A stretch of DNA of 64,000 nucleotides from contig JACJXS010000011.1 in NCBI GenBank assembly GCA_020636545.1, forward strand, positions 1,916 through 65,915. The letters run 5' to 3'. The notes under the pieces are model-generated. The model was not told the DNA's origin, ran no database searches, and worked only from the letters and a program-made list of their open reading frames with translations. The translations under genes were made by a program, and so were the position numbers. How positions within the stretch are numbered: the first letter of the stretch is position 1; every line of letters starts with the position of its first letter. This document shows positions 1-64,000 of the stretch, piece by piece. Origin of the DNA: Chitinophagales bacterium (GTDB taxonomy: Bacteria; Bacteroidota; Bacteroidia; Chitinophagales; JADIYW01).

Positions 1-621
1 TATAAATCTATCAAATTAAAAATTGGAGCTATCGATTTTGATACAGAACTAGAATTATTACAATACATCAGAAAACAATTTTCGGTTGATGAAGTAGAAA
101 TTCGATTAGATGCAAATGGTGCATTTACTTTCCAAGAAGCTAAAGAAAAAATTAAACAGCTCTCAGATTATGGCATTAGTTATATAGAACAACCTCTCCA
201 AGCTGGACAATGGCAAGAAATGGCTGCTTTATGCAATAATTCTCCTATAAAAATAGCTTTAGATGAAGAACTCATCGGCATACAAAATACAAGTAAAAGA
301 AAAGAATTGATTGAAACGATTCAGCCACAAATTTTAATTTTAAAACATGCATTGATTGGTGGATTTTATGCTGCCGATGAATGGAAAAAATTAATTAAAA
401 ACTACGGTGGTAGTGGTACTTGGGTCATCACTTCTGCATTAGAAAGTAATATCGGATTGAATGCAATTGCACAATACACAGCTTTAGAATGCTCTAAATA
501 CGCACAAGGTTTAGGCACTGGACAATTATTTACTAATAATTGTCCAGCTCCTTATAGTATTGATGCCAATGGATTACATTACCATAAAAACCAAAAATGG
601 GATTTATCTGCACTAATATGA
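1..621 (+). CDS. menC: o-succinylbenzoate synthase (enolase superfamily), 5'-truncated by window edge
   Basis: Frame 1 is open from base 1 (YKSIKLKIGAIDFD...). Enolase-superfamily landmarks are present: KLKIG, RLDANGAF, YIEQP, ALDEE. It lies directly upstream of menE with an ATGA stop/start overlap. Confidence 0.7.
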   Translation, partial: YKSIKLKIGAIDFDTELELLQYIRKQFSVDEVEIRLDANGAFTFQEAKEKIKQLSDYGISYIEQPLQAGQWQEMAALCNNSPIKIALDEELIGIQNTSKRKELIETIQPQILILKHALIGGFYAADEWKKLIKNYGGSGTWVITSALESNIGLNAIAQYTALECSKYAQGLGTGQLFTNNCPAPYSIDANGLHYHKNQKWDLSALI

Positions 622-1682
622 ATCATTTAGAATACAAGCAATTGACAATAAATGGGCATCGCTTAGTAGATGAAGAAATTATAGAATTTTGCAAGAAAAG
701 TAATATCGAAAATATTAATAAAATTGGCGATTTTATGGTTGAATGGTTTTCTCCAAAAACAACAATAGAAGTTCAAACTAGCGGTTCTACAAGCTTACCC
801 AAAACAATTACTGTCTCCAAACAACAAATGTTGCAAAGTGCAAAAGCAACAGCCCATTTTTTTAATTTCAAAGAAAATCAAACTGCTTTATTGTGCTTAC
901 CAATGAATTACATCGCTGGTAAAATGATGTTGGTTCGTGCTTTATATAGTCAATTGAATTTAATATGTATTGAACCAAATAGCCAACCTTTAAATCATTT
1001 TATAGCCAATACTATAATAGATTTTGTACCGCTCACACCTATGCAATTAAAAGGCACAAAACAGACCTCAAATATCAAAACAATTTTATTAGGTGGTGGT
1101 CCTGTTAGTGCTGAATTAGAACAAGCTTGCCAAACTTTATCTGCTGAAATTTATCATGGTTATGGTATGACAGAAACTCTAAGTCATGTAGCATTAAGAA
1201 AAATTAATGGGTCAAAACCATCCTTGGCTTATCAAGCTCTTCCAGGTGTGCTTTGTAGCATAGACAATCGGCAGTGTTTACAATTAGAAGTTCCCTTTTT
1301 AACTGAAAAAATTTATACTAATGATATTGTCGATTTGATAAACGAAACTACTTTTATTTGGAAAGGAAGATTGGATAATATAATCAATAGTGGTGGTATA
1401 AAATTATTTCCAGAAACGATTGAAACTAAACTATCCGATTATATCAAAACTGCTTATTTTATTGCAGGTTTACCAGATGATACACTTGGAGAGAAACTTT
1501 GTCTATTGATTGAAGATGAAAAATATACTAGCGAAAAACTTCATCATTTAGAACAATATTTGGAACAATATTTAGAAAAATATGAACGACCCAAAACTAT
1601 ATTTTTCCTTCCAAAATTTATTAGAACTGAATCTGAAAAAGTTCAAAGAAGCAAAACAATAGAGCTATTGAATAGCATCTAA
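618..1682 (+). CDS. menE: O-succinylbenzoate-CoA ligase (AMP-binding enzyme)
   Basis: AMP-binding motifs TSGSTSLPK and YGMTET, ~355 aa as for short MenE proteins. I prefer the ATG at 618 (ATGA overlap with the menC stop) over the track start at 597. Confidence 0.8.
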   Translation: MNHLEYKQLTINGHRLVDEEIIEFCKKSNIENINKIGDFMVEWFSPKTTIEVQTSGSTSLPKTITVSKQQMLQSAKATAHFFNFKENQTALLCLPMNYIAGKMMLVRALYSQLNLICIEPNSQPLNHFIANTIIDFVPLTPMQLKGTKQTSNIKTILLGGGPVSAELEQACQTLSAEIYHGYGMTETLSHVALRKINGSKPSLAYQALPGVLCSIDNRQCLQLEVPFLTEKIYTNDIVDLINETTFIWKGRLDNIINSGGIKLFPETIETKLSDYIKTAYFIAGLPDDTLGEKLCLLIEDEKYTSEKLHHLEQYLEQYLEKYERPKTIFFLPKFIRTESEKVQRSKTIELLNSI

Positions 1683-2345
1683 TTTTTGTATAAACGAATC
1701 CACTGTATATGCTTCTTCAATAGAAAAATTACCAATTTTTTCTCTCCTCAAACTTGCTAAATAGGCAACATTGTTAAGCCTTTTACCAAAATCATTAGCA
1801 ATACTACGAATATAAGTACCTTTACTACATTCGATATAAAAATAGATATAAGGCAATTCTATTTTTGTAATTTTAAATTGATAAATTTGAATGACTTTAG
1901 ATTTGATTTCAGGATTTAAGCCAATTCTGGCTAGTTCATAAGCTCTAACACCATCTATCTTAACAGCAGAATGGATAGGTGGAAATTGTTGTTGTTCTCC
2001 TAAAAAACTTTCCGCAGTCTTATGAATTTCTTGTTCTGTAATATGCTCAATACTTTGAAAATTGATAGCTGGTTTTTCTGTATCGTAACTTTCTGTTTCA
2101 GCACCTAAATAAAAACTCCCGGTATAAACTTTATTTTGATTTTGAATACCTTCTATTTCTTTTGTTTTTTTTCCAGTACACACAATTAACAAACCACTTG
2201 CTCTTGGATCTAAAGTGCCTGCATGTCCAATTTTTATTTTTCCGTATTGATATTTAAGTTTAAATTTCAACTTATTTACCACATCAAAAGATGTCCAATC
2301 CAATGGCTTATCAATCAATATTATTTCTCCAGCTACAAAATCCAA
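1665..2345 (-). CDS. truB: tRNA pseudouridine(55) synthase
   Basis: IDKPLDWTSFDVV and catalytic GHAGTLDPRASGLL motifs, 226 aa. Apparent TTG start. Confidence 0.9.
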   Translation of the reverse strand: MDFVAGEIILIDKPLDWTSFDVVNKLKFKLKYQYGKIKIGHAGTLDPRASGLLIVCTGKKTKEIEGIQNQNKVYTGSFYLGAETESYDTEKPAINFQSIEHITEQEIHKTAESFLGEQQQFPPIHSAVKIDGVRAYELARIGLNPEIKSKVIQIYQFKITKIELPYIYFYIECSKGTYIRSIANDFGKRLNNVAYLASLRREKIGNFSIEEAYTVDSFIQKLDAIQ

Positions 2346-2363
2346 ATAAATAAATTTAGGTAT

Positions 2364-3494
2364 TTATGAAAAATATTTTTTTAGTACTTGGATTACCACA
2401 TCCACTTCCGATAGATGATTATATTTCGAAAAAGAAAAACGAATATTGATTCTATTGCTATTCGGTCGAATGGCATCAATCACATGCGAACCTGTTGAAG
2501 CTCCACTATTACAAGCACTACCACCACTCGCACAGATACCTTCAATATCTAAATTAAACAACAACATACTAGCGGCATCATTTTCTGGAAAAGATACATT
2601 TAAGACCGTAAATAAACTATTTTTGGAATGGCCATTAAATTGAATATCCTTAAAATTAGCTAATAGCTGTTCTTTAAAATAATCCTTAATAGATTGGATA
2701 TATTGTCTATCTTTCTCCAAATGCTGATAAGCCAACTCAGCAGCTTTGCCCAAACCAACTATGCCATAAACATTTTCAGTTCCAGCTCGATAGCCACGCT
2801 CCTGCCCACCTCCATGTAAGAAAGAAGCCACTTTACTTTTTTTCTTTTGATACAAAAAGCCAATACCTTTTGGTCCATGAAATTTATGTGCTGAAGCAGA
2901 AAGAAAATCCACCTCGACTTTCTGAACATCTATAGGAAAATGTCCAAATGCCTGCACGGTATCAGAATGAAATAAAGCCTGATGTGTTTTACAAAGTTGG
3001 CTTACTTTTTCAAAATCTAAAAGATTACCAATTTCATTATTTGCATACATCAATGATACTAAAGTTTTATCCTGATTGTCTTTTAATAAACTTTCTAAAT
3101 GTTCCAAATCCACCATACCATCGGATAATAATTGCACATACTCAATTTTTACTTGATGGAATTCCTTTAAATAATCTGCAATATGAATCACACAATGATG
3201 TTCTATTGGAGAAGTGATAATCCTTTTAACTTGATGATAAATAACTGCACCTTTTATTGCCATATTATTGGCTTCAGTACCACAAGATGTAAATACAATT
3301 TCAGAAGTTTGGGCATTTAAAATTTGTGCTATCGTTTTTCTTGCAGTCTCAATCGCAGCTCTAGTATCTCGCCCCAAACTATAAACAGATGATGGATTTC
3401 CATAATGCTCATTCAAAAAAGGCAACATTGCCTGTACAACTTCAGGTGCTATAGCAGTTGTCGCAGCATTATCAAAATAAATAGGACTTTTCAA
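2364..3494 (-). CDS. cysteine desulfurase (class V aminotransferase, NifS/IscS-like)
   Basis: PIYFDNAATT N-terminus, PLP-lysine motif SASAHKFHGPKGIG, active-site GGSACNSG loop. Apparent TTG start. Confidence 0.85.
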   Translation of the reverse strand: MKSPIYFDNAATTAIAPEVVQAMLPFLNEHYGNPSSVYSLGRDTRAAIETARKTIAQILNAQTSEIVFTSCGTEANNMAIKGAVIYHQVKRIITSPIEHHCVIHIADYLKEFHQVKIEYVQLLSDGMVDLEHLESLLKDNQDKTLVSLMYANNEIGNLLDFEKVSQLCKTHQALFHSDTVQAFGHFPIDVQKVEVDFLSASAHKFHGPKGIGFLYQKKKSKVASFLHGGGQERGYRAGTENVYGIVGLGKAAELAYQHLEKDRQYIQSIKDYFKEQLLANFKDIQFNGHSKNSLFTVLNVSFPENDAASMLLFNLDIEGICASGGSACNSGASTGSHVIDAIRPNSNRINIRFSFSKYNHLSEVDVVIQVLKKYFS

Positions 3495-3550
3495 TGATTT
3501 TTTTTACAAAGATACCAATTTGTTTTCATTTTTATAAGAGATGTGCATGT

Positions 3551-3697
3551 AGTATTAAGTAGAAAGTATTGAGTAGTGAGAGATGAGAATCAAGATTTTT
3601 AGAGCCAAGAATCAAGACTTTGTTGTTGTAGTAAGTAGTGAGTAGTGAGTAGTAAGTAGAAAGTAGCAAGAAACTAATTATTTCATTAATCACTAAC
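3551..3697. repeat. modular heptamer-repeat element, locus 1 (GAGTAGT-type heptads, CAAGAAT/CAAGACT module, TTCATTA-type heptads)
   Basis: Read directly: agtattaagtagaaagtattgagtagtgagagatgagaatcaagatttttagagccaagaatcaagactttgttgttgtagtaagtagtgagtagtgagtagtaagtag. The same modules recur at 4411, 5747, 9543 and 50297. Confidence 0.85.
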
Positions 3698-3704
3698 CCT
3701 CGCC

Positions 3705-3727
3705 TTTGTTGGTTTGCAACCAACAAA
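3705..3727. repeat. 10-bp-stem palindrome tttgttggtt-tgc-aaccaacaaa
   Basis: Perfect inverted repeat read directly. It is a near twin of the palindrome at 3815-3837. Confidence 0.8.
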
Positions 3728-3806
3728 CTTCTTATTTTTCATTGTGCAATTACTCATCTTCACTTGTTATTAAATATTAAATATTTTAATTTGATATTTA
3801 TTTTTT

Positions 3807-4088
3807 TTAATTTTGTTGTTGGTTACAAACCAACAACGGCAAAGCAATTAAAATATTTTTAGAACTTGTTGTTACGACAACATCTCCAAAGCTTTTTAAT
3901 ATTTCAATATACTCATTTTGATTAATTTCACAATGACCAAATAAATCAATATCAATAGAATTTCTATGTCCAATTTGTAAAGCCAATGCTGTTCCACCCA
4001 CTAAAAAATAATTTTCAAATAATGGCTCTCGCATTATGCTTTTTAGGAGTTCCATAAGTTTTGGAACAACTGTTTGTGTTTGTAACAT
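3807..4088 (-). pseudogene. truncated nucleotidyltransferase AbiEii/AbiGii-family toxin (N-terminal ~82 codons only)
   Basis: The first 82 aa match ORF 4816..5424 exactly. DNA homology ends at ~3844 and the frame then runs into the palindrome. The GGTALAL...DIDLF NTase motif is retained but the C-terminal ~120 aa are missing. Confidence 0.8.
3815..3837. repeat. 10-bp-stem palindrome gttgttggtt-aca-aaccaacaac at the truncation junction of the AbiEii-like fragment
   Basis: Perfect inverted repeat. It encodes the aberrant C-terminus (LPLLVCNQQQN) of the truncated ORF. Confidence 0.8.
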
Positions 4089-4348
4089 CTAAACTCTGTT
4101 TTGTTGATATTAAAAATAGTAGATAAATAGGAAAGTGTAACAGCATCTAAAATTCTTAAATTTAAAGCAACTTCCTTTATCGTTTCTAAACCATATATCT
4201 CTTTTAACAATTTCCAATCTTTCATTAAACCATGCTCTAATACCTTATGTATCAAATGAACTTTATGTTTTTGAAAATCAAAATTAGACAAATCTACATC
4301 CCAAAAAAGATGTGGTGAAAAATCATTAATAGATATTGTCTTCTTCAT
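4043..4348 (-). CDS. small partner protein of the AbiEii-like toxin (putative antitoxin, copy 1)
   Basis: Differs from 5379..5684 at 3 residues within these coordinates. It lies immediately upstream of and overlaps the toxin ORF. ATG at 4348 preferred over the TTG at 4375. Confidence 0.6.
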   Translation of the reverse strand: MKKTISINDFSPHLFWDVDLSNFDFQKHKVHLIHKVLEHGLMKDWKLLKEIYGLETIKEVALNLRILDAVTLSYLSTIFNINKTEFRCYKHKQLFQNLWNS

Positions 4349-4410
4349 ATTAACAAAGTTACCTTTTCTTTTCAAAATTGTAAAACTAATTTATCAATAA
4401 GAACATAATT

Positions 4411-4813
4411 GAGAATCAAGATTTTTAGAGCCAAGAATCAAGACTTTGTTGTTGTAGTAAGTAGTGAGTAATAAGTAGTAAGAAATTACTTCATTATTGC
4501 ATTATTTAATTATTTCATTACTTCATTAACCTTTGTGAACTCCGTGCAAAAACTTAGTGTACTTTGTGGTTAAAAAAATGAGTATTAAGTAGAAAGTATT
4601 AAGTATTGAGAACCAAGATTTATAGAGCCAAGAATCAAGACTTTGTTGTAGTAGTAAGTAGTGAGTAGTGAGTAGTAAGAAATTCATTACTTCATCATTA
4701 CATTATTTAATTATTTCATTATTTCATTAACCTTTGTGAACTCCGTGCAAAAACTTAGTGTACTTTGTGGTTAAATAAAGATGAGATTTTGAGAAATTAA
4801 TTAATTCATTAAT
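4411..4813. repeat. modular heptamer-repeat element, locus 2 (two tandem ~190-bp composite units)
   Basis: Each unit has four parts in order. First gagaaYcaagattt.tagagccaagaatcaagac, then a C-free GTAGT/GAGTAGT heptad block, then a nearly G-free TTCATTA/CTTCATT heptad block. The unit ends in cctttgtgaactccgtgcaaaaacttagtgtactttgtggttaaa. Confidence 0.9.
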
Positions 4814-4815
4814 TT

Positions 4816-5424
4816 TTACAATTTAATGACCTCATCAATGATTTTTTGTTTACACTCTCCCCAATCTAATTCTTGATACATTTTGACATCTAATTGTTCA
4901 TCAGCATCATCGAAATAAGTTAAACTTTTACAAACCAAAAACTCAGAACCATTAGCATATTTTTGATTATAATAATCTAACATTTCCCTTAATGTAAAGT
5001 AGTTCATTAAAAAATATAAGTCAATAAAATCCTTTTTAGAACCACGCCCCGCAATGGCATTAAGCTTCATCGCAGCAATATCAACTTTTGACAACATTCT
5101 TATCCCTTCTATTTCTATTGGAGTATCTAATAATGGATAATTATAATTAACAAAATCTACTTTTACTTCATTGATTTTTGCAATTAAAATATTTTTAGAA
5201 CTTGTTGTTACTACAACATCTCCAAAGCTTTTTAATATTTCAATATACTCATTTTGATTAATTTCACAATGACCAAATAAATCAATATCAATAGAATTTC
5301 TATGTCCTATTTGTAAAGCCAATGCTGTTCCACCCACTAAAAAATAATTTTCAAATAATGGCTCTCGCATTATGCTTTTTAGGAGTTCCATAAGTTTTGG
5401 AACAACTGTTTGTGTTTGTAACAT
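4816..5424 (-). CDS. nucleotidyltransferase AbiEii/AbiGii-family toxin (DUF1814-like), full length
   Basis: 202 aa with pol-beta NTase motif VGGTALALQIGHRNSIDIDLF and a C-terminal KKDFIDLYFL region typical of this family. The start may be an internal Met (5391 or 5370). Confidence 0.75.
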   Translation of the reverse strand: MLQTQTVVPKLMELLKSIMREPLFENYFLVGGTALALQIGHRNSIDIDLFGHCEINQNEYIEILKSFGDVVVTTSSKNILIAKINEVKVDFVNYNYPLLDTPIEIEGIRMLSKVDIAAMKLNAIAGRGSKKDFIDLYFLMNYFTLREMLDYYNQKYANGSEFLVCKSLTYFDDADEQLDVKMYQELDWGECKQKIIDEVIKL

Positions 5425-5684
5425 CTAAACTCTGTTTTGTTGATATTAAAAATAGTAGATAAATAGGAAAGTGTAACAGCATCTAAAGTTCTTAAATTTA
5501 AAGCAACTTCCTTTATCGTTTCTAAACCATATATCTCTTTTAACAAATTCCAATCTTTCATTAAACCATGCTCTAATACCTTATGTATCAAATGAACTTT
5601 ATGTTTTTGAAAATCAAAATTAGACAAATCTACATCCCAAAAAAGATGTGGTGAAAAATCATTAATAGATATTGTCTTATTCAT
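5379..5684 (-). CDS. small partner protein of the AbiEii-like toxin (putative antitoxin, copy 2)
   Basis: ~101 aa, upstream of and overlapping the toxin ORF in typical toxin-antitoxin gene layout. ATG at 5684 preferred over the TTG at 5711. Confidence 0.6.
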   Translation of the reverse strand: MNKTISINDFSPHLFWDVDLSNFDFQKHKVHLIHKVLEHGLMKDWNLLKEIYGLETIKEVALNLRTLDAVTLSYLSTIFNINKTEFRCYKHKQLFQNLWNS

Positions 5685-5746
5685 ACTAACAAAGTTACCT
5701 TTTCTTTTCAAAATTGTAAAACTAATTTATCAATAAGAACATAATT

Positions 5747-6212
5747 GAGAATCAAGATTTTTAGAGCCAAGAATCAAGACTTTGTTGTTGTAGTAAGTAG
5801 TGAGTAATAAGTAGTAAGAAATTACTTCATTATTGCATTATTTAATTATTTCATTACTTCATTAACCTTTGTGAACTCTGTGTAAAAACTTCGTGTGCTT
5901 TGTGGTTAAAAAAATGAGTATTAAGTAGAAAGTATTAAGTATTGAGAACCAAGATTTTTAAAGCCAAGAACCAAGACTTTGTTGTAGTAGTAAGTAGTGA
6001 GTAGTGAGTAGTAAGAAATTACTTCATTATTTAATTACTTCATTATTTCATTATAAAAATCCTGTCCATCATTTAATCATAAAAATCATAGTTCAGACAG
6101 TTTTTTGAGTAGAAAGTATTGAGTATTAAGTAGTGAGAAATTACTTCATTATTTAATTACTTCATTATTGCATTATTTCACTAACCACTAAAAACTAAAA
6201 ACTCACTAAAAA
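5747..6212. repeat. modular heptamer-repeat element, locus 3
   Basis: Same module order as locus 2, plus an ataaaaatcct...ttcagaca terminal module and an ACTAAAA heptad run (6187-6212) abutting the stop of the next gene. Confidence 0.9.
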
Positions 6213-7620
6213 CTACTGTCTTTTAATTCCTGTGCAATAAACTCTTAAATGTCGATCTAAATAGGAATCATTATATACAGATATACTTTTAATAAAAGTA
6301 CCTGCTGGGCAAACACCAAAATTTGTCAAATCATTTTCATCGGAATCTGGATGATTTAAAACACTTTCAATCCCATATCCAGTTTCAACAGTAGTATAGC
6401 CTGATGATAAAGTAGTACACTTAATTGCCAAACCATCATCCAAACGACTAGTAGCATATGCTTGCCAACCTGTTCCAATTGTTCCATCAGGACAAATCGC
6501 ATGATAGTGTTTATTATCTGTGAAATTATAGCGTGGTGCAACATTAGTAGCAGTTGTTCCTGTCCCCTTTGAAGTAGTAACTTGTGTAGCACCAATATCG
6601 TAAGAAGTAGGTCTGTACCACGTAGTGGTAGCAGATAGTAAATTAGATATATCAACGCCTTGAATTTTCATATCACCATCCATGGAGCCAGTTGCGTAAA
6701 CGGAAACCGTAGTAGCGCCATATCCAGCTTCTAATTCAATACTATGCCATGTATTATCACTTGAAGTACTTGGTCCTCTTTTAAAATCTAATTTTCCTGT
6801 TACTAAACCTTGTGTAGCAATAAAATTATGATTTGAAATTGTATTTCCAGATCCAGTTGTGTTTAATACTAAATCTGCATTAGTGTTTTCATTACTTACA
6901 GAAAAGTCATCACTTGACCCGCTGCCAAAACCTGTCCATGCCTTTCTTCCTGCTGCATAGCCTTTAGGATACCATTGTATGTAAGTATGGTCTGTACCTT
7001 CTAAGTTCAAAAGCCCTGCATTGCTTTTTATTAAAGTATTTCCATTAACTTCTAATTTTTGTGTAGGTGCTGTTGTTCCTATCCCTACTCTATCATTATC
7101 TCCATCAACAGAAAAAGTAGTGCCATCAACATTAAACATATTAACACCAGTTCCTGTAAAACTCATTTTATTGGTATTAGTTAAAGCAGAAACAGTTGTT
7201 GGACGCACTAAAGGTCCGCCTAATTCTATGATAAGGGTCAGAAGCACTTGCATTGGGACCTGTAATTGAAATATTTGCACCATTTTGTGCTTTTACAGAG
7301 TTTACCATTCTCACCCATTTTGTACCATCCCAATAATAATAACCAGGCGATACATTATTTGGTGCAGTACCAGCAGTGGCAGTATTATAAACCAATAATG
7401 AGGTTGCAGGAGAGACTACAGGAGCGGCAGAATTTGTGGCAGTAAGTGCTACATTCGGTATTAACAATCCCTTTTTATCTGCTGCAGGATCACTTGCAGT
7501 ACTGATTTCTAATTTTGCCGAATTATCAGGTGAATTTGTGCCAATTCCTACATTGCCTTGTGCTATTGAATTAGTAAAAAAAATAAATAGCATTACTGTA
7601 AAAGCGTAAATCTTTTTCAT
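6213..7620 (-). pseudogene. secreted VGIGT-motif protein split by a frameshift near 7240 (or a sequencing error)
   Basis: ORF 7177..7620 carries the signal peptide and the NVGIGTNSPDNSAKLEI motif. ORF 6213..7283 continues in another frame with RVGIGTTAPTQKLEV. The two overlap by 107 nt and read-through works with a 1-nt indel around gacccttatc. Confidence 0.55.
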
Positions 7621-7703
7621 ATTATTTTCATTTTAAGTTTATTGTTTTAATTTATGGTATATCTATTAAATAATAAATGCCTTAAAGTAGGTCATCTAAT
7701 TAA

Positions 7704-9463
7704 TTATTTCACAGTTACTTTTTTAGTAAATACATTTTGGTCATTTTTGAAAGTGATTAAGTAATTACCACTTGCTATATTTTTCAAATCTAATTCTAAT
7801 TTATTATTACCACCTTTCAATTCATATTGTTTTGAATTATTCATATTCTGTCCAATGGCATTATATAATTCAGTTTTCAAATAAGCATCTTGGGAAGTAT
7901 AAACATCAAAATAGGAAGTTCCATTAGAAGGATTAGGATATATTTCTGAAATTGTAAAATTAGAATTTGGAATTAACTTCGCTTTTACAATCGGACTATA
8001 TTTAAACTTATTATCAAAATCTATTTGTTTTAATCTATATAAATAGGTAATGCCACCAAAAACATTGCGGTCATCGTAAGTATAAATATTTTCCGTAATA
8101 GCATTTCCAGCACCAGCTACAAAATCTAATTTATCAAAAGTCATTCCATCAAGTGAACGTTGAACCTCAAAACCGGCATTATTAATTTCTGATGCTGTAA
8201 CCCATTTCACTTGAATATATTCATTATTAATTGGTTTTGCATCAATACTCAATAATTCAATAGGTAGAGTTGTATTAGAATTATTAGAAGTTCCATGTAT
8301 TCTAAAACTAGAAAATGAATTTTGGTTACTTAGTGAAATATCTGTAGCTTTAGTTGTAGAAGCTATTCCACAATAACCATATCCTGTAAGATGTGCAAAC
8401 GGAAAAGGACTAAACGGACCAGAAACCCCATCGCCTCCAGGTACACCATTTTTAGCAACTATACGTAAATATTTACTTCCATAGGGTGTATTGCATGCAT
8501 TTGGCACTTGAATATAATTTGCAGTTTCTAATTTGCTTCCAGGATGTAAGTTAATAGTATAATTATAACCAGTACTAGCTCCTGCTGGCGTTACCACCCA
8601 TTCGTGTGATAAATCATAAGAACTTTCCAAAGTGTACATATCTAAAACTCCGTCAGGTCCACCTATACAATCAGGAATAGGATCTGGAGAATTTGGCACT
8701 TTGTCAGTACCTACATCACAAAACACAAAACGATGAATAGGTGCAGTAGTTGCCGGCTTAATATATCCTAATATGCTTGTTGTGCTGGAATAGTTGCTAA
8801 ATTCAAATCAAATGCTTCCATACCATCTAATGAACTAGGCTCAACGCCAATTGGAAAATAAAAATAACCCGTATTGATTTGTCTTCTTAATTTACCTTCT
8901 ATATATTTTACTGTTGCACCATTTCCAGTACTATAGCCAGTAAATTTAGCCGTTGATGGATTTTGTAAAAACAATTCGTAAGCATAAGCACTTCCATCAT
9001 TTCCATGAGAAATTGCATCAGTACGGAGAATACCACCAGTACTAGAAAACGCAAAACTACCTGAACCATTTACATTAACATTTGTATTCAAAGCGACAAC
9101 ACCAGCACTTTTATTAATATCCATATCATAAAATTGATTTTGGTTAGATGCTGTGCCATTCCAAGTACCCTTAATTAGATGATTAGAAGTTCCAACAAAA
9201 CGCTCAATTCCAGTGGAAGTATAATGATTGGAAGATGGAGTATTAGTCCAATCACCAGTAATTTCAATTAAACTTGTAGTATTGGTAAACGCTCCATCAT
9301 TGTTGATAATTTCTCCGTTTACATAGAGCGTTGGAACAGTAGCATTAATTTTATCATTCAATTTTACAATAGCTCCATTGATATAAAACTCATTTGCTGC
9401 AAAACTTGTATGTAAAAACAAACAAGAAAGCAAGAAGATTAAAGGTTTGTAAAGTTTTTTCAT
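7704..9463 (-). pseudogene. T9SS-secreted protein split by a frameshift near 8765-8810 (or a sequencing error)
   Basis: The upstream ORF (8768..9463) has a signal peptide but no sorting domain. The downstream ORF (7704..8726) has a T9SS C-terminal sorting domain (IYPNPSNGTSYFDV...KKVTVK) but no signal peptide. The downstream frame is open upstream to ~8810. Confidence 0.6.
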
Positions 9464-9542
9464 AACAATTAATTAAATTATGAGCTAAATATAATTAATT
9501 ATTTTGATAAGTGTCAAATAAATTTCAAAAAAATTATTATTT

Positions 9543-10047
9543 GAGAGATGAGATTTGAGAATCAAGAGCCAAGACTTTATTGTAGTATTAAGTAGTGAGT
9601 ATTAAGTATTGAGAAATTAATTCATTCATTACTACATTATTTAATTATTTCATTATAAAAATCCTACCAATCCCAAAATCCTATAAATCCTGATTCAGAC
9701 AATTAATTTGAGTAGAAAGTAGTGAGTAGTGAGAAATTCATTACTACATTACTTTATTATTACATTACTTCATTAATTCATTATAAAAATCCTGCCAATC
9801 CCAAAATCCTATAAATCCTGATTCAGACAATTAATTTGAGTAGAAAGTTGTGAGTAGTGAGTAGTGAGAAATTAATTATTTCATTACTACATTAATCTTT
9901 GTGAACTCTGTGTAAAAACTTTGTGTACTTTGTGGTTAAAAAAATGAGTATTAAGTATTAAGTATTGAGAAATTCATGATTACATTACTTTATTATTACA
10001 TTACTTCATTATTTAATTATTTCATTATAAAAATCCTGATTCAGACA
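9543..10047. repeat. modular heptamer-repeat element, locus 4 (includes a 128-bp tandem unit)
   Basis: cattataaaaatcctRccaatcccaaaatcctataaatcctgattcagacaattaatttgagtagaaagt recurs at 9651 and 9779. A deleted variant (aaaaatcctgattcagaca) lies at ~10024. One ctttgtgaactctgtgtaaaaactttgtgtactttgtggttaaa module lies at ~9897. Confidence 0.9.
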
Positions 10048-10308
10048 AAAAAAACACCTACTTATAGGTTATCCACTATATTTACATTGTTATTCACAAT
10101 ATATGTGCATAATAATCAGTAGGGTGTACAAAAACATAATCTTAAAAAATAGCAAAATTGTATGATTTAATGTAATTTTGAATATATTATTAAATACATT
10201 TATTATTCTTTATAACTTAGATTTATGAATATATTCTACACTGTTTTTGATATTCCCAAAACACACATAATGAGCCAACGCAAGCGCCTAGTCAACAAAT
10301 GTTCAGCC

Positions 10309-13300
10309 ATGCTAAAAAATTATGTAATTTATACAAGCTTAGTTTTGTGTTTTTTTATAAGTGGTAATACTTTTGGGCAAAACAAATACAAACTAATTAC
10401 TTCAACATCTGACTTAGTTGCAGGAGATAAGTATATAATTTCTTCAGCACAATCAGATACTTCCGCACAAGTTTTAGGGTATCAAAATACAAATAATAGA
10501 CCACAAGTTACAACTACTGGTGGAGCACCATTTACTGTATCTAGCAGTATAATCACACTCTCTCCAGCAACTGCTAACACTAATACAAATAATCCTTATG
10601 AAATTACGATAGAACAAGGTTCTGATGCAACACACTATTATTTAAAAGACCCTTTACAAACCAACTCATATCTTGTGCCTGCAACAGGAAGCAATAATAA
10701 TAATAATTTAAAAGGTAAAACAGCCCCAGGAGTTAGCGATTGGACTATAACTTTCTCAAGCAATGCTGCGGTTATAACTAATACAGGAGATCCTAATACA
10801 AACGGAAGAAATATCCTAAGATATAATTCAGGTTCTAGTTTATTCAGTTGCTATTCCACTGGACAAGCCGCTGTATATTTATTTCGTAAAGTATTTACAA
10901 TTACCTACGACGGCAATGGTAGTGATGGAGGAACTGTACCAACAGATGCTAGTAGTCCTTATTTTTCTGGCTCTACTGTAACTGTTTTAGGTGCAGGTAC
11001 AATGACAAAAACAGGCAATACTTTTGCCGGATGGGATAGCGACAATGACGGTACTGCAAATTTTACAGGTTCTGGTAGCAAAACATTTAGTATTTCTGCT
11101 AATACTACATTAAAAGCGGTATGGACGCCTAGTGGTTGCACTACACAAACTATAAATCCTATTGCATCATCCGTTACTAAAACGTATGGGGATGTTGCTT
11201 ATAGCGTTGCTACTACTGCTACTTCTAGTTTAACAGTTACCTACTCCAGCAGCAATACAAGTGTGGCTACAGTAGATGCAAGTGGTAACGTAACAATAGT
11301 AGGTGCTGGTACTGCTACCATTACTGCGGCTCAAGCTGGTAATAGTTCATACTGTGCTGCAACATCGCTTACACAGGCATTAACTGTAAATAAAAAAAAC
11401 TTAACAATTACTGGGCTTACTGCCAACGATAAACTATATGACGGAACTACAACGACTACTCTAAATGGTACAGCAACATTAAATGGGGTATTAGCAGGCG
11501 ATGCATCCAATGTTAGCCTTGGCGGAGCTCCTAGTGTCAATTTTAACGATGCAACAATGGCATGCTCTAAGACTGTTACTGTTTCCGGTTACACTATTTC
11601 TGGTTCTGCATCGAGTAATTATTCGCTAACGCAACCATCAGGCTTTACGGCCTGTATAAATGGGATAAGCACTAATAACTCAACTACATTAGGGCCATTT
11701 TGTAATTTTACCAGTAATACTATTGCATTGCCCTACACTGTGGTCGGTTCATTTGCAGGTCAGTATGATATACAAATTTCAAATAGTTCAGGTACTTTCC
11801 CTACAAATGCAACAACACAACTATTAACCTATGTATCCAACTCTGGAGGTATAGTAACAGCTACCTTGCCAGCATCTTATACCACAGGTACAAAATATAG
11901 AGTTAGGGTTGTAAACAGCTCTCCCGCTTTTTATTTATCGGGGAATAATGGCAGCGATTTTACCATTACAGCTGTAGCCACCCCAACGCTAAGTATCACA
12001 TCTTCTCCTGCAGCGGTAGCTGGTACTACTACCATTTGTAGTGGCACGAATGTTACGTTTACAGCCACACCTGCTAGTGTAGGTGGTGGTACAGTATCTT
12101 ATCAATGGAAACTGAATGGCACTAACGTTGGAACAAATAGCAATTCATATAGCAACAATACATTGGCAACTGGCAATACCATAACTTGCGACATTACCAT
12201 AACTGGCGGTTGTGTTACAGCCACCTCTGCCAGCAGCAATACCATTACTATGGCGGTAAATACAACACCCACAAATGACTTGTGTAGCAATGCCGTGGGC
12301 TTAACCGCAAATGCCGCTGCAGTAGGTGGTACAATGACACCATGTGCAGGATTTGAAACGCCTTTCAGTGGTAGTAAAAAAGATGTTTGGTATAAATTTG
12401 TTGCACCTTGTACTGCCGATTATACCATTATCCTTACGGGTTTTACAGGTGATATGGATATGGCATTATTTTACAATAGCAATAGTTGCCCATCATCTAC
12501 TACTACAATAGCAAGCTCAACGACAAGCACTTCCACCGAAACAATAACCCAAGCACTTACGAGTGGCAATACATATTACATTCGTGTTTATGCATTTAAT
12601 ACTACAGCAGAATCGTCAAGTTTCACTATACAGGCTACAGGTATTACTTCCGTTCCAGCACAACCCGACCCAATAGTGGGCGAAACTTCTGTGTGTCCTG
12701 GCTCAAGCCAAACATATACGACCAATCCCGTTGCCGATGCCACCAGCTATACATGGTCAATACCTTCCGGCTGGAATATTACTGCAGGTGCAGGTACTAC
12801 TTCTATTACTGTAACTACTGGCATCAGTGGCGGTACGGTTTCTGTTACCGCCGACAACGGTTGCGGCAGTAGCACCGCCAGAAACTTAGCTGTGAGTATG
12901 TTGGCAATACCTTCTACCCCAACGGCTACGGCAGGTACTGCCATTACGGGTGCTTCTTTTACGGCAAACTGGAACAGCGTTGGTGGCATTACAGACTATA
13001 GTGTAGATGTATATACCTATAGTGCCAATCAAAATATGGCGGTATGGACATTTCCAACAAGTGGTGCAACTACTACCGCAGATATTTATAATGCTAATAA
13101 TAATGGAAAAACAATTACACGACAAGGTGGTGGATCGATAACGGATGTTTCAGGTGCAACCACAAAAGCTGCGAATGGTAATGGTGGCTGGGATGGTGGT
13201 AGTGGCTCTAAATACTGGCAAATAATAATTGACGCTACGGATAGTAAAAATCTTACCTTATCTTCTAAACAATATTCTTCAAATACAGGTCCGAGGGATT

Positions 13301-16300
13301 GGAAAGTACAATATAAAATAGGCAGTAGTGGAACTTGGACAGATATTACAAGTGGAAATATAACAGTTGCTAATAATTTTACAACAGGTGTATTAACCAA
13401 TTTAGCACTACCATCGGCTTGCGATTTCCAACCCGAATTATATATCCGTTGGATAATGACTTCAAATACCCAAGCAGATGGCGGAGGTTCTGTAGCATCT
13501 GGCGGTACAAGTAGAATAGATGACATATATGTAAATGGAGATATGTTTTCTTACGTACCGGGATATGAAAATATTATTACTAGCGGTACTTCCTTAGCCG
13601 TTACTGGTCTCTCTCCTAATACCGATTATTATTATGTAGTAAGAGCAGATAATGGGAATTGTGTATCTCCCAATTCTAATGATATAAAAGTAACTACTTC
13701 TTCGTGTGTATCTGCTACTCATACTGTTACATCTATTATGCCAAACACAGGTCCAGTTGGCACTAGAGTATTAATACGAGGAACAGGCTTTACCAGCATT
13801 ACCGATGTGCAAATTGGTGGCATATCTTTTACAGATTATACCATTGTGGATAATACCACTATTATTGCTAGGATACCAGATGGTGCTACTACCTCAACAA
13901 TTGATGTATTTAATAACGGTTGCCCAAAATCATCTGGCACTTTTACGCTTTTGAGCAGCGTAGGGTTATGTGGAGGAGCTGCATCTGCAACTCCTACCGA
14001 TTTATTGATTTCTGAAGTATATGATTCTGAAACAGGTAGCCGAGGATATATTGAATTGTATAATGGAACGGCATCTACCATTAATTTAGCTAATTATAAA
14101 ATAAAAATATCTACTGGAGCAACTAATTGGGTAAGTTTAAGCGGCTCATTAGCTCCTAATAAATTTGCTATTGTAAAAATTGGTAGCACTGGCACTGATT
14201 GTGGTACTTCTATTACAACTTCAGGAACATTAGTGATAGACCGAAATTCTTCAAGTGGGTATAATGAAAATGACCCAATTGAATTGTATAAAGGAAATAC
14301 TACGAAAATAGATAGAATGGTAACTCCAAATGAAAAAGGATTTAATATGGAGAGAAATACCTTAACTGACGCACCTTCTACTACCTTTACTTCGGCAAAC
14401 TGGACAAAAAATAGCACAGAAACATGCAGCACCTTGGGTTATGCTTCTTTTGCTACAGCACCATTATTGGTTATAAATACCAGTGCCACCGATTGGACGA
14501 CTTGCCCCGGCACAGTACAATTTACCGTATCAGCTACCGCAACACCAGCACCCATATCGTCATATACTTGGTATTACAACGATTTTAATTTGATGAATGG
14601 GTGGCAATTAGTAAGTGGAAATATTACAGGTGCAACAGGCACCAACACGGCAACGCTTACCTTACCTGCAGATTTTGCACCTTTGTATAATTATCAATTT
14701 TATTGTGATATAAATAAAACAAATAGCGGTAATTCTTGTACTAAAGCCACTAATGCTGCCTATTTTACTTATCCTACAGCACCCTATTACAGAACAAAAG
14801 CAAGTACTACAAATGGTAGTTGGACTACAGCCAATGAATGGGAAATGACTACTGATATTAACTTTGTAAGCCCTGCACCTATAACAGCATGTGCTTATCC
14901 ACTCTCAGTTAACTCATCAGCTGCATTTATACAAAACGGTACTAAAACCACTATTGGCGATGGTGTTTCAAGTTATGTAATTGATATTGATAAAATAACG
15001 ATTGACGGTACATTAGAACTTCATAAAAAATCTTCCTTATTTGTTTATGATAGTACTGCTGGAGCCGATATGATAGTTAATGGAACATTGATAGACAGAG
15101 GGAGTTCTAGCAATGGTATTGCTTTTACGGGTGCATCTTATCTTTCTGGTTCAGGCTGGACTATGGGTAGTGCGGCTACTGTAATAAAAACCAATAATGC
15201 CTCTGTAGATGAATACAAAACACACTATCAAGATGGCATTAGCACCATACCAGATGGCAGTGCTGGTGCAAATTGGATATATCAATACAATGGAGATGGT
15301 AATCCAAGCGTAAATGCCATCGGTATGTTTTATCCTAATTTAATATTTGAAAATACAACGGGTGCTGCATATAGTTTTATTACATCAACATCTTTATTAA
15401 AAGGTGGTTCTGATTATTGTACTGTAAAAGGCAACTTCAACATTGGTACCACTGGTACAAATCCTGTTACAGTTTATAACAATAACTTCAATACACAAGC
15501 AATGAAGGTGCTGGGTAACTTATCTATAGGTACTGGTTCTATTTTATCAAATGCTTCTTATGATGGGAACACTTCAGTAAATCACGGACATGGAACTGGC
15601 ATTGAGCTATCAGGGAATTTAACAAATGATGGAACCTTTACAAATAACTCTAATAGTATAGGAATTTTGAGATTTAAAGGGACTGGGACACAAATAGTTT
15701 CGGGTGCAGGTACATTCAACTTATACAATGTTGAACTTGATAAACCATCGCAAACATTGGTAGATCAACAAGTAAATTTAACTGCCCAAAATAATTTGAA
15801 TTTTAATGCAGGTGGTATTTTAAAAACTAATTCTAATGTCTTTTCGGTAAACAATGGAAGTATTACAAATGCAGTTACCGGGCATGATGCTCCTTATACT
15901 GGATTGGCATCACCTACATATTCAAACGACAAATATATATTTGGCAGATTAGAACGTATGGTCAATACCAACGGCATTTACGATTTCCCAGTGGGTGATG
16001 CCGTTGCTGGTGAAGGCTATAACCCAATTCGTTTTGAAAGAATAAGCGGAACCGGAAATGCAACAGCATGGTTTATTCCTGGAGACCCAGGGTCTATAAA
16101 TGTTGGTCCTGTTAGTGTATCTTGTACTAGAGATAATTTTTATCATTTTACAGATATGACTGGCGAGGGAAAATGGCGAATGAGTGGAGCATCTTTTAAT
16201 TATAATATTTATTTGCACCCTAATCAAAACAACAATAATGTGCATCCAAATGAATTAGGCACCAATTATCCATATTTCTATAGAAATAATTATCGTACCC

Positions 16301-16995
16301 TAAAAGCAACAGATGGTACCACAGACTGGACGCCATTTGCTGGTGATGGTAATATTTGTGTCGTTGGCTCATATTATAATTGCCCTGGTACAAATTTTAG
16401 CGGATTTTCCGACTTCGCTATTCCTGGTGGCGACGGATTATCTACGGCATTACCTATTGAATTGGTTTCTTTCACTGCGAAATGTATTGAAAATGAAAAA
16501 GTGCAACTCCATTGGATTACTGCTTCTGAAAGAAATTCGGCAAACTTCATTATAGAAAAATCTTTAGATGCTATTCATTTTTATCCAATTGGAACAGTTC
16601 AGGCTGCAGGAAATTCTATTTCTGAATTACATTATCAATTTATAGATGAATTACCAAATGATAAAGCATATTATAGATTAAAGCAAATAGATTTAGACAA
16701 CAAAGAAAACATTCATCCTGTTATTTATACAAAATGCGGTTTGACTATAAACGGCATTCAAGTTTATTATGCAGGAAATAATCAGATTCATGCAGATATT
16801 CAAACCAATAAAACAGAAGATTATATATTCAATCTATATCAAACAGATGGTAAATTGATTTTTCATCATTCAAAAGTAATATTGGAAGGCAAGAGCAAAG
16901 TTATTCTTTCTCATAATCAATTAGCAAAAGGTATTTATCTTTTGCAAGTAATAAATGGCGAGAATATGCAAACAAAAAAGATAGTTGTAGATTAG
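10309..16995 (+). CDS. giant multidomain T9SS-secreted surface protein (adhesin-like)
   Basis: Signal peptide MLKNYVIYTSLVLCFFISGNTFGQ at the ATG at 10309 (track start 10225). Recognisable modules: Listeria-Bacteroides repeat (TITYDGNGSDGGTVP...FAGW), Big_2-like (SSNTSVATVDASGNVTIVGAGTATITA), YDG-type repeat, PKD-like, pre-peptidase-C-like and FN3-like. Also IPT/TIG (TGPVGTRVLIRGTGF), a lamin-tail-like domain (LLISEVYDSETGSRGYIELYN) and a C-terminal T9SS sorting domain. Confidence 0.85.
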   Translation: MLKNYVIYTSLVLCFFISGNTFGQNKYKLITSTSDLVAGDKYIISSAQSDTSAQVLGYQNTNNRPQVTTTGGAPFTVSSSIITLSPATANTNTNNPYEITIEQGSDATHYYLKDPLQTNSYLVPATGSNNNNNLKGKTAPGVSDWTITFSSNAAVITNTGDPNTNGRNILRYNSGSSLFSCYSTGQAAVYLFRKVFTITYDGNGSDGGTVPTDASSPYFSGSTVTVLGAGTMTKTGNTFAGWDSDNDGTANFTGSGSKTFSISANTTLKAVWTPSGCTTQTINPIASSVTKTYGDVAYSVATTATSSLTVTYSSSNTSVATVDASGNVTIVGAGTATITAAQAGNSSYCAATSLTQALTVNKKNLTITGLTANDKLYDGTTTTTLNGTATLNGVLAGDASNVSLGGAPSVNFNDATMACSKTVTVSGYTISGSASSNYSLTQPSGFTACINGISTNNSTTLGPFCNFTSNTIALPYTVVGSFAGQYDIQISNSSGTFPTNATTQLLTYVSNSGGIVTATLPASYTTGTKYRVRVVNSSPAFYLSGNNGSDFTITAVATPTLSITSSPAAVAGTTTICSGTNVTFTATPASVGGGTVSYQWKLNGTNVGTNSNSYSNNTLATGNTITCDITITGGCVTATSASSNTITMAVNTTPTNDLCSNAVGLTANAAAVGGTMTPCAGFETPFSGSKKDVWYKFVAPCTADYTIILTGFTGDMDMALFYNSNSCPSSTTTIASSTTSTSTETITQALTSGNTYYIRVYAFNTTAESSSFTIQATGITSVPAQPDPIVGETSVCPGSSQTYTTNPVADATSYTWSIPSGWNITAGAGTTSITVTTGISGGTVSVTADNGCGSSTARNLAVSMLAIPSTPTATAGTAITGASFTANWNSVGGITDYSVDVYTYSANQNMAVWTFPTSGATTTADIYNANNNGKTITRQGGGSITDVSGATTKAANGNGGWDGGSGSKYWQIIIDATDSKNLTLSSKQYSSNTGPRDWKVQYKIGSSGTWTDITSGNITVANNFTTGVLTNLALPSACDFQPELYIRWIMTSNTQADGGGSVASGGTSRIDDIYVNGDMFSYVPGYENIITSGTSLAVTGLSPNTDYYYVVRADNGNCVSPNSNDIKVTTSSCVSATHTVTSIMPNTGPVGTRVLIRGTGFTSITDVQIGGISFTDYTIVDNTTIIARIPDGATTSTIDVFNNGCPKSSGTFTLLSSVGLCGGAASATPTDLLISEVYDSETGSRGYIELYNGTASTINLANYKIKISTGATNWVSLSGSLAPNKFAIVKIGSTGTDCGTSITTSGTLVIDRNSSSGYNENDPIELYKGNTTKIDRMVTPNEKGFNMERNTLTDAPSTTFTSANWTKNSTETCSTLGYASFATAPLLVINTSATDWTTCPGTVQFTVSATATPAPISSYTWYYNDFNLMNGWQLVSGNITGATGTNTATLTLPADFAPLYNYQFYCDINKTNSGNSCTKATNAAYFTYPTAPYYRTKASTTNGSWTTANEWEMTTDINFVSPAPITACAYPLSVNSSAAFIQNGTKTTIGDGVSSYVIDIDKITIDGTLELHKKSSLFVYDSTAGADMIVNGTLIDRGSSSNGIAFTGASYLSGSGWTMGSAATVIKTNNASVDEYKTHYQDGISTIPDGSAGANWIYQYNGDGNPSVNAIGMFYPNLIFENTTGAAYSFITSTSLLKGGSDYCTVKGNFNIGTTGTNPVTVYNNNFNTQAMKVLGNLSIGTGSILSNASYDGNTSVNHGHGTGIELSGNLTNDGTFTNNSNSIGILRFKGTGTQIVSGAGTFNLYNVELDKPSQTLVDQQVNLTAQNNLNFNAGGILKTNSNVFSVNNGSITNAVTGHDAPYTGLASPTYSNDKYIFGRLERMVNTNGIYDFPVGDAVAGEGYNPIRFERISGTGNATAWFIPGDPGSINVGPVSVSCTRDNFYHFTDMTGEGKWRMSGASFNYNIYLHPNQNNNNVHPNELGTNYPYFYRNNYRTLKATDGTTDWTPFAGDGNICVVGSYYNCPGTNFSGFSDFAIPGGDGLSTALPIELVSFTAKCIENEKVQLHWITASERNSANFIIEKSLDAIHFYPIGTVQAAGNSISELHYQFIDELPNDKAYYRLKQIDLDNKENIHPVIYTKCGLTINGIQVYYAGNNQIHADIQTNKTEDYIFNLYQTDGKLIFHHSKVILEGKSKVILSHNQLAKGIYLLQVINGENMQTKKIVVD

Positions 16996-17047
16996 AAGAA
17001 AATCACAAAATACATTCTAATATTTTTTACGACTTTAGTAAATATGT

Positions 17048-17055
17048 TATATTTG
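17048..17055 (+). promoter_or_regulatory. Bacteroidota -7 promoter box TAnnTTTG (tatatttg) upstream of lpxA
   Basis: Exact match to the consensus, ending 5 nt before the lpxA ATG. Confidence 0.45.
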
Positions 17056-17060
17056 TAGGA

Positions 17061-17825
17061 ATGAAGGACATACACCCAAATGCACAAATTGGAAAAGACA
17101 CTCTAATTAGTAGTTTTACTACTATTTGCGACGATGTGATAATTGGGGATAATTGTTGGATAGGTGCTAATGTTACCATTTTTTCAGGTGTTAGAATTGG
17201 TAATAATTGTAAAATTTTTCCAGGTGCTGTAATCGGTGCAGAACCACAAGATTTAAAATTTAATGGCGAATATTCTACTGTTGAGATTGGTGATTATGTT
17301 ACAATTCGGGAGTGTGCAACCATCAATAGAGGAACAGCTGCATTAGGAACTACAAAAGTAGGCGACCATTGTTTGATTATGGCTTATGTTCATATTGCTC
17401 ACGATTGTATTATTGGCGATAATTGTATTTTAGCAAATTCTACCAATCTAGCTGGACATGTAATAATAGATGACCATGTTTATTTTGGAGGTATGAGTGG
17501 CATACATCAATTTGTTAGAATTGGAAGACATGCTTTTATCTCTGGTGGTACGATGCTAGGAAAAGATGTGCCACCCTATTGTATGGTAATTGGTTCACCA
17601 CCTCAATATGCAGGAATTAATACGATTGGTTTAAAACGGCATCAATTTGCTCAAAATGATATTCACCACATTCAAGATATATACAGAATATTATTTGGCA
17701 GTGGATTAAATACCAAACAAGCAATAGAAAAAATTAGTTCTGAGATAAAAGAAACAGAAATTAGGAATCATATTATTAATTATATTTGTCTTTCAGAACG
17801 TGGAATTATAAAAGGAATAAGATAG
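17061..17825 (+). CDS. lpxA: acyl-ACP--UDP-N-acetylglucosamine O-acyltransferase
   Basis: Left-handed beta-helix hexapeptide repeats through the N-terminal two thirds, a helical C-terminus, 254 aa. Confidence 0.85.
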   Translation: MKDIHPNAQIGKDTLISSFTTICDDVIIGDNCWIGANVTIFSGVRIGNNCKIFPGAVIGAEPQDLKFNGEYSTVEIGDYVTIRECATINRGTAALGTTKVGDHCLIMAYVHIAHDCIIGDNCILANSTNLAGHVIIDDHVYFGGMSGIHQFVRIGRHAFISGGTMLGKDVPPYCMVIGSPPQYAGINTIGLKRHQFAQNDIHHIQDIYRILFGSGLNTKQAIEKISSEIKETEIRNHIINYICLSERGIIKGIR

Positions 17826-18394
17826 TGTATTTATTTTTTGACACAGAAACAACAGGACTACCTAAAAATTGGAAAGCTCCATTAGAAGATTTAGATAATT
17901 GGCCACGATTGGTTCAATTGGCTTATATATATTATGATAGAGATGGAAAGGAATTAGCAAGTGGCGATTTTATCATCAAACCCGAAGGCTTTACCATTCC
18001 TATAGAAGCATCAAATGTTCATGGCATTACTACAGAAATTGCTAACAATAAAGGACAAAATTTAGAGCAAGTATTAGAAGATTTTAATCAATTTGTTGTA
18101 GAATCACATTATCTAGTTGCTCACAACATGGCATTTGATGAAAAAATTATGGGTGCTGAGTTTTTAAGAAAAGATATTGAAAATAACATAATTTATAGAA
18201 AGAAAATTTGTACAATGTTAGCATCAAGAAATTTCTGTGCGATTGAAGGTCCTTATGGTTACAAATGGCCAAAGTTGGCAGAACTTTATTACAAACTTTT
18301 TCAAACAAATTTCGACAATGCCCATGACGCTTCGGCTGACATCTCAGCAACTGCAAAATGCTTTTGGGAACTGAGAAAAAAAGGTATAATTTAA
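17786..18394 (+). CDS. 3'-5' exonuclease, DnaQ/DEDDh family
   Basis: ExoI FFDTETTGLP, ExoII HNMAFDEKIM, ExoIII HDASADISATAKCF. An alternative GTG start at 17825 overlaps the lpxA stop by 1 nt. Confidence 0.8.
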   Translation: MSFRTWNYKRNKIVYLFFDTETTGLPKNWKAPLEDLDNWPRLVQLAYIYYDRDGKELASGDFIIKPEGFTIPIEASNVHGITTEIANNKGQNLEQVLEDFNQFVVESHYLVAHNMAFDEKIMGAEFLRKDIENNIIYRKKICTMLASRNFCAIEGPYGYKWPKLAELYYKLFQTNFDNAHDASADISATAKCFWELRKKGII

Positions 18395-18464
18395 TTCTAA
18401 TTAAAAAGCAAAAGTTTTTTCAAAATAGATTTTAGTATATTTAACTTAGTAAACTTGTGAAGTT

Positions 18465-20504
18465 ATGCAACAACAACAATTACCTTGGTTAAAACTATTA
18501 TTGCCTTTGCTTTTGGGAATTGTTTGTAGTAAATGGATAGCTGTAGAAATTCATTGGGCATTTTTGTTAGTATTACTTTCCTTTTATTTTTTGTCTAATT
18601 ATTTTTATAGAAAATACAATAAAAGTTGGCTATATATTTTAAGTTTTATTAGTCTAATAATTTTTGGATTGGCTTATACTCAAAGATTTCAATTAGCATT
18701 TCAAAAGCATCATTTTTCAAAATTTGAAGGAGATTATGCAATTGGCATTGTTCGTGAACCTATTGAAAACAAGACTAATTCTTATCAAACTACCATAGAA
18801 ATTAAAAATATTATTCAAGAGCATAAAATTTTCCATACCAAAGGAAAATTATTGTTATATATTCAAAAAGATAGCCTCAAAAATCCTTTAGAAATTGGAG
18901 ATGAAATCTTATTGCACTTAAAAAGTAATGAAATAGAAGCTCCAAAAAATTTGAAACAATTTGACTACAAAACCTACTTATCTTATAATGATATTTACCA
19001 TCAAGCATATATTAAAAATTTTGAATACAAAATATTGGCTAAACATCAAAGGTATTTTATCAAAAGAAAGAGTGACGAAATTTCTAAATATGCACAAAGT
19101 TTGCTACAAAAATACATTCCAAACAAGGAGAATTTTAATATTGCAGATGGCATTTTCTTAGGTCATAAATCAGAAATGGATATTGAACAATATAACACGT
19201 TTGCCTATCTAGGCATTGTACATATTCTTTCTGTCTCTGGGCTACACGTTGGAATTATATATTTGCTCATAAGCTTTTTTTTAAGTTTCATTCCTAATAA
19301 AAATAAAACTATTTATATCCTTAAATTTTTAACTGCATTTTTATTGATTTGGCTTTTTGCATTTGTAGTCGGCTTATCTCCCGCTGTTGTACGCTCTGCT
19401 TTATTGTTTAGTATTCTACATTTTGGAAGAATATTGAAAGAAGATACAATACCATTAAACATTTTATTAGGTGCTGCATTTGTACAATTATTGATTAACC
19501 CACTGGTACTTTACAATATAGGTTTTCAATTATCGTATTTAGCAATGTTGGGTTTGTATTTGTTTTATAAACCTATCTATAACTTACTATATTCAGAAAA
19601 TAAATTCATCAATTGGTTCGCACAATTATGTTCAGCGAGTATTGCTGCACAAATATTTACACTGCCATTTGCCATCTATTATTTTGGTAATTTTCCGACT
19701 TATTTTCTTATAGCAAATATTTTCGCCATACCACTTTCAACATTAATTTTATGGTTTTGTGTCGCACTTCTTCCACTACAATTTATTCCTTTATTGGCAA
19801 AATTAACAGGACAACTAATTTCTTATTTAATAGATGTCTTTATCTATCTTTCAAAGCTTTTGTTATTGTTACCTTATGCAAAAATTAGTACTTTATTTAT
19901 AAATGAATGGCAATTAATTTTATGCTGTTTAGCAATTGCTATTTTTACAATTTATATATTCTCTCAAAAAATTAAATATGCTTTGTATGCATTAAGTATT
20001 GTTGTGCTTATTATCATTTCTGCTTATTATTTTCAATACCAAAACTACAAACAAGATAAATTGGTTTTCTATGCTGTCAATAAGAACTTAGTTTATGGGT
20101 TTCATCAAAAATCGAATGTAACTATATATTCTAAAGACACTTTAAGCCTAAAGGATTTTAATTTTAATGTCAGTAATACATGTAGATATTTTAGAAATCA
20201 AACGATAAACAACAATTTAATTGTTCAAGATTTACAACTTATAAAAAGCAAATCTATTTATTTTTTGCATCAGAATAATATTCAAAAAAGTTATCAAGCA
20301 CCATTATCTATTGATATTTTAGTATTGACAGATAATATCTATTTAGATATAGAAAAATTAGTACAAAATTATCGCTTCAAACAACTTATACTTTCTTCAG
20401 ATTTAGATTATAAACATCAGAAAATCTATACCAAGTTATTGAATGAAGCAGGTATTTCTTTTACTGATTTAAAGCAACAAGCATACATTGATTATAACAT
20501 ATAA
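18465..20504 (+). CDS. comEC: ComEC/Rec2-family DNA internalisation membrane protein
   Basis: Polytopic membrane protein, 679 aa, with the competence-domain motif FAYLGIVHILSVSGLHVGI. Confidence 0.75.
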   Translation: MQQQQLPWLKLLLPLLLGIVCSKWIAVEIHWAFLLVLLSFYFLSNYFYRKYNKSWLYILSFISLIIFGLAYTQRFQLAFQKHHFSKFEGDYAIGIVREPIENKTNSYQTTIEIKNIIQEHKIFHTKGKLLLYIQKDSLKNPLEIGDEILLHLKSNEIEAPKNLKQFDYKTYLSYNDIYHQAYIKNFEYKILAKHQRYFIKRKSDEISKYAQSLLQKYIPNKENFNIADGIFLGHKSEMDIEQYNTFAYLGIVHILSVSGLHVGIIYLLISFFLSFIPNKNKTIYILKFLTAFLLIWLFAFVVGLSPAVVRSALLFSILHFGRILKEDTIPLNILLGAAFVQLLINPLVLYNIGFQLSYLAMLGLYLFYKPIYNLLYSENKFINWFAQLCSASIAAQIFTLPFAIYYFGNFPTYFLIANIFAIPLSTLILWFCVALLPLQFIPLLAKLTGQLISYLIDVFIYLSKLLLLLPYAKISTLFINEWQLILCCLAIAIFTIYIFSQKIKYALYALSIVVLIIISAYYFQYQNYKQDKLVFYAVNKNLVYGFHQKSNVTIYSKDTLSLKDFNFNVSNTCRYFRNQTINNNLIVQDLQLIKSKSIYFLHQNNIQKSYQAPLSIDILVLTDNIYLDIEKLVQNYRFKQLILSSDLDYKHQKIYTKLLNEAGISFTDLKQQAYIDYNI

Positions 20505-20564
20505 AATGAAATTTATTTTTATATACATTCAAAGATTAATATCTTCGTCTAAAATTATTCTATA

Positions 20565-21323
20565 ATGGAATTTATCAAAATTAATAAGAAAGAAAATTAT
20601 GCTATCCTCCAAATGGATAGAGGCAAATCCAATCCCATAAACCAGCAATTTGTCGATGAATTTATTGAGGCTTTAAATCAATTAATGGCAGATAATGAAG
20701 TTTTGGGTGTCGTTGTTGCTGGAAAAGAAAATTTCTTTTCGGCAGGTTTAGATATTCCAGAATTATATAGTTATGATGAAGCACAATTCGATGTATTTTG
20801 GAAAAAATTCTTACAAATGATTTTGCAACTATCGAAATTTAATAAACCAATGGTTGCGGCTATTACTGGACATGCACCTGCTGGTGGTTGTATCATTGCC
20901 AATGGTTGTGATTATAGAGTTATGGCAGATGGAAACTATAAGATTGGATTGAATGAGATTCCAGTTGGAATTGTGGTTCCAAAAGGTGTGTATGCACAAT
21001 ACAGCATGTGGATTGGCACACGTAATGCTTATCAGTATTTAATGGAAGGTAAATTATACGCACCCAAACACGCTCAAGAAATTGGTTTAATAGATGAAGT
21101 AGTTCCTTTAGAAAATGTATTAGAAAGAGCAGAAACAAAATTGAAACAATATTTACAATATGAACAATCTGGTTGGAGATTGACAAAAACGCAACTTAGA
21201 CAATCTGTTGTAGATACAATGGAAAGCTTAACAGATAAGGAAATGGTAATGTTTCAAAAACAATGGTGGAGCGAATCTGTACGTGCTATTTTAGGTGCGT
21301 TTATTGACAAATTAAAGAAGTAA
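20565..21323 (+). CDS. enoyl-CoA hydratase/isomerase (crotonase) family protein
   Basis: Crotonase fold signatures FFSAGLDI and ITGHAPAGGC, 252 aa. Confidence 0.75.
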   Translation: MEFIKINKKENYAILQMDRGKSNPINQQFVDEFIEALNQLMADNEVLGVVVAGKENFFSAGLDIPELYSYDEAQFDVFWKKFLQMILQLSKFNKPMVAAITGHAPAGGCIIANGCDYRVMADGNYKIGLNEIPVGIVVPKGVYAQYSMWIGTRNAYQYLMEGKLYAPKHAQEIGLIDEVVPLENVLERAETKLKQYLQYEQSGWRLTKTQLRQSVVDTMESLTDKEMVMFQKQWWSESVRAILGAFIDKLKK

Positions 21324-22097
21324 TTATAATACAGCTGCAATTTTTTGTAATTTAGAAAGTAAATTTTCTACTTTATTAAGAGCTATCATATTGGAACCAT
21401 CACTTAATGCATTACTTGGATTAGGGTGCGTTTCTAAGAATAAGCCATCAGCTCCAGCAACAATGCCACATTTTGCTATAAGCTCAATAAATTCAGGTGT
21501 GCCGAGTGTTTTACCTTCAGTCGAATTGGGTTGTTGAATACTATGTGTTATGTCAATAATTGCTTTACAATGATTAGTTTTTAAAAGAGGAATATTCCTA
21601 AAATCAACCACTAAATCTTGATATCCAAATGAATTTCCACGTTCAGTCAGCCAAATATTATCATTACCTACACTGCGAACTTTATCTGCCGCAAATTGCA
21701 TTTGGATTGCATTTGCAAATTGTCCTTTTTTTATATTGATGATTTTTTCAGTTTTAGCAGCTGCTAATATTAAATCCGTTTGCCGACATAAGAAGGCTGG
21801 TATTTGTATTACATCAACAATATCTTTTACTTTTTCAATATCAGAAGATTCATGCACATCGGTCAATATTTGAACTTGATACTTTGATTTAATATCTGCT
21901 AAAATCTGTAATGCTTTAGTTTCTCCTATGGTTGAAAACGAATGAATAGAGGTTCTATTGGCTTTTTTAAAAGAAGCTTTAAAATAAAAAGGAATATTTA
22001 ATTTTTGAGTAATAGAAACCAATGTTTCTGCAACTTCAAAACCGATTTCTTGATTTTCAACCACACAAGGTCCAGCTATAAGAAAAAAATTACTCAA
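21324..22097 (-). CDS. kdsA: 3-deoxy-8-phosphooctulonate synthase
   Basis: FFLIAGPCVVEN N-terminus, KASFKKANRTS, DITHSIQ and LFLETHPNP motifs. Apparent TTG start. Confidence 0.85.
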   Translation of the reverse strand: MSNFFLIAGPCVVENQEIGFEVAETLVSITQKLNIPFYFKASFKKANRTSIHSFSTIGETKALQILADIKSKYQVQILTDVHESSDIEKVKDIVDVIQIPAFLCRQTDLILAAAKTEKIINIKKGQFANAIQMQFAADKVRSVGNDNIWLTERGNSFGYQDLVVDFRNIPLLKTNHCKAIIDITHSIQQPNSTEGKTLGTPEFIELIAKCGIVAGADGLFLETHPNPSNALSDGSNMIALNKVENLLSKLQKIAAVL

Positions 22098-22166
22098 CTT
22101 AAAAATTGTTATAAAAACAAACTTAGTATAATTTTAGAAAATAAGAAAGAAATGAAATAGAATTAC

Positions 22167-23057
22167 TTATAATAAACCTAAATCACTCAATTTTGATTTA
22201 ATTCTATTGCTTAAATCTTCATTTACTGGCATCAATGGTAATCTAACAGTTTCGCTACAAATTCCTAAATGATGTAATGCACATTTTACACCACCAGGAT
22301 TGCCTTGCTCAAATAACATATTCACTAAATCATCTAAAGCAAAAACTGTTTGTCTCGCATCAGCATAATTACCATCAAGTGCTTGATGTACCATTTCAGA
22401 AAATATTTTTGGAGTAGCATTAGCAATCACAGAGATAACGCCATCATAACCTAAAGAAATCTGAGGAATAATAATATCATCATTTCCAGAAATTAAATAA
22501 AATCCATCAGGTTTATGGTGTGCCAATTCTATAATTTGAGACCAATCAGAAGTTGCCTCTTTTATGGCAATAATATTTTTAAAATTTTCTGCCAATTTAA
22601 GCGTCGTAGAAGCCTTAATATTGCTCGATGTTCTTCCGGGAACATTGTATAAAATCACAGGCAATTCTGTACTTAATGCAATTGTTTTATAATGTTCATA
22701 CAGACCATCTTGAGTTGGTTTATTGTAATACGGAGAAACTGAAAGAATTGCATCAACACCTGATAAGTCAAACTTATTCAAATCAGCAACAATTTTTTGG
22801 GTATAGTTCCCTCCAAATCCAGCAATTACTGGCACTTTTCCAGCTACGTTATTGACTGTTGCTCTAATCATGTCTTGTCTCTCCTCATCGGACATAGTAG
22901 CCACTTCTCCTGTTGTACCTAATACAACAACATAATCGACATGATTTGCAATAACATGCTTACAAAGCTGTTCATATTGATTAAAATCTATCTCACCTTG
23001 TTCATTAAATGGAGTAACTAAAGCTACACCAACACCACGAAGATTAATACTACTCAT
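22167..23057 (-). CDS. dapA: 4-hydroxy-tetrahydrodipicolinate synthase
   Basis: GVGVALVTPF, GTTGE and IKEATSD (Schiff-base Lys) motifs, 296 aa. Confidence 0.9.
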   Translation of the reverse strand: MSSINLRGVGVALVTPFNEQGEIDFNQYEQLCKHVIANHVDYVVVLGTTGEVATMSDEERQDMIRATVNNVAGKVPVIAGFGGNYTQKIVADLNKFDLSGVDAILSVSPYYNKPTQDGLYEHYKTIALSTELPVILYNVPGRTSSNIKASTTLKLAENFKNIIAIKEATSDWSQIIELAHHKPDGFYLISGNDDIIIPQISLGYDGVISVIANATPKIFSEMVHQALDGNYADARQTVFALDDLVNMLFEQGNPGGVKCALHHLGICSETVRLPLMPVNEDLSNRIKSKLSDLGLL

Positions 23058-23298
23058 AAATTGTTTTAAAATGAAGCCCTAATTTCTAAAATTTATTTGA
23101 ATTATCTAAATTTAATTCATTAAATCCATAATAAATATTTTTTTTTAAATGTATTGATTCGTTTAATAAATGCTTGTTCAGGATATTTTATCAATTGATA
23201 TTGTTGAAGTTTGATAGTTTTTAAGTAATATAAAACGTAGTATTGAGAAAAAATATCAAAAAAAATAATACTGAATGTTGTTTTATAAGAAAAAGATA

Positions 23299-23306
23299 TT
23301 ATCTTT
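23299..23306 (+). promoter_or_regulatory. TAnnTTTG -7 box (tatctttg) upstream of tRNA-Asp
   Basis: Exact consensus match, 46 nt upstream of the tRNA 5' end. Confidence 0.4.
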
Positions 23307-23351
23307 GCATTCGCTTTTGGAGTTATTGTTTCAATAGTTTCAGAAACGGAA

Positions 23352-23425
23352 GGTTCGGTAGTTCAGTTGGTTAGAATACATGCCTGTCACGCATGGGGTC
23401 GCGGGTTCGAGTCCCGTCCGGACCG
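23352..23425 (+). tRNA. tRNA-Asp (anticodon GTC)
   Basis: Folded by hand. Acceptor ggttcgg/ccggacc with one G-U pair, D-arm agttcagttggttagaat, anticodon loop ctGTCac, T-arm ggttcgagtcc, discriminator G. CCA is not encoded. Confidence 0.9.
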
Positions 23426-23426
23426 C

Positions 23427-23461
23427 AAAAAAAGTCCTCAAATTTTTGAGGACTTTTTTTA
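23427..23461. terminator. bidirectional rho-independent terminator
   Basis: A-run, then gtcctcaaa-tt-tttgaggac, then a T-run immediately after the tRNA. Confidence 0.8.
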
Positions 23462-23491
23462 TTTTTCTATATTACTTCAATTACTCTATTT

Positions 23492-23755
23492 ATGTATTAT
23501 GTTTATATTTTAGAAAGTTTAGTAGATGGGGATTTTTACAAAGGCTATACTTCTGACTATATCAAAAGACTTAAACAGCATAACGACGGAAATTCAAAGT
23601 TTACTAAATCAAAAATGCCATGGAAGCTTGTTTTTGTTCAATTATTTCAAACTAAAACAGAAGCGTTAATTCATGAGAAAAAGTTAAAAAGAAGTAACAA
23701 AAATTATTTAATTTGGTTGATTAATCAACCTTGTAATATTCTAAATAATTTATAA
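23492..23755 (+). CDS. GIY-YIG nuclease-family protein (small, stand-alone)
   Basis: 87 aa. YVYIL...FYKGYT (GIY/YIG), RLKQHN and EKKLK motifs are typical of the short GIY-YIG family. Confidence 0.8.
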   Translation: MYYVYILESLVDGDFYKGYTSDYIKRLKQHNDGNSKFTKSKMPWKLVFVQLFQTKTEALIHEKKLKRSNKNYLIWLINQPCNILNNL

Positions 23756-23767
23756 TTCTTATTAGTT

Positions 23768-23821
23768 TACATGCCTGTCATCTCGCCTAAGGCGAGACGG
23801 ATTCGAGTCCCGTCCGGACCG
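23768..23821 (+). pseudogene. partial tRNA-Asp copy (anticodon-stem/loop fragment plus T-arm and 3' acceptor strand)
   Basis: tacatgcctgtca matches 23377-23389. ttcgagtcccgtccggaccg matches 23406-23425. The intervening 17 nt are replaced by a 21-nt stretch, most of which forms a hairpin (tctcgcc-taa-ggcgaga). There is no 5' acceptor or D-arm. Confidence 0.85.
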
Positions 23822-23822
23822 C

Positions 23823-23856
23823 AAAAAAAGTCCTCAAATTTTTGAGGACTTTTTTT
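23823..23856. terminator. second, identical copy of the tRNA terminator hairpin
   Basis: A 59-bp block (23802-23860) is identical to 23406-23464 and includes this hairpin. Confidence 0.8.
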
Positions 23857-23915
23857 ATTTAAATTACTCTATGGAATTCCTACTAAATTTGAGCCTAAAA
23901 ATGTCCATTAAGACT

Positions 23916-24347
23916 TTATTGCTGTTCTGTCAAAATCTCTACCGTCCTTCTGTCATACTTCCCTTTAAAAAATTTCGCTAGTACTTTTTCAAACACATTA
24001 TCTAGATTTTCTTCATCTGCAATGGCAAATAAAGTCATGCTGGAATGCAGTTTCATATCATCTGGATTGTCAAAAATCAAAGTGGCATCATCGGTATCTT
24101 GCATAAGCAACACATTAGATATTTCTCTCAACCGCTTACCTAAAATTCCATGTTGTAAATATGCTTTCGCTTCTTCAAGATTTTTTATAGCATAAAACTT
24201 TGAGACTTCACTAAAACCCAATCCAGAAATCTGAGGAAAGATAAACCACATCCAATGGCTAGTTTTATAACCTGCCTGCATTTCAGCTAAAGCAATGGCA
24301 TATTGTTTTTCCTGAGCTTCTATGTATCGGTTTAAATTAAAATTCAT
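23916..24347 (-). CDS. DUF1810-family protein
   Basis: NLNRYIEAQ...HWMWFIFPQISGLGFS motif characteristic of DUF1810, 143 aa. Confidence 0.7.
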   Translation of the reverse strand: MNFNLNRYIEAQEKQYAIALAEMQAGYKTSHWMWFIFPQISGLGFSEVSKFYAIKNLEEAKAYLQHGILGKRLREISNVLLMQDTDDATLIFDNPDDMKLHSSMTLFAIADEENLDNVFEKVLAKFFKGKYDRRTVEILTEQQ

Positions 24348-24481
24348 GGCTACTCATACTTATTCTAAAAAATAAATAGCTATTACGGAATATTATCAAT
24401 GGAATTCCAACTAAATTCGGGATTAAACTTTTCGGACAGCCTCTTTTTATTATTTTTCTATGTTGCATTTAGAAAACTCTG

Positions 24482-25354
24482 TTATTGTAAAAATGTTTTC
24501 AGTTCTAATGCACATTTATTTTTTCTCATTTTACGGATGGCTTTGTCTTTAATTTGTCGCACTCGCTCTCTCGTTAAATCCATTTTTTCACCAATTTCAT
24601 CTAAGCTATATGTCTGTCCATATTCATTCATACCAAAATAATATTTTATCACTTCTTGCTCTCTATCAGATAGGATTTGGAATGAGTGTTTTATCTCTGT
24701 ATCCAAAGAGTTTCTAATTAAATTATTATCAGGTTGCTCAAATGTATCACCTACCATTGTATCCAAAACTGTGGTATCATCATCTTCTCCAATCGTAACA
24801 TCAACGGAAGAATGAAAAGCCAAAGAACGTCGAAGAATAATTAACTCATCTGCTCTCATATCTAATAATTCAGCCAATTCATCATTTGAAGGTTCTCTTT
24901 GGTTTTTTTGTTCAAAATCTTGGATTACATTCATAATTCTATTGTACACAATCGCTTTATTCATTGGTAAGCGTACAATTCTAGGTTGCTCTATTAATGC
25001 TTGCAAAATAGACTGACGAATCCACCAAACAGCATAAGAAATAAACTTAAATCCTTTGGTTTCATCAAACTTTGAAGCTGCTTTAATCAACCCAATATTG
25101 CCTTCATTAATTAAATCATTTAAAGACATTCCTTGATTTTGATATTGTTTAGCAACTGATACCACAAAGCGTAAATTGGCTGTAATAATTTTATTGACAG
25201 CTTCTGTACTTCCCTTTTTTACCATTTGTGCTAACTCAATTTCCTCATTGTCCGACAATAAAGGTAATTTTGAAATTTCAGACAAGTATCTATCAATTGA
25301 ATAACTGTCTCTAGTAGTAATTTTAGATGTAATTTTTAAGTGTTTCATAGGCAA
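24482..25354 (-). CDS. rpoD: RNA polymerase primary sigma factor (sigma-70 family, Bacteroidota sigma-A type)
   Basis: Region 2 (NLRFVVSVAKQY, YAVWWIRQ), region 3 and region 4 (LDEIGEKMDLTRERVRQIKDKA). 290 aa, lacking the long region 1 as in Bacteroidota. Confidence 0.9.
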   Translation of the reverse strand: MPMKHLKITSKITTRDSYSIDRYLSEISKLPLLSDNEEIELAQMVKKGSTEAVNKIITANLRFVVSVAKQYQNQGMSLNDLINEGNIGLIKAASKFDETKGFKFISYAVWWIRQSILQALIEQPRIVRLPMNKAIVYNRIMNVIQDFEQKNQREPSNDELAELLDMRADELIILRRSLAFHSSVDVTIGEDDDTTVLDTMVGDTFEQPDNNLIRNSLDTEIKHSFQILSDREQEVIKYYFGMNEYGQTYSLDEIGEKMDLTRERVRQIKDKAIRKMRKNKCALELKTFLQ

Positions 25355-25430
25355 AGTTTTAGTTTAAAAAATATCTTTCCCTATTTATACGTAAATAATC
25401 TAAAAATGTTACAAAACTATTTATAAATTA

Positions 25431-26183
25431 TTAAGCAAGTCTTTTGCGTTTTAGAAAATATCTATTTTTAAGACTATCTATTTTCATAGAAATTACACCT
25501 AAGACGGCCTCTTTTATAATACTTCCTGACATTTTTGATGTTCCTAATTCTCTATCTTTAAATAGAATAGGTACTTCAATTATTGGTAAATTTTGTAACC
25601 ACACTGCAAATTTCATTTCAATTTGAAATGCATAACCAATAAAAACTATTTTATCTAAATCTATTTTTTGTAGTGTTTCATTTCTATAACAAACAAAGCC
25701 CGCAGTGGTATCTTTAACTTTCATTCCTGTAATGATACGTACATATTTTGAAGCAAATGAGGATAAAAATAACCTATCCCAAGACCAATTTTGAACGCCT
25801 CCGCCTTTTACATAACGAGAACCAACTGATAAGTAAGCACCTTTATTTTCACAAGCATCTAATAATTTTAATAAATCATCTGGATTGTGCGAAAAATCGG
25901 CATCCATTTCAAATATATATTTATATTCACTTCGTTCCAAAGCCCACTTAAAGCCAGTAATGTAAGCAGTTCCTAAACCTAATTTGCCTCTTCTTTCTAT
26001 AATGTGTACTCTTTGCGGATAAGTAAGCATTAAAGACTTAACCAAGTCGGCTGTTCCATCTGGCGAACCGTCTTCAATCACTAATATCTCAAATCTTTCT
26101 GAAAGATTTAGTGTGTAAGGAATTATCTTGGGGATATTTTCCTTTTCATTGTAAGTTGGTATAATAATCAGACAATCCCGCAA
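25431..26183 (-). CDS. polyprenol/dolichol-phosphate mannosyltransferase-like GT2 glycosyltransferase
   Basis: IIIPTYNEKENI, VIEDGSPDGT and MDADFSHNP motifs, 250 aa. Apparent TTG start. Confidence 0.8.
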   Translation of the reverse strand: MRDCLIIIPTYNEKENIPKIIPYTLNLSERFEILVIEDGSPDGTADLVKSLMLTYPQRVHIIERRGKLGLGTAYITGFKWALERSEYKYIFEMDADFSHNPDDLLKLLDACENKGAYLSVGSRYVKGGGVQNWSWDRLFLSSFASKYVRIITGMKVKDTTAGFVCYRNETLQKIDLDKIVFIGYAFQIEMKFAVWLQNLPIIEVPILFKDRELGTSKMSGSIIKEAVLGVISMKIDSLKNRYFLKRKRLA

Positions 26184-26252
26184 AGTGTAATTTTTAACAA
26201 AAATATGTTTTATATTACAATTAGAAAATTAAATTATGGATTTTTAAGCATA

Positions 26253-27914
26253 TTACTTTTCATAAAAAAGCGAATTGCTTTTTACAAAGTCATCATATTG
26301 CTTTTTATTTCGGATAATATCGTATTTATTTTTGGGTTTTATTTGCCATTGCCAATTAAAACCACTGAGTCTATAATTTGGTGGACTAATTTTTTTCATG
26401 GGTGTAAATGTTGCCTCTGGTGCATTTTTTAATTTCAATCGGTCAATTTCGCCATTTTTAAAATAAATCGCAATATTTCCTGACGTAGATTGGTTACCTC
26501 CAATATATCCTTTATTATCATCTTTTATAAAATATATACTCTCTGAACTACCATCTACATCCATCAAAACAATTTTATTATCCCTAATAAAAATATTAAT
26601 TATTTTACCTTTAATTTGATTGAATATTTCATTTTCTACCCAATGAATAATAAATGCATTTCCAAAAACGGAAATATGACTTATTTTATCGTTCTCTGAA
26701 TAAATATAAATAGAATCACCGCTTAACTGCAATGAATCTATCCATAAAATCGGGTTATAGTATAACTTAAAAACATCATTCAGTTGTGTATAATATAAGG
26801 AATCACAAACGGCGGATAAATTTCTACGAAACATTTTTGTATGATGATAGGCATGCATTATTTTGAGAGAATCAATTTGTATAGTACTATCTTCATCAAA
26901 TGTTTGATGTGCAATTTTATAAGAAATCAAAGTATCAGCACTCATAAACATTGTATCTTGCTTTTGAATGGTATCTTCTTTATTTACTGAAACATTGATT
27001 AATAGAGGATCTTTTGTTGCACGTACATATTGAGTTTTATCAATATATAAAGAATGCCCGCTCAGAATAGTAACATTTTCTGAGGTATCTTGAAATGAAA
27101 CATTACCTTGTGCAATAGCATTCTTTGTTTTATTGTCATAATTAATAGTATCCCCTTTTATAATGCTATTATCCTTAGTGATCGCTGTATTTTTATCAAA
27201 AGTAGCTTTCTCCGTTTTGGTATCAAAACTTCCTTTATCTGTATAAATTATATTTCCGTCTTTGTTGGTAATTTTTGTTTTTGCAATAAAATAAACAATT
27301 TCATCATTGATATTATATCGCATAGAATCTGACACGATAGTTGTTTCTTTTGTATTTAGTACAACATTTTTATAAAAAACAGCTTCTCCATTTTGATGAT
27401 AATAATAAGCAATTTGTGAAGTTAGAATCGTCTCATCTTTGACCATTCTTCCGCCAGTATTATAATAGCCAATATCAGAAGCAGTATTATAATAAATCTC
27501 AGGTGCTGTCAAAACCATTTTCTTATCTTTCATAATGGCATTTCCAGTTAAACGAGCTTGCTTTTGGTCGCCAAAATATTCTAAAAAATTACCCCAAATA
27601 TCAATAGAATCGCCATTTTTTAGGTGTAATGGATTACCGTAAGCTGTTAAATAATTAGCTGTAATATCTAAAATAGCACTATCACACCACATATAAGCAC
27701 TGCTATCTTTTAATTGTACATTTCCAATTAGTTTTCGATACTCTCCCCATTCCCAATTTTCATAAATTAAAGAATCTGTTTTTTGAATTTGAATCTTCTT
27801 TTCAGGAGCTTTAGTTTCAATAAATGGTGGAAATAATTTTGACTTATCTATTGTTTGAGCTATGCTTTTGCCAAAACATACAATACAAAATAAAACAAGA
27901 TATATTCTGTTCAT
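26253..27914 (-). CDS. OstA/LptA-like domain protein (periplasmic, LPS-transport related)
   Basis: Signal peptide plus repeated beta-jellyroll-like segments (GNVQLKDSS...CDSAILD, LTGNAIMKDK), as in Bacteroidota OstA-like proteins. Assignment is by resemblance only. Confidence 0.5.
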   Translation of the reverse strand: MNRIYLVLFCIVCFGKSIAQTIDKSKLFPPFIETKAPEKKIQIQKTDSLIYENWEWGEYRKLIGNVQLKDSSAYMWCDSAILDITANYLTAYGNPLHLKNGDSIDIWGNFLEYFGDQKQARLTGNAIMKDKKMVLTAPEIYYNTASDIGYYNTGGRMVKDETILTSQIAYYYHQNGEAVFYKNVVLNTKETTIVSDSMRYNINDEIVYFIAKTKITNKDGNIIYTDKGSFDTKTEKATFDKNTAITKDNSIIKGDTINYDNKTKNAIAQGNVSFQDTSENVTILSGHSLYIDKTQYVRATKDPLLINVSVNKEDTIQKQDTMFMSADTLISYKIAHQTFDEDSTIQIDSLKIMHAYHHTKMFRRNLSAVCDSLYYTQLNDVFKLYYNPILWIDSLQLSGDSIYIYSENDKISHISVFGNAFIIHWVENEIFNQIKGKIINIFIRDNKIVLMDVDGSSESIYFIKDDNKGYIGGNQSTSGNIAIYFKNGEIDRLKLKNAPEATFTPMKKISPPNYRLSGFNWQWQIKPKNKYDIIRNKKQYDDFVKSNSLFYEK

Positions 27915-27953
27915 TTGGGCAAATTCAGCGATTCAATCAATATCGAAAAATCA

Positions 27954-28994
27954 TCACTTATTGTCGATAATCTTTACTTTTTTCTTAGAAACAATATCTA
28001 AAGAATCTTGTGGTGTATCAACAGTAATATGTTTTGATTTATCAATTAAAGAAAGACTGATATACTTTTTAGGATTTTTCTTCAAGTCTGCTAATAAATC
28101 ATTTAAAGATTTAATAGTTCCTAGAACATCTTTATACAATGCATCATCATTCAGCAATTTAGCAATACTACCATCACCTTCATTTACTTTTTTAAGTGTA
28201 GTTTGTAATTGCTCTAAAGTATTTTTTGCAGAAGCAACCGTACTTTCCAAATCCATAACCGCTAACTTTCCAGAAAGCGTATTAAAGTTGGTAAGAATAC
28301 TATCAATCTTTCCAGTTTCTTTATTAAATGAAGCTGTCAAATTATTGACATTTGTTAGAATGCCATGTAAGTTTGATTTTTCTTCTGTAAAAGTATTGTC
28401 TAAAGTTTTAGCTAACTTATTTACAGATTGTAAAGTCCCTGATAAATCAGTCATAGCTTTCGTTAATAAATTATTTTCTCCACTACCTAAAGAATTATTC
28501 AAATTATTGACCATACCTGTAACAGAAGTCATTAAAGAATCTAATTTAGGTTTCACATCTGCAAATAAATCCACCGCTTGATCTAGCGTGTTTCCAATAG
28601 AAATACAAGATAGTGTATCTTGTTCTGTTGCATATTCGGTGCTTGTTCCACGCATTAAAGCAATACCCATTTTTCCTAACATATCTAAAGCAACAATCGC
28701 AAATTTACTATCTTTAGGTACATCAATATCTGAATCTAATTTTAAAATAAAAATTGCTTTATTAGGATATTTAGGGCTTCGAGAAATAGTAACTTCAGAT
28801 ACACGACCAATACCAACGCCATTTTCTAAAACTTGATTTGATGGTAATAATCCACCTGTTTGGTCTGCATAACAAACAATATATTTACTTGAAGAAAATA
28901 CATCTTCTCCTTTTAAATATTTATACCCTAAAATAAAAGCTATTATTCCAATAATCGTTAATGCTCCAACAGTAAATTCATTCTTATGTTTCAC
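27954..28994 (-). CDS. MCE/MlaD-family protein
   Basis: N-terminal TM helix (FTVGALTIIGIIAFILGY), an MCE domain (NGVGIGRVSEV...) and a long helical C-terminal region. Confidence 0.75.
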   Translation of the reverse strand: MKHKNEFTVGALTIIGIIAFILGYKYLKGEDVFSSSKYIVCYADQTGGLLPSNQVLENGVGIGRVSEVTISRSPKYPNKAIFILKLDSDIDVPKDSKFAIVALDMLGKMGIALMRGTSTEYATEQDTLSCISIGNTLDQAVDLFADVKPKLDSLMTSVTGMVNNLNNSLGSGENNLLTKAMTDLSGTLQSVNKLAKTLDNTFTEEKSNLHGILTNVNNLTASFNKETGKIDSILTNFNTLSGKLAVMDLESTVASAKNTLEQLQTTLKKVNEGDGSIAKLLNDDALYKDVLGTIKSLNDLLADLKKNPKKYISLSLIDKSKHITVDTPQDSLDIVSKKKVKIIDNK

Positions 28995-29026
28995 TCTAAT
29001 TTGTTATTTCTCACAAATATAAAAAA

Positions 29027-30259
29027 TTATTTTAAATATTTTTTTGATTCTGCAAGAGATAAACGAACACCATCTTTATAAACTGTGATAAATGCATCTG
29101 AATAGCCAATTTTTCTGACTTTAGCTTGCATCAAAATGGCATTTGCATAATTATCTATTGGCTCTGTAAGATATTTATATAAACCATCTATTTTTTCATA
29201 ATGTATTTTTACATCTGAATGATAGATTTTATGACTTTGAGGAAACAAAGTAGAACCAGCAGTAAGTTGAATTTTATATTCAATTCCATTAGATGATGCT
29301 ACATTATTTGAACTATTAGGACTTTCAATTGGTGGAGTAATTTTTACATTATCCGTATCTGTTTTTGCTTCTAAAATAGGCTTGATTTCTTCAGTATCTT
29401 CTTTGGTTGGCACATTGATTGGTTCTGGTTTTACAACAATCGGATTTGTTTTGATAGGATTTTTTTCAATATATGTTTTATAATCTAAAAATGCGTGATA
29501 TACAGATTCCGCCATATCATTTTGACCATTCTCTGAAGTTAAAAATTTTTCTTCTTTTGGATTGGTTAAGAAACCAGTTTCAATCAAAATAGAAGGGCAA
29601 GTTGTACGGTATAAAACCCAAAATCCTGCTTGTTTTACACCTCTGTTAAAACGTTTTAAATCATTCGCAAAATAATTTTGTACTCGTCCTGCTAAAAATG
29701 AACTTTGTTCAATATTTGCATTTTGTGCAAGTGAAAGTGCTATCAAACTTTCAGGCGAATCTGGGTCAAAACCATCGTAAGTTTTCTTATAATCTTTTTC
29801 CAATTTGATTACGGAGTTTTCACGAATCGCAACATCTAAGTTGGCTTCTGTTTTATGCAAACCCATTAAAAAGGTTTCAGAACCATAAGCTGAAGTGTTT
29901 ACATTTGCATTACAATGTATGGAAACAAATAAATCAGCTTTATTTTTATTTGCAATTGCTGCTCTTTCTTCTAATGGAATAAATACATCCGTTTTACGAG
30001 TATAAATAACTTTAATATTTGGATAATTTTGCTCTATAAGTTTTCCTACTTTCAAAACAATAGCAAGCGTAACATCTTTTTCATGTGAATGTCCCGAATA
30101 GCCTTTACAACCAGCGTCATGTCCGCCATGACCAGCATCTAAAACAATAGTCTTAAACTTAAATTCAGCATAAGCGTATTGGCTTTGTAAAAAGAATATA
30201 CAGATAAAAAGTAAGGAAGATTTTATAATTGAAGTAATAACATTATTTTTGGTGTTCAT
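29027..30259 (-). CDS. N-acetylmuramoyl-L-alanine amidase (amidase_3) with C-terminal SPOR-like domain
   Basis: IVLDAGHGGHDAG, FVSIHCNA and ILIETGFLTNP motifs. The C-terminal ~80 aa (YKIQL...AFITVY) resemble a SPOR domain. Confidence 0.85.
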   Translation of the reverse strand: MNTKNNVITSIIKSSLLFICIFFLQSQYAYAEFKFKTIVLDAGHGGHDAGCKGYSGHSHEKDVTLAIVLKVGKLIEQNYPNIKVIYTRKTDVFIPLEERAAIANKNKADLFVSIHCNANVNTSAYGSETFLMGLHKTEANLDVAIRENSVIKLEKDYKKTYDGFDPDSPESLIALSLAQNANIEQSSFLAGRVQNYFANDLKRFNRGVKQAGFWVLYRTTCPSILIETGFLTNPKEEKFLTSENGQNDMAESVYHAFLDYKTYIEKNPIKTNPIVVKPEPINVPTKEDTEEIKPILEAKTDTDNVKITPPIESPNSSNNVASSNGIEYKIQLTAGSTLFPQSHKIYHSDVKIHYEKIDGLYKYLTEPIDNYANAILMQAKVRKIGYSDAFITVYKDGVRLSLAESKKYLK

Positions 30260-30270
30260 AAAATTACTTT

Positions 30271-33021
30271 TTGGGTTATCAAAAGATATATCGTTTATTC
30301 GTATTTATTAGTTGCATTATATCGTTTGGATTAGGCTTCAGTCAATCAGACAGCATAAACAATGCCAATCTTATAGATACGATACAATCTATTGATACAA
30401 ATATAGTGAGATTGGATACATTATTGCAAAATGAGAATTCCACAAATGTGGAAGTTCAGACCTATAAAATTGCAGATGACCAACTAGAAGATATTGTAAA
30501 ATATAAAGCAAAGGACTCGATTATATACTCTATTAGTGATAAAACAATGTATTTATATGGAGAAGCCAATATTTCATATCAAGAAATGCAAATGTGGGCA
30601 ACACAAATTCGTTATAATTGGGACAATGGCGAAGTTACAGCACTCGGTGGAATGAATGATACTACTGGATATTATGACAAAGTTTACTTTACACAAGCAG
30701 GAGAAAATTTTGAGGCAGATTCAGCACGATTTAATTTTAAAACTAAAAAGGGAAAGAGCTTTGGTTTAGTAACCAAACAGTTAGATGGATTTTTACATTC
30801 TGAAACTGTGAAAGTAATGAATGAAGATATGTTCTATGCTAAAAATGCTCGCTATACAACCTGTGATTTGGACCACCCACATTTCTATGTTGAAATTGCA
30901 AAAGCTAAAGTCGTAAAAGATAAGTTTATCGTAGGAAAACCAGCTGACCTTGTGATTGCAGATGTTCGGACACCTCTTTTTTTACCCTTTGCTTTTATTC
31001 CAAATATCAATAAAAAAGAAAAGCAAGGCTCAGGTTTAATTTTTCCAACTTATGGAGACCAACAAGATTTAGGATTTTTCTTAAAAGGTTTAGGTTATTA
31101 TCATAAAATCAATGAAAAAATGGATATATCTACCACTGTAGATATTTATACATTAGGAAGTTGGGCAATAAACCTTACCTCTTCTTATAAAAAGTTATAC
31201 AAATTATACGGTAATTTTAATATGAATGTTGGACAAGTACGGAGAGGATTTGCCAACGAAAAACGAAATCCAAACTATACAAAACCTCCTATTGATTTTA
31301 GTGTAAATTGGAACTTAAATCTCGATCCAAAACGATTGTATAATGCCACATTTGGATTAAGTTTAAACGTTGTTAGTAGCAGACGTTATCAGCAATTAAG
31401 CAACCAAGATCCATTGAAAGTGGTATCCAATACTTTTACATCAAGTATTAGTTATAATAAAACATTTCCAGGAAAACCATTCTCATTAGGCATTTCAAGC
31501 AATTATGTTCAGAATACTGAAACTAAAGCTGTTACACTTACCTTGCCAAATTTTAATTTTGCAGTTACTAGAATTAATCCTTTTGAGAAGAAAATAAGAA
31601 GTACTTCAAGAAAATGGTATGAAGAAATTGGCTTTAGTTATTCATTAAATGCAGTGAATAATATCAATACTTATGATTCTATTTTCTTTAAAAGAGAAAC
31701 ATTAAACAGAATGAAAAATGGTATTGTTCAAAATTTACCTATCTCTGCAAATTTTAGATTGTTTAAATTCTTAAATTTCAACACTACTTTTAATTATACT
31801 GAACGTTGGCATTTTTATTATACCGACAGAGTATTTAGAGATACTTTGACGTATTTTGATACCAGAGATAGTGTATATAAATTAAGAAGAAACGTTACCG
31901 AAATTGATACAACTTATAAGTTCAATACAAATAGAAACTTTGGATTAAATTTAGGTTTAAGTACTAATCTTTATGGAACTTTTCAATTCAAAAAATCTAA
32001 ATTGATGGCAATACGGCACACTTTTCGACCATCGATGAGTTTTAATTTTACACCAGACTTTAGTAAGCCTTTATGGAATGCTTGGCGAACCGTTCAGACT
32101 GATACATCAGGCAGAACAACAGACTATTCGAGATATGAATATACACAATTTGGTGGTCCTTCTAAAGGAAAAAATGCAAGTATCAACTTCAATTTTTCTA
32201 ATACTTTGGAAATAAAAATAAAATCTAAAAAAGATACAATTACTGGAACACGGAAAATAACCTTATTAGATGCTTTGAATTTTGGTGTTGGATATAATTT
32301 TGCTGCTGAAAAATTCAAATTAAATTTCTCAGGAATTTCAGGAAGTACGCATATTACAGACAAATTAAATATGAATTTCAGAGTGGGTATGGATCCTTAC
32401 GCACTAGATACAAATGGTGTACGGATAAATGAATTTTATTTTAAACATAAAAAAAGATTTTTTCGATTTACAGGAATGGATATAAGTTTGAATGGGTCTT
32501 ACACTTCTAAAAAATATAACAATAGTGGAACGATGCGTATGCAACAAGAACAAGGTTTGGATTTATCGCCAACTTTCAGAAATATTTATCAATTAGGTTA
32601 TTATAATTTTGATATACCTTGGAGCATTAATTATAATTATTCTTTGAATTGGAGCAAATCATTTGTCAATAAAAAAGATACGAATATCATTACGCAAGCA
32701 ATAGGAATTGGATTGGATTTTAATATCACATCTAAGTGGAAAATCAATGTAAATACAGGATTTGACCTAACCAATAAACGAGTAACTAGAACAGATATTA
32801 GTGTCGTTCGTGATTTGCATTGTTGGCAATTGGAAATGCGTTGGTCGCCAATTGCTGCACAACAATCTTTCTTTATCACAATTTATGTCAAATCTCAACA
32901 ATTTAATTTCTTACGATTACAAAAACAAAAATCCTTCTTTGACTCAGGATTCTTCGGTTCAGGTGGTGCTGGTATGGGTGGTTTAGGAAATATGATGGGT
33001 GGAGTTGCCAATACATTCTAA
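30271..33021 (+). CDS. lptD: putative LPS-assembly outer-membrane protein LptD (Bacteroidota type)
   Basis: 916 aa with a signal peptide, an OstA-like N-terminal part and a long beta-strand-rich barrel region ending in an aromatic residue. Divergent from the amidase gene. TTG start as in the ORF track. Confidence 0.6.
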   Translation: MGYQKIYRLFVFISCIISFGLGFSQSDSINNANLIDTIQSIDTNIVRLDTLLQNENSTNVEVQTYKIADDQLEDIVKYKAKDSIIYSISDKTMYLYGEANISYQEMQMWATQIRYNWDNGEVTALGGMNDTTGYYDKVYFTQAGENFEADSARFNFKTKKGKSFGLVTKQLDGFLHSETVKVMNEDMFYAKNARYTTCDLDHPHFYVEIAKAKVVKDKFIVGKPADLVIADVRTPLFLPFAFIPNINKKEKQGSGLIFPTYGDQQDLGFFLKGLGYYHKINEKMDISTTVDIYTLGSWAINLTSSYKKLYKLYGNFNMNVGQVRRGFANEKRNPNYTKPPIDFSVNWNLNLDPKRLYNATFGLSLNVVSSRRYQQLSNQDPLKVVSNTFTSSISYNKTFPGKPFSLGISSNYVQNTETKAVTLTLPNFNFAVTRINPFEKKIRSTSRKWYEEIGFSYSLNAVNNINTYDSIFFKRETLNRMKNGIVQNLPISANFRLFKFLNFNTTFNYTERWHFYYTDRVFRDTLTYFDTRDSVYKLRRNVTEIDTTYKFNTNRNFGLNLGLSTNLYGTFQFKKSKLMAIRHTFRPSMSFNFTPDFSKPLWNAWRTVQTDTSGRTTDYSRYEYTQFGGPSKGKNASINFNFSNTLEIKIKSKKDTITGTRKITLLDALNFGVGYNFAAEKFKLNFSGISGSTHITDKLNMNFRVGMDPYALDTNGVRINEFYFKHKKRFFRFTGMDISLNGSYTSKKYNNSGTMRMQQEQGLDLSPTFRNIYQLGYYNFDIPWSINYNYSLNWSKSFVNKKDTNIITQAIGIGLDFNITSKWKINVNTGFDLTNKRVTRTDISVVRDLHCWQLEMRWSPIAAQQSFFITIYVKSQQFNFLRLQKQKSFFDSGFFGSGGAGMGGLGNMMGGVANTF

Positions 33022-33055
33022 AAATTTTGTATTTTTACATAAACGGATTAAAACT

Positions 33056-33208
33056 ATGCTCGAATTAATTAAAGATTTAAGTCAGTTTCTATGGGAACGC
33101 AAACAATGGTGGTTATTTCCATTGATAATTAGTTTAATTCTAGTGGCATTGTTAATTGTATTTGGTGGTTCAACTGCTGTAACGCCATTTGTTTATTCCA
33201 TCTTCTAA
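33056..33208 (+). CDS. DUF5989-family small membrane protein
   Basis: MLELIKDLSQFLWERKQWWLFPLIISLILVALLIVFGG...FVYSIF matches the family pattern. ATG at 33056 preferred over the track start at 32999, which overlaps the end of lptD. Confidence 0.6.
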   Translation: MLELIKDLSQFLWERKQWWLFPLIISLILVALLIVFGGSTAVTPFVYSIF

Positions 33209-33534
33209 TGCAATTTATTAAGCAAAATAAAGAGATTTTTATTCAAATTATTGTCTTCAGTATTATAGGCATTGGATTGCATAAAACATTTTTACTTTAT
33301 TGGTCTTTAGGGTTAATTATTTTATTATTTATACCGCAATTGGCTTCCAAATATATTGACATTTTAAATAGATTCATTCATTTATTTGGCTATATTTTAA
33401 AAACAATATTATTTAGTATTTTATTTGTATTCATCCTTTGTCCTGTAGCCATTTTCAAGAAAAAAAGTAATAAAATGGGCTATATTCATCGAAATATAAT
33501 TTTGAGCAAAAAATCATTTGAAAAAATGTGGTAA
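33208..33534 (+). CDS. SxtJ-family small membrane protein
   Basis: 108 aa, two or three TM helices. Its start abuts the stop of the DUF5989 gene, which is the usual pairing. Confidence 0.5.
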   Translation: MQFIKQNKEIFIQIIVFSIIGIGLHKTFLLYWSLGLIILLFIPQLASKYIDILNRFIHLFGYILKTILFSILFVFILCPVAIFKKKSNKMGYIHRNIILSKKSFEKMW

Positions 33535-33574
33535 TTGCTAATATTCAGATACCAAAGAATTGCTAAAAAATCAC

Positions 33575-33582
33575 TATCTTTG
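33575..33582 (+). promoter_or_regulatory. TAnnTTTG -7 box (tatctttg) upstream of ffh
   Basis: Exact consensus match, 24 nt before the ffh ATG. Confidence 0.45.
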
Positions 33583-33605
33583 CAACAATTTTAAAGCAAA
33601 GTTTT

Positions 33606-34910
33606 ATGTTTGAGAATTTACAGGATAAATTAGAAGGAGCGTTTAAAAACCTTAAAGGTCAAGGAAAAATAACGGATATTAATATTGCTACAACCGTGAA
33701 GGAAATCCGTAGAGCATTGGTTGATGCCGACGTAAACTATAAAATTGCTAAAGAATTTACAGATACAATTAAGGGTAAAGCATTAGGACAAAATGTACTA
33801 ACAGCAGTTTCTCCAGGTCAATTAATGGTCAAAATTGTAAGCGATGAATTGACCGAATTGATGGGTGGAACCGTTACTGAATTGAACGTAAAAGAAAAAC
33901 CAACAATTATTTTAATTTCAGGACTACAAGGTTCAGGAAAAACTACATTTTCTGGTAAATTATCTTACTATTTAAAAAATAAATTAAAAAAATCTCCTTT
34001 ATTGGTAGCTTGCGACGTTTATAGACCAGCTGCGATTGAGCAGTTGAAAGTATTGGGTGAGCAAAATAAAGTGGAAGTTTATGCTGAAATTGAGAATAAA
34101 AATCCAGTAGAAATTGCACAAAATGCAATTAATTATGCGAATCAAAAGGGTTATAATGTCATCATTATAGATACTGCAGGTCGTTTAGCTGTTGATGAGC
34201 AAATGATGCAAGAAATTTATGATGTAAAAACTGCAATTAAACCAACAGAAACTTTATTTGTCGTGGATTCCATGACAGGACAAGATGCAGTGAATACAGC
34301 AAAAGCCTTCAATGATAGAATTAATTTTGATGGTGTTGTATTAACCAAATTAGATGGTGATACAAGAGGTGGAGCTGCTTTATCTATTAAATATACCGTA
34401 AATAAACCTATAAAATTTGTAAGCCGTGGTGAAAAAATGGAAACGTTAGACGTTTTCTTCCCAGATAGAATGGCACAGAGAATATTAGGTATGGGTGATA
34501 TCGTTTCATTCGTTGAAAAAGCCCAAGAACAATTCGATGAAAAAGAAGCTCAAAAATTAAGTAAGAAAATTGCTAAAAACCAATTTGATTTTGATGACTT
34601 TTTACAACAAATCAATCAAATCAGAAAGATGGGTAACTTAAAAGATTTATTAGGTATGATACCTGGCGTTGGTAAAGCAATGAAAGATATTGATATTGAT
34701 GATAATGCTTTCAAGAAAATTGAAGCTATGATATTTTCTATGACGCCTCATGAAAGAGCCAATCCAGATGTTTTAAATGGCAAAAGAAGAGAACGTATTG
34801 CAAAAGGAAGTGGTAGTTCAATTCAAGATGTCAATAATTTTGTCAAGCAATTTGACCAAATGAAAGTGATGATGAAGCGTTTCCAAGGAATGGGAATGAA
34901 ACAAAAATAG
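33606..34910 (+). CDS. ffh: signal recognition particle protein
   Basis: N domain, SRP54 GTPase motifs (GLQGSGKTT, DTAGR, TKLDGD) and a Met-rich M domain. Confidence 0.95.
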   Translation: MFENLQDKLEGAFKNLKGQGKITDINIATTVKEIRRALVDADVNYKIAKEFTDTIKGKALGQNVLTAVSPGQLMVKIVSDELTELMGGTVTELNVKEKPTIILISGLQGSGKTTFSGKLSYYLKNKLKKSPLLVACDVYRPAAIEQLKVLGEQNKVEVYAEIENKNPVEIAQNAINYANQKGYNVIIIDTAGRLAVDEQMMQEIYDVKTAIKPTETLFVVDSMTGQDAVNTAKAFNDRINFDGVVLTKLDGDTRGGAALSIKYTVNKPIKFVSRGEKMETLDVFFPDRMAQRILGMGDIVSFVEKAQEQFDEKEAQKLSKKIAKNQFDFDDFLQQINQIRKMGNLKDLLGMIPGVGKAMKDIDIDDNAFKKIEAMIFSMTPHERANPDVLNGKRRERIAKGSGSSIQDVNNFVKQFDQMKVMMKRFQGMGMKQK

Positions 34911-34923
34911 GCTTAAGATACTT

Positions 34924-36213
34924 TCAATGATTAGATACTTTTTTATCTAAGTCGTAAGTGTAAACATTGTAAGGAAAAATCAATTTTGCAAAGAAATTAG
35001 CAATCAAACAGCAAATTAGTAATGGAAAAAATAATTCATATCCATTAGGTACTAAATTACATATTAAAAATAAAGAAGTAAATGGTGCATAAATAGCAGC
35101 TGATAAAGTTGTTGCAGCTCCAATTAATGCAAAGTTTAATAATTGTAAGGAAGTTCCTAAATATACATTACAAATTAGAGCAAAAGCAACACCCAAAAAT
35201 GCACCAGCAACAATACTAGGTGCAAAGACACCGCCATCGCCTCCAGCTCCCAATGTTAATGATGATGCTAATGGTTTTAGCAATGCAATAAACAATAAAA
35301 ACAAAATTGAGTAATTATGATAACCACCAATCATTTCTTCTAATGCATGATAACTATCACCATAAATAAATGGAAAAAAACAAATCATAGTGCCAACGGC
35401 TAATGCTCCAAGATTGACACGAATAAAATTATTATTTATTCCAGAGAAGTAGCCTTTAATTCTAAGTACCAAAATAGTAAAATAGATAGACAAAGAACCA
35501 CCAAACAAACTTAAAACTATCATAAAAGGAATAGCATACCAATTCCAACCAGTAACTGCAATGGGAAGAATAGGTTCAGGATGTAAAATCTGTAAAAAAA
35601 TCCAGGCAACAAAGGTTGCTATTGTGCAACATAGTACAAAAGCTCGATTCATTTTTTTTGCAATCACTTCCCAAGCAAAAAGCCAACCAGCTATCGGACT
35701 ATTAAATAAAATTGCAATACCAGCGGCAACACCTGCACTCACCAATTCTCTTTTATAAGCTCTTGCTCCAAAATCTTTTTTATAAACTGTATTGCCTAAA
35801 GTTGCAGTTGCCACCACCGTTGAGACTTCAATTCCTGTTGAACCTCCAAAAATTACAGTCAAAAAACCATTGATATAATGTGAGGGTAACTTGAATAATG
35901 GAAGATGGTCTTTAGGATAATCGAGTGTATTATAAATCTCACTAATGCCTTTGTTTTTCTTATTATGAAAAACATATTTTCTTAGATAATATATAGAAGT
36001 AATACCAATAGTCGGTAGGAAAATATAAACTAATGGATGATATTGTTTCGCAGAGTGAAAAATTTGATGTTCAAAATATTCCGTAATTCCCATTAAGCTA
36101 ATTGCTAATAGTGAAGCAAATAGACCTATGGTAACAGCATAAATTATTAAAACAAAACTATCCTTTTTATTCATTCTACTCAATACTGAATCAATACTCA
36201 TAAGTTCTTTCAT
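34924..36213 (-). CDS. ClC-family voltage-gated chloride channel protein
   Basis: Polytopic membrane protein with GGSTGIE (GSGIP-like) and GGVFAPS motifs. Confidence 0.75.
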   Translation of the reverse strand: MKELMSIDSVLSRMNKKDSFVLIIYAVTIGLFASLLAISLMGITEYFEHQIFHSAKQYHPLVYIFLPTIGITSIYYLRKYVFHNKKNKGISEIYNTLDYPKDHLPLFKLPSHYINGFLTVIFGGSTGIEVSTVVATATLGNTVYKKDFGARAYKRELVSAGVAAGIAILFNSPIAGWLFAWEVIAKKMNRAFVLCCTIATFVAWIFLQILHPEPILPIAVTGWNWYAIPFMIVLSLFGGSLSIYFTILVLRIKGYFSGINNNFIRVNLGALAVGTMICFFPFIYGDSYHALEEMIGGYHNYSILFLLFIALLKPLASSLTLGAGGDGGVFAPSIVAGAFLGVAFALICNVYLGTSLQLLNFALIGAATTLSAAIYAPFTSLFLICNLVPNGYELFFPLLICCLIANFFAKLIFPYNVYTYDLDKKVSNH

Positions 36214-36350
36214 TAAGTATTGATTGGTTTTTATTAGGTATAAAAATAAAATGAATACCTAAAATTATACAACAGACTTATAAGAAATTATAAAAAGATA
36301 TTTATAAATTCATTTTATATTAACGTGATTCAAATCGTATTAAAAAACAA

Positions 36351-37007
36351 TCATAATTTAATTGCTCTGGTCATTTCTCTTTTTCCAATTGGACCTGGCA
36401 AACTTTCAATATTAAAACCAACTGATTTTAGAGTTCTTTTTACAATTCCTTTAGCACAATATGTAACCAAACAACCGCCATCATCAAGCATATCATACAT
36501 TTTTTGGAACATTTCAACTGTCCAAAGTTCATCTTGAGCTGAAGGTGCAAACGCATCATAATATATCAAATCAAATAACTGAGAAGGCTTATAATCATTA
36601 ATATCTTGGAGATATTTTGTAAATCTAAAATTCTCTCCAATATTCAACATTTTATTAGACTTGATTTGATGAAGTTCTAAAAAATTGGGATGATTAAAGT
36701 TTGGAAATTGTACTAATTTATTTATTGATTCCAATGTCAATGGGTATAACTCAATTGCATGATAATCTACAAAAACATTATGCTGTTGTGCATAATTCAA
36801 AGTTAGCAAGGCATTAAGCCCAGTTCCTAAACCCATTTCAAAAATCCGGATAGATGGTTGTTGCTTGGCTTTATAATCCAATCCTGCTTGAATAAATACA
36901 TGTAAAGATTCTTGCATTGAACCATGAATTGAATGATAATGTTCATCAAAACGCTCAACATACAAAGTGGGGGAACCATCATTTGTTATTACCAAATCAA
37001 TATCCAA
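36351..37007 (-). CDS. mnmD: tRNA (mnm5s2U34)-methyltransferase, stand-alone MnmC methyltransferase-domain type
   Basis: TNDGSPTLY...YHSIHG N-terminus, SAM motif EMGLGTGLN, YDAFAP motif, 218 aa. Confidence 0.75.
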   Translation of the reverse strand: MDIDLVITNDGSPTLYVERFDEHYHSIHGSMQESLHVFIQAGLDYKAKQQPSIRIFEMGLGTGLNALLTLNYAQQHNVFVDYHAIELYPLTLESINKLVQFPNFNHPNFLELHQIKSNKMLNIGENFRFTKYLQDINDYKPSQLFDLIYYDAFAPSAQDELWTVEMFQKMYDMLDDGGCLVTYCAKGIVKRTLKSVGFNIESLPGPIGKREMTRAIKL

Positions 37008-37012
37008 AATCC

Positions 37013-40000
37013 TTAATTTTTATACAATTTAGAATAGTAAATTTTGTTCTTATTTTGCAATCCTAAGATGTAAATATTATTAGATAATAATTGTATAGGA
37101 ATATCAATGCTATTTTTATTGCTATCTATTTGAATGTTTTTCTGAAAAACAACACGTCCATCTAATTGCACTAAAACCAAATTATAATTACCTAAAATTG
37201 AATTATTATGTTCAATATGTAATTGATTTTGACTAAAATAAGATTTAATTTGTAAAACATTTTTCTTTATGCCTGTCATATTCTCAAATTGAATGCTATC
37301 TACAAGCGATTGTATGCTAACACCAGAATTTAAGACCGCTTCTATACGATAATACAAAACCGTACCAATGGCAGCATTGCTATTATGTATAAAATAATAA
37401 TCAGAAGTATCTGAAATATTATGCAAACTATAAATACTGGCAATTTCTTGAAAATGCTGACCATCTATTGAATATTGAATATTATATTTTAAAACATTAG
37501 TATCACCAGTTGTATTCCAAGCTAAAATAGCATCATCGCCCATTTGATCTGCATCTAACGTTACAATCTGAGTGATTGGAACAAATGTTGGGTTGATAGC
37601 TTTTGAAGTCAAATAAAACTCACCAAATTTTTGCGTATTCATTTCAACATAATAGCCATTTTCAAATGGAACAAAATATAAACTATCGGTTGGGATTGAG
37701 ACAAAATCTCCTTTAATATAATTATTTTCAAATACTACATCTTGATTAAAGCCATTGTATCTTAATGCAGCAATATCCCGCATAGAAAATAATTGACTAT
37801 CTGTATTCAATAACATTAGGTATTCCTCATTTGTCAAATACAATCTAATTTTAAAATTTCCATCAACTTGATTTTCTGTATTAATACTCCAATTTCTTGG
37901 CAATAATGCTTTACCTTGATATTTCCTGACTTGATTACTTGCAAAATAGCCTACTGTTATATTTCCTAAGACTTTATTATCATCATAAATTTCGGCAATA
38001 ATTTTATCATCTTTCAAAATTGGTATCCAACCATTTCCATTAGAAACTGTATCAATAAATACAGAATCATTTAAAGGAATAGTATAATTTGTTGCATAAA
38101 CATGCCAATCATCAATAGCCAAACCTTCGCCAACTATACCTTCATCCGATTGCAACCTAACTCTAATAAATACATGTTGATTATTTAGTGTTGTATCAAT
38201 ATTTATTTTTGATGAAGCAACTTGCCAAGGCATCAATGTTTTATCCCATTTTGCTGCACCATTCATATTACCATAAAAATTAGTACCACAATTAGCACAA
38301 CCTATTCTATTCCATTCATTGCCATCAATAGAATATTCTGCCCAAGCTGAGTCATATAAGTTTTCAATATCTAATAAATGATTAAAGGCAACAGATGGTG
38401 TATTTTTAAGGCTTTGCATATTATAACAACCTAAATACAAACTCGAATTTTCACTATAATTATAAGTATCAAAAGTAGAATTCGTCCAAGCTTTATTGCC
38501 TTGAGCTGCCATTTTTGTATAAGTTTTATTTGGAGTACTCCAAGCCCAACTTGAGTTTTGTCCTTCTGGAATACATAAACTTGTTTGTTCAAAATTATTC
38601 AAGTAAGGCAACGAATCTATATATAAATTAGCAATAAAGCTTATTGCATCTGAAGTATCATTACCTTTATATTTGTCATCAACATCATCAGCAATAACGT
38701 GAACTACATATTTACCACTTTGAGTTATAGCTAAGGTTTGATTAAAAGTATAATCAAAAGTTTGATAAGGCAATATAATATCACTAATGGTTTCACTCAC
38801 TACATTTGCATTATCGACAATATAAGTAACTTTTAAGTTGCTTCGTGCTTGGTTACTTTGGTTGAGAATTTTAATTTTTATTGGAATATTTTTGGACTCA
38901 TTTAAGCATAAAATAGAGTCTTTTCCTTCTGTGCTATTTGCTAAGTCATTATTTGCAACATACAATTTAATATCATCAAAAGTATAACCTCCACTTTTCG
39001 TTAATTCATTACTAGCTTTAGTGTTTGTTGTAGCTAATTTAATTTGAAATGAAGAAGATACTGTTTGTCCATTATCTACATATAATAAATTGAATAGATT
39101 TATTGCTTGCACTCTATTATATTCTCCTTTAGGTGCTTTATTTTGAAATAAATTTAAAATTGGTATCCAAGTAGCCGTATCATTTCCTCTAGCATAAACA
39201 ATATTATCAGTCGCAGTCTCGCCGTGTTGCATAAAACTTAAATCCAAGTAAATAATCGAATCTATATAATTTGCTAAATTAAGCGTAATAATATGACTAC
39301 TTTTAATACTTCCAGTATTGCTATAATTATCTAAGGTCAATGCTCGTTTTCCAGACAATGCGTACATATTATCTCTAATTCTCCAACGACCATATTTGTC
39401 GGTATTAAAATCGGCGTATTCCATACCATCAATCCCAAAAATATTAGTACTATAAGTTGCTCCAGAATTTTCAAAAGATTCTGTCCATGGTAACGAAATT
39501 GGTTCGTTGGCTAAGTGCTTTAAAGTATAAACTAAGGTATCATTATTAGGCAATGTATCTAAAGAGAATGAAGAATATGCTTTTAAGTTATAATTTCCAG
39601 CTAAACTCATATCATAATCATTACTTGCTTGTACTTGAATCGTATCATTTGAGTTTATAGTTCTTGAAATTGTTGAAGTATATATTGTTCCTTCATTGAC
39701 TTGATAAGATAAATTAAAATTTGAAATCGGGTTTGAACCATAATTCTTAATTACAAAAACAGGTTTTACTTGATTGCCTAACTGAGAAGAGGTATGCATA
39801 CGACCGCCCATTGGATTTATTACTGTTAATACACCAATGTCGTTCAATTGAGAACATGCTGTAAAAGATGGCGTAAAAATCTTGGCAGTACTTTTATTAC
39901 TTTCTACACCATCAACTGTTGCAGTCATTTCAACAACATAAGATTTGCCATTTACTAATCCTGTAAGTTGATAACTTAATTTAGAAGTGGTATCTACTTT

Positions 40001-42196
40001 TCGCCAAACGAAATCATCAAAAACATAAATGGTATAATATTGTACATTTGGAATCGCTGGCCATTTTATATTTGCTGATTTATCACAAGGTGCAATTGTA
40101 ATAAAGTTTGCATTAGGTCTGAAATTGATATTAAATGTAGCATTTGATGAATCTGAAAACTGTGAATTTATTGCTTTAATCAAAGCATTTTTGGTATTTA
40201 TATTGGGTGTTGTCCACGTAAAAAATGCATCACGGCTATGTACATTTTTTATAAATGTCCAATTGATACCACTATCAATCGAATAATAAAAACTAAGAGA
40301 ATCTTCTACATTTCTTGTATTCCATGTAACGTTGAAGTTTGCTCCTGCATCTAATGTTTCTCCACCATCAGGATAGACAATATCAATACCATTATTTTCA
40401 AACGTATAACTTATGCTATATTGCTGTTGGTCAGTTACAATATCTGTTCCATTTACTAAAATGGTATATGTTCCAGCAAGTGCAGAATCCAAAGTTACAT
40501 ATTCTATATTATTCAAATTATCGATGCCTCTTTGTGCTGGATTTTGATAAAATATAGGATTTAAAACCCAGGGTAGAATGGTATCATTATTGGGCGTTAT
40601 TAATTTTAAATCTACATTATTTACTAAAATTTTATGTTGTAAAGGATAAGCAGCAGGGTCTGTCCAACATAAAGTAATTGAAACAAAATCAGCATTTTGA
40701 GTTAATGTAAATTGATGATTATTTTGATTTTGATTACTAATATTTCCAATAATAAATTTATTATCAATAATATTTTGAACTGCTTTTTTAGCATCAGGGC
40801 GACCAAAACCTGCTCCATAATCTAATCCTTTTCGATACATATCTTCAGCCGTATTACATAACACAGCTTTGACTAAGCTTGAAGGTGGCAGAACCCCATT
40901 TTGTAATTTATACTTTTGTTGAACTAAAGTTGCAATACCAGCTATTTGTGGAGCTGAAAATGAAGAACCATATACTGTTGAAAACGCAGTTCCTGGAGCA
41001 CTTGCAGTATATGCAAAACCTTTTGCCACTAATTCTGGTTTTAATCTACCATCTGTTGTTGGACCACGCCCACTTGTTTCTACCAACTTTTCATTCCGAT
41101 ATAAATATCCTACAGTTATTGCATTTTTAGTACCTTGGTATCCAATATCTAACGAATAAAAAGTATCATTAATTGCACAAAGATGAGCTGTATTTCCTGA
41201 GGCTACAACGTGTAAAACATTGGGATATTCATACGCTAACTTATCCATTTTACTAGCATCTAAAGTATATAAACCTGAAGCCGATTTACAATGTGATTGT
41301 TCAAAATTATAGGAATGATTGGTTACATTCAATTGGTATTTTGAAATTCCATCTTTAATTTCTTGAATAATATTTCCCCAATTATCCCAAGCATAAATAT
41401 TGGATTTAGATGCAGCACCACTATGCAAATAACTTGTATTTCCACACATAGCTGCTGCACCTGCAACTTGTGTTGGATGCACATTATAGGGCGAAAAACT
41501 CAATGTTTTATCAATATTAAAGACTCTGGTATCTTCTAAATTGATATGAGTTCCAATTGCGCCACCGTCCCAAATACCAATATTCATATTTTCTCCATTT
41601 AGATTCAGTCCTCCTTTTGAAATTGGCATATTGACACTTGGCAAACGATCCATAATATATGAATCTGAAACTAATAATTGTTTGTCTTTATAATCTTTGC
41701 TTATCAATAAGACAAAAGGTAACTGTGCAAGTTCTGCTATTTTACTGGTTGTAATTTGTAATTTATAAATATTGTCATCTTCTATAAAATCATATAAACT
41801 GACATTCAATGATTTTAATATTTCAATAGCATTTACTTTCTTAATTGTACTTGCAAATTGTACTTGTATATTTTGTATTGTAGCAGTTTTATCTATATCG
41901 TCAAATACTTTACTTTCAGGTTGTACATAATAAATTTTACTTGCAATTGAGTTAACTTTTTCTTTTGGAATATTAATTAGGTATTGATGATTTCCAATAT
42001 AAGTTTCAATATTTTTGGCGTATGATTTTGCTATACTTTCAGATACAACTATGTATGCTTTATCTTCGGAAACAAAAAGGTGATTGTCTAATTTTTTATT
42101 ATCGGAAGGTTGAATTTCAACCAATTGAATTGCTGAAAAAAGCAATGAATGTACACAAAATGTACACAACAGTAAAAGTAGCTTATTCCATTTCAT
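37013..42196 (-). CDS. giant S8 (subtilisin-family) serine peptidase with T9SS C-terminal sorting domain
   Basis: Catalytic triad contexts IGIWDGG (Asp), HPTQVAGAAA (His) and GSSFSAPQIAG (Ser). Multiple Ig/FN3-like modules and a C-terminal sorting domain. The signal peptide begins at the ATG at 42196 (track start 42250). Confidence 0.85.
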   Translation of the reverse strand: MKWNKLLLLLCTFCVHSLLFSAIQLVEIQPSDNKKLDNHLFVSEDKAYIVVSESIAKSYAKNIETYIGNHQYLINIPKEKVNSIASKIYYVQPESKVFDDIDKTATIQNIQVQFASTIKKVNAIEILKSLNVSLYDFIEDDNIYKLQITTSKIAELAQLPFVLLISKDYKDKQLLVSDSYIMDRLPSVNMPISKGGLNLNGENMNIGIWDGGAIGTHINLEDTRVFNIDKTLSFSPYNVHPTQVAGAAAMCGNTSYLHSGAASKSNIYAWDNWGNIIQEIKDGISKYQLNVTNHSYNFEQSHCKSASGLYTLDASKMDKLAYEYPNVLHVVASGNTAHLCAINDTFYSLDIGYQGTKNAITVGYLYRNEKLVETSGRGPTTDGRLKPELVAKGFAYTASAPGTAFSTVYGSSFSAPQIAGIATLVQQKYKLQNGVLPPSSLVKAVLCNTAEDMYRKGLDYGAGFGRPDAKKAVQNIIDNKFIIGNISNQNQNNHQFTLTQNADFVSITLCWTDPAAYPLQHKILVNNVDLKLITPNNDTILPWVLNPIFYQNPAQRGIDNLNNIEYVTLDSALAGTYTILVNGTDIVTDQQQYSISYTFENNGIDIVYPDGGETLDAGANFNVTWNTRNVEDSLSFYYSIDSGINWTFIKNVHSRDAFFTWTTPNINTKNALIKAINSQFSDSSNATFNINFRPNANFITIAPCDKSANIKWPAIPNVQYYTIYVFDDFVWRKVDTTSKLSYQLTGLVNGKSYVVEMTATVDGVESNKSTAKIFTPSFTACSQLNDIGVLTVINPMGGRMHTSSQLGNQVKPVFVIKNYGSNPISNFNLSYQVNEGTIYTSTISRTINSNDTIQVQASNDYDMSLAGNYNLKAYSSFSLDTLPNNDTLVYTLKHLANEPISLPWTESFENSGATYSTNIFGIDGMEYADFNTDKYGRWRIRDNMYALSGKRALTLDNYSNTGSIKSSHIITLNLANYIDSIIYLDLSFMQHGETATDNIVYARGNDTATWIPILNLFQNKAPKGEYNRVQAINLFNLLYVDNGQTVSSSFQIKLATTNTKASNELTKSGGYTFDDIKLYVANNDLANSTEGKDSILCLNESKNIPIKIKILNQSNQARSNLKVTYIVDNANVVSETISDIILPYQTFDYTFNQTLAITQSGKYVVHVIADDVDDKYKGNDTSDAISFIANLYIDSLPYLNNFEQTSLCIPEGQNSSWAWSTPNKTYTKMAAQGNKAWTNSTFDTYNYSENSSLYLGCYNMQSLKNTPSVAFNHLLDIENLYDSAWAEYSIDGNEWNRIGCANCGTNFYGNMNGAAKWDKTLMPWQVASSKINIDTTLNNQHVFIRVRLQSDEGIVGEGLAIDDWHVYATNYTIPLNDSVFIDTVSNGNGWIPILKDDKIIAEIYDDNKVLGNITVGYFASNQVRKYQGKALLPRNWSINTENQVDGNFKIRLYLTNEEYLMLLNTDSQLFSMRDIAALRYNGFNQDVVFENNYIKGDFVSIPTDSLYFVPFENGYYVEMNTQKFGEFYLTSKAINPTFVPITQIVTLDADQMGDDAILAWNTTGDTNVLKYNIQYSIDGQHFQEIASIYSLHNISDTSDYYFIHNSNAAIGTVLYYRIEAVLNSGVSIQSLVDSIQFENMTGIKKNVLQIKSYFSQNQLHIEHNNSILGNYNLVLVQLDGRVVFQKNIQIDSNKNSIDIPIQLLSNNIYILGLQNKNKIYYSKLYKN

Positions 42197-42266
42197 AATT
42201 TTATTTTTAGATATTACTACTAAAAATAATAAATATTTTGGATAAGTCAAATTAATAGAAAGTTTC

Positions 42267-42479
42267 TTATACTTTTAATTCTAAAATATTATTTGAAGTA
42301 CAAGCTATATTGCTAAATTTAAGCGTATCAAGTATTGCTATACTTTCCAACAATTCATGATATAGTTGTTCTAAATCAGTATCTATTTTCATTTCATTTA
42401 CAATCATTTCATTTTCTAATGTATTTGTTTCATTGTAAATAAATTTCAATAAAAAATCAGGTGTAAAAATATCTGACAT
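42267..42479 (-). CDS. small acidic hypothetical protein
   Basis: 70-aa ORF directly upstream of and co-oriented with the peptidase gene. No motif recognised. Confidence 0.4.
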   Translation of the reverse strand: MSDIFTPDFLLKFIYNETNTLENEMIVNEMKIDTDLEQLYHELLESIAILDTLKFSNIACTSNNILELKV

Positions 42480-42563
42480 AAAATTTCTTTTTAATCAATA
42501 ACGAAAAAAAAAGAAGAATATTGTATTCTAGAAAATTAAACACGCTAATTAAAAAAATTTCAA

Positions 42564-43505
42564 TTATTGTTTGTCAAAAAATGCATTAACATCATTCAAT
42601 ACTTTTTCAGGATACTCAGCCATTGGCACGTGTCCACAAGAATCATAAACTATCATAGTACTGTTTTTAATATCTTGATGAAAGCGTTCAGCAAATTTTG
42701 AGTTTATAATAATATCTTCTTTTCCCCAAAGTATTAATGTTGGAACTTGAATGTTTTTTATTTTATTTTGGTCAGGATAATTTTTAGAATTGGACATACA
42801 AATAATTTGTTCCAAAGCACCTTTTCTATTCCAAAAATCATTCATTCGCTGCGTTTTTTCAGCACTCAAATTGGATTTATGATAAAATACTCTATTCACC
42901 CCATTTTCTGTCATAAAATAAGGTACTCCTCTTTTTAAGAATGCAGTAATTATTGGGTTTTGAAATCTTTTAACACCTGCAGATTTTTCAACTTCTTTCA
43001 TATCGTAACCAGCACTATTCAACAGAACCAATTTCTTTACTTTATCAGGATGTTCTAATGTCAGTACCCACGACATCATTCCACCTAAGGAATTTCCCAT
43101 CACATAAAAACTATCTAAATGTAGCGTATCTATAAGAAAATTAAAATATTCATTATAAATAGAGTTAAAATCTGTTTGCGGTGTAGGTTTACCAGGAAAT
43201 TCTGACAAGCCAAATCCCGGCACATCAATTCTTATAACTTTATAATTTGGATTTAATAAGTGATCTAATTTTTCAAAATCTTTAAAACTTCCTCCAAATC
43301 CATGTATCATCAATATTGGGAAGCCTTTTCCACTTTCTGTATAATGAATTTCCGCACCTTTCCACTGTATAAATTTCGAGTTTGGTTCTTTATATTTTTC
43401 TTTTATATATTCACGTGATAAGGTCAAATCTTTTCTTAGAAAAAACACATAAATACCTACAAATAATAAGAGAATTAAAAAGAAAAAAAGTAGTTTTTTG
43501 AACAT
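42564..43505 (-). CDS. alpha/beta-fold hydrolase
   Basis: N-terminal TM anchor, HGFGGS oxyanion motif, nucleophile elbow GNSLGG, and C-terminal His (CGHVPM). Confidence 0.8.
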   Translation of the reverse strand: MFKKLLFFFLILLLFVGIYVFFLRKDLTLSREYIKEKYKEPNSKFIQWKGAEIHYTESGKGFPILMIHGFGGSFKDFEKLDHLLNPNYKVIRIDVPGFGLSEFPGKPTPQTDFNSIYNEYFNFLIDTLHLDSFYVMGNSLGGMMSWVLTLEHPDKVKKLVLLNSAGYDMKEVEKSAGVKRFQNPIITAFLKRGVPYFMTENGVNRVFYHKSNLSAEKTQRMNDFWNRKGALEQIICMSNSKNYPDQNKIKNIQVPTLILWGKEDIIINSKFAERFHQDIKNSTMIVYDSCGHVPMAEYPEKVLNDVNAFFDKQ

Positions 43506-43624
43506 AACTGAAATTTATAATTTATAAAAATAAGAAAATCAATTGGTATCTATATTTTAAAACAAGTTAAATTTGAATATAAAAATCCAAATGATTATTT
43601 TTGGATTCTTAATTTTTACAGCTA

Positions 43625-44011
43625 ATGGCAATCTCAATTTTTGATACGTTAATTAAAAAAGCGGAAGCATTAATTGCTTCAGATGGAAAAGTATCTCAAT
43701 TATTAGATGAGTTTTTTTTAATGGTAGGAAAATCAACTGAAAAATTATATAAAATTCAAGATTCTGTTGTTACATTAGGCAGATTGTTGAGAGCTTGGGT
43801 AAAAGGTGATTATAAAAACATCAGTACTTCCTCTATTATTGCTGCCGTTGCCGCAATTATTTACTTTGTAAATCCATTAGATTTAATACCTGATTTCATT
43901 CCAATTATTGGACAAATAGATGATATTTTAGTATTGGGTTATTTTGTAAAAATATTGAATAAAGAAATTGAGAAATTTATGGCTTGGGAAGCTGCCCAAG
44001 GCAATCAATAG
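43625..44011 (+). CDS. DUF1232 (YkvA-like) membrane protein
   Basis: Signature NPLDLIPDFIPIIGQIDDILV. Confidence 0.7.
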   Translation: MAISIFDTLIKKAEALIASDGKVSQLLDEFFLMVGKSTEKLYKIQDSVVTLGRLLRAWVKGDYKNISTSSIIAAVAAIIYFVNPLDLIPDFIPIIGQIDDILVLGYFVKILNKEIEKFMAWEAAQGNQ

Positions 44012-44068
44012 GTCATCTTGATTAATATTGATTACTAATAAAAGCTTATTGGTTCTGCTTTATTTGTA

Positions 44069-44731
44069 TTAATTGCGACTAACTAATTTCAATTGTGCTA
44101 TTGTCTCAATAGGATTTTCTGATTTAAAAACGGCATTTCCAGCTACCAAAATATTAGCACCAGCTGCTACTAATTGTTTTGCATTTTGCAATCCAACGCC
44201 GCCATCAATTTCTATTAAAGCTTTGCTTTTATTTTTGGTAATTAAGTCTTTTAATTTTTCCACTTTTTTATAAGTATTTTCAATAAAAGATTGTCCGCCA
44301 AAACCTGGATTCACACTCATCACACAAACTAAATCTATATCAGCAACAATATCTTCCAATAAACTAATATTTGTATGTGGATTGATGGCTACACCAGCTT
44401 TCATTCCTGCATTTTTTATTGCTTGTATAGTTCTGTGTAAATGCGTACAAGCTTCGTAATGAACTGTCAAAATATCAGCACCAATTTCTTTAAATTGTTG
44501 AATATAATTTTGAGGTTCTACAATCATTAAATGAACATCAAAAGTTTTGTTACTCAATTTTTTCATAGCTTGAATTACAGGTAATCCAAATGAAATATTA
44601 GGTACAAAAACACCGTCCATTACATCAATATGAATAAATTCAGCCTCACTTTCGTTCAGCATTTTAAAATCAGCTTCTAAATTGGCAAAATTTGCAGATA
44701 AAACCGATGGAGCTATTATTGGAAAATTCAT
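44069..44731 (-). CDS. rpe: ribulose-phosphate 3-epimerase
   Basis: IIAPSVLSANF, HIDVMDG, DVHLM and MSVNPGFGGQ motifs. ATG at 44731 preferred over the TTG at 44737. Confidence 0.9.
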   Translation of the reverse strand: MNFPIIAPSVLSANFANLEADFKMLNESEAEFIHIDVMDGVFVPNISFGLPVIQAMKKLSNKTFDVHLMIVEPQNYIQQFKEIGADILTVHYEACTHLHRTIQAIKNAGMKAGVAINPHTNISLLEDIVADIDLVCVMSVNPGFGGQSFIENTYKKVEKLKDLITKNKSKALIEIDGGVGLQNAKQLVAAGANILVAGNAVFKSENPIETIAQLKLVSRN

Positions 44732-44750
44732 GTACAAAGATACATTTTTT

Positions 44751-45308
44751 TCAGTATTTATTACTGTACATTGCTATTTGTATTTTTTCAATTTGTTTAA
44801 AATGTCTGACAATATGATTAATAAAAAACTGAAATGTATCGCCCAACTTTAATTTCAATAGACTTGATATTGACGTCTCAATTTTTATCTTATTTAAACT
44901 AACATTTTTGGCTTGATGGAGAATAGAAATTAACTTTTTTTGCTGACTTAAAAACTTATCAATTACGCTTTTATCAAGTTGTGCATTCAAAGGATTTTTA
45001 TCTTTAAAAGTCTTCATTTTATTTAGTTTTTCTTTAGGCAACATACTTTCTGCAAAGTAATTTCCCAATAATCCACTTTTAATATCGAGTTCAGATTTTG
45101 TTTTAGAATTTTTGATTTTAGTTTCAATCTGTAACAAATAAAAATCTCCGTATAAATTTAGATGCTCCAAACATTCCAAAATATTCCAAGACGTATTATT
45201 TTCTCTCCAAGTCAAAATATCCAAATCAAAGGTTTTAAATTTTTCAGCTTGATATGTAATTTGATTAGTTTGCTCTATTAATGATTGTAATAATTTTTCT
45301 GATTGCAT
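44751..45308 (-). CDS. DinB-family four-helix-bundle protein
   Basis: WNILECLEHL and INHIVRHFKQI histidine motifs typical of DinB-like proteins. ATG at 45308 preferred over the TTG at 45326. Confidence 0.55.
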   Translation of the reverse strand: MQSEKLLQSLIEQTNQITYQAEKFKTFDLDILTWRENNTSWNILECLEHLNLYGDFYLLQIETKIKNSKTKSELDIKSGLLGNYFAESMLPKEKLNKMKTFKDKNPLNAQLDKSVIDKFLSQQKKLISILHQAKNVSLNKIKIETSISSLLKLKLGDTFQFFINHIVRHFKQIEKIQIAMYSNKY

Positions 45309-45363
45309 AATTAAAATTTTATGCAAAGTTTTAAAATGTTTTTCTGATAAACATTGATTGTAA

Positions 45364-45870
45364 TCAAGACTTTTTTAATCGAGATAATGTTTCGGCACTC
45401 ATTCTCAAATAATTGGCAATATATCTGTCTGGTATTTCTTGAAATAATTGGGGGCTTCTCTGCAAAACCCTTTCGTATCTTTCTTTTGGTGAATTTACCA
45501 AAAGATCAATTTCTCGTTCCATTTGTTGAAGCACCAAGTTTTCTAAGATTTTTGTCCATAAATTTCTATTTTTCTCAATTTCTAAAAAACGTATAAATTG
45601 CTGTTTACTTATAACTTTTACAACTGTTTTTTTTATTGCCTGAATAGAAAATCCCGAAGATTTTCCTGTTAAAAAAGAATCTAATGCAACAAATATATTG
45701 TCTTTGTATGCAAACCTAATAATTTGTTCTCCAACATCATCAGAGATAAAAATTCTTAAACTTCCGCTTTCAACAAAATAAATATTTGTATCAATACTGC
45801 CACTCAATTTTAGAAATTCATTTCTGTCTATTGTTACTGTTTTATCTGAGAACTCAATAATTTCTTTCAT
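45364..45870 (-). CDS. Crp/Fnr-family regulator (cyclic-nucleotide-binding domain, short form)
   Basis: cNMP-binding beta-barrel pattern (YFVESGSLRIF...) followed by a C-terminal HTH-like IANYLRMSAETLSRLKK. Confidence 0.65.
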   Translation of the reverse strand: MKEIIEFSDKTVTIDRNEFLKLSGSIDTNIYFVESGSLRIFISDDVGEQIIRFAYKDNIFVALDSFLTGKSSGFSIQAIKKTVVKVISKQQFIRFLEIEKNRNLWTKILENLVLQQMEREIDLLVNSPKERYERVLQRSPQLFQEIPDRYIANYLRMSAETLSRLKKS

Positions 45871-45919
45871 TGTTTAAACTCACTAAAATATAAAAAATGA
45901 TAATGAAAGTAAATGATTT

Positions 45920-46216
45920 TTAGTAATTAGGCAAATCGAATGCAGAAAGTGGTTCGTCTTTGTCTTTTGGATCTAATTTTAATTCTTTTGGTTTTACAAT
46001 TTCATTTTCTGGCACCCAATAACCTTCTGAGTTTTTTGCTAAACCTTCATCTTCATAAACATAAACACCACGTTGCCAATCATAACCAATTGTTTTTCTT
46101 GTAGTGTCTCTAACAGCAGGTGTGTATGTATCTTTTTTTTCTTCTTTGGTAAAAATAACTTGCAATAAAGCGATAGCAATTAAAGATAAAAATACATATT
46201 TAAACAACTGTCCCAT
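45920..46216 (-). CDS. small membrane-anchored hypothetical protein
   Basis: 98 aa with an N-terminal TM helix. No recognised motif. Confidence 0.45.
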   Translation of the reverse strand: MGQLFKYVFLSLIAIALLQVIFTKEEKKDTYTPAVRDTTRKTIGYDWQRGVYVYEDEGLAKNSEGYWVPENEIVKPKELKLDPKDKDEPLSAFDLPNY

Positions 46217-46283
46217 GATATAAATATATGTTTTTTATTTGATATAATTCAATTTAAACAAATTATCAAACCTATCATCAAAA

Positions 46284-46688
46284 TTACTTACTCATTTCCA
46301 AAATTTCATCAAATTCGGCTTTGGTTACATCAATAACCGACAATCTACTTTGTTTAATAATTTTCATTTCAGCTAATTTAGGATTGGCTTTTATTGCAGC
46401 CAAACTTACAGGATTTTTAAGTTTTTTTATTGGAGCAACATCTACACAAACCCATCTAGTTTCATCAGTTGTTGGATCTTGATAAGCTTCTTTTACAATT
46501 TTCACAATACCAACAATTTCCTTTCCAATATTAGAATGATAAAAAAAAGCTTTATCTCCTACTTTCATTGACTGCATATTATTTCGTGCTGTATAATTTC
46601 GCACACCGTCCCAATGTTCCTGTCCTTTTGCTATCAAATCGTCAAAACTAAACACATCAGGTTCAGATTTCATTAACCAATATTTCAT
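46284..46688 (-). CDS. EVE (PUA-like) domain protein
   Basis: MKYWLMKSEPDVFSFDDL...WDGVRNYTARNNM is the canonical EVE N-terminus, 134 aa. Confidence 0.85.
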   Translation of the reverse strand: MKYWLMKSEPDVFSFDDLIAKGQEHWDGVRNYTARNNMQSMKVGDKAFFYHSNIGKEIVGIVKIVKEAYQDPTTDETRWVCVDVAPIKKLKNPVSLAAIKANPKLAEMKIIKQSRLSVIDVTKAEFDEILEMSK

Positions 46689-46778
46689 AATACTTTTTAT
46701 TTAGAATTGATATAAATATAGTGTTGTAAATTAATCATTTTTAAACAATAAAGCATTGAAAAATCATTAAAAATTGAG

Positions 46779-46786
46779 TACATTTG
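46779..46786 (+). promoter_or_regulatory. TAnnTTTG -7 box (tacatttg) upstream of acnB
   Basis: Exact consensus match, 67 nt before the preferred acnB ATG. Confidence 0.4.
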
Positions 46787-46852
46787 CCGTCGCAAATAAA
46801 TTTTATCAAAATACAGACGAATACGTCTATCATATTAAAAAAAACTTCTATT

Positions 46853-49624
46853 ATGAGCATTTACCAAGATTATCTTCAAGAGATTGAAGAAAGAAAAAAA
46901 CAAGGACTTCATGCAAAACCAATTGATGAAGCACCATTATTAACTGCAATTATCGAACAAATTAAAGATTTAGGTAATCCTCACAGAGCAGATTCTCTAA
47001 ACTTCTTTATCTACAATACCTTACCAGGCACAACACCTGCGGCAGCGGTTAAGGCACTTTTCTTAAAAGATATTATTTTAGGGAATACCGTTGTTGCTGA
47101 AATTTCCACAGATTTTGCTTTTGAATTATTGGCTCACATGAAAGGTGGAAAATCAATTGAAGTATTATTGGATATTGCATTAGGAAATGATACAACTATT
47201 GCTAAAAAAGCGGCAGATGTGCTTAAAACTCAAGTTTTCCTTTATGATGCAGATACTGCTCGTTTAAAAGAAGCTTACAATAATGGCAATGCAATTGCTA
47301 AAGAAATATTAGAAAGTTACGCAAATGCAGAGTTTTTCACTAAATTACCTGAAGTTCCAGAAACGATAAAAGTTGTAACATATATAGCCGCTGAAGGTGA
47401 TATTTCTACAGATTTATTATCACCAGGAAACCAAGCTCACTCTCGTTCTGATCGTGAATTGCACGGAAAATGTATGAACTCTCCAGAGGCACAAGCAGAA
47501 ATTAGAGCATTACAAGCAAAATTCCCTGATGCAAGTGTGATGATGATTGCAGAAAAAGGTACAATGGGTGTTGGTTCTTCTAGAATGTCTGGCGTAAACA
47601 ACGTGGCACTTTGGACAGGTAAACAATCAAGTCCTTATATTCCATTTGTAAATATTGCTCCTATTGTTGGTGGTACAAATGGAATTTCTCCGATTTTCTT
47701 AACTACAGTTGCTGTAACTGGAGGAATTGGACTAGACCTTAAAAATTGGGTAAAGAAAGTTGATGCAGATGGTAAAGTAGTAAAAGCTGAAAATGGAGAC
47801 CCAGTTTTAGAAGAAGTTTATTCTGTTGCAACAGGAACTGAATTAACGATAAATACAAAGACTAAGAAATTATACAATGGAGATAAAGAATTAATAGATA
47901 TTTCAAGTGCTTTAACTCCACAAAAAATGGAATTTATTAAAGCTGGTGGTTCTTATGCAGTTGTATTTGGTAAAAAATTACAAACATTTGCTGCTGAAAC
48001 TTTAGGCATTCAAGCACCTGTTGTTTTTGCACCTTCAAAAGAAATCACAATAGAAGGTCAAGGCTTAACAGCTGTAGAGAAAATATTCAACAAAAATGCA
48101 GTAGGTGTAACACCAGGAAAAATATTACATGCAGGTTCTGACGTACGTGTAAAAGTAAATATTGTTGGTTCTCAAGATACAACTGGTTTGATGACTGCCC
48201 AAGAATTAGAATCTATGGCTGCGACGGTTATCTCTCCAACTTTAGATGGTGCTTATCAATCTGGTTGCCATACAGCATCAGTTTGGGATAAAAAAGCTCA
48301 GGCAAATATCCCAAAACTAATGAGCTTTATGAACAACTTTGGTTTAATTACAGCGAGAGACCCAGAAGGCGTTTATCATTCTATGACTGATGTAATTCAC
48401 AAAGTATTAAATGATATCACTATTAATGATTGGGCAATTATTATTGGTGGAGACTCACATACTAGAATGTCTAAAGGTGTTGCTTTTGGTGCAGACTCTG
48501 GAACTGTTGCTTTAGCTTTAGCAACTGGAGAAGCTTCTATGCCAATTCCAGAATCTGTAAAAGTTACTTTCAAAGGTCAAATGAAAGAATATATGGATTT
48601 CCGTGATGTGGTTCATGCTACACAAGCACAAATGTTACAACAATTTGGCGGCGAGAATGTATTCCAAGGAAGAGTAATTGAAGTACATATTGGCACATTA
48701 CCTGCTGACCAAGCATTTACATTTACTGACTGGACTGCAGAAATGAAAGCAAAAGCATCTGTAAATATTTCAGAAGATGCAACATTAATTCAATCATTGG
48801 AGATTGCAAAAAGTAGAATCCAAATAATGATTGATAAAGGAATGGATAATGATAATCAAGTATTGAAAGGTTTGATTGACAAAGCAAATAATCGTATTGC
48901 TGAAATTCAATCTGGAGTAAATCCTGCTTTACGCCCTGATGCAAATGCAAAATATTTTGCAGAAGTAGTAGTCGATCTTGACCAAATTGTTGAGCCAATG
49001 ATTGCAGATCCTGATGTAAACAATAAAGATGTTTCTAAACGCTATACACACGATACCATCCGTCCATTATCTTATTATGAAGGCGAAAGAAAAGTTGATT
49101 TAGGATTCGTTGGTTCTTGTATGGTACACAAAGGCGACTTAAAAATCGTTGCACAAATGCTTAGAAATGTAGAAGCAGAAAAAGGTAAAGTAGAATTTAA
49201 TGCTCCTTTGGTTGTTGCCGCACCAACTTATAACATTATTGATGAATTAAAAGCTGAAGGTGATTGGGATATTTTAGAAAAATATTCTGGATTTGAATTT
49301 AATGATGCTGCTCCAAAAAATACGGCTCGTACAGAATATGAAAATATAATGTATTTAGAGCGTCCTGGTTGTAACTTATGTATGGGTAACCAAGAAAAAG
49401 CTGCAAAAGGCGATACTGTTATGGCAACTTCTACACGTTTGTTCCAAGGTAGAGTGGTAGAAGATTCAGCAACTAAAAAAGGAGAATCTTTATTATCTTC
49501 AACACCAGTGGTTGTACTTTCTGCAATCTTAGGTCGTACACCAAATATTGAAGAATATCAATCTGCTGTAAAAGGTATTAACTTGACAAAATTCAAACCT
49601 TCATCAATGCAATTAACTAAATAA
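46853..49624 (+). CDS. acnB: bifunctional aconitate hydratase 2 / 2-methylisocitrate dehydratase
   Basis: AcnB-type N-terminal HEAT-like domain (MSIYQDYLQEIEERKKQGL...), a swivel domain, and Fe-S ligand contexts (GGDSHT, GSCM, PGCNLCMGNQ). ATG at 46853 preferred over the non-ATG track start at 46784. Confidence 0.9.
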   Translation: MSIYQDYLQEIEERKKQGLHAKPIDEAPLLTAIIEQIKDLGNPHRADSLNFFIYNTLPGTTPAAAVKALFLKDIILGNTVVAEISTDFAFELLAHMKGGKSIEVLLDIALGNDTTIAKKAADVLKTQVFLYDADTARLKEAYNNGNAIAKEILESYANAEFFTKLPEVPETIKVVTYIAAEGDISTDLLSPGNQAHSRSDRELHGKCMNSPEAQAEIRALQAKFPDASVMMIAEKGTMGVGSSRMSGVNNVALWTGKQSSPYIPFVNIAPIVGGTNGISPIFLTTVAVTGGIGLDLKNWVKKVDADGKVVKAENGDPVLEEVYSVATGTELTINTKTKKLYNGDKELIDISSALTPQKMEFIKAGGSYAVVFGKKLQTFAAETLGIQAPVVFAPSKEITIEGQGLTAVEKIFNKNAVGVTPGKILHAGSDVRVKVNIVGSQDTTGLMTAQELESMAATVISPTLDGAYQSGCHTASVWDKKAQANIPKLMSFMNNFGLITARDPEGVYHSMTDVIHKVLNDITINDWAIIIGGDSHTRMSKGVAFGADSGTVALALATGEASMPIPESVKVTFKGQMKEYMDFRDVVHATQAQMLQQFGGENVFQGRVIEVHIGTLPADQAFTFTDWTAEMKAKASVNISEDATLIQSLEIAKSRIQIMIDKGMDNDNQVLKGLIDKANNRIAEIQSGVNPALRPDANAKYFAEVVVDLDQIVEPMIADPDVNNKDVSKRYTHDTIRPLSYYEGERKVDLGFVGSCMVHKGDLKIVAQMLRNVEAEKGKVEFNAPLVVAAPTYNIIDELKAEGDWDILEKYSGFEFNDAAPKNTARTEYENIMYLERPGCNLCMGNQEKAAKGDTVMATSTRLFQGRVVEDSATKKGESLLSSTPVVVLSAILGRTPNIEEYQSAVKGINLTKFKPSSMQLTK

Positions 49625-49643
49625 TTGTATTGATGATACAATA

Positions 49644-49675
49644 AAAAAACCGCCACTTTTTTGGCGGTTTTTTTA
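49644..49675. terminator. bidirectional rho-independent terminator
   Basis: aaaaaaaccgcca-cttttt-tggcggttttttt lies between the convergent acnB and 49697 genes. Confidence 0.85.
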
Positions 49676-49696
49676 TTGATATTCCTTTCCTATAAA

Positions 49697-50227
49697 TTAT
49701 GCTCCGCCTGTTCCTTTAAAATAATCATCTTTATATTTAAACAAAACATTGAACGTCGTTAATGAACCATAAATTCTAGTAATATATTGTTGTAATTCAA
49801 CTTTCTCTGCATCAGTCAATTTACTAGCATTGATTTTTTGTTCCATCACTCGCAATCTATCTCTTGTCATCACAATTTTATGGAAGAAAGATTCTAGGTC
49901 AATTTCTTTATCTTGCAAAGATGTATCAGCCGATTGAATGATTAATTTTCCTCCTTGATATCTATCGGCAATTTTACAATCCTCAATGGGTTCAATTAAA
50001 GGCTTTATCATTTGATAGATGGTCTTCTCTACTTCGTCTAATGAAATACCTGAATTGTCTTTTTCTACTAACTTAATAACCAACATTCCATCAAAGGCTT
50101 TTGAAATTTCCTTTTCACCGTGTTCCGAAAAATAAATATTATATAAATATTCATCTTCATTGTCAATAATTACACCTTTTCCAAAAGTGGGATGTTCTAA
50201 CTTTGTTCCTATATTATAATTTGTCAT
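49697..50227 (-). CDS. hypothetical protein with N-terminal Tudor/DUF3553-like motif and helical C-terminal half
   Basis: ATG at 50227 (MTNYNIGTKLEHPTFGKGVIID...) preferred. The track's N-terminal extension runs through repeat-element sequence (50297-50345). Confidence 0.5.
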   Translation of the reverse strand: MTNYNIGTKLEHPTFGKGVIIDNEDEYLYNIYFSEHGEKEISKAFDGMLVIKLVEKDNSGISLDEVEKTIYQMIKPLIEPIEDCKIADRYQGGKLIIQSADTSLQDKEIDLESFFHKIVMTRDRLRVMEQKINASKLTDAEKVELQQYITRIYGSLTTFNVLFKYKDDYFKGTGGA

Positions 50228-50296
50228 ATTTATATTTTTGGACGAAAATAAGGAAAAACAAGCAAGTAATGAATTTTTAAGAGATATTGTATTATA

Positions 50297-50358
50297 GAGT
50301 AGAGATTTTTTGCAGATGTGAGTAGTGAGAGATGAGATTTCGAGCAATTAAGTATTTT
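50297..50358. repeat. modular heptamer-repeat element fragment, locus 5
   Basis: gagtagagatttttt...gtgagtagtgagagatgagattt matches the modules at 3575 and 9543. Confidence 0.7.
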
Positions 50359-50388
50359 AATAATAAAACAATTAAATATTTTTTTTTT

Positions 50389-50466
50389 CGCATTGGTTCG
50401 TGTCTTCACGAAACATAATAAATTATATATTAAAAAATGTGGCTTGTGAAAACACAAACCACTGCG
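50389..50466. repeat. ~78-bp double-hairpin palindromic element, copy 1
   Basis: cgcattggTTCGTGtcttCACGAAacataataaattatatattaaaaaatgtggcTTGTGaaaaCACAAaccactgcg. The outer 20-nt arms are inverted repeats of each other, and each arm also folds on itself. Confidence 0.85.
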
Positions 50467-50473
50467 TAATTTT

Positions 50474-50491
50474 TAGATTTTAGAAAATCTA
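50474..50491. repeat. 8-bp-stem palindrome tagatttt-ag-aaaatcta
   Basis: Read directly, between copies 1 and 2 of the double-hairpin element. Confidence 0.6.
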
Positions 50492-50550
50492 AATCCAAAC
50501 AAGAAGATATTGATAATTAATAAAACAGATTAAGAATGGATATTATTTCT

Positions 50551-50629
50551 CCGAATTATTTCGTGTCCTATCGAAACATAATAAATTATATATTAAAAAA
50601 TATGGTTTGTGAAGACACAAACCATTGCC
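50551..50629. repeat. ~78-bp double-hairpin palindromic element, copy 2 (left arm degenerate)
   Basis: ccgaattatttcgtgtcctatcgaaacataataaattatatattaaaaaatatggTTTGTGaagaCACAAAccattgcc, 73 bp from the 3' end of the ATPase gene. Confidence 0.8.
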
Positions 50630-50701
50630 TTAATTTTCTATTCAAAAACAAATACAAACCATTATCTTAATAAAAAAATATACTATGGTTATAGAATGGC
50701 T

Positions 50702-51907
50702 TTAATATAAAAAACCAAACAACCACAATGGTATTTTTTTACCTCTTGCATTTTCAATATCATCTAAAGCTAGAAGGTAATTGTTCTCATTTTTCACTTG
50801 ATCTATCGTCTTTGATTGACCACCAACTTCAATCACTAAATCATATTCTTCAATATAAAAATCACCAACCTTAGGCATTTTAATCGTAAGCCCAGCATTA
50901 GAAAGTTGAGACATCAGAAAAACTTCTCTAACTGTACCTATATTAGGCTGTGAGCTTAAAGCATAACACCAATTACTGTTCTCTAAAAATATTTTATCAG
51001 GTTTTTGAAGAGTAGAAACACCTCTACCTTGTGCAATCAACAAGCTTAAAATATTTGCTTTTTCTAAAAGCACTAACCAATGATAGATGGTCTCCCTACT
51101 CACATCTAATTTTCGTGCAAGTGCAGATATATTAGGCTTAAAAGGTGTAGATTCAGCAATTACACCTAATAATTTTTTTAGTTTAAAAGTAGTTTTCACA
51201 TCAAAACCTTCCATTGCAGCCAAATCAGTTTCTATAATCGTATTGATAATTTGGTTCAATTTCTTCAAGGTAGTATGTTCATTATTTTGAGCTGAGAATG
51301 GAAAATATCCCGTTTTAAGATAATTTCTAAATGTTGGTAGCGGATGTTGTATCTTTTCTATAATTGATTGAGTAATATTATACGCATCTGCTTGAATATC
51401 ACTAATTTTTATTGATGACATGCCTGAAATAAAGCCTGATATTTCAAGGTATTCCCTATATGACAAGCCCTGCATATTATAACTTATCAAACGCCTGCTC
51501 AAATCTGCTTCACCTTTATAAATGTCAAGAATAGAGGATGATGTAAAAACAATTTTCATTTCAGGAAATCCATCATAAATATTTTTAATTTCTCTTGACC
51601 AATTGGGATATTTATGTACTTCGTCTATAAATAAAAAGCGACCACCATTCTTATAAAATATATCAGCAGTTTGCACCAAATTATGTGTATAGAACCAATA
51701 ATGATCAGCCGTGATATAAAGAGAGGTTTCAGGTTGTTTTAAAATATACTTCATATACTGCAACATCAATGTCGTTTTTCCAACTCCACGCGAACCTTTT
51801 ATGGCAATCAAACGCTCACTCCAATCAATCTCTTGCATTAAATACCGAAAGTAATTTGATGTGGTATTTTGTAGTAAATTGTCGTTGAATTCATACAATT
51901 CTATCAT
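50702..51907 (-). CDS. AAA+ ATPase with C-terminal DUF4143-like region (COG1373-type)
   Basis: Walker A GSRGVGKTTL, Walker B LFIDEVH, and a C-terminal winged-helix-like part. ATG at 51907 preferred over the TTG at 51931. Confidence 0.75.
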   Translation of the reverse strand: MIELYEFNDNLLQNTTSNYFRYLMQEIDWSERLIAIKGSRGVGKTTLMLQYMKYILKQPETSLYITADHYWFYTHNLVQTADIFYKNGGRFLFIDEVHKYPNWSREIKNIYDGFPEMKIVFTSSSILDIYKGEADLSRRLISYNMQGLSYREYLEISGFISGMSSIKISDIQADAYNITQSIIEKIQHPLPTFRNYLKTGYFPFSAQNNEHTTLKKLNQIINTIIETDLAAMEGFDVKTTFKLKKLLGVIAESTPFKPNISALARKLDVSRETIYHWLVLLEKANILSLLIAQGRGVSTLQKPDKIFLENSNWCYALSSQPNIGTVREVFLMSQLSNAGLTIKMPKVGDFYIEEYDLVIEVGGQSKTIDQVKNENNYLLALDDIENARGKKIPLWLFGFLY

Positions 51908-52016
51908 AATATTGTCGTTTATATTCAACAAAATTAATAAATATTGTCGATATTAATCAACAATTTATCTATTTTCCATCTGTTTGTAACTTAATCTGAT
52001 GCTTTCTCACCTATTC

Positions 52017-52095
52017 CGCATTGGTTCGTGTCTTCACGAAACATAATAAGTTATATATTATAAAAATGTGGTTTGTGAAGACACAAACCACTGCC
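52017..52095. repeat. ~78-bp double-hairpin palindromic element, copy 3
   Basis: cgcattggTTCGTGtcttCACGAAacataataagttatatattataaaaatgtggTTTGTGaagaCACAAAccactgcc, upstream of the ATPase gene start. It is followed by ttagaatcaagact, a heptamer-family module. Confidence 0.85.
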
Positions 52096-52112
52096 TTAGA
52101 ATCAAGACTTTT

Positions 52113-52120
52113 CTTCTATT
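52113..52120 (+). promoter_or_regulatory. TAnnTTTG -7 box (tatttttg) upstream of the icmF 5' fragment
   Basis: Consensus match 76 nt before the fragment ATG. The equivalent box (tatatttg) lies at 55652-55659 before full-length icmF. Confidence 0.4.
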
Positions 52121-52195
52121 CATATTTTTGAGTAAGAATAGGAAATTTAGCCTATCTGAATTCATTTTTTTCAGGATATTCATTATTTTTACAAT

Positions 52196-52504
52196 ATGCA
52201 AAATCCGACATCCTATCAACCTAAAAACAAAATAAGAATTGTATCAGCGGCATCGTTATTTGATGGTCATGATGTTGCTATCAATATTATGCGTAGAATA
52301 ATGCAAGCTTCAGGTGCCGAAGTGATACATTTGGGACATAATCGAAGTGTCAAAGAGATTGTGGACTGTGCTATTCAAGAAGATGCCAACGCCATTGCTA
52401 TTACTTCTTACCAAGGTGGGCATGTACGTTTTTTAAAGTATATGTATGATTTGCTAAAAGAAAACAACAGTAATCAAATAAAAATTGCCTTGCAACGGTC
52501 TTAA
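52196..52504 (+). pseudogene. 5' fragment of an icmF allele (first 97 codons, partial B12-binding domain)
   Basis: 92 of 97 residues are identical to the N-terminus of 55729..59127. Homology stops at 52487, before the GGGG motif, and 5 unrelated codons and a stop follow. Confidence 0.85.
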
Positions 52505-52507
52505 TTT

Positions 52508-52533
52508 ATAAATAAGACAACTTATTTATTTTC
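52508..52533. terminator. weak AT-rich hairpin ataaataag-acaa-cttatttat plus T-run
   Basis: Lies between the convergent icmF fragment and XRE gene and overlaps the XRE stop codon. Confidence 0.35.
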
Positions 52534-52899
52534 TAACAATTTTATCTTTGCCTCTAATTGTGCAATAATAATATCTTTTGCAGCAAGCAATTCCTCATAT
52601 ACTTTCTTAAAATCTTCGGGAATATTATTATTTAGTATATGATTAACACCAATTACATTAGCAGTTTGAGTACAATTTTTAAAAACAAGTGTTTCGTCAA
52701 AAGCCTCTATGTCTTCTTTATTTACTTCTAATATTTCTGCTATTTTATCCAATTGCTCGTCCTGTATTTTTATAGAGCCGGTTTCCATTCTACTGTAAGT
52801 ATTTTGTTTAACACCGAGAGCATCAGCAACGTATGCCTGCGTAATATTTTTCAACTCACGTACCTTACGTATTTTATAACCTGTTCTGCTATTACTCAT
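52522..52899 (-). CDS. XRE-family helix-turn-helix regulator with C-terminal coiled coil
   Basis: HTH_3 pattern IRKVRELKNITQAYVADALGVKQNTYSRMETG and a heptad-like C-terminus (LLAAKDIIIAQLEAKIKLLENK). Confidence 0.8.
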   Translation of the reverse strand: MSNSRTGYKIRKVRELKNITQAYVADALGVKQNTYSRMETGSIKIQDEQLDKIAEILEVNKEDIEAFDETLVFKNCTQTANVIGVNHILNNNIPEDFKKVYEELLAAKDIIIAQLEAKIKLLENK

Positions 52900-53016
52900 A
52901 TACCTATGATAAATTATCCAAAATTCTCGGATAAACTATCCACAATAATACATTAAAAAAATGAAAATTTATAAGAATTTGTAAAAAAATTACACAAGAT
53001 ATAAAAATATATTACT

Positions 53017-54849
53017 ATGAAAAAATTACCAAAACTATCGCTGTTATTATTTTTAATAGGATTATTATTGACTTGGAGTTGCAAAAAAGACAATCAGAGA
53101 AAGCCCGATGACCCTGTAAAGGACATCAAAAAAGCCACTAATGTATTTGAAGTGGACAAACAGACCGACCAAAAGCTGATGGAACTTAAAGATGATGAAA
53201 TTGTTTTTAACGGCAATACAGCACAGTTAGACAGTGTTAAAGTGGGTAGCATTATAATATCTGGCACCACAGAAAATGCACCAGATGGTTACCTTAGAAA
53301 AGTAACGGGCATAGAAAAAAATGGTTCCGAGTATGTTTTTGCCACAGAGGAAGCCGCTTTAACAGAAGCATTTGAGAATTTAGATATAGATTATACTTAT
53401 ACTTTTAGTGATGCAGACTCCAACAAACGAACAGAGGCATTTGAAATAAAAATACCAACACCAAATGTTATTTTATATGATGCAGATGCTAACCATTCTA
53501 CTGTTTATGACCAGTTAAAGTTTAATGGAAATATTGTTATAAAGCCAAGCATTGATATTAAAATAAGAATTAGAAATTTTAAATTAGAATATGCCTTGGT
53601 GGGCGGAAAAATGGGTTATGAAACAGACCTATCTACTAATTTTGGTGGTAATGTAGCCAGTTTTACAAAATCTATGAAATTATACGAACAAATTATGGGT
53701 GCCTTTACAATACCTGGAACACCTATTGTTGTAACACCTACCATAAGTGTAAATTTAGGAGCAAAAGGAAATATTAGTGCAGAGTTGAGCTATTTACAAT
53801 CTTCTACAGGCAATGCAGGAGCTTATTTACAATACATAAATGGAGCATGGAGTACAGGTTCTGTAAAAGAAATGGAAACAGAAACAAGTTTTTCTGGATT
53901 TTCTGGCAATGCAAGTATGGAAACTTACTTGTCTCCTGCAATTAATTTAAAGTTTTATGGTTCAGATTGGGCTAAAGGCAGTGTTTTTATAAAGGCTTAT
54001 GCCACAATAGGAGCACAAGCAATACCCTATAAACCTTGCGAGCTAAAAGCAGGTGTAAGTGGAGGAGCAGAAGCTAATCTTGCATTTTTTGGCAGACAAT
54101 TTGCCAGTGCAAGCTACCCCGATGTTTTTGATTTTAATAAAACACTATATACTTGCAGTGCTATACCACCTGTTAATACCAATCCTTACTTAAACCCAAG
54201 CCTTACCTACGGTAGCGTTACAGACATAGAGGGCAATAAATATGCCACCATACAAATAGGCTACCAAATATGGATGGCAGAAAACTTGCGTACCACCAAA
54301 TACAACGATGGCACAGCAATACCAAATGTAACAGACAATACCGCTTGGAAAAACCTAACCACAGGAGCTTATACTGTATATAATTTCTCTCCTGAAAATG
54401 AGGCTATTTACGGTAAGTTATACAACTGGTATGCAGTAAACACAGGCAAATTATGCCCGCAAGGCTGGCATATACCAACCGAAGCCGAATGGACACAATT
54501 AAATACGTATTTAGGCTCTAATGCTGGTAAAAAAATGAAATCTACAGGCTATAAAATAGACAGTACAGGCTTATGGGAATATGGAGGCAATTACGAAGGT
54601 ACTAACGAAAGCGGTTTTACAGGTCTTCCAGGTGGCTACCGTTCTAATAGTGGTTCTTTTTACTTGAACGGGAGTTATGGATTTTTTTGGAGTTCTACTG
54701 AAACAGGCAATAAGAATAACAGCAAATGGTTGAGATTATCTTCTGGACAGAATTCTGCTCCAATTGGTACTGCAGATGGTTGGAGTAATGGAGGAAGTTC
54801 TTCCTACAATCAAAGAGATGGTTATAGTTGTCGTTGTGTAAAAGATTAG
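53017..54849 (+). CDS. lipoprotein with unknown ~390-aa N-terminal region and C-terminal FISUMP (Fibrobacter succinogenes major paralogous) domain
   Basis: Lipobox LLLTWSC. The C-terminal domain has VTDIEGNKYATIQIGYQIWMAENL, YGKLYNWYA, CPQGWHIPTEAEW, GFTGLPGGYR and a final SCRCVKD. Confidence 0.75.
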   Translation: MKKLPKLSLLLFLIGLLLTWSCKKDNQRKPDDPVKDIKKATNVFEVDKQTDQKLMELKDDEIVFNGNTAQLDSVKVGSIIISGTTENAPDGYLRKVTGIEKNGSEYVFATEEAALTEAFENLDIDYTYTFSDADSNKRTEAFEIKIPTPNVILYDADANHSTVYDQLKFNGNIVIKPSIDIKIRIRNFKLEYALVGGKMGYETDLSTNFGGNVASFTKSMKLYEQIMGAFTIPGTPIVVTPTISVNLGAKGNISAELSYLQSSTGNAGAYLQYINGAWSTGSVKEMETETSFSGFSGNASMETYLSPAINLKFYGSDWAKGSVFIKAYATIGAQAIPYKPCELKAGVSGGAEANLAFFGRQFASASYPDVFDFNKTLYTCSAIPPVNTNPYLNPSLTYGSVTDIEGNKYATIQIGYQIWMAENLRTTKYNDGTAIPNVTDNTAWKNLTTGAYTVYNFSPENEAIYGKLYNWYAVNTGKLCPQGWHIPTEAEWTQLNTYLGSNAGKKMKSTGYKIDSTGLWEYGGNYEGTNESGFTGLPGGYRSNSGSFYLNGSYGFFWSSTETGNKNNSKWLRLSSGQNSAPIGTADGWSNGGSSSYNQRDGYSCRCVKD

Positions 54850-54979
54850 AGTAAGAAAAATGATATGGGAAAACAATGTGTATATTATAGGAAAAAAAGA
54901 GCACCATGAAGAGTGTATTGTTATGCATCTAAAATCTAAAACATAAACCCAATATTAATAATTTAAAAAATAAATAAAA

Positions 54980-55534
54980 ATGACACGAATAATTTTAATA
55001 CTAACACTAATTTTTGGACTTAATTCATTTCTAACAGCACAATCAGTTCCCGAACCGGAATTTGCTATGCGACCTTATTACTTAGGTACAGATAATACTT
55101 TAAAAAATTTAGAAAGAGTTGATGCCCAGTTTGATTTTAAGGCAAAAGTATATGCAGGAACTGAGATTTATTATACTGCTTTTGGAAAAGCATCTGATAT
55201 TAGATTCTCTAAAGATGCACTGCCTCAATTTATCATCAAAGTTGAGCAAGGTGTAGATCCTTATGAAATGATTTCATTAGGCAAAGCAGAAATAAAAAAA
55301 GACCGCAGAAGATTTTTACAGAGTCGTATGGCTAAAACAGGAAAAACTAAGGATGTAAGTGGAGCATATTTAGAGCTTGAATTTAAAAAAATTAGAGACG
55401 GACTATTTGAAATAATTCTTCCTAATAATATTGAAGTTGGAGAGTATGCATTTATGCCAATTTCTAAAGATAGTGGAAATATATTTGCATCTTATGGTTC
55501 AAAAGCAAAAATAACCTGCTTTGGAATTGATTAA
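54980..55534 (+). CDS. secreted hypothetical protein
   Basis: 184 aa with a signal peptide (LNSFLTAQS). No recognised motif. Confidence 0.5.
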   Translation: MTRIILILTLIFGLNSFLTAQSVPEPEFAMRPYYLGTDNTLKNLERVDAQFDFKAKVYAGTEIYYTAFGKASDIRFSKDALPQFIIKVEQGVDPYEMISLGKAEIKKDRRRFLQSRMAKTGKTKDVSGAYLELEFKKIRDGLFEIILPNNIEVGEYAFMPISKDSGNIFASYGSKAKITCFGID

Positions 55535-55578
55535 AAAGAATTAGAGAGTATTTTTAATAGCCTACAACAATAACACCT

Positions 55579-55620
55579 AAACTGCTTTAGCCAAAATATT
55601 TTGGCTAAAGCAGTTTTTCT
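55579..55620 (+). terminator. strong rho-independent terminator
   Basis: aaactgctttagccaaaat/attttggctaaagcagttt forms a stem of about 19 bp, followed by a T-run. Confidence 0.85.
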
Positions 55621-55651
55621 TTTGCTCTGTTATCCTACAAAATAAACTGTT

Positions 55652-55659
55652 TATATTTG
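55652..55659 (+). promoter_or_regulatory. TAnnTTTG -7 box (tatatttg) upstream of icmF
   Basis: Consensus match 70 nt before the icmF ATG. Confidence 0.4.
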
Positions 55660-55728
55660 TATAATGGAAAATAAGGATTTTAAACTATCTAAATTCATTT
55701 TTTAAAGTATATTACTTAATTTTACAAT

Positions 55729-58700
55729 ATGCAAAATCCGACACCATATCAGCCTAAAAACAAAATTAGAATAGTAACCGCAGCTTCTCTTTTTGACGGT
55801 CATGATGTTGCTATCAATATTATGCGTAGAATTATGCAGTCTTCGGGTGCTGAAGTGATACATCTTGGACACAATCGAAGTGTAAAAGAGATTGTGGACT
55901 GTGCCATTCAAGAAGATGCAAATGCTATTGCTATTACATCTTATCAAGGTGGTCATGTTCGCTTCTTGAAATATATGTATGATTTGTTGCAAGAGCAAAA
56001 TAGCAATCAAATTAAAATTGTTGGCGGTGGTGGAGGAACTATTTTACCATCAGAAATTGAAGAATTAGAACAATATGGCATAGATAAAATTTATTCGCCA
56101 GATGATGGTCGTGAAATGGGTTTGCAAGGTATGATAAATGAAGTATTAGAAATTGCAGATTTCGCGACAGGAAAAGATATTAGTTTGGATACTGAATTAT
56201 TAAAACAAAAAAATACCAAACAAATTGCACAACTAATTTCTTGTGCTGAAAATTTCCCTAAGGAATTTGAAAAAACAGCAGCTCAAATCTCATCTCTCAC
56301 TGCTCACAATCAAACTCCAATTCTCGGAATTACTGGAACTGGCGGTGCTGGAAAGTCATCTCTAACCGATGAGATAGTACGCAGATTTTTATTAGATTTT
56401 CCAGATAAAACCGTAGCGATTATTTCCATTGACCCATCACGAAGAAAAACTGGAGGAGCCTTATTGGGCGATAGAATCCGAATGAATAGTATCAATAATG
56501 AACGTGTTTTTATGCGTTCGATGGCAACTCGTCAAACCAATGCTTCTATTTCTAAAGATGTTCAAGATGCTATCCAGATTTTAAAAGCTGCTGCTTATGA
56601 TTTAATCATTGTTGAAACTTCTGGAATTGGGCAGAGTGGTACTGAAATTATTGATATTGCTGATGTTTTCTTATATGTGATGACACCTGAATTTGGAGCT
56701 GCTTCACAATTGGAAAAAATTGATATGTTGGATTATGCAGATATTGTTGCTATCAATAAATTTGATAAGCGAGGAGCTCAAGATGCTTTAAGAGATGTCA
56801 AAAAACAGTACCAACGCAATAGAAACCTATGGGATAAAAATCCTGATGAAATGCCTGTTTTTGGTAGTATTGCAGCCCAATTTAATGATCCAGGAACTAA
56901 TGAACTATATCTAAATCTAATTCAAACAATCATTACGAAGACAAAAGTAGATTGGCGTAGTCAATTAAATTTAAAAACTGGAAATTCTGAAAAAATCTAT
57001 ATTATTCCACCAAACAGAACACGCTATTTATCTGAAATTGTAAAGACAAATAAAGATTATGATGTTTGGGTCAATGAACAAGCTGAAATTGCAAACGCAC
57101 TTTATGCTTTGGATAGAGTTCAGTCTATTGTTCAGAGTTCACAGTCCAATAAGAACCAAGAATCAAGAACCAAGAACCAAGAACTATTACCGATTGACCA
57201 ATTAAGGAATGAACAACAACAAAAACTGCATCATGATTGTAAACAAATTTTAGACAATTGGACAGAGAAAGTTCAATCTTATAAAAATAAAGAGTTTGTA
57301 TTTAAAGTTCGTGATAAAGAAATAAAAATTAAAACACATACCACTTCATTATCGCATCAAGAAATACCAAAAGTGGCACTTCCAAAATACACAGCTTGGG
57401 GTGATATTTTGAAATGGAATTTGCAAGAAAATGTACCAGGTAGTTTTCCATATACTGCTGGTGTCTTTCCTTTCAAAAGAGAAAATGAAGATCCTACAAG
57501 AATGTTTGCTGGAGAAGGTGGTCCTGAAAGAACCAATAAACGTTTTCATTATGTGTCTTTAGGTTTGCCTGCAAAAAGGTTATCAACTGCGTTTGATAGT
57601 GTTACTTTATATGGCAACAATCCAGATTTACGACCTGATATTTATGGAAAAATCGGTAATTCAGGCGTTTCAATTTGTACGCTAGATGATGCTAAAAAAC
57701 TGTATTCTGGATTTGATTTATGCAGTCCGACAACATCAGTTTCTATGACGATTAATGGACCAGCACCAACAATTTGTGCATTTTTTATGAATGCTGCAAT
57801 CGACCAACAATGTGAAAAGTATATCAAGGAAAATAATTTAACTACAATAGTAGAACAAAAGATTGATGCAATTTATAAAGCAAAAAATGTCACTCGTCCT
57901 TGTTATTATGGAAAATTACCTGAAGGTAATGACGGTTTAGGTTTGATGCTTTTAGGCGTTACAGGCGACCAAGTTTTAGAAAAAGATATTTATGAAAAAA
58001 TAAAAAAATATACACTTTCTCAAGTTCGAGGAACTGTCCAAGCTGATATTTTAAAAGAAGATCAAGCACAAAACACTTGTATCTTTTCTACAGAGTTTTC
58101 ATTAAAATTGATGGGTGATGTACAAAGCTATTTTGTAGAAAATAAAGTACGTAATTTTTATTCTGTTTCAATTTCTGGTTATCATATTGCCGAAGCTGGA
58201 GCGAACCCAATATCTCAGCTGGCATTTACATTAGCCAATGGCTTTACATTTGTAGAATATTATTTATCCAGAGGAATGCATATCGATGATTTTGCACCAA
58301 ACTTATCGTTCTTTTTCTCCAATGGTATAGACCCAGAGTATGCTGTAATAGGTCGTGTTGCTCGAAAAATATGGGCAAAAGCAATGAAATATTTGTACAA
58401 AGGCGATGAAAGAAGTCAGAAATTAAAATATCATGTACAAACATCTGGAAGAAGCTTACACGCTCAAGAAATAAGTTTTAATGATATTCGTACAACATTG
58501 CAAGCATTGTATGCTATTTATGATAACTGCAATTCCTTACATACCAATGCTTATGATGAAGCAATTACCACACCAACCGAAGAAAGTGTGCGTAGAGCAA
58601 TGGCAATTCAATTAATTATCAATAAAGAATTAGGGTTGGCAAAAAATGAAAATCCTTTACAAGGTTCTTTTATTATTGAAGAATTGACTGATTTGGTAGA

Positions 58701-59127
58701 AGAAGCAGTTTATACAGAATTTGAGAGAATGACGGAGCGTGGAGGTGTTTTGGGAGCAATGGAAACTATGTATCAACGTGGAAAAATTCAGGAAGAAAGT
58801 ATGTATTATGAAAACTTGAAACATACAGGAAATTATCCAATTATTGGTGTAAATACTTTTTTATCCTCAAAAGGTTCACCAACTGTAATTCCAGATGAAG
58901 TGATAAGAAGTACCGATGAAGAAAAAAATAATCAGATTGATAATTTGAATGCACTGCATCAACGAAATGAAAATGATTCGATAAAGCTTCTAAAAACATT
59001 ACAACAAACAGCATTAGAAAATAAAAATGTATTTGAAGTCTTAATGGAAACAGTAAAATATTGCAGTTTAGGACAAATTACTCAAGCACTTTTTGAAGTT
59101 GGTGGTCAGTATAGAAGAAATATGTAG
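55729..59127 (+). CDS. icmF: fused isobutyryl-CoA mutase (B12-binding domain, MeaB-like G-protein, mutase substrate domain)
   Basis: N-terminal B12 domain ([16 protein letters not shown]), a central P-loop GTPase ([18 protein letters not shown]), and a C-terminal acyl-CoA mutase TIM-barrel region. 1132 aa with the IcmF domain order. Confidence 0.85.
57151..57185 (+). repeat. five tandem AAGAAYY heptamers inside the icmF linker
   Basis: aagaacc aagaatc aagaacc aagaacc aagaact, translated in frame as [12 protein letters not shown]. The same CAAGAAY motif occurs in the intergenic modular elements. Confidence 0.85.
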
Positions 59128-59186
59128 GCATTGAAATAAGCAGCTTGTTGATATCAACCAACAATATGCTTATTCTATCAAAGATT

Positions 59187-60146
59187 CTAAATTAATGCAG
59201 GGCGTTCACTAATTTCATGGTAACATATTACATCTTTTGTGAAATAGTGAGTTACCATACTTTTCCTCGTTAATTTAGGGTTTTGAATAGGTAAGCCTCT
59301 ATGAATTAAGTTGCTATGCCAAATTAACACATCTCCTTTCTTTGCAGTTAGAATTGAAGGTTTAAGATGATTGTCTTTTATCAATTTCGCTGTTTTAATT
59401 TCATGTTTTAAATTTGCATTTGCATCAAGAAAAAGAAAATTATTTTTTGCTCCAATATCTTTATTGGTTAAGTAGGGTAATTGATGAGAACCTGGATAAT
59501 ATGCTATCGCTCCTGCTTCTAATTGAATATCTTCTAAAGCAATCCAAGCCGCAATTAAATTTCCTTGTGGATATGTACTCATGTGAATAGCATCACTATG
59601 CGGAGCTTGTTCACTACCTTGAATAAAATTTATAGTTTGGAACGGGATTACTGGGTTTTCTAAAATAAATTCTAAAATTGATTTTAGTCTTGAATCTTGA
59701 ATTGTTTGGCGTATAATTTCAGAATATTGAAAAGCATTCATTACCTTTCTTTTGGTATAATTAAATTGCAACATTTCAGTTTCCAATAGCAATTCAATTT
59801 CTTGATTAATTTTATCAATTATGGTGTCCTTATAAAATGAAGGCAAAACTAAAAAACCATTTTTATGCCAATCTAACAAAGCTGATTGAACAGATTTGTC
59901 GAATTGCATATAAACTGGATGTTCCACTAATTTTTCTGGTGTAACAGGATAGTCCAACCAAGGTAATCGATTGGGTTTGCCTATAAAATCTTTTGAAGAT
60001 ATAGATGAATATACAGATTTATTTATACCAAATCTTTTATATAAATCTTTATTACGTTTGAGTTTTTGTCGATTGATATAATTATAAATAAAATGCAACA
60101 AACGCAGGTTTCGCCAAAAGCCAGTATATGTTTGTATCCATTTCAT
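59187..60146 (-). CDS. phytanoyl-CoA dioxygenase (PhyH)-family Fe(II)/2-oxoglutarate oxygenase
   Basis: HSD facial-triad context (QAPHSDAIH), YPGSH, and IWHSNLIHRG. Confidence 0.65.
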   Translation of the reverse strand: MKWIQTYTGFWRNLRLLHFIYNYINRQKLKRNKDLYKRFGINKSVYSSISSKDFIGKPNRLPWLDYPVTPEKLVEHPVYMQFDKSVQSALLDWHKNGFLVLPSFYKDTIIDKINQEIELLLETEMLQFNYTKRKVMNAFQYSEIIRQTIQDSRLKSILEFILENPVIPFQTINFIQGSEQAPHSDAIHMSTYPQGNLIAAWIALEDIQLEAGAIAYYPGSHQLPYLTNKDIGAKNNFLFLDANANLKHEIKTAKLIKDNHLKPSILTAKKGDVLIWHSNLIHRGLPIQNPKLTRKSMVTHYFTKDVICYHEISERPALI

Positions 60147-60159
60147 TTAGACAACAAGC

Positions 60160-61578
60160 CTATTTTTTATTAAATTGAGCGTATAAGCTTGCAGCCATAA
60201 TACTTGCCATCTTCAATTCTTTCTGATTTATATTAGTTGGATGGAAATAATTATCAACAAATTTTGTATCAAAATCGCCTGAAATAAAAGCAGGGTGGTT
60301 TAATACAAATTTTCCAAAACCTAAAGTTGTTTTAACTCCTTCAATTTTATAATCATCAATAGTATTTAATAATTTTTGGATTGCTGCATCTCGATTTTCT
60401 GCATGAGCAATTAATTTGGCAATCATTGGGTCATAATAAATTGGGATTTCCATACCTTCATCAAAACCATCATCAACTCGCACACCATCACCAGTTGGAA
60501 CTTGATATGTATCCAATGTTCCGATATCTGGTAGAAAATTATTGTTTGGATCTTCAGCATATACACGCAACTCAATTGAATGTCCATTAATTTTTAAATC
60601 CTCTTGTGAAAAAGAAAGTGGCTTCCCTTCTGCAATTTGAATTTGTTCCTTAACTAAATCTTTTCCAGTAATCATTTCAGTAACTGGATGTTCTACTTGC
60701 AAACGAGTATTCATTTCCAAGAAATAGAAATCTAAATTATTATTGGCGATAAATTCTACAGTTCCTGCACCCACATAATTTACTGCTTTGGCAACATTCA
60801 CTGCTGCTTCTCCCATTTTCTTACGAACTTCAGGTGTTAATAAAGCTGATGGAGCTTCCTCCACAACCTTTTGATGTCGGCGTTGTACAGAACATTCTCG
60901 TTCAAATAAATAAACGACATTACCATGTGCATCGCCTAAAACTTGGATTTCGATATGTCGAGGAGATTGTACAAACTTTTCAATAAAAACAGCACCATCA
61001 CCAAATGCAGAAACAGCTTCTGAAACAGCTAAGTTCATTTGTTCTTCAAATTCTGCTTCATTTTCAACTACACGCATACCTTTTCCACCGCCACCTGCAC
61101 TGGCTTTAATCAAAATTGGGAATCCAATTTCGGCTGCTAATTTTTTAGCTTCAGCAATATCTGTAATGGGTTGGTCTGTTCCAGGTACTAAAGGCACATT
61201 ATATTTTCCGACAGCTTGTTTAGCTGCTAATTTACTGCCCATCACTTCTATTGCCAATACACTAGGTCCTATAAAAACAATACCATTTTCTTCACACGCT
61301 TTTGCAAACTGAGCATTTTCAGAAAGAAAGCCATAACCTGGATGTACACCATCAACATTGAGTTGCTTGCATACTTTTATGATTTTATCTATATCCAAAT
61401 AGGATTGCTTAGATGCAGGTTCTCCAATGCAAACCGCTTCGTCAGCAAAGCGTACATGAGGTGATTTTCTATCTGCTGTAGAATATACTGCAACTGTAGC
61501 TATTCCCATTTTTTTACAAGTACGCATTACTCTCAATGCAATCTCTCCTCTATTAGCAACTAATATTTTTTTCATCAA
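60160..61578 (-). CDS. accC: biotin carboxylase subunit (acetyl-/acyl-CoA carboxylase)
   Basis: KILVANRGEIA, ATP-grasp GGGGKGMR, EMNTRLQVEHPVTE. 472 aa with no attached BCCP domain. Confidence 0.85.
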   Translation of the reverse strand: MMKKILVANRGEIALRVMRTCKKMGIATVAVYSTADRKSPHVRFADEAVCIGEPASKQSYLDIDKIIKVCKQLNVDGVHPGYGFLSENAQFAKACEENGIVFIGPSVLAIEVMGSKLAAKQAVGKYNVPLVPGTDQPITDIAEAKKLAAEIGFPILIKASAGGGGKGMRVVENEAEFEEQMNLAVSEAVSAFGDGAVFIEKFVQSPRHIEIQVLGDAHGNVVYLFERECSVQRRHQKVVEEAPSALLTPEVRKKMGEAAVNVAKAVNYVGAGTVEFIANNNLDFYFLEMNTRLQVEHPVTEMITGKDLVKEQIQIAEGKPLSFSQEDLKINGHSIELRVYAEDPNNNFLPDIGTLDTYQVPTGDGVRVDDGFDEGMEIPIYYDPMIAKLIAHAENRDAAIQKLLNTIDDYKIEGVKTTLGFGKFVLNHPAFISGDFDTKFVDNYFHPTNINQKELKMASIMAASLYAQFNKK

Positions 61579-61604
61579 GGCTAAAATATGAAAATATATA
61601 GAAT

Positions 61605-61612
61605 TATCTTTG
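61605..61612 (+). promoter_or_regulatory. TAnnTTTG -7 box (tatctttg) upstream of ccmB
   Basis: Exact consensus match, ending 7 nt before the ccmB ATG. Confidence 0.45.
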
Positions 61613-61619
61613 CAATCGC

Positions 61620-62276
61620 ATGGATTTGCAAATTATTTATATTTTGTTAAAAAAGGAGTTTTTATTGGAATGGCGTTCAAAAGCATCAATAGGAAGCTTA
61701 TTGGTACACGCATTAGCCACGATTTTTTTTATTTATATGATATTTAATGGAGATATCAACTTCATTACTTGGTTAGCACTTTTTTGGGTAATTAATTTAT
61801 TTTCTGTTATTCAAATTACAGCACGAACATTCCAAAAAGATGCCAATGAACATTTTTATTATTTAAAACAACTAGCCTCTGCACAACATATTATACTGTC
61901 TAAAATTATATACAATACGATATTTATTATCATCATATCCTTCATTGTATTTCTATTTATGCAATTATTCTTTTCACAGCAAGTTACCTACTTGGGTATT
62001 TTTTCATTAACTATACTATTAGCATCTTTAGGCTTTTCGGCATTATTTTCATTACTATCAGGCATTTCAGCTAAAACACAAAACATGGTTTTATTGGCAG
62101 TTTTGGGCTTACCAATTATTTTACCACTCATTTTAATTATTTCAAAACTAAGTGCATTAGCAGATTTCTACACGACTATTAACGATATTTATATTTTTTT
62201 AAGTGCTGCTGTGCTATTAGATATTACAATTTTAATACTTGCTATCATCTTATTTCCTTACCTTTGGAAAGATTAA
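61620..62276 (+). CDS. ccmB: heme exporter protein B (cytochrome c maturation)
   Basis: 218 aa with six predicted TM helices and an N-terminal LLKKEFLLEWRSK pattern. Directly followed by ccmC. Confidence 0.65.
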   Translation: MDLQIIYILLKKEFLLEWRSKASIGSLLVHALATIFFIYMIFNGDINFITWLALFWVINLFSVIQITARTFQKDANEHFYYLKQLASAQHIILSKIIYNTIFIIIISFIVFLFMQLFFSQQVTYLGIFSLTILLASLGFSALFSLLSGISAKTQNMVLLAVLGLPIILPLILIISKLSALADFYTTINDIYIFLSAAVLLDITILILAIILFPYLWKD

Positions 62277-62288
62277 TTTTTGGAAATT

Positions 62289-62963
62289 ATGAAGCAAAAT
62301 TGGTGGAAATTTGTGGCGAGTATATTTTTGATATATAGTTTGATTGCTGGATTTTTATTACCTATTCCAGAATTAAATATTTTAGAACAGTCTATACGTA
62401 ATTTATTTTTCCATGTTCCGATGTGGTTTTCTATGATGGCGATGATGTTTATTTCTTTGTGGTATAGCATTAAATATTTAAACTCCAACAAAACAATTTA
62501 TGATATAAAAGCGAGTGCATTTGCACAAGTTGGCTTTGTACTTGGGTTATTAGGCATAACAACAGGTTCAGTTTGGGCAAAAGTAACGTGGGGTGCTTGG
62601 TGGGTTTTTTCAGAACCCAAATTAAATGGGGCAGCAGCAGCTTTATTGGTTTATGCTGCATATTTTATACTCCGAAGCTCGTTTGATGATGAAGAAAAAA
62701 CAGCTAGATTTAGTGCCGTATATAACTTATTTGCTTTTGTAATGTTTATGGTTTTTATCAATATTTTACCAAGATTAACAGATTCATTACACCCAGGTAA
62801 TGGTGGAAATCCTGGATTTAATGCTTATGATTTAGATAGCAGACTTAGAGCCGTTTTTTATCCTGCATGTATAGGCTGGATAGCCATTGCCTATTGGATA
62901 GGAAATATTGTAGTACGTATTAAGCAATTAAATCGCAAAATTTTAATGCTCGAAATAGATTAG
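62289..62963 (+). CDS. ccmC: heme exporter protein C (cytochrome c assembly)
   Basis: Polytopic membrane protein with the Trp-rich motif WAKVTWGAWWVFSEPKLNG and conserved His contexts. ATG at 62289 preferred over the TTG at 62280. Confidence 0.7.
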   Translation: MKQNWWKFVASIFLIYSLIAGFLLPIPELNILEQSIRNLFFHVPMWFSMMAMMFISLWYSIKYLNSNKTIYDIKASAFAQVGFVLGLLGITTGSVWAKVTWGAWWVFSEPKLNGAAAALLVYAAYFILRSSFDDEEKTARFSAVYNLFAFVMFMVFINILPRLTDSLHPGNGGNPGFNAYDLDSRLRAVFYPACIGWIAIAYWIGNIVVRIKQLNRKILMLEID

Positions 62964-62970
62964 AAGACTT

Positions 62971-64000
62971 ATGAATTTGAAGCCTTTTTTATTTTTTATA
63001 TTTGTTATATATTTTGTTTTTTTGAATGGTGCTGAAAATGGCTACAAATATTGGAAGAAAGCCAATCAACTATTTGAACAAAAGAAATATCAAGAAGCTT
63101 TAATTTATTATGATAAGATAGATAAAAGTATTGACATCTTAGATGTAAAAATTAATTCAGCTCGTTGCTTTTATTTCTTAGAAAAATTTTCTGAAGCAGA
63201 AAATGCCTATCAAAAAATTATAGAAATACCTAATATCAATTTAGATGTTTATAAAGAATATGCCAATATTTTAATCAAAAATGGTAAAGCTAATGAAGCA
63301 AAAATATGGGATAAAAAATATATTGAGGAAAACATAAAACAACAAAAATTTATTACCGAAATTCCTGCTAAACCAACTAAAGAAATTAGTAACAAGACTA
63401 AAGAAGTAAGTAATAAGAATGATAAGAAGCAAAAGGATACTACAGCTAAGACAATTAAAACGCCTAAAGTCAAACCTATTAAGGATACTGTAAAGATTGA
63501 AAAGCCTAAAGAAATTAGTAATAAGACAAAAGTAGTAAGTGATAAGAAAGATAAGGAGCAAAAGGATACTACAGCTAAGACAATTAAAACGCCTAAAGTC
63601 AAACCTATTAAGGATACTATAAAGATTGAAAAGCCTAAAGAAATTAGTAATAAGACAAAAGTAGTAAGTAATAAGAAAGATAAGGAGCAAAAGGATACTA
63701 CAGCTAAGACAATTAAAACGCCTAAAGTCAAACCTATTAAGGATACTGTAAAGATTGAAAAGCCTAAAGAAATTAGTAACAAGACTAAAGAAGTAAGTAA
63801 TAAGAATGATAAGAAGCAAAAGGATACTACAGCTAAGACAATTAAAACGCCTAAAGTCAAACCTATTAAGGATACTATAAAGATTGAAAAGCCTAAAGAA
63901 ATTAGTAACAAGACTAAAGAAGTAAGTGACAAGAAAGATAAGGAGCAAAAGGATACTACAGCTAAGACAATTAAAACGCCTAAAGTCAAACCTATTAAGG
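62971..64000 (+). CDS. secreted/membrane-anchored protein with TPR-like N-terminal region and Lys-rich 43-aa tandem repeats, 3'-truncated by window edge
   Basis: Hand translation from the ATG at 62971 stays open to the window end: MNLKPFLFFIFVIYFVFLNGAENGYKYWKKANQLFEQKKYQEALIYYDK...KEISNKTKEVSNKNDKKQKDTTAKTIKTPKVKPIKDTVKIEKP repeated. It is absent from the ORF track because it has no stop inside the window. Confidence 0.75.
   Translation, partial: MNLKPFLFFIFVIYFVFLNGAENGYKYWKKANQLFEQKKYQEALIYYDKIDKSIDILDVKINSARCFYFLEKFSEAENAYQKIIEIPNINLDVYKEYANILIKNGKANEAKIWDKKYIEENIKQQKFITEIPAKPTKEISNKTKEVSNKNDKKQKDTTAKTIKTPKVKPIKDTVKIEKPKEISNKTKVVSDKKDKEQKDTTAKTIKTPKVKPIKDTIKIEKPKEISNKTKVVSNKKDKEQKDTTAKTIKTPKVKPIKDTVKIEKPKEISNKTKEVSNKNDKKQKDTTAKTIKTPKVKPIKDTIKIEKPKEISNKTKEVSDKKDKEQKDTTAKTIKTPKVKPIK
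63379..64000 (+). repeat. 129-bp tandem repeat, at least 4.8 copies, in frame
   Basis: Unit starts at 63379, 63508, 63637, 63766 and 63895. The units differ only at a few positions, which occur in mosaic combinations. Confidence 0.95.

Follow-up and report, generated by a model that had tools for sequence, protein, structure and literature searches.

A variable block of repeat arrays and gene cassettes

The window, that is, the whole 64-kb stretch of DNA that was analysed, has a GC content of 31% (composition count) and the gene content of an ordinary Bacteroidota chromosome, with T9SS cargo proteins, LptD, SRP54, aconitase, LpxA and ComEC among its products. A search with the IscS protein returned named matches only up to about 64% identity, the nearest other matches standing at 97, 84, 73 and 70%; this search places the window in a Chitinophagales lineage with no close sequenced relatives. 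Neither a transposase, nor an integrase, nor a RAYT/Y1 transposase (the RAYT search covering ORFs of at least 110 aa) was found in the 64-kb window.

Between the IscS gene (iscS) and a giant adhesin gene lies an interval of 6.5 kb that consists of four repeat arrays, two AbiE toxin-antitoxin cassettes and a four-gene T9SS-related cassette (Table 1). Within the window the repeat family forms this one cluster (at 3.5-10 kb) and one further fragment. The ends of the arrays lie 33-126 nt from the -7 boxes of their neighbours, namely iscS (array 1, 33 nt upstream), both toxin-antitoxin operons, and the giant gene (end of array 4, 126 nt upstream). The toxin-antitoxin cassette has been tandemly duplicated together with its array, and because the units at 4411-4605 and 5747-5941 both belong to this segmental duplication, they are treated here as one observation rather than two.

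Table 1. Coordinates of arrays, units and cassettes in the window
Feature	Position	Strand	Content
Whole variable block	3539-10047		four arrays and cassettes
Array 1	3547-3700	+	G' 3549-3577, A 3585-3618, G 3619-3669, degenerate pivot GAAACT 3670-3675, short C-like block 3676-3697
Cassette 1	3807-4375	-	truncated AbiEii toxin gene 3807-4088, DUF6922 antitoxin-like gene 4043-4375
Segmental duplication (1336-bp)	copy 1 3844-~4605, copy 2 5180-~5941		copies 99% identical
Array 2, first unit	within 4411-4813	+	A 4411-4444, G 4445-4481, pivot 4482-4487, C 4488-4530, T1 4531-4574
Array 2, remainder	within 4411-4813	+	G' 4575-4607, A 4608-4641, G 4642-4678, pivot 4679-4684, C 4685-4731, T1 4732-4775, degenerate unit 4776-4813
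Cassette 2	4816-5711	-	full AbiEii gene 4816-5424, DUF6922 gene 5379-5711
Array 3, first unit	within 5747-6214	+	A 5747-5780, G, pivot 5818, C, T1 5867-5910
Array 3, remainder	within 5747-6214	+	G' 5911-5943, A 5944-5977, G, pivot 6015, C, T2b 6055-6099, G, pivot 6137, C, N (ACTAAAA heptads) 6179-6214
Complete A-G-pivot-C-T2b unit	5944-6099	+	its two ends (A start, T2b end) pair as terminal inverted repeats would
Cassette 3	6213-9463	-	four genes, among them T9SS-tail protein 7704-8726; absent from L087, L090, L131
Array 4, first half	within 9539-10047	+	degenerate A 9539-9575, G, pivot 9613, C, T2 9657-9701, G, pivot 9733, C, T2 9785-9829
Best-preserved hairpin unit	9701-9785	+	AAAGTAGTGAGTAGTGA / loop GAAAT / TCATTACTACATTACTTT; 17 pairs, 2 of them G.U, 1 bulge
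Array 4, second half	within 9539-10047	+	G, pivot 9868, C, T1 9896-9940, G', pivot 9969, C, truncated T2 10029-10047
Fragment	50297-50358	+	G-like heptad stretch and GAGAGATGAGATTT (14-nt lead-in of module A) only

A repeat family built from short oligomers

The repeat family is present far beyond chance. Its core junction TRAGTAKTRAGAAATT, at which a G-block meets GAAATT, occurs in nine copies in the window against an expectation of 0.01, and the T1 module in four against an expectation of 0, all of them on the + strand. The earlier note, made from the sequence alone, had described a modular, strand-asymmetric element, and the module order at the four arrays and the common strand of all core junctions bear this out; it had also counted at least five loci with the same ordered modules, of which the four arrays carry A, G, pivot, C and T1 or T2 in that order, while the fifth (50297-50358) is only a fragment. 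In the output of a module annotator the units obey a simple grammar, with an optional G' A, then G, the pivot and C, then one of T1, T2, T2b or N, at the four arrays as well as in L060, L136 and L087-L096. Module annotation thus adds G' (a G-block ahead of A), T2b and N to the modules listed earlier, and makes A an optional one.

Every module is itself made of short oligomers (by inspection, with tandem periods reported by TRF for the G, C and N blocks). The G module consists of GTAGTRA heptads, for which TRF gives the period of 7 that had been noted before; the C module, previously read as heptads as well, has a TRF period of 8/16 and consists of TTCATTAY octads. N is made of ACTAAAA heptads, and inspection shows CAAGAAY heptads in the 3' half of A, four CTNNGTG motifs in T1, and four GGATT motifs on the reverse strand, about 9-10 nt apart, in T2. 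When the end of T2 is reverse-complemented, 14/16 positions match the start of A (z 4.4), an inverted repeat of the MITE type that applies only to units with both A and T2 or T2b, and these two ends pair in the folds of complete units.

Units differ from one another in steps of one oligomer. The G arms of distinct units step by 7 (21/28, 23/30/37 and 31/38 nt) and the C arms by 8 (37/45/53 and 33/65 nt), each arm measuring 22-65 nt, with GTAG recurring in every G heptad; G-arm variants, C-arm variants and end modules are combined differently from unit to unit. We read the basic unit as a decayed quasi-palindrome of about 160 nt. Its outer ends, where A starts and T2 ends, form an inverted pair around a long A+U-rich hairpin core, the GTAGTRA heptads providing the 5' arm of this core, the TTCATTAY octads its 3' arm, and GAAATT its loop. 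Placed head to tail with alternative ends (T1, T2, T2b and N), such units make up the arrays of 150-500 bp. The arrays probably lengthen or shorten as single oligomers of 7 or 8 nt are gained or lost by strand slippage and, as a second mode of change, through homologous or unequal recombination between modules. The family illustrates how short-oligomer slippage and module shuffling could build large mosaic arrays.

Relatives in other genomes and contigs

A scan of 185,579 species genomes, which do not include the source genome, gave 47 matches, 45 of them chance matches and two real relatives (L060 and L083). L060 is a Chitinophagales MAG with 37% GC, in which an array of the form N-T2b-G-C-T1-G-C-N-T2b follows a T9SS gene and that gene's intrinsic terminator; it is 77-83% identical to the arrays of the window over 119-199 nt, and the two are not syntenic. 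L083 is a single hairpin relative only. Among 76 matches in metagenome contigs only two were real: L131, from the same population as the window, and L136, in which a gene end is followed by G' A, an N-like module, T2, G, pivot and C, and then by a UPF0175-like/PIN-like toxin-antitoxin pair. L136, whose C-block contains runs of identical octads, offers a third context, so that at least three non-homologous contexts are known across genomes and contigs. The local duplication artefact that the earlier note had considered is excluded, since the same ordered modules stand at the non-syntenic loci of L060 and L136 and are therefore not confined to one region. Nor are the repeats an artefact of assembly, because these modules recur in short-read assemblies made independently from other samples. 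The population itself is present in samples such as ERZ27268127 and ERZ28655346.

The family is narrow in its host range, although it occurs at unrelated loci and in another species. No modules were found in L188 (21 kb), a relative whose IscS is 70% identical, even around its own AbiEii/DUF6922 pair, or in one at 84% (L186-L189). In viral contigs (IMG/VR) the core pattern had 39 matches, all chance ones without C-free or G-free flanks, and the T1 and T2-junction patterns had none; BLAST against plasmids and phages retrieved only unrelated low-complexity octamer runs, such as (ATTTCATT)x14 upstream of parA in Pantoea, and Rfam gave no relevant match at the gathering threshold or at E<=10. A module identity of about 80-90% between genomes of 31% and 37% GC suggests mobility or selection, passive recombination alone being insufficient.

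Cassette variation between strains

Array modules bracket several accessory gene cassettes, and the cassettes differ among strains. In the strain L191/L192, whose iscS is 94% identical to that of the window at the nucleotide level, the interval between iscS and the giant adhesin gene is a spacer of only 392 nt. This spacer contains a mini-array in which A and T2 enclose another hairpin core, of a D11-like type. L087, L090 and L131 lack the region at 6.1-9.7 kb of the window and join the toxin-antitoxin cassette to the upstream region of the giant gene at three different module junctions. Some of these variant junctions come from low-coverage short-read contigs, among which chimeras are conceivable, although the stretches shared are shorter and less identical than assemblers' k-mers. 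Different whole-gene cassettes are thus found between iscS and the giant gene across strains, as in the minimal mobile elements to which we compare them by functional analogy, with L087, L090 and L131 as intermediate states.

That the strain junctions fall inside homologous modules argues for homologous or unequal recombination rather than a site-specific kind, and we infer recombination as the mechanism on this ground. Since the same modules bracket several cassettes, they can be regarded as portable homology, which may serve AbiE toxin-antitoxin pairs and T9SS cargo genes alike, duplicating, deleting and probably importing such cassettes at the hotspot that iscS and the giant adhesin gene delimit. 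The locus is a concrete case of repeat arrays around a strain-variable hotspot of toxin-antitoxin and T9SS-cargo genes.

These arrays also interrupt assemblies. The AbiEii protein of the window is present in 39 index blocks of public assemblies, 35 of which have no contig longer than 2 kb, and the AbiEii contigs that we looked at stop inside or beside arrays with the same modules in other numbers and orders. Because contigs stop at the arrays, and so many of the AbiEii blocks are short, array regions and the accessory genes within them will be missing from short-read MAGs.

Taking anatomy, relatives and cassettes together, the explanation that we favour, and consider probable if by no means certain, is that the arrays belong to a family of composite small interspersed repeats, lineage-restricted and non-coding, of an uncultured Chitinophagales bacterium, which changes by oligomer slippage and module recombination and drives the gain and loss of cassettes at the hotspot.

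Comparison with known composite repeats

The repeats show what characterizes composite small interspersed repeats as a class: they are intergenic and non-coding, and they consist of distinct sub-sequences in recurring patterns. The earlier note had not recognised a described class of elements here. The family itself is new; its kind is already known, from BOX, BIME, NIME and BrickBuilt repeats (PMC3049150, PMC3898611, PMC4596501).

BrickBuilt is a MITE of Porphyromonas gingivalis that contains a minisatellite; it belongs to the same phylum, Bacteroidota, and is, together with BOX, the closest to the present arrays by its architecture, not by its sequence (PMC4596501). Both are always intergenic; in BrickBuilt, too, spacer-less tandem short repeats whose number varies by copy and strain stand between a leader and a tail, which bear small inverted ends, and it likewise has partial versions without leader or tail and many copies beside T9SS-cargo genes (PMC4596501). 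It differs in having one 23-nt brick, whereas here two oligomers (7 and 8 nt) form the arms of a decayed hairpin and several alternative ends occur, and in its promoter activity, the arrays here containing no Bacteroidota -7 motif (PMC4596501).

The NIME arrays and minimal mobile elements of Neisseria behave in the way proposed here: intergenic arrays of several repeat types (200-2700 bp there) flank surface-protein genes, the gene between arrays is present or absent by strain, and cassettes between conserved genes are swapped via homologous recombination (PMC3898611). By contrast, they belong to another phylum with unrelated sequences, and their 20-bp dRS3 repeats are the target of a phage integrase, whereas no such short bounded repeat or integrase was seen here (PMC3898611). 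BOX of Streptococcus pneumoniae is composite too (boxA-boxB(n)-boxC), with outer modules that pair, inner modules that vary in number, restriction to a species and predicted RNA stem-loops, and it has been judged likelier to be parasitic than functional (PMC3049150). Its modules, however, are 45-59 nt of unique sequence rather than oligomer runs, and its 125 copies are dispersed singly, not concatenated, and have TIRs and target-site duplications (PMC3049150).

REP/BIME and REPIN sequences are likewise extragenic imperfect palindromes, often in mosaic clusters, with GTAG as a recurrent tetranucleotide, and G.T pairing in the stems has been noted as a hint of a role in RNA (PMC3733652, PMC3116915). 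They are 20-40 bp long, carry one terminal GTAG tag and are associated with RAYT, in contrast to the longer arms described above with GTAG in each heptad (PMC3733652, PMC3116915). Membership in this class was considered and rejected: the units are not single-tag palindromes of 20-40 bp (GTAG or CGTC), the Watson-Crick complementarity of those in the window is weak (z 0.5-2), and none of the window's ORFs of at least 110 aa encodes a RAYT.

Outside Porphyromonas, little has been described of interspersed repeats in Bacteroidota, and for the Chitinophagales we know of no earlier family of such a kind. The cyanobacterial STRR heptamers, reportedly described by Mazel et al. in 1990, are said to be intergenic tandem heptanucleotide runs at many loci with no known function; they resemble the present repeats in these respects, and differ in being runs of one motif rather than a multi-module quasi-palindromic unit, and in clade and sequence.

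Folding and transcription

The two arms of a unit bear complementary motifs, in that GTAGTAA, when reverse-complemented, reads TTACTAC, a heptad from which the octad differs by one added T and C-to-T changes. We read the unit as a decayed quasi-palindrome, of probably palindromic origin. The earlier note had called the blocks not complementary, which is right for the units of the window only in the strict Watson-Crick sense. Their + strand RNA forms a fold rich in G.U pairs (-17 to -21 kcal/mol, which against dinucleotide shuffles is a z of -2.7 to -4) whereas the - strand RNA does not fold (z about 0), and the relative L083 has a near-perfect hairpin, complementary at 25/28 positions, which is built from these heptads around the same GAGAAATTAC loop and immediately follows a stop codon. 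Unit 1 of L060 reaches a z of 3.5 for arm complementarity.

A conserved hairpin was considered on the strength of the dinucleotide-shuffle scores and rejected. Shuffling within the arms leaves a fold z of only -1 to -3 (in one unit +0.1), reversed arms fold as well or almost so, and RNAalifold over 14 units shows no register-conserved structure (-1.2 kcal/mol, covariation term -0.06), so that the folding is mostly compositional or motif-level. As single-stranded DNA the units form no stable hairpin or cruciform (fold -6 kcal/mol, z +0.8).

Transition mismatches between the arms are, for their part, one-sided: read on the + strand, all 37 are G.U-type, with no A.C-type case. The absence of A.C-type mismatches hints at a strand-specific constraint, which a purely neutral model does not predict.

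The earlier note was correct that the unit is not a hairpin terminator: a terminator scan found no canonical G+C-rich intrinsic terminator in the arrays, its counts equalling those of shuffles, and the stems are rich in A.U and G.U and lack a T-run. Counts of sigma-70 promoters were also the same as in shuffles, and the Bacteroidota -7 motif TAnnTTTG was absent inside the arrays.

The strongest competitor of the favoured explanation, though we think it unlikely, is that the arrays act in cis, as RNA or transcription elements, to shield adjacent transcription units from one another, possibly through Rho-dependent termination. Transcripts of the - strand would meet a stop-rich block and then an unstructured, G-free tract with about 30% C that resembles a Rho-loading (rut) site, and on + transcripts the G.U-rich hairpin could protect 3' ends or pause polymerase. 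The composition fits on the - strand, where eight of the nine reverse-complemented G-blocks rank at the 97th-99.9th percentile of the window's 40-nt windows for C>G skew (the ninth at the 88th), the C-blocks on + strand transcripts being unremarkable; so do the strand difference in folding, the one-sided mismatches, the position of each array between one gene's end and the next -7 box where no intrinsic terminators are predicted, and the units of L083, L060 and L136 that lie just downstream of a co-directional gene. However, register and covariation are not conserved, within-arm shuffles and reversed arms fold nearly as well, and arm lengths vary independently. Orientation to the flanking genes is inconsistent as well (arrays 1-3 are antisense, those of L060, L083 and L136 sense), the order of stops followed by a C-rich tract is automatic in any palindrome, and L060 already has an intrinsic terminator ahead of its array. 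If the arrays did terminate transcription, they would give a handle on Rho-dependent termination in Bacteroidota.

Alternative readings: mobility, selection and protein binding

Rather unlikely, in our estimate, is a second alternative, that the units are MITEs moved in trans by a transposase encoded elsewhere and the arrays the outcome of nested or adjacent insertions; an IS that was the parent would be expected to end in GAGAATCAAGATTT/AAATCCTGATTCAGAC. Much of the anatomy agrees with it: the inverted ends of A and T2, an AT-rich and foldable unit of about 160 nt, copies of about 80% identity at unrelated loci in two or more genomes, the A/T2 shell of L191 around another core, and an A-like heptad run that lies in frame inside an IcmF-like gene as an insertion of 11 aa. 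Set against this, inspection of the arrays, L060 and L136 revealed no target-site duplications, the window contains no transposase, many units lack one or both ends or have T1 in place of T2, and the strain junctions fall inside modules instead of at element ends, the position on which the recombination that we favour is based.

It is conceivable, though we hold it quite improbable, that the arrays are a selected system for the docking of cassettes. Such a system would combine two-way insulation, in which ribosomes are released at the stop-rich block and Rho is then loaded at the G-free, C-rich tract, with a portable homology that lets cassettes for defence (toxin-antitoxin) or surface proteins be swapped through natural transformation, much as in integrons yet without an integrase. 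The arrays would carry greater weight if they proved to be functional bidirectional insulators or such a dedicated docking system.

The 7- and 8-mer tandems could instead be iteron-like arrays upstream of promoters that bind a small protein, ribbon-helix-helix or nucleoid-associated, a reading to which we give little credence. Arrays of heptads are bound by the omega repressor, and arrays of 8-bp repeats by MetJ, so that contiguous 7-8-nt repeats with invariant cores (GTA..., ...ATTA), ending close to the -7 boxes of four transcription units, have precedents of this sort, to which the octamer tandem directly upstream of parA on the Pantoea plasmid may be added. However, the arrays have no linked protein that would be a candidate for binding them, the number and order of repeats are highly variable among strains, and the same arrays stand beside unrelated genes.

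We find it scarcely credible that the locus is an integron-like cassette array with the units as attC-type single-strand recombination sites, for although the repeats are co-oriented between small toxin-antitoxin-rich cassettes and are imperfect palindromes with regularly unpaired bases (7 vs 8 nt), the single-stranded DNA fold is unstable, there is no integrase in the 64 kb and, by inspection, no RYYYAAC/GTTRRRY core pair, and the strain junctions are at differing modules.

Stop codons and base exclusion

The earlier note had read the unit as a dedicated, bidirectional translation stop in three frames, and had stressed its C-free and nearly G-free blocks; neither property is far beyond chance. 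In a window of this GC content such runs are common, 59 C-free and 53 G-free ones of at least 35 nt being present. The stops that it described are there, in all three + frames of 8/8 G-blocks and in 7/8 reverse-complemented C-blocks, and all six frames are stopped in nine of ten 90-nt windows inside units, against 24% in other intergenic DNA. Shuffling at constant composition, the check that the note had itself set, often yields the same pattern: for seven units all-frame stops arise in 36-55% of shuffled G-blocks and 50-80% of shuffled reverse-complemented C-blocks, and in 15% for the short C-block (20 nt) of the eighth. A purpose-built stop thus seems to us extremely improbable, the more so as the genes adjoining the arrays have stop codons of their own and the units are homologous copies, not independent trials.

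The composition of the blocks, together with periods of 7 and 8 nt that are not multiples of 3, accounts for the stops in all frames, since a TAG, TGA or TAA inside any such period will visit every frame in turn. They would then be a by-product of the oligomers from which the arrays are built; the order of a stop-rich and then a C-rich stretch in either direction follows, likewise, from the quasi-palindromic form of the unit.

Alternative cores and neighbours of the repeat modules

Besides the intergenic repeat family built from modules such as A, G, C and T2, the window carries a second repeat family, whose units of about 100 nt each contain two hairpins (for example GTGGTTTGTG..CACAAACCAC), and whose copies flank a gene for an AAA_14/DUF4143 ATPase together with an HTH gene. 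Hairpin cores related to this second family are also found at 760-985 of L191, the related strain in which a short spacer separates iscS from the giant adhesin gene, and there they are placed between modules A and T2; the A/T2 shell is therefore able to hold different cores.

An array of the family built from modules such as A, G, C and T2 occupies a third context in a metagenome contig (ERZ724519, 1-1001), where it lies between the end of an unrelated gene and a toxin-antitoxin pair composed of a UPF0175-like antitoxin and a PIN/DUF3368-like toxin, a second type of toxin-antitoxin cassette adjoining these repeats. In the window, a pair of hairpins with 10-bp stems (TTGTTGGTT..AACCAACAA; 3705-3727 and 3820-3842) encloses a 92-nt AT-rich spacer and sits where the truncated copy of the toxin gene AbiEii breaks off; a half-site, GTTGTTGGTT, occurs at the array edge in the Chitinophagales genome L060.

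The giant surface-protein gene of the ERZ27268127 contig (3-5537) gave no megablast match to its window counterpart (10225-16995) past the first few bases, among alignments of at least 150 nt with E≤1e-20. The adhesin allele adjoining array 4 itself appears to be strain-variable.

Coordinates of annotated features in the window
Feature	Position
tRNA gene	23352-23425
Second-family repeat, copy	50380-50479
Second-family repeat, copy	50543-50642
Second-family repeat, copy	52008-52107
IcmF-like gene	55729-59127

Other repeats and module-like sequences

Two stretches within the IcmF-like gene resemble the modules. An in-frame (AAGAAYC)x4.9 run (57151-57184), similar to the 3' half of module A, encodes 11 aa that are inserted as compared with 4xc6, the solved structure of IcmF, and on the minus strand 56282-56307, antisense to a weakly conserved coding part, matches the G/A fragment at 50318-50340 (GTGAGYAGTGAGAGATGAGATTT) at 22 of 23 positions. 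Outside the window, a Pantoea agglomerans plasmid (NZ_CP134756, 95500-95620) carries 14 tandem ATTTCATT octamers immediately upstream of parA, which presumably constitute a partition or operator site and resemble the C-block by chance.

A 63-nt copy of the tRNA 3' end and terminator (98% identical) lies 396 nt downstream of the tRNA gene, at 23798-23860, and looks like an att-site duplication, the remnant of an integrative element. From 63248 to the window end at 64000, and continuing past it, runs a tandem repeat of a 129-bp unit (at least 4.8 copies, 96% identity) that would be Lys-rich if translated.

What the first reader, a model, noticed from the sequence alone, without database searches (positions are those of the whole stretch)
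23377..23860. GIY-YIG nuclease gene carried in a cassette bounded by direct repeats of the tRNA-Asp 3' portion and its terminator
Downstream of an intact tRNA-Asp and its terminator lies an 87-aa GIY-YIG gene. After it comes a second partial tRNA-Asp that starts at the anticodon stem/loop (tacatgcctgtca), followed by a 59-bp block identical to the T-arm, acceptor strand and terminator (23802-23860 = 23406-23464). Between the two matching parts, the 17-nt anticodon-stem 3' strand and variable region is replaced by 21 nt, most of which forms a new hairpin (tctcgcc-taa-ggcgaga). Duplication that begins at the anticodon loop is the classic scar of insertion into a tRNA gene. Here, however, the insert is only ~380 bp, and its sole gene is a nuclease rather than an integrase. 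That suggests a minimal homing-type mobile cassette that targets tRNA 3' regions.
Basis: partly seen in the sequence, partly recalled or inferred. Interest (0 to 1): 0.65.

Follow-up and report, generated by a model that had tools for sequence, protein, structure and literature searches.

The report
Nuclease-plus-palindrome cassette living in tRNA genes
A tiny nuclease gene sits beside the tRNA-Asp gene next to a broken tRNA copy carrying a conserved DNA palindrome, and the same arrangement recurs at many different tRNA genes across bacterial phyla, which suggests an undescribed selfish element that copies itself through tRNA homology.

Summary
Window 23352-23872 holds an intact tRNA-Asp, a terminator, an 87-aa GIY-YIG ORF, a disrupted tRNA-Asp copy and an identical second terminator.

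TCTCGCC-NNN-GGCGAGA sits at the same tRNA position in about 20 Chitinophagaceae genome loci and 71 metagenome loci. Related palindromes (TCCCGAC...GTCGGGA) replace 10-20 nt of partial tRNA copies beside homologous ORFs at Pro, Val, Ser, Met, Asn and Glu genes in several phyla.

- Of 80 homologous loci, 54 have a tRNA or tmRNA within 300 nt, and 53 of those are on the same strand.
- The disrupted copy lies upstream or downstream of the ORF, often in tandem arrays.
- In sludge metagenomes the cassette is 2.4-4.7 times deeper than its flanks, and one contig shows two tandem units. The single copy in the window is therefore probably a collapsed array.
- Orthologous accA-tRNA-Asp loci in relatives are empty.
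- Element identity does not track host identity (r=0.11).

Best reading: a selfish, homology-dependent homing or amplifying cassette run by a minimal Slx1/UPF0213-type nuclease. The closest known analogue is phage SegB. The role of the palindrome is unresolved. I found no description of this arrangement in the literature.

The parts
23300..23307 (+). Bacteroidota-type -7 promoter box (TATCTTTG) upstream of the tRNA-Asp unit
   Evidence: Read directly from the sequence. The same TATCTTTGCC motif precedes the first tRNA or tRNA* unit in the related loci. Assigning it as a promoter is an inference from the known Bacteroidetes TAnnTTTG consensus.
23352..23426 (+). Intact tRNA-Asp (GTC), the one functional unit of the array
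   Evidence: ARAGORN. Rfam tRNA model, 66.5 bits, E=6.5e-14.
23427..23460 (+). Terminator 1 (A7-stem-T7 hairpin), first copy of the repeat
   Evidence: Terminator scan. Inverted repeat I5.
23446..23473 (+). Possible internal promoter for the ORF, overlapping terminator 1 (TTGAGG-16-TATATT)
   Evidence: Consensus scan, 9 of 12 matches. Metatranscriptome contigs start at 23468-23487. This evidence is weak.
23492..23755 (+). 87-aa minimal GIY-YIG nuclease (UPF0213 / Slx1-like)
   Evidence: Pfam PF01541, E=2.2e-15. PDB hits 1zg2 and 1ywl (UPF0213) and SLX1. Y5, Y16, R26 and H30 are invariant and E62 nearly invariant. The ORF is transcribed.
23762..23780 (+). 5' remnant of the disrupted tRNA-Asp copy (tRNA*), positions ~20-37 ending in the anticodon loop CTGTCA
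   Evidence: Repeat D4. blastn, 13 nt at 100%. Full-length equivalents occur in L012 and L003.
23781..23797 (+). Conserved 17-bp palindrome TCTCGCC-TAA-GGCGAGA, replacing tRNA positions 38-48
   Evidence: The same palindrome is at the same junction in L001-L022 and in 71 metagenome loci. The loop is A/T polymorphic within populations.
23798..23822 (+). 3' part of tRNA* (T-arm and acceptor 3' strand)
   Evidence: 63-nt repeat D1. RNA contigs end at 23815-23823.
23823..23856 (+). Terminator 2, identical to terminator 1
23479..23489 (+). AATTACTCTAT, host-flank motif repeated at 23862-23872. It marks the end of the tandem duplication unit.
   Evidence: Repeat D5. In contig L086 the T-TTCTATATTACTTCAATTACTCTAT junction follows a tRNA* and a second ORF follows it.
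23862..23872 (+). Second copy of AATTACTCTAT at the distal end of the array, next to DUF1810

Best explanation
The locus is one member of a widespread, apparently undescribed kind of selfish cassette that lives in bacterial tRNA and tmRNA genes. Each unit has three components. The first is a minimal stand-alone GIY-YIG nuclease of 70-90 aa (Slx1/UPF0213 type) with no DNA-binding domain. The second is a copy of the resident tRNA gene in which 10-20 nt are replaced by a conserved GC-rich palindrome (tRNA*). The third is an intact copy of the same tRNA kept next to it, so the host loses nothing.

Shown here: the architecture, its conservation, its link to tRNA genes, tandem copy-number variation, empty orthologous sites, lack of co-divergence with the host, and transcription.

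Inferred: the nuclease makes a nick or break at the tRNA unit. That break is either in the native tRNA sequence that the palindrome replaces, or at the extruded palindrome or cloverleaf, which would fit a structure-specific enzyme. The break is then repaired by homologous recombination. The only homology required is the tRNA sequence itself, on both sides of the ORF.

Repair off an element-bearing template copies palindrome, ORF and tRNA half into a naive tRNA gene (homing). Out-of-register repair between sister copies expands or contracts the array. This would account for arrays with exactly one native unit at either end, and for the element appearing at many tRNA identities with nearly the same protein and palindrome.

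In this window the order is promoter, tRNA-Asp, terminator, then [ORF, tRNA*, terminator] repeated about 3 times.
For: Nuclease:
- GIY-YIG domain with conserved catalytic Tyr, Arg, His and Glu.

tRNA linkage:
- 54 of 80 genome loci have a tRNA or tmRNA within 300 nt, 53 on the same strand, covering 16 identities.
- Partial copies 100% identical to the neighbouring tRNA flank the ORF in Bacteroidales, Cytophagales, Saprospiraceae, Opitutales, Zixibacteria and CPR loci.

Palindrome:
- Palindromes of the TCYCG.../...CGRGA type occur at 0.81/kb within 450 nt of the ORF, against 0.032/kb elsewhere. 48 of 80 loci have one.
- 71 metagenome loci carry the Asp junction. Most have the ORF within 400 nt on the same strand, in the orders hp-ORF-tRNA, tRNA-ORF-hp or hp-tRNA-ORF.

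Arrays and copy number:
- Arrays occur in L002 (ONT assembly), L005, L011, L074 and L033, including ORF-less units.
- Contig L086, from the same species as the window, has two tandem units.
- Cassette depth is 2.4-4.7 times the flanks in six runs, with three tRNA* SNP variants each at about 1x.

Mobility:
- The orthologous accA-tRNA-Asp site is empty in L096 and L097.
- The order of ORF and tRNA* differs between Hydrotalea flava and H. sandarakina.
- The window's nearest relatives (78-82% identity) have the opposite order, in other genomic contexts.
- accA and GIY-YIG pairwise identities are uncorrelated, r=0.11. Host pairs at 90% accA carry different element subtypes.

DNA-level behaviour of the palindrome:
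- Loop triplets occur as reverse-complement pairs at near-equal frequency.

Expression and precedent:
- RNA covers the ORF and tRNA* but not the upstream spacer.
- The GIY-YIG enzyme SegB cuts inside tRNA genes and drives recombination-dependent segmental amplification (PMC13096335; PMC2330249).
Against: - No cleavage activity, target or transfer event has been observed. Everything here is comparative.
- The intact tRNA beside the ORF would remain cleavable under a simple homing model.
- The same palindrome replaces different tRNA arms in different lineages, which a pure "cleavage site replaced, therefore immune" model does not explain.
- Many Chitinophagaceae carry the cassette at the same orthologous tRNA-Asp locus. 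That is also compatible with long vertical residence.
- 26 of 80 homologues, mostly Firmicutes and some CPR, have no tRNA within 300 nt, so the whole protein family is not tRNA-bound.
- No homologue was found in IMG/VR viral contigs, so no vector for horizontal spread is identified.
- In the window both repeats, including host flank, are identical. That fits local tandem duplication as well as it fits homing.
Confidence: 0.6

Rival explanations
1. The cassette is a host accessory gene of the tRNA operon. A housekeeping Slx1-like repair or RNA-processing nuclease is co-transcribed with tRNAs, and the neighbouring tRNA pseudo-copies are decayed tandem duplicates with no role in mobility.
For: - Same strand as the tRNA, tight spacing, and in many loci the ORF stop codon lies inside the tRNA 5' end.
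- Same orthologous accA/dapA-tRNA-Asp locus in many genera.
- Transcribed at levels like its neighbours.
- The UPF0213 family is very large, with 27,031 clusters.
Against: - Empty orthologous sites.
- Frameshifted or stop-containing ORF copies in L005, L020 and L050.
- Tandem arrays and copy-number variation within a population.
- The same palindrome accompanies the ORF at 10 or more tRNA identities in several phyla.
- Element identity is uncorrelated with host identity.
Confidence: 0.15
2. The system acts at the RNA level. tRNA* would be a tRNA-mimic RNA (antitoxin, decoy or regulator) working with the nuclease as an RNase, in the manner of type III toxin-antitoxin (ToxIN-like) repeat arrays or an anti-anticodon-nuclease decoy.
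For: - Tandem tRNA* repeats sit upstream of the ORF, with terminators between them (L074, L033, L003).
- tRNA* is transcribed and its RNA appears to end at the tRNA-like 3' end.
- L100 is a stand-alone tRNA* with its own promoter and terminator.
- A Slx1-like domain fused to TrmH was noted in PMC1564403.
Against: - No PADLOC hit.
- tRNA* is truncated at very different points, and in the window it lacks the acceptor 5' strand, so no common RNA fold is preserved.
- The loop flips freely, which points to DNA-level palindrome behaviour.
- tRNA* always copies the local tRNA, which is expected from recombination rather than from a travelling antitoxin.
- tRNA* lies downstream of the ORF as often as upstream.
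Confidence: 0.12
3. The arrangement is a classical integrase-type insertion scar. On this view the partial tRNA-Asp plus terminator is an attR-like remnant of a genomic island that integrated into the tRNA and later decayed, leaving the GIY-YIG gene as cargo.
For: - Direct repeat of the tRNA 3' part, as at att sites.
- tRNA-Asp is used by a tyrosine-integrase island in L097 and L098.
Against: - No integrase or island genes are present in any of more than 150 loci with the palindrome.
- The repeat includes the terminator and host flank.
- The disrupted copy is often upstream and 5'-complete.
- The palindrome is conserved.
- Tandem arrays occur.
Confidence: 0.03

Closest known systems
Free-standing GIY-YIG homing endonuclease SegB of T-even phages (and the seg genes generally)
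   Same: - A GIY-YIG nuclease gene embedded among tRNA genes, with a statistical association with tRNAs of many isotypes.
- It cuts inside tRNA genes.
- It spreads with flanking sequence by recombinational repair.
- It drives unstable tandem segmental amplification of the nuclease-plus-tRNA unit (PMC2330249; PMC13096335).
   Different: - SegB is a phage protein of about 220 aa with DNA-binding modules, from the I-TevI/UvrC branch.
- The protein here is an 87-aa chromosomal Slx1/UPF0213-type domain with no extra module.
- No palindrome-bearing disrupted tRNA copy is described for SegB.
- No homologue of this ORF was found in viral contigs.
Prokaryotic Slx1-like / UPF0213 stand-alone GIY-YIG proteins (BH0048 1zg2, EF2693 1ywl, E. 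coli YhbQ)
   Same: Same fold and family by sequence (E=3.9e-17 and 1.2e-13). This is the minimal nuclease domain. Eukaryotic Slx1 is a structure-specific nuclease that maintains tandem rDNA copy number (PMC1564403).
   Different: The family is annotated only as a predicted repair nuclease. The literature searched does not describe any linkage to tRNA genes, partial tRNA copies or a cognate palindrome.
Integrative elements that target tRNA genes and restore them with a carried tRNA segment
   Same: The element occupies a tRNA gene yet leaves one intact copy, by duplicating part of the tRNA. Direct repeats of tRNA sequence bound the insert.
   Different: There is no integrase. The duplicated segment may be the 5' or the 3' part. 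The second copy carries a palindrome substitution. The unit is 0.35-0.45 kb and tandemly repeated.
Hairpin-dependent elements: IS200/IS605 with TnpA, and REP/REPIN with RAYT
   Same: A short conserved hairpin or palindrome travels with a small nuclease-type gene. There are ORF-less, MITE-like derivative units.
   Different: Those elements use HUH/Y1 transposases, have hairpins at both ends, and do not depend on tRNA homology. Here there is one palindrome per unit, inside a tRNA copy, with a hydrolytic GIY-YIG enzyme.

Membership tests
GIY-YIG nuclease superfamily, Slx1/UPF0213 branch | GIY and YIG motifs, catalytic Arg, His/Asn and Glu in a ~70-aa alpha/beta domain | tested here: met
   Pfam PF01541, 57 bits against a cutoff of 22.6. 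Y5, Y16, K17, R26 and H30 are invariant, and G18, N31 and E62 are at least 90% conserved. Best PDB relatives are the UPF0213 proteins 1zg2 and 1ywl, followed by SLX1.
GIY-YIG nuclease superfamily, Slx1/UPF0213 branch | Nuclease activity, structure-specific for Slx1 | not testable with these tools
   Needs purified protein.
Free-standing homing endonuclease genes (Seg-like) | Presence/absence polymorphism of the nuclease gene at an otherwise homologous locus | tested here: met
   The accA-promoter-tRNA-Asp-terminator locus has no ORF or palindrome in L096 and L097/98, and is occupied in L002, L004, L007, L012, L017, L019, L021, L094 and L175.
Free-standing homing endonuclease genes (Seg-like) | Enzyme cleaves the nuclease-less allele near the insertion point, and the donor allele is resistant | not testable with these tools
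   Only indirect evidence: the palindrome replaces native tRNA sequence in the copy next to the ORF.
Free-standing homing endonuclease genes (Seg-like) | Sequence-specific DNA-binding module attached to the nuclease domain | tested here: not met
   The protein is 87 aa. The domain spans residues 1-71 and only a ~16-aa conserved tail follows.
Free-standing homing endonuclease genes (Seg-like) | Horizontal spread independent of host phylogeny | tested here: inconclusive
   accA and GIY-YIG identities are uncorrelated (r=0.11) and element subtypes are discordant with hosts. The protein is short and no formal tree reconciliation was done.
Integrase-type tRNA-targeting islands | Tyrosine or serine integrase adjacent to the tRNA | tested here: not met
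   No such ORF lies between dapA and DUF1810, and none is in the related loci except the unrelated island in L097.
IS200/IS605-like hairpin transposons | HUH/Y1 TnpA and subterminal hairpins at both ends | tested here: not met
   The only ORF is GIY-YIG. There is a single palindrome per unit.
Group I intron in a tRNA anticodon loop carrying a GIY-YIG gene | Ribozyme core, with the tRNA interrupted and restored by splicing | tested here: not met
   Rfam E-value scan finds only the tRNA. An uninterrupted tRNA is present, and the second copy lacks nt 38-48.
Type III toxin-antitoxin (ToxIN-like) | Tandem RNA repeats, terminator, then an endoRNase toxin. The repeats are element-specific. | tested here: inconclusive
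   Arrays and terminators exist. However, the repeats copy the local tRNA, the ORF may precede them, and there is no PADLOC match.

The most novel reading that the evidence does not exclude
This would be a categorically new class of minimal mobile element. It would consist of a 70-90-aa structure-specific GIY-YIG nuclease and its cognate palindrome. It would have no sequence-specific targeting of its own. Instead it would exploit the cloverleaf or hairpin-forming DNA and the universal homology of tRNA and tmRNA genes to home into, and tandemly amplify at, any tRNA gene. It would always regenerate one intact gene, and it would be spread across Bacteroidota, Patescibacteria, Zixibacteria, Verrucomicrobiota and others.
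Probability: 0.35. Interest if true: 0.9.

Novelty: new variant of a known kind. Interest (0 to 1): 0.78.

Why it matters
- It would give a function and a natural substrate to part of a very large orphan family. The UPF0213/Slx1-like stand-alone GIY-YIG proteins form about 27,000 clusters at 50% identity.
- It would add a chromosomal, integrase-free way of colonising tRNA genes.
- It would explain recurrent tRNA pseudo-copies, odd "tRNA-???" calls and N-terminally over-extended ORF calls next to tRNAs in Bacteroidota and CPR genomes.
- It would explain why short-read assemblies break or collapse at these loci.
- A minimal nuclease with a defined 17-bp palindrome is an easily testable biochemical system.
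- The parallel with SegB-driven amplification suggests a general link between GIY-YIG nucleases and tRNA gene dynamics.

Tried and rejected
- Rfam E-value scan of 22900-24400: only the tRNA scored, the rest were chance-level terminator matches.
- PADLOC: no hit. NCBIfam: nothing meaningful. PHROGs: only weak endonuclease hits.
- IMG/VR scan with the protein alignment: no relatives.
- Looking for an empty site through dapA orthologues at 80-82% identity failed, because synteny is not kept there. The accA route worked.
- Raw-read runs X23 and X24 do not contain this organism. Logan k=31 unitigs cannot resolve an empty-site junction, because the repeat is 63 nt. No Nanopore or PacBio run was listed.
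- A single odd joint (23431 to 23800, one contig, depth 10.6) was not pursued.
- Six literature searches for GIY-YIG combined with tRNA gene, partial, truncated or adjacent terms, and for UPF0213/YhbQ, returned nothing describing this arrangement.
- I checked whether conserved flanking dinucleotides define a target for the palindrome. I found none across tRNA types.
- I considered whether the palindrome is an excision footprint or a terminal inverted repeat pair. I rejected this because the ORF is never between the arms.
Full report
**1. What is in the window**

Between dapA (22167-23057, minus strand) and a DUF1810 gene (23916-24347, minus strand) lie the following features, all on the plus strand:
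- a Bacteroidota-type -7 box (TATCTTTG, 23300-23307);
- one intact tRNA-Asp(GTC), 23352-23426 (ARAGORN; Rfam 66.5 bits);
- an A7-stem-T7 terminator, 23427-23460;
- a 31-nt spacer;
- an 87-aa ORF, 23492-23755, that matches Pfam GIY-YIG (E=2.2e-15);
- a disrupted tRNA-Asp copy, which I call tRNA*;
- a second, identical terminator, 23823-23856.

With one mismatch the long repeat is 63 nt. What separates the two repeats is therefore 12 native nucleotides (tRNA positions 38-48/49) replaced by the 17-nt palindrome TCTCGCC-TAA-GGCGAGA (23781-97). In other contigs of the same species the mismatch is absent. Weaker similarity extends 5' to 23762, and 3' beyond the terminator (AATTACTCTAT, 23479-89 and 23862-72). 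This is the only GIY-YIG ORF and the only tRNA in the 64 kb.

**2. The protein**

It is a bare GIY-YIG domain. Y5, Y16, K17, R26 and H30 are invariant, and G18, N31 and E62 are at least 90% conserved across 33 homologues. A short conserved tail (YLxWLIxQPxNILN) follows. A profile of the family hits the UPF0213 proteins 1zg2 (E=3.9e-17) and 1ywl, then eukaryotic SLX1. This is the Slx1-like stand-alone branch of Dunin-Horkawicz et al. 2006 (PMC1564403), not the I-TevI/Seg branch. The family is very large, with 27,031 clusters at 50% identity at E<=1e-3. PADLOC and NCBIfam give nothing specific.

**3. Comparative anatomy: the decisive evidence**

*Association with tRNA genes.* A scan of one genome per species returned 173 relatives, and I examined the best 80. 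In 54 of them a tRNA or tmRNA lies within 300 nt of the ORF, and in 53 of those it is on the same strand. Sixteen tRNA identities and tmRNA are represented.

*Close orthologues.* In the Chitinophagaceae orthologues (60-80% identity, L001-L022) the usual order is promoter, tRNA*, ORF, intact tRNA-Asp, terminator. The ORF stop codon is often the TAG at tRNA positions 8-10, so the proteins end in ...LDR*.

*The palindrome.* Every one of these loci contains the palindrome TCTCGCC-NNN-GGCGAGA, at exactly the junction seen in the window (...CTGTCA | palindrome | CGGGTTCG...). A Lentimicrobiaceae locus (L023) has the window's gene order, with a longer stem carrying compensatory changes (TCTCGTCTCGTCA-TTGG-TGACGAGACGAGA). 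A subgroup (L019, L021, L022, L050) has the same palindrome inserted in the D-arm instead.

*Metagenomes.* An exact-pattern scan for the Asp junction gave 71 loci. Most have the ORF within 400 nt on the same strand, in three orders: palindrome-ORF-tRNA, tRNA-ORF-palindrome, or palindrome-tRNA-ORF. Arrays are frequent. A few units lack the ORF, and one full-length tRNA* stands alone.

*Other tRNAs and phyla.* The pattern is not confined to tRNA-Asp or to Chitinophagaceae. The ORF is flanked by segments 100% identical to the adjacent tRNA beside homologues at:
- tRNA-Pro in Bacteroidales and Cytophagales;
- tRNA-Val in Saprospiraceae;
- tRNA-Asn in Opitutales;
- tRNA-Ser in Zixibacteria and Ignavibacteria;
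- tRNA-Met and tRNA-Glu in CPR;
- tRNA-Asp in Sunxiuqinia.

In these loci a GC palindrome of the type TCCCGAC-N3-5-GTCGGGA replaces part of the tRNA copy: the D-loop, the anticodon arm or the T-loop. Palindromes with the base TCYCG/CGRGA occur at 0.81/kb within 450 nt of the ORF, against 0.032/kb in the rest of the same loci. 48 of 80 loci have at least one. Nuclease, palindrome and a copy of the local tRNA therefore travel together.

**4. Dynamics**

*Within the window's own species.*
- Contig L086 (k=141 assembly) carries two tandem [ORF-tRNA*-terminator] units.
- In six activated-sludge DNA runs the cassette unitig (23435-23788) is 2.4-4.7 times deeper than either flank.
- The shared 59-mer has the depth of the cassette plus one.
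- Up to three SNP variants of tRNA* are each at about single-copy depth.
- Both loop variants (TAA and TTA) coexist.

The single cassette in the window is thus most likely a collapsed array of about 3 units.

*Other arrays.* Arrays are also resolved in a Nanopore-based MAG (L002: tRNA*-ORF-tRNA*-tRNA*-tRNA) and in L005, L011, L033 and L074. Two assemblies that encode the identical protein differ by an extra partial tRNA plus terminator (L171 against L172).

*Between species.* The tRNA-Asp locus is orthologous: dapA-accA-tRNA-Asp in Hydrotalea, and accA-tRNA-Asp in 14 loci. That site is empty in L096, where accA is 86% identical to H. flava. In L097/98 it carries a tyrosine-integrase island instead. 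H. flava and H. sandarakina have accA 93% identical. Yet they differ in the order of ORF and tRNA*, and their ORFs are only 66% identical.

Over 91 locus pairs, accA and GIY-YIG identities are uncorrelated (r=0.11). For example, L002 and L019 have accA at 90% but GIY-YIG at 66%, with the palindrome at different tRNA positions. L019 and L021 have accA at 77% and GIY-YIG at 77%, with the same palindrome position. The window's closest ORF relatives (82% and 78%) have the opposite gene order and lie next to accA or a LytTR regulator.

*Loop flips.* Loop triplets of the Asp palindrome occur as reverse-complement pairs at nearly equal frequency: TGA 23 / TCA 23, TAA 14 / TTA 12, TGG 11 / CCA 7. Six complete pairs were seen among 19 loop types, where 2.7 are expected (P about 0.009). 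This shows DNA-level flip-flop of the palindrome. It argues against a loop-specific RNA function.

**5. Expression**

Four metatranscriptomes give contigs over the ORF and tRNA* at depths like dapA and DUF1810. They give none over the promoter-proximal spacer 23112-23303. The RNA contigs start at 23468-23487, just after a promoter-like TTGAGG-16-TATATT that overlaps terminator 1. They stop at 23815-23823, which is the tRNA-like 3' end and lies before the point (23831) where a k=31 unitig would have to break. Depths are low (3-5), so the end positions are only suggestive.

**6. Interpretation**

The details need revision. The partial tRNA is not a crossover scar but a conserved component. The hairpin is the family signature. 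The disrupted copy can lie on either side of the ORF. The unit is tandemly amplified.

The most economical model is an array of tRNA units separated by the ORF, with exactly one native unit and the others carrying the palindrome. The array would be propagated by nuclease-induced breaks that are repaired through tRNA homology.

The experimental precedent is phage SegB. It is a GIY-YIG enzyme associated with tRNA genes of many isotypes. It cuts inside tRNA genes, is inherited preferentially, and drives recombination-dependent, unstable tandem amplification of the segB-tRNA segment (PMC2330249; PMC13096335).

What is new here:
- the enzyme branch (a minimal Slx1/UPF0213 domain with no DNA-binding module);
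- the chromosomal setting across several phyla;
- the obligatory palindrome-bearing tRNA copy.

An almost invariant small protein and palindrome occur at many tRNA identities and at different positions within the tRNA. I therefore infer that specificity comes from nucleic-acid structure and homology rather than from protein-DNA sequence reading. This step is inference only.

**7. Rivals**

- A host tRNA-operon accessory gene (confidence 0.15).
- An RNA-level tRNA-mimic or toxin-antitoxin-like system (0.12).
- An integrase scar (0.03).

An assembly artefact is excluded. The arrangement recurs in isolate genomes (Hydrotalea flava, H. sandarakina, Huijunlia, Fulvivirga, Sunxiuqinia) and in a long-read assembly.

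**8. Novelty**

Six full-text searches found no description of UPF0213/GIY-YIG genes linked to partial tRNA copies or to this palindrome. Rfam has no family for tRNA*. I rate the finding as a new variant of a known kind (free-standing GIY-YIG homing or amplifying elements at tRNA genes). I give it a 0.35 chance of being a categorically new, structure- and homology-guided class.

Noticed in passing
window 23435-23860; L086: The assembly of this window almost certainly collapses a tandem array. Cassette depth is 2.4-4.7 times the flanks in six metagenomes, and many contigs of this species break inside the 63-nt repeat (L082, L083, L085).
   Followed up: yes
L001, L004, L175 and other loci with the ORF upstream of the intact tRNA (around locus position 3250-3270): The ORF stop codon is the TAG at tRNA positions 8-10, so the proteins end in ...LDR*. 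RNase P cleavage at tRNA +1 would therefore remove the stop codon from the mRNA. This could be a built-in limit on nuclease expression.
   Followed up: partly
P0076 and many hits with 20-40 extra N-terminal residues: Gene callers extend these ORFs upstream through the tRNA* (for example MVRMLPCH...), and they fuse tandem ORFs into 150-210-aa proteins. These are annotation artefacts diagnostic of the element.
   Followed up: partly
L056 2880-3000; L069 2854-3000 and 3208-3321: Homologues next to tmRNA genes lack the TCCCG palindrome. They carry inverted copies of the tmRNA 3' end and flank (GGCGAAGTGGTGGA) on both sides of the ORF. This may be a different flavour of the same strategy.
   Followed up: no
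L025, L035, L043, L047 (tRNA at ~3250-3335): Four Cytophagia loci have a tRNA-Pro that ARAGORN calls with anticodon AGG (loop TTAGGGA). A34 is unusual for bacterial tRNA-Pro.
   Followed up: no
L097/L098 812-2065: In one Sphingobacteriia lineage the same orthologous tRNA-Asp is followed by a tyrosine-integrase island. The two kinds of tRNA-targeting element thus use the same gene.
   Followed up: no
L012 2887-2930 versus 3346-3390: In Hydrotalea flava the two terminators differ. The one after the intact tRNA resembles the terminator at the empty site of L096. The one after tRNA* resembles the ACCCGCT-CTGGT-AGCGGGT terminator of other genera (L004, L017, L020). This suggests the cassette arrived with foreign tRNA-flanking sequence.
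   Followed up: partly
L100 ~11500-11720: A full-length palindrome-bearing tRNA-Asp-like gene with its own promoter box and terminator. No ORF or intact tRNA lies within 1.3 kb.
   Followed up: no
L087 3450-4321: A DUF6922/AbiEii pair sits next to dapA in a relative of the window organism. It is unrelated to the finding.
   Followed up: no

Follow-up and report, generated by a model that had tools for sequence, protein, structure and literature searches.

The window, by which we mean the whole 64-kb stretch of DNA that was analysed, contains between acnB and icmF a gene for an AAA+ ATPase (50702–51907, minus strand). Translated from its ATG, the gene encodes 401 amino acids with an AAA_14 domain (97 bits against Pfam) and a DUF4143 domain (26 bits). 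The protein resembles the PADLOC family PDC-S01 (PDLC04787), which it matches with 102.4 bits (E 6e-30) over residues 22–372. DUF4143 is counted among the PD-(D/E)XK families (PMC3424549); PDC-S01 itself is without experimental validation (PMC12988326). From this profile match we regard the ATPase as a candidate defence gene of the PDC-S01 type. It has over 7,900 homologues, and the contexts of these vary, one lying next to JetD in Niabella and others next to Uma2 genes in Cyclobacterium. Directly upstream of the start codon, at 51912–51963, are two operator-like palindromes of the form TTGTYGA-N6-TCRACAA. This motif occurs at three sites in the window, where 0.04 are expected, and two of the three are those upstream of the ATPase. 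Similar repeats are found upstream of the ATPase homologues at loci L127, L144 and L153.

Around this gene lie three copies of an element of about 78 bp: copy 1 at 50389–50466, copy 2 at 50551–50628 and copy 3 at 52017–52095. These are the positions given for them in an earlier note on this DNA, which had also recognized that copies 2 and 3 bracket the ATPase reading frame. All three copies are intergenic and in identical orientation. When up to three mismatches are allowed, either half of the element matches three sites in the 64 kb and no others (0.00 expected from 100 shuffles), the window holds no further copies, and the mean column identity of the three aligned copies is 87% (repeat family D11, alignment A1). 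Copy 1 consists of a forward REP (repetitive extragenic palindrome) hairpin, GCATTGGTTCGTG-TCTT-CACGAAACA, an AT-rich spacer and an inverted REP, GGCTTGTG-AAAA-CACAAACCACTGC. The left REP of copy 2 has degenerated (TTCGTGTCCTATCGAA), with three mismatches and an interrupted stem; the right REP, 73 nt past the ATPase stop codon, is intact (ATGGTTTGTG-AAGA-CACAAACCAT, with a TGCC foot). Copy 3 is the best-kept REP doublet and has the 5′ region of the ATPase gene on one side and a truncated fragment of icmF on the other. In all, the window contains five intact REP arms and one degenerate arm, the unit being 26 nt long.

How do these arms fold? The outer 20 nt had been described as inverted repeats that match at 18 of 20 positions, and reading the sequence bears this out; at their full length of 26 nt the arms of copy 3 (52018–52043 and 52069–52094) are 85% complementary. 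Each arm also folds alone, as had been proposed, TGGTTCGTG pairing with CACGAAACA, and ATGGTTTGTG with CACAAACCAT in a perfect 10-bp stem. One long hairpin and two short ones had both been envisaged. Which of the two is obtained depends on the strand and on the use of DNA or RNA parameters, copies 1 and 3 adopting the single long hairpin when folded as RNA or when the minus strand is taken. The folding z-scores of the elements range from −4.7 to −7.9. Between copies 1 and 2, the gap of 84 bp (50467–50550) does contain a further palindrome and no credible open reading frame, there being just a 75-aa frame with a TTG start that clips copy 1. This palindrome (50472–50493) has perfect 10-bp arms at 50472–50481 and 50484–50493, TTTAGATTTT-ag-AAAATCTAAA, and is unrelated to the REP sequence. 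Rfam searches of the whole window with gathering thresholds, and of 50200–52300 with permissive E-values, returned chance matches of the miRNA/snoRNA type alone, far under threshold.

On the minus strand the right REPs of all three copies score as terminator-like; the scanned region has four such sites, where 0.9 would be expected. For copy 2, for example, the terminator-like stretch runs on that strand from 50625 to 50602 and is followed by ATTTTTT. Because ATTTTT(T) follows each of them on the minus strand, the right REPs probably also terminate transcription there, and that of copy 2 would act as the terminator of the ATPase mRNA. A terminator role alongside REP identity is known for REPs of Proteobacteria (PMC3733652), and the present elements may well have such a role alongside their identity as REPs.

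The REP hairpin in Bacteroidota and its RAYT neighbours

Is this hairpin peculiar to the window? A scan with a 16-mer seed, TGGTTYGTGTCTTCAC, applied to one genome per species returned at least 120 loci, and the same hairpin is present in many genomes of Chitinophagales, Sphingobacteriales and Cytophagales. The unit of about 26 nt reads GC[C/A]-N-TGGTTYGTG-TCTT-CACRAACCA (match pattern GCNNTGGTTYGTGTCYYCACRAACCA), that is, a GCC-N foot, a stem of 8–9 bp and a strand-specific TCTT loop. Among the matches listed, the 6 nt past the seed complete the palindrome with up to two mismatches at 94 of 100 loci that are bacteroidotal or unassigned; of the non-Bacteroidota loci listed, just 2 of 20 complete it with up to one mismatch. 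Conservation outside the seed, again among the matches listed, extends to GCC upstream (0.67, 0.88 and 0.82 at its three positions) and to RAACCA downstream. One variable stem position covaries in these listed matches, being C..G in 69, T..A in 29, T..G in 6 and another combination in 3. We conclude that the stem is maintained through compensatory C-G/T-A changes. At the foot of the hairpin, where the consensus has GCC-N, the tetranucleotide GT[AG]G is absent. The exact consensus GCCNTGGTTCGTGTCTTCACGAACCA appears neither in the table or supplement of PMC6006769 nor in the searchable literature.

The 120 listed loci hold 187 REP units. Only 24 of these lie inside long open reading frames, though such frames span 75% of the sequence of the listed loci; the hairpin is thus extragenic across Bacteroidota. 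Among the matches listed, its commonest arrangement is a forward unit followed by an inverted one across a gap of 4–16 nt: there are 22 forward-then-inverted pairs less than 120 nt apart, and in 15 of them the gap is 16 nt or less. Tandem and inverted arrays occur at L031, L048, L098 and L108.

Beside the hairpin a single protein family recurs, of about 185 aa with the motifs MPNHVHFIW, FWQRD and YIHNNP, at 9 of the 120 listed loci. At L009 and L114 the gene, of the RAYT type (REP-associated tyrosine transposase), has inverted REPs on both sides, and at L101 a cluster of five REPs adjoins it. The right REP of copy 2 shares an identical stretch of 26 nt (ATGGTTTGTGAAGACACAAACCATTGC) with a REP beside the L101 gene. 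Against the NCBIfam model REP_Tyr_transpos (NF047646, cut-off 80) the L009 protein scores 87.1 bits and the L101 protein 69.3 bits, below the cut-off; against Pfam Y1_Tnp the score is 27 bits, the cut-off being 23. The sole PDB match is 4ER8, the TnpA-REP of E. coli, in an alignment that spans the HUH and Tyr motifs, and many family members carry the JGI label ‘REP element-mobilizing transposase RayT’.

To which RAYT class do these proteins belong? The subclass 2.6 TnpA-REPs are characterized by NH[LIV]H, WQ and YIH[QN]NP and a length of about 179 aa (Quentin et al. 2018, PMC6006769). They are mostly from Bacteroidetes and their REPs are without GTAG; the table of the same survey includes a similar REP from Cytophaga hutchinsonii, GTGGTCTGTG..CACAGACCA. 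Full-length neighbours in our loci are 184–186 aa long. Those at L009 and L049 have NHVH, FWQRD and YIHNNP, that at L101 has NHIH and YIHTNP (one residue off YIH[QN]NP), and in that at L114 the Tyr motif is incomplete (LDYNNP). The REP-flanking genes fit Bacteroidetes TnpA-REP subclass 2.6, an assignment made from motifs and not from phylogeny. The suggestion of a ‘REP/MITE-like or single-strand-recognised’ element is in this way both supported and sharpened: the arms belong to the kind of REP hairpin that is found around RAYT (Y1/HUH) genes elsewhere in Bacteroidota, and the 78-bp unit is an inverted doublet of it.

A tblastn search with RAYT and IS200-like queries found no RAYT gene in the 64-kb window. 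A RAYT-like contig of 1,146 nt has depths of 93.6, 14.8, 6.8 and 4.2 in the runs X1, X3, X2 and X25, respectively, and over those four runs its depth roughly tracks that of the organism from which the window derives. We infer that the cognate RAYT is encoded elsewhere in the source genome. As for the number of REPs, the arms reach 520–700x in X1, where the flanking contigs stand at 55–70x and the core genes of the species at about 240x. Arm depth is then 8–10 times that of neighbouring contigs and about 2–3 times that of core genes, contig depths being a rough measure. This suggests that near-identical REP copies are few, from single digits to about ten per genome.

Strain variation around the ATPase gene

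The ATPase gene belongs to a module of 1,410 bp (50597–52006, minus strand) that comprises one REP/terminator, the gene itself and its operator/promoter. In activated-sludge metagenomes the module recurs across at least six runs at 99.9–100% identity, with flanks that differ. The contigs L121–L126 all match 50597–52006 and then diverge, and a contig of exactly 1410 nt in X1 is the module itself. Two flanks were found downstream of it, that of the window and one with a ClpP-like gene, a full element and ATAGT (L121, L122). Upstream there are likewise two, that of the window with copy 3 (L122, L123) and an unrelated sequence, CCCTTGGCTGTTGC... (L124, L125, X43). Contigs from JGI metagenomes contained no near-identical copy of the ATPase, the best being 71%, and extended neither context B, that of the ClpP-like gene, nor context C.

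Further variation involves the elements themselves. Some strains are without 50458–50596, so that copy 1 leads through a 12-nt linker ending in TAGT into the half element of copy 2 (joint 50457→50597); Logan contigs are paths through an assembly graph, in which joints within repeated 31-mers are at some risk of chimerism. A full element is also present at 55619–55635, between the terminator of a 184-aa gene and icmF, in a minor strain with a depth of about 14 as compared with about 66. Its joints, 55619→50382 and 50436→55635, agree in depth, and a 755-nt contig, whose upstream flank is the sequence of 55590–55619, spans the whole extra element. We also considered these two joints as a circle junction plus the deletion of a 5.2-kb island, which was rejected because one contig with an extra element fits better. 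The joint 50634→52012, a candidate ‘empty site’ lacking the ATPase, was rejected as well: it is the context-B contig, made up of the ClpP-like gene, a full element, ATAGT and a half element, aligned on two copies.

Another event is recorded beyond copy 3. The stretch 52137–52436 (plus strand) repeats, at 85%, the promoter and 5′ end of icmF (compare 55670–55969) and encodes a truncated, 102-aa B12-binding fragment. This partial duplicate marks a past rearrangement adjoining copy 3. The earlier note had allowed that the ATPase locus might turn out to be fixed and syntenic across relatives; it is variable between sludge strains. We conclude that a REP-rich hotspot, variable between strains, lies between acnB and icmF and that the REP cluster marks its joints.

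Origin of the elements

What, then, are the elements, and what are they doing beside the ATPase gene? They are REP doublets of a known kind, in a less studied phylum; as it stands, the element is of an ordinary and already explained kind. Taken as a whole, the explanation that we consider probable is that the 78-bp elements are REPIN/BIME-like doublets of a REP of about 26 nt, that their RAYT is encoded elsewhere, and that in the ATPase hotspot they are passengers or recombination substrates. The RAYT, supplied from elsewhere in the genome, would bind the folded single-stranded hairpin. It would cut and rejoin the DNA beside the hairpin and would in this way occasionally copy, delete or recombine REP doublets. 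Cutting and rejoining next to the REP hairpin has been shown in vitro for the TnpA-REP of E. coli.

The chief alternative is the one raised in the earlier note, that the ATPase gene with its hairpin or hairpins is a mobile cassette, which a RAYT or another single-strand recombinase excises and re-inserts by means of the REP ends. One part of this proposal stands, for the near-identical module of 50597–52006 does occur in at least six runs with two downstream and two upstream flanks. Its downstream edge, moreover, lies 5 nt past the hairpin foot, which we take to be the cut position expected at the right end of an IS200/IS605-type element (compare IS608). The bounding by hairpins fares less well: the shared module contains a single REP, its upstream edge at 52006 is 10 nt outside copy 3, and one of the two upstream contexts is without a REP within 172 nt. 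Neither an empty site nor a circle junction was found in the metagenome contigs. An IS200/IS605 insertion sequence proper was rejected, the gene between the copies being the AAA_14/DUF4143 ATPase and not a Y1 transposase.

Homologues of the ATPase in other genomes bear on the same question. At the Algoriphagus-type loci L144, L145, L146, L149 and L153 a related REP, GCCCATGTGAGTG-TCCT-CACTCACAT, either directly follows the ATPase orthologue or flanks it on both sides, in about 21 kb that hold almost no other REP-like hairpins, and at L146 the orthologue lies between direct repeats of about 200 bp that contain REPs. These observations favour a cassette. On the other hand, the gene downstream of the ATPase is the same at the Algoriphagus-type loci (Tex in L153), an indication that the ATPase gene is stable there and that the REPs occupy convergent intergenic space. 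The closest homologue in a genome, at L127 (85% nucleotide identity), shares 50700–51964 only and has no REP in 21 kb. There are none either at the homologues with 69–71% amino acid identity (L128–L130) or at those of Niabella, Cyclobacterium and Pleomorphovibrio. Overall, the association of ATPase and REP was positive only at the five Algoriphagus-type loci, which form one orthologous group, and negative at those of L127–L143, L147–L152 and L154–L157 outside that group. Conversely, an ATPase homologue was found at 0 of 120 REP-seeded loci among the matches listed. We found no evidence of RAYT-driven cassette movement, and most ATPase homologues are without REPs. The idea of a hairpin-bounded cassette is weakly supported, and we judge a cassette mobilized by its REP ends to be decidedly unlikely. 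The REPs at the hotspot are most likely passengers or recombination substrates rather than the termini of a transposon dedicated to the ATPase.

Could the elements instead be bidirectional terminators or regulatory palindromes that were duplicated locally, with neither mobility nor a dedicated enzyme? The right REPs with their T-runs are scored as intrinsic terminators for the strand that carries the ATPase and 216-aa genes, the three copies in 64 kb all lie within 1.7 kb, and the copy number per genome appears low. Termination alone would leave much unaccounted for, however. The 26-nt hairpin with its unpaired GCC foot and TCTT loop recurs in several orders of Bacteroidota, often without a T-run; it forms the tandem and inverted arrays of L031, L048, L098 and L108, and RAYT genes are found between copies of it. 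At copy 3, within a divergent promoter region, it is not obvious what a terminator would serve for, and the strain polymorphism places a whole element at another site. We therefore hold this explanation to be very improbable.

An origin as a MITE from a DDE-type insertion sequence, mobilized in trans and bounded by terminal inverted repeats of 20 nt, would match the length of 78 bp, the agreement of the terminal repeats at 18 of 20 positions, the AT-rich centre and the insertion polymorphism in the population. Yet none of the three copies has a target-site duplication around it, each supposed terminal repeat is a hairpin of its own that is also found singly and in tandem, and at the 120 listed loci it is not a DDE transposase but a Y1/HUH gene that recurs beside the hairpin, so that a MITE origin is scarcely to be entertained. 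Integron-type attC sites, or a CALIN-like cluster with the ATPase as its gene cassette, can be dismissed for practical purposes: the likeness (imperfect palindromes of 60–140 nt, single-strand folding, one orientation and a single gene between two copies) is superficial, the element contains no RYYYAAC or GTTRRRY core sites, 0 of 46 open reading frames scanned in the window belong to an integrase, recombinase or transposase Pfam family, the ATPase has its own operator/promoter, the module edges fall outside any core site, and the arms are self-folding REPs that elsewhere flank Y1/HUH genes.

REP doublets of subclass 2.6 in Bacteroidota might also serve more generally as portable joints through which individual defence genes are captured and shuffled, the ATPase with its REP terminator having been moved by RAYT-catalysed or REP-templated single-strand recombination. 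We think this unlikely. If true, it would explain both the near-100% identity of the module between differing flanks and the REPs that hug the ATPase orthologue in the unrelated Algoriphagus-type lineage; and if REPs help to move defence genes, this would bear on how defence islands are assembled.

Comparison with known systems

Proteobacterial REP/RAYT systems have been studied in detail; those of Bacteroidota are known from one comparative survey only, in which the repeats were termed ‘atypical secondary structures’ (PMC6006769). The present locus gives a clean consensus for a Bacteroidota REP, GCC-N-TGGTTYGTG-TCTT-CACRAACCA, and REPIN-like doublets that vary within a natural population in activated sludge. 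The REP is also linked here to a defined RAYT family, which makes binding and cleavage directly testable with short oligonucleotides, and the locus provides a worked example of a REP cluster that marks a strain-variable hotspot with a candidate defence gene.

Among the more distant systems, integron cassettes resemble the locus in that imperfect palindromes bracket single genes, attC sites being recombined as folded single strands; here, however, there are no core sites and no IntI in the window, the gene is served by a promoter of its own, and the REP arms fold by themselves. The IS200/IS605 elements (IS608, ISDra2) are closer, since a related Y1 enzyme of the HUH superfamily recognizes folded single-stranded hairpins, and one edge of the ATPase module is found a few nucleotides beyond a hairpin, on its 3′ side, as with the right end of such an insertion sequence. 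They differ in that here no transposase lies between the hairpins, the module has no second hairpin and there is no conserved target tetranucleotide. The ATPase itself is like PDC-S01, an AAA+ ATPase fused to a PD-(D/E)XK domain, in its AAA_14 plus DUF4143 architecture as well as in the profile match.

The nearest relatives are the REP/BIME/REPIN sequences of Proteobacteria and their RAYTs, such as the REPs and BIMEs of E. coli with YafM (PDB 4ER8) and the REPINs of Pseudomonas fluorescens. They too are short, extragenic, imperfect palindromes, single, in tandem or as inverted doublets that can fold into a single long hairpin; a lone HUH/Y1 gene has copies around it (a REPtron), stems undergo compensatory changes, and the units are often found at the 3′ ends of genes with terminator-like tails. 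The present REPs differ from them in lacking the 5′ GT[AG]G, having instead a GCC-N foot and a TCTT loop, and in belonging to Bacteroidota. Classical REPIN populations number hundreds; here contig depths suggest about ten copies or fewer. Moreover, proteobacterial REPs are usually specific to a species or genus, whereas one consensus is common here to several orders; such sharing would be unusual for REPs and would imply either a very slowly evolving code of recognition between RAYT and REP or frequent horizontal spread.

Closest of all is TnpA-REP subclass 2.6 (Bertels group 5; PMC6006769), which agrees in its motifs, in size (184–186 aa here, against a mean of 179 aa), in phylum and in its GTAG-less REPs. 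A doublet with an AT-rich spacer of 25–30 nt and its polymorphism within a population are not described in that survey. Its table also includes REPs that start with GCT or GCC, and the lack of GT[AG]G is a departure from canonical REPs and not from those of Bacteroidetes subclass 2.6 (PMC6006769).

Three REP doublets in the window

What is the ~78-bp element that occurs three times in the window? Copies 1 (50389–50466), 2 (50551–50628) and 3 (52017–52095) lie in the same orientation and align with a mean column identity of 87%; copies 2 and 3 bracket a minus-strand gene (50702–51907) for a 401-aa AAA_14/DUF4143 ATPase. With ≤3 mismatches allowed, the pattern for each half matches nowhere in the 64-kb window but at these three places (0.00 expected from 100 dinucleotide-preserving shuffles), and a relaxed hairpin pattern detected no additional copy there. 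Both arms are one ~26-nt unit, a REP (short extragenic hairpin repeat), set in inverted order: GC[C/A]-N-TGGTTYGTG-TCTT-CACRAACCA. The arms of copy 3 (52018–52043 and 52069–52094) are 85% complementary over 26 nt; copy 2 has a degenerate left arm. Every arm is also a hairpin of its own (TGGTTCGTG/CACGAAACA; in copy 2 a perfect 10-bp ATGGTTTGTG/CACAAACCAT). The predicted folds are much stabler than those of shuffled sequences (z = −4.7 to −7.9) and, according to strand and energy model, take the form of either a pair of short hairpins or a single long one. The 84 bp separating copy 1 from copy 2 contain a perfect 10-bp palindrome but nothing that passes for a gene. The earlier note had described just this arrangement of copies, gap and gene, with arms folding singly or as one long hairpin, and the sequence from 50100 to 52400, the pattern counts and the fold predictions bear it out.

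The window holds other repeats. A second, unrelated family between 3500 and 10050 (at least 12 copies, e.g. 4454–4529 and 9709–9784) consists of long purine-rich/pyrimidine-rich imperfect palindromes of 8-nt units (..AGTAGTGAGTAGTAAG...TTACTTCATTATT..) and brackets a duplicated DUF6922 + AbiEii toxin–antitoxin module (3844–4143 = 5180–5479, 99%). A 75% copy at 50317–50364 abuts element copy 1, and another lies at the left end of L121, a metagenome contig with an alternative downstream flank of the ATPase. The last ~24 nt of tRNA-Asp and its terminator hairpin (23352–23426) recur 396 bp downstream (23798–23860, 98%), a duplication reminiscent of the att scar that a lost or very small integrated element would leave. 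From 63377 to 64000, and on past the window end, runs a lysine/AT-rich tandem array of 129-bp period (at least 4.8 copies, 96% identity) that overlaps long minus-strand ORFs.

The ATPase gene and its variable flanks

The ATPase, whose nearest named relative comes from a Chitinophagales MAG, matches PDC-S01 (102 bits), a PADLOC candidate single-gene defence system that is very common and awaits validation (PMC12988326); DUF4143 is classed as a PD-(D/E)XK family (PMC3424549). Directly upstream of the start codon stand two operator-like palindromes, TTGTYGA-N6-TCRACAA, at 51912–51931 and 51944–51963 (three window sites against 0.04 expected). Since similar repeats precede the homologues at three other loci (L127, L144 and L153), the sequences suggest a PDC-S01-like gene under conserved, perhaps autoregulatory, control. 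In Niabella hirudinis (L154, 904–3335) a homologue directly follows a DUF3322/JetD_C (Wadjet-type) gene, a defence-island setting in keeping with the PDC-S01 assignment.

Does the ATPase move as a cassette bounded by hairpins, a possibility that the earlier note had raised? In Logan assemblies of different wastewater runs, six contigs carry the gene for exactly this protein, and all match the window at exactly 50597–52006, with 99.9–100% identity, before diverging. This 1,410-bp module comprises the two operator-like palindromes, a promoter, the ATPase gene and one REP followed by ATTTT; with this terminator-like geometry the REP scores as an intrinsic terminator. Downstream, the window continues into a spacer and the degenerate arm of copy 2, and two contigs (L121, L122) into ATAGT, a full element and a ClpP-like gene. 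Upstream, the window, L122 and L123 continue into TCACCTATTC and then copy 3, and L124, L125 and run X43 into unrelated sequence (CCCTTGGCTGTTGC...). In run X1 the module has a depth of 121, close to what two contexts give together (66 + 50). Two upstream and two downstream flanks around a near-identical module are real variability, and the locus is not fixed, as it would have to be for the earlier note's refutation to apply. This variability does not show hairpin-bounded transposition: the module holds one REP rather than two, its upstream boundary falls outside copy 3 by 10 nt, and one of the two upstream contexts is without a REP. Neither an empty site nor a circle junction turned up among the metagenome contig joints; the two that resembled such evidence are accounted for by contigs placed on alternative copies. 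In the closest genomic homologue (L127, 85% at the nucleotide level) the common stretch is only 50700–51964, and the gene stands between unrelated genes with no REP in 21 kb. Homologues at 69–71% amino acid identity are likewise without REPs, as are those of Niabella (adjoining JetD) and of Cyclobacterium and Pleomorphovibrio (adjoining Uma2 genes), and among the matches listed 0/120 REP-seeded loci contain an ATPase homologue. The cassette is thus possible but unsupported.

REPs do recur beside the ATPase in one group. At five orthologous loci of Algoriphagus type (L144, L145, L146, L149, L153) a related REP, GCCCATGTGAGTG-TCCT-CACTCACAT, immediately follows the ATPase orthologue and stands ahead of a downstream gene shared by these loci (in L153, Tex); the REP is single in L146 and an inverted doublet in the other four. 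REPs occupy both sides of the gene in L153 (9600–9720, 11200–11350) and L146 (~3600–3830, 5130–5360), where they form part of direct repeats of ~200 bp in which a CCCGAACAATTTTGTTCGCTTTCGGGCGAAG motif is conserved. Other REP-like hairpins are almost absent over ~21 kb. Because the downstream neighbour is common to them, these loci represent one, at most two independent events, and the recurrence is a lead, not evidence of a functional link. Tails ending in ...CTCAGCGTACTTTGTGGTTAAA adjoin the REPs in L149 (~11320–11360) and L153 (~11360–11400); they resemble a 98-nt repeat containing CCTTTGTGAACTCCGTGCAAAAACTTAGTGTACTTTGTGGTTAAA that occurs four times in the window (4506–4603, 4707–4804, 5842–5939, 9872–9969).

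The elements themselves are polymorphic between strains, through gains or losses. A minor strain (depth ~14 vs ~66) carries a complete element at 55619/55635, between the terminator of a 184-aa gene (55578–55616) and icmF; in other strains copy 1 leads through a 12-nt linker (CCACTGC, A or G, TAGT) into the half element of copy 2. Adjoining copy 3 is an 85% duplicate (52137–52436) of the icmF promoter and 5' end (55670–55969), which leaves a truncated 102-aa B12-binding ORF (52196–52504). Between it and the intact IcmF-like gene (1,132 aa) lie an XRE regulator, a 610-aa Fib_succ_major lipoprotein and the 184-aa gene. The duplication looks like an insertion or an import from a diverged strain and, with the intervening genes, is further evidence that the acnB–icmF interval is a rearrangement hotspot.

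The REP unit and its probable transposase

How widely is the unit distributed? A 16-mer seed, TGGTTYGTGTCTTCAC, scanned against one genome per species, matched at least 120 loci. Since simple arithmetic predicts ~550 chance matches in 596 Gb for a 16-mer with one two-fold position, the count alone is uninformative, and it is the content of the matches that informs. Among the matches listed, the palindrome is completed by the six bases past the seed, with ≤2 mismatches, in 94/100 Bacteroidota or unassigned loci, but with ≤1 mismatch in only 2/20 non-Bacteroidota loci, both MAG contigs. In these same listed matches an upstream GCC (0.67/0.88/0.82) and a downstream RAACCA are conserved outside the seed, the loop is strand-specific (TCYY), and the base at the variable stem position and the one paired with it covary (C..G 69, T..A 29, T..G 6, others 3). 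The units listed are extragenic, only 24/187 falling inside the long ORFs that make up 75% of the sequence; they are single, tandem or, most commonly, forward-then-inverted pairs with a 4–16 nt gap. Their listed hosts span the phylum: Chitinophagales, Sphingobacteriales (Pedobacter), Cytophagales and, rarely, Flavobacterium. Two loci (L031 3312–3423, L108 93–237) contain 24-nt-period tandem arrays of half a unit, GCCTTGGTTCGTGTCTTCACTCAC repeated, a form of amplification absent from the window.

When ORFs ≤1.5 kb from any hairpin were clustered across the REP-seeded loci, a single family appeared in more than three of the loci listed. This ~185-aa protein carries MPNHVHFIW (HUH), FWQRD and, in most members, YIHNNP, and is found whole or in fragments in 9/120 listed loci. 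In L009 and L114 inverted hairpins flank the gene on both sides, GCC feet outward. Next to the L101 gene is a cluster of five hairpins; one has an identical 26-nt stretch in common with copy 2's right arm, and a further one is of the left-arm type, GCATTGGTTCGTG. The L009 protein passes the NCBI model for REP-associated tyrosine transposases (RAYTs), NF047646 (87.1 bits, cut-off 80); the L101 protein, at 69.3 bits, falls below it. Pfam Y1_Tnp gives 27 bits against a cut-off of 23. Among solved structures the sole relative is 4ER8 (E. coli TnpA-REP), in an alignment that spans the HUH and Tyr motifs, and many of the family's >1,600 members are named 'REP element-mobilizing transposase RayT' by JGI.

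The 64-kb window has no RAYT, and the 46 ORFs scanned in it gave 0 Pfam matches to integrase, recombinase or transposase families. It is ordinary chromosome (truB, ffh, lptD, rpoD, acnB, icmF, accC) of an AT-rich (31% GC) Bacteroidota organism from activated sludge. In X1 the REP arms have contig depths of 520–700, against 55–70 for neighbouring single-copy contigs and ~240 for the species' core genes; near-identical arms therefore number roughly ten or fewer per genome, a good share of them at this locus. A 1,146-nt RAYT-like contig roughly tracks the organism across runs (depths 93.6 in X1, 14.8 in X3, 6.8 in X2, 4.2 in X25), and we infer a cognate RAYT within the source genome. Such an enzyme would recognise the hairpin folded from single-stranded DNA, its specificity set by foot and loop, and would nick and rejoin beside the hairpin, as is established for E. 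coli TnpA-REP, now and then duplicating, deleting or recombining doublets. The REP after the ATPase gene would terminate its transcript, and REP clusters may promote rearrangements in which accessory or defence genes are exchanged.

The earlier note's reading of a REP-like, single-strand-recognised element was right, and the hairpins flanking RAYT genes in other genomes allow a more precise name. Of worth here are a clean, testable REP consensus for a phylum that has been little studied and the record of a variable, REP-rich hotspot with a candidate defence gene. TnpA-REP subclass 2.6 (Bertels group 5) has the motifs NH[LIV]H, WQ and YIH[QN]NP, a mean length of ~179 aa and a distribution mostly in Bacteroidetes; on either side of its genes lie 'atypical secondary structures' that lack GT[AG]G and have copies elsewhere in the genome (Quentin et al. 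2018, PMC6006769). The exact consensus is absent from that paper's supplementary table and from the searchable literature, but the table lists REPs of like build, GGTGGTCTGTGTGCCACAGACCATAGT in Cytophaga hutchinsonii and GCTCCCCCGCGAATCCTTTCGCGTGG in Flavobacterium indicum. Given these tabulated REPs and the neighbouring RAYT family, the window element, judged by its sequence, is a REP doublet (BIME/REPIN-like) of a known Bacteroidota REP–RAYT system, assigned by RAYT motifs to subclass 2.6.

Follow-up and report, generated by a model that had tools for sequence, protein, structure and literature searches.

With a probability of roughly 55%, the left of two icmF starts in the 64,000-nt stretch of Chitinophagales bacterium DNA analysed here (the window) is a stranded remnant of the icmF gene of a related lineage, carried in a strain-specific islet and left as the scar of a one-sided homologous and illegitimate recombination at a cassette hot spot. 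What we infer is the order and direction of the events, that the join was illegitimate and that the fragment has no function. On this reading, gene exchange left a real, rather ordinary scar and not the footprint of a mobile element repairing its target gene. The duplication reported in the first-pass annotation was confirmed as an observation, and its interpretation was partly supported.

Local alignment gave an ungapped direct repeat of 351 nt in the same orientation as reported before (52137..52487 and 55670..56020, both on the + strand; identity ~84-85%), each copy comprising an icmF upstream region and codons 1-97. Past 52487 and 56020, the alignment found zero similarity between the copies. 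On the 5' side of 52137 and 55670, the similarity extended weakly over ~18 nt containing the TAnnTTTG boxes, which lie just outside the repeat: TATTTTTG (52123..52130, +), the box already ascribed to the left fragment, and TATATTTG (55652..55659, +) in the native icmF promoter. The motif by itself was not enriched in the window (142 found vs 122.5 expected). The 59 nt upstream of the ATG were identical at 47 positions. The formal codon alignment agreed exactly with the earlier hand count, with 37 of the 97 codons differing, 32 of them only synonymously and five by a residue change (S6P, S17T, A38S, K88Q, and N90Q); differences at codon positions 1, 2, and 3 numbered 8, 0, and 35. By the Nei-Gojobori method, 35 synonymous differences over 59.7 sites and 8 non-synonymous differences over 231.3 sites corresponded to a dS of 1.14, a dN of 0.035, and a dN/dS of 0.031 for the 97 codons, and equal rates were rejected (Fisher p = 1.7e-21), which upheld the proposed synonymous enrichment. 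On the own branch of the left fragment, omega was ~0.024 and no non-synonymous excess was detected; since this value does not exceed that between two intact icmF genes, the truncation is recent relative to the divergence. The dN/dS of 0.03, together with the absence of the left copy from conspecific genomes, supports the earlier proposal that the duplicate did not decay neutrally in situ: both copies appear to have diverged under strong purifying selection inside working icmF genes of different lineages and to have been united later.

As stated in the first-pass annotation, only the right copy continues into the full-length gene (55729..59127, +), which encodes a 1132-aa fused isobutyryl-CoA mutase/GTPase scoring 1785 bits on the NCBIfam IcmF equivalog NF045497 (cut-off 1500) and containing the Pfam domains B12-binding, MeaB, and MM_CoA_mutase. 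Ten contigs of conspecific metagenome-assembled genomes (MAGs) matched the window with 0-2 mismatches per 500 nt on each flank. The icmF start of the conspecific MAGs was 100% identical to the right copy and 84% identical to the left one, and the right copy matched the conspecific MAG L166 without differences over 55670-56409. The question of which 5' copy is foreign was thereby answered, with the left copy foreign and the right one native; the resident icmF and its promoter were not replaced. The left copy was approximately equidistant from the resident allele and the allele of a sister lineage. The left allele was not found as a full-length icmF in any genome, and hence the donor arrangement is one that we infer. 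A terminator-like bidirectional hairpin with a 17-bp stem (55579..55616) precedes the right copy and putatively shields the native promoter of icmF from the islet. Logan contigs end at this hairpin. The junction between p184, the last islet gene, and the right copy (55608-55670) was covered by the window assembly alone.

The left copy opens a 102-aa reading frame (52196..52504, +) consisting of 97 icmF codons and a junction-encoded tail, ALQRS, which recurs in P0285 and P0286. In the Pfam search, the frame spanned positions 2-81 of the 121 positions of the B12-binding domain, which is truncated immediately ahead of the VGGGGG strand, and the fragment is probably not a working enzyme part. At the putative illegitimate junction (52487..52488), icmF codon 97/98 is joined to DNA located 34 nt 3' of the stop codon of an HTH gene. 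This junction was identical in five independent contigs (L081, L082, L163, L164, and L180), and the junction between the AAA_14 gene and the fragment was reproduced in the independent assemblies L081, L082, and L185; the contigs with these recurrent junctions were 96.5-99.9% identical to the window.

The strain-variable unit is an islet of ~5.4 kb (~50258-55669) that includes the AAA_14 gene and its repeats, and not the 3.2-kb segment between the copies that had been proposed. It occupies a former divergent promoter region, 78 nt long, that separated a 176-aa gene from icmF, whereas an insertion inside icmF had been suggested. In the more distant relative L083 (~80% nucleotide identity), the two genes are 78 nt apart, which represents the empty site. 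All 10 conspecific contigs lacked ~50258-55669 and carried a 1017-nt RelE/YafQ toxin-antitoxin cassette there; the flank comparison of these contigs gave 50300-55651 as the missing interval. The expectation that relatives lack the second copy was therefore borne out, and the empty site was found in the distant relative, but not in the conspecifics. The left flank gene, p216 (49697..50227, -; true start MTNYNIG according to the ORF and the alignment with the L083 homologue), is divergent from icmF in the ancestral arrangement; its hypothetical protein was present in identical form in conspecific MAGs and had no match in Pfam, NCBIfam, or PADLOC. The p216-proximal remnant of the ancestral intergenic region (50228..50257), at which the L083 homology stops, forms the left islet edge and holds a TAnnTTTG box (50233-50240) and the 11-nt motif X, GAAAATAAGGA (50244-50254). 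To the left of this edge there were 0 mismatches vs L166, and to the right of it the sequence was 98% identical to the leader of the islet in the sister lineage L181. This leader (50258..50385) is ~98% shared with L181 although the adjoining p216 gene is ~13% diverged.

The islet encodes an AAA_14/DUF4143 ATPase of 401 aa (50702..51907, -; Pfam AAA_14 8.7e-28, PADLOC PDC-S01 1.5e-29), a candidate-defence cassette flanked by D2 palindromes, the protein of which was identical in six further samples and in at least three different contexts. The fragment is followed by a convergent XRE-family HTH regulator of 125 aa (52522..52899, -; Pfam HTH_3 5.3e-14), a 610-aa lipoprotein with a signal ending in LTWSC and a C-terminal FISUMP (Fib_succ_major) domain (53017..54849, +; Pfam 2.7e-43, NCBIfam TIGR02145), which varies highly from strain to strain, and p184, a predicted secreted protein of 184 aa that has a signal peptide at its N-terminus and belongs to no known family (54980..55534, +), the closest homologue of which outside the islet is 62% identical. 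No strain having the XRE-FISUMP-p184 module without the icmF fragment was seen. The domain search of the islet and flanks revealed no integrase or transposase, in agreement with the recombinase-free picture drawn before, and no phage, plasmid, or viral-contig match was found. The GC content is uniform (~30-36%), which fits a related donor.

Three copies of the palindromic repeat D2 punctuate the left part of the islet. D2a (50386..50465; ~80 nt) has two stem-loops of 8 bp with an AT-rich spacer between them, and the L181 homology stops at its centre (50429). The hairpin of D2b (50543..50642) looks like a terminator of the AAA_14 gene, and L183 and L184 change to a different neighbour at its centre (50597). 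D2c (52008..52107), ~94% identical to D2a over 81 nt, precedes the foreign copy of the icmF promoter by ~30 nt. No Rfam family matched D2 above threshold. The AAA_14 cassette was also found with other neighbours, with breakpoints inside or at the edge of D2. A second site of motif X (55667-55677) coincides with the right islet edge; three independent breakpoints fall at this motif, and the adjacent genes are without donor-type SNP tracts. Such precision exceeds what plain homologous recombination predicts, and a site-specific process is conceivable. In the sister lineage L181, the site is occupied by a different module again, a 164-aa gene accompanied by D2 elements, and the context of the left copy (D2 element, short spacer, and promoter) mirrors that of the native icmF in L181. 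Two short-read metagenome contigs contained apparent mosaic fragments: L180 carried another allele up to 52405, followed by 1046 nt of 100% window sequence, and L163 carried the same other allele up to 52312. That these mosaics share the codon-97 junction suggests homologous recombination within the fragment. Recombination mosaicism was also seen in the flanks, in the form of a tract in acnB and a patch of 5 SNPs in icmF. The site is a recombination hot spot, where modules, often D2-bounded, vary among otherwise near-identical genomes.

According to the proposed scenario, the donor would be a third, closely related lineage with a D2-type islet (the AAA_14 cassette, then D2c) directly upstream of its own icmF. 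Its DNA would have recombined into the present lineage, with one end formed by a crossover in shared islet sequence (leader or D2) and the other by an illegitimate join at icmF codon 97, beside the XRE-FISUMP-p184 module. Alternatively, the event may have occurred in that other lineage, and the composite islet may then have moved here via flanking homologous recombination. The icmF fragment would since then have served as a homology patch for further exchanges. The process would be of the type known as homology-facilitated illegitimate recombination, or 'sequential displacement', which has been documented elsewhere (PMC3240628, PMC5361080). Of the two options offered in the first-pass annotation, this scenario corresponds to recombination with foreign DNA anchored in icmF, which fits best.

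The breakpoint pattern could also reflect an unrecognised site-specific cassette system, which we consider unlikely. In such a system, D2 and/or motif X would be sites for a recombinase encoded elsewhere, and the icmF fragment would have been gained by aberrant excision (cf. specialised transduction) and re-inserted at X with its cargo. Re-insertion of an aberrantly excised circle at X would produce the order X, promoter', icmF'(1-97), cargo, X. Both sites of X (50244-50254, 55667-55677) are recurrent breakpoints, as are the interiors or edges of D2 elements (50429, 50597, 52006), L181 has two D2 copies that are interrupted in the AT-rich spacer at their centre, D2 is confined to the islet across the 64 kb of the window and 23 kb of L181, and donor SNP tracts are absent from the adjacent genes. 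However, the window flanks contain no recombinase, no circular form was observed, and D2 matches no Rfam family above threshold; moreover, the similarity among the D2 copies (82-94% over 80-100 nt) suffices for ordinary homologous recombination, palindrome centres are generic breakage sites, and X is part of the promoter of each flanking gene, so that its retention on the two sides may simply reflect selection for expression. A Campbell-type integration, in which a circle with the cargo and one foreign icmF 5' region entered by a single homologous crossover with the resident 5' region and duplicated it, would explain the direct repeats flanking the cargo and make 52487/52488 the circularisation joint, and the L180 and L163 mosaics show that crossovers within the repeat are possible. 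We nevertheless regard it as quite unlikely: a single crossover within the 351 nt predicts two hybrids, but the right copy consists of resident sequence alone and the left one of foreign sequence alone from X onward. Since neither copy is a hybrid, the crossover would be confined to the leftmost ~11-30 nt, a length insufficient for RecA to recombine efficiently at 15% divergence.

The main model of the first-pass annotation, a site-specific element that inserted into the icmF 5' end and supplied a replacement promoter and 5' end, with the left copy as the displaced native end, now seems very improbable. The architecture is similar to that of icd/icdC around e14 (PMC13626634), with gene-end duplicates beside an accessory segment and mainly synonymous differences. 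The defining prediction of this model was contradicted: the 5' end and promoter completing the gene are identical to those of conspecifics without the segment (100% over 55670-56409) and so were not element-borne, and the foreign copy is the truncated one. In addition, an integrase and phage, plasmid, or viral matches are absent, the polymorphic unit reaches 2.2 kb further left than the repeat, and the conspecifics have a different cassette instead of an empty att site. An assembly chimera of two co-assembled organisms, or a tandem duplication diverged in place, can hardly be credited. The window apparently derives from a metagenome-type assembly, related lineages co-occur in the same samples, and the p184-to-right-copy junction was seen in the window only. 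On the other hand, the two other junctions were recovered in the contigs listed above (three for AAA_14-fragment and five for fragment-HTH), 52487/52488 has no shared sequence able to mislead an assembler, and decay of an in-situ duplicate is excluded by the dS of 1.14 at that dN/dS and by conspecifics without the left copy.

Like integron cassette arrays, which are bounded by attC sites, the islet shows short imperfect palindromes at module boundaries, shuffling between strains, and truncated half-sites. Unlike them, it has no intI-type integrase nearby, its cassettes lie in both orientations with their own promoters and terminators, and D2 matches no curated RNA/DNA-structure family; this parallel is no more than a resemblance. 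Chromosomal hot spots for horizontally acquired genes include defence and toxin-antitoxin islets between conserved core genes. Similarly, one core gene pair here encloses different small modules in close relatives, namely a RelE/YafQ pair, the AAA_14 candidate-defence ATPase or a gene of 164 aa, and in one case no module at all; unlike typical hot spots, the site lies within a 78-nt divergent promoter region, part of which is retained on both sides, and its modules are punctuated by a locus-specific palindromic repeat. The e14 element and phage 21 integrate into icd of Escherichia coli, where icdC is the associated pseudogene (PMC13626634, which cites Hill et al. 1989). Like the present locus, this system has accessory DNA with gene-end duplicates on its two sides, and the copies differ mostly synonymously; e14, however, carries an integrase and its own gene-end copy completes the working gene, whereas the working icmF keeps the resident end, an integrase is absent, and the site is the upstream promoter region and not a coding end. 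Arrays of the sequential displacement type are known from the T6SS clusters of Vibrio cholerae, with their orphan effector/immunity fragments, and from orphan Rhs/CDI 3' ends (PMC3240628, PMC5361080). In these arrays, as in the islet, a new module is added beside a conserved gene and a truncated piece of an earlier copy is stranded alongside, one of the two junctions falls within shared sequence while its counterpart lacks homology, a dedicated recombinase is not involved, and the content varies among close strains. In contrast to those arrays, the anchor here seems to be islet-internal repeats (D2 or the leader) and not a conserved gene, and the stranded piece is not a 3' toxin end but the 5' end and promoter of a housekeeping metabolic gene from another lineage.

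The region examined begins with acnB (46784-49624, forward strand) and p216, a gene for a 176-aa hypothetical protein (49697-50227, reverse strand), whose true start was set by comparison with L083, a contig of a more distant relative. Between p216 and icmF lies a strain-variable islet of approximately 5.4 kb (~50258-55669), whose left end is referred to as the leader. The islet carries an AAA_14/DUF4143 ATPase gene (50702-51907, reverse strand; PADLOC defence candidate PDC-S01, 1.5e-29), a truncated start of icmF (52137-52487, the left copy), an XRE-type HTH gene (52522-52899, reverse strand), genes for a 610-aa lipoprotein with a FISUMP domain (53017-54849, forward strand) and for p184, a 184-aa protein that has a signal peptide and belongs to no known family (54980-55534, forward strand), and a strong hairpin (55579-55616). 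The intact icmF is followed by PhyH and then biotin carboxylase genes. The GC content is 30-36% throughout, with no compositional anomaly. Three copies of a palindromic repeat of about 80 nt, D2, start at 50386, 50543, and 52008 around the AAA_14 gene (D2a, 50386-50465; D2b, 50543-50642; D2c, 52008-52107), and no others were found in the 64-kb window; the palindrome is built of two 8-bp stem-loops (loops TCTT/AAGA) with an AT-rich spacer of ~28 nt between them. The FISUMP lipoprotein gene is hypervariable: its version in L164 has 51 mismatches and a product 12 aa shorter (88% aa identity), and in L165 the identity over the C-terminal 131 aa falls to 49%, yet the adjoining p184 is 100% identical. 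The search for the islet cargo elsewhere returned no p184 homologue above 62% identity.

Local alignment of the two icmF starts gave a single ungapped match of 351 nt between 52137-52487 and 55670-56020 (the right copy). The right copy continues into a 1132-aa ORF (icmF, encoding a fused isobutyryl-CoA mutase/MeaB GTPase; 55729-59127), which belongs to IcmF by its score against the NCBIfam equivalog NF045497 (1785 bits, cut-off 1500) and by having the Pfam B12-binding, MeaB, and MM_CoA_mutase domains in one chain. The left ORF encodes 102 aa, namely, 97 icmF codons followed by ALQRS; it spans 80 of the 121 B12-binding positions (two thirds), ends just before the VGGGGG strand, and is a fragment of IcmF rather than a member of the family. 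The similarity of the copies stops abruptly at 52487/56020, past codon 97 matches fall to chance level, and 47 of the 59 nt upstream of the ATG are identical. The shared codons differ in 37 of 97 cases with five residue changes (S6P, S17T, A38S, K88Q, and N90Q), and the differences at codon positions 1, 2, and 3 number 8, 0, and 35, respectively (Nei-Gojobori dN 0.035, dS 1.14, dN/dS 0.031; Fisher p 1.7e-21). Every number of the first-pass annotation for this repeat was thereby reproduced, and its view that the copies did not arise by neutral decay in situ is borne out by the codon-position counts and dN/dS. A tandem duplicate or decaying pseudogene in situ needs an even spread over codon positions and both copies in close relatives; this was rejected, given the low dN/dS and the absence of the left copy from conspecifics. 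A paralogous second mutase and an assembly chimera were also weighed as readings of the repeat and rejected. The codon-97 junction is identical in five independent contigs (L081, L082, L163, L164, and L180), and the junction at 55608-55670 was seen only in the window. An artefact or in-situ duplication behind the two copies is considered extremely improbable.

Ten conspecific contigs (L166-L175, from NCBI Chitinophagales MAGs and one ENA contig) were found through an exact match to the 176-aa p216 protein and differ from the window by 0-2 mismatches per 500 nt on either flank. Their p216-icmF interval holds just two genes, one of 71 aa and one for a RelE/YafQ toxin (1017 nt in total), and this cassette takes the place of window positions ~50300-55651. 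In a gapped alignment with L166, the right copy was 100% identical over 55670-56409, whereas the left copy reached 84%; this identifies the intact gene, promoter included, as the resident allele and the truncated left copy as imported. One gene start has been kept twice, as two alleles, which shows which DNA is resident and which is imported. The first-pass annotation had favoured incoming DNA that supplies the 5' end of the working gene, and this model is overturned, since the right copy is the allele of segment-free conspecifics. What stands of that account is the origin of the copies in different lineages and recombination anchored in icmF; an integrating element replacing the 5' end of the gene does not. 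The empty site it expected, without 52488-55667, was not what relatives carry, as conspecifics exchange the larger segment for the 1017-nt cassette, and L083 lacks everything from 50257 to 55666. The toxin-antitoxin cassette of conspecifics is flanked by a different perfect palindrome, CGCCATTGTTGGTTGCAACCAACAATGGCG, and its variant (L166, 9725-9696 and 8970-8940).

The left copy is 85.2% identical to the right one (dS 1.14) and 88.0% identical to the allele of sister lineage K (dS 0.79), while the right copy and K share 86.9% identity (dS 0.84), with dN of 0.026-0.035 in all three comparisons; the three alleles form a tight group. When the distances were split over branches, omega on the left-copy branch was ~0.024 and did not exceed that on the branches leading to the two intact genes. 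Two residues that only the left copy has among the three alleles, S17 and A38, are both conservative, and A38 also occurs in icmF of L001, L003, and L004. From the low omega and these residues, we infer that truncation was recent and that the fragment had passed almost its entire history within a functional gene. Searches for the donor, the first of which listed only short proteins and was not exhaustive, recovered no full-length IcmF with S6/S17/A38/K88/N90, and the donor lineage is therefore regarded as unsampled. A scan of GTDB (one genome per species, in a collection without this species) with the two N-termini gave no relative above 87% over 97 aa and no shared neighbours. The left copy is preceded by a D2 element, ~30 nt, and the promoter, like native icmF in the sister lineage contig L181. 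This arrangement suggests that the leader, the AAA_14 gene, and D2c through codon 97 come as a single continuous block from the locus of a third lineage. Many short "B12-binding" proteins encoded on long contigs were considered as further stranded fragments, and the two checked (P0002 and P0004) proved to be frameshift-split icmF. In L176 (1-1206) and L177, two assemblies from the same study, icmF is cut near codon 133 and joined to GC-richer DNA with an opposite-strand gene; their allele is simply that of L181, so they were rejected as a second case like the left copy, and the junction reflects a second stranded icmF start or else a chimeric contig.

The contents of the p216-icmF site vary among relatives. 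The metagenome scan yielded one useful locus, L083 (~80% nt identity), in which p216 and icmF stand back to back with 78 nt between the start codons. In sister lineage L181 (GCA_041392965.1; IcmF 91% aa and 85.9% nt identical), the site is filled by a 164-aa gene and D2 elements. An identical AAA_14 gene adjoins the 164-aa gene in Logan contigs L183 and L184, adjoins unrelated sequence in Logan contigs L186 and L187, and is arranged as in the window in L185; its neighbour switches at the D2b centre (50597) or the D2c edge (52006). Samples carrying the islet include SRR35571891, DRR438478, SRR26425196, SRR776449, and the ENA runs behind ERZ27309307 and ERZ28654902. Thus, the site is a hot spot with at least five contents (empty, a toxin-antitoxin pair, the 164-aa gene, the AAA_14 ATPase, and the composite islet), indicating that a divergent promoter region of 78 nt can act as one. 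In every filled islet, both sides keep part of the old intergenic region, including the 11-nt motif X (GAAAATAAGGA) and a TAnnTTTG box just upstream, probably because each of the divergent genes needs a promoter. The TAnnTTTG box is not enriched in the window as a whole, and therefore the boxes count only via their conserved position. Three independent breakpoints fall at X without donor-type SNPs in the adjacent genes, a precision that exceeds expectation from plain homologous recombination and is left unexplained. D2 is confined to the borders of cassettes in this islet and was seen in two lineages; of the L181 copies (8832-8875, 8880-8962, and 9843-9881), two are cut within the spacer. Possible identities of D2 are a recombination site, a small MITE, and a module acting as terminator or insulator. 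Of the elements here, only this repeat family might open up something new, and together with the breakpoint precision at X it deserves attention.

A ComEC/ECH/DAHP-synthase/DHDPS block (L181 13382-19407 versus window 18387-23482, 90.5% identity) lies downstream of icmF in L181 and 35 kb away in the window, which places icmF at a synteny break between the two. Elsewhere in the window, 3582-6175 (also ~9904-9966) holds a near-identical duplication (3844-4143 versus 5180-5479, 99%, spacing 1336 nt) and a repeat family of 94-113 nt in up to six copies, a relative of which lies inside the L181 islet (9008-9069). Tandem 129-nt units at 63377-64000 (4.8 copies, 96% identity) run off the window end within long ORFs; the array probably encodes a 43-aa protein repeat, and its copy number seems to differ in conspecific contigs.

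The flanks and the fragment itself are mosaic. Upstream, L180 has another gene (MntH-like), and its icmF allele is a different one as far as window position 52405, past which the contig matches the window at 100% over 1046 nt; in L163, the same other allele extends to 52312 and the window type follows. These switches therefore mark two crossover points inside the fragment, and, should the reads bear the mosaics out, the stranded fragment is actively serving as a substrate in homologous recombination with icmF of other lineages. In acnB, a tract of ~1.3 kb (47000-48250) is nearly identical to L181 and unlike conspecifics, with 81 mismatches to all ten conspecific contigs, and looks like an imported recombination tract in a housekeeping gene. 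In p216, the window is of the conspecific type and differs from L181 by 13%; over the islet leader (50258-50429), it is again 98% identical to L181. The right flank is mosaic too: conspecific contigs L167 and L174 carry five clustered SNPs in the first codons of native icmF (equivalent to window 55744-55761). Three of the five match the left-copy allele and change P6 to S, and the patch has the look of a short conversion tract. The locus shows that a gene fragment, once stranded, can keep recombining with other lineages, and it provides a dated record, at the level of sequence, of gene flow among sister lineages in an uncultured Bacteroidota group.

The 102-aa ORF is intact in all versions seen, and its TAnnTTTG box (52123-52130) keeps the spacing to the ATG found in the native copy, so the ORF could be transcribed. 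Any such transcript would meet the XRE gene, 17 nt away, head-on. The protein, from which the last third of the B12-binding fold is missing, is unlikely to be functional; the ORF is most likely a scar. Annotation will call it a "cobalamin B12-binding domain protein", and short-read assemblies break at this icmF repeat.

The favoured mechanism is a one-sided event that combines homologous with illegitimate recombination, or its equivalent under the name "sequential displacement". DNA of a third lineage, ending within its own icmF at codon 97, would have been anchored in shared islet sequence (the leader or D2), and its other end would have been joined without homology beside the XRE-FISUMP-p184 module, leaving the resident icmF untouched. 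In a variant, the join would have been made in the other lineage, and the composite islet would then have entered this species via flanking recombination. The leader and D2 are shared at 94-98% between lineages, whereas the neighbouring genes differ by 13-14%, and they could serve as anchors. A stranded truncated gene copy beside newly placed DNA and one junction without homology, as expected of such a scar, were both observed. The searches recovered neither the donor icmF past codon 97 nor the pre-event recipient sequence to the left of 52488, the two stretches in which microhomology of a few bases at the join would show.

The position of D2 at cassette borders and the breakpoints at X could be read as a site-specific system with aberrant excision, which we consider possible but unlikely. 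The same tentative standing is given to its fuller form, in which the islet is a cassette array kept by an undescribed site-specific recombination system of Chitinophagales-like Bacteroidota, with D2 and perhaps X as crossover sites and the fragment as host DNA captured by aberrant excision and carried with the cargo. In a milder version, the fragment would be kept as a homology arm, so that the cargo spreads between species by ordinary recombination without endangering icmF. Integrase, transposase, and resolvase domains were absent from all ORFs at 49697-55534 and from genes on the conspecific contig flanks, in agreement with the first-pass observation that no recombinase is visible; phage, plasmid, and viral-contig searches gave no match. 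Campbell-type integration of a circle would account for a repeated gene start, but neither copy is a hybrid, and this origin is quite unlikely. Replacement of the end of a target gene by an element, of the e14/icd type (compare PMC13626634), is very unlikely: its key prediction is contradicted, as the completing gene end is the allele of segment-free conspecifics, and these have the 1017-nt cassette instead of a clean empty site at the repeat boundaries.

An integron-like cassette array, which calls for an adjacent intI integrase, attC sites of canonical architecture, and co-oriented promoterless cassettes, was rejected, since there is no integrase, the cassettes lie on both strands with their own terminator-like hairpins, and the Rfam scan of the islet, D2 included, gave only chance-level matches. 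The locus is judged to be a recombination scar at a gene-exchange hot spot, a kind already known: the illegitimate-type process has been described in transformable bacteria and during conjugation, and it has been put forward to explain orphan fragment arrays at T6SS/Rhs loci (PMC3240628, PMC5361080).
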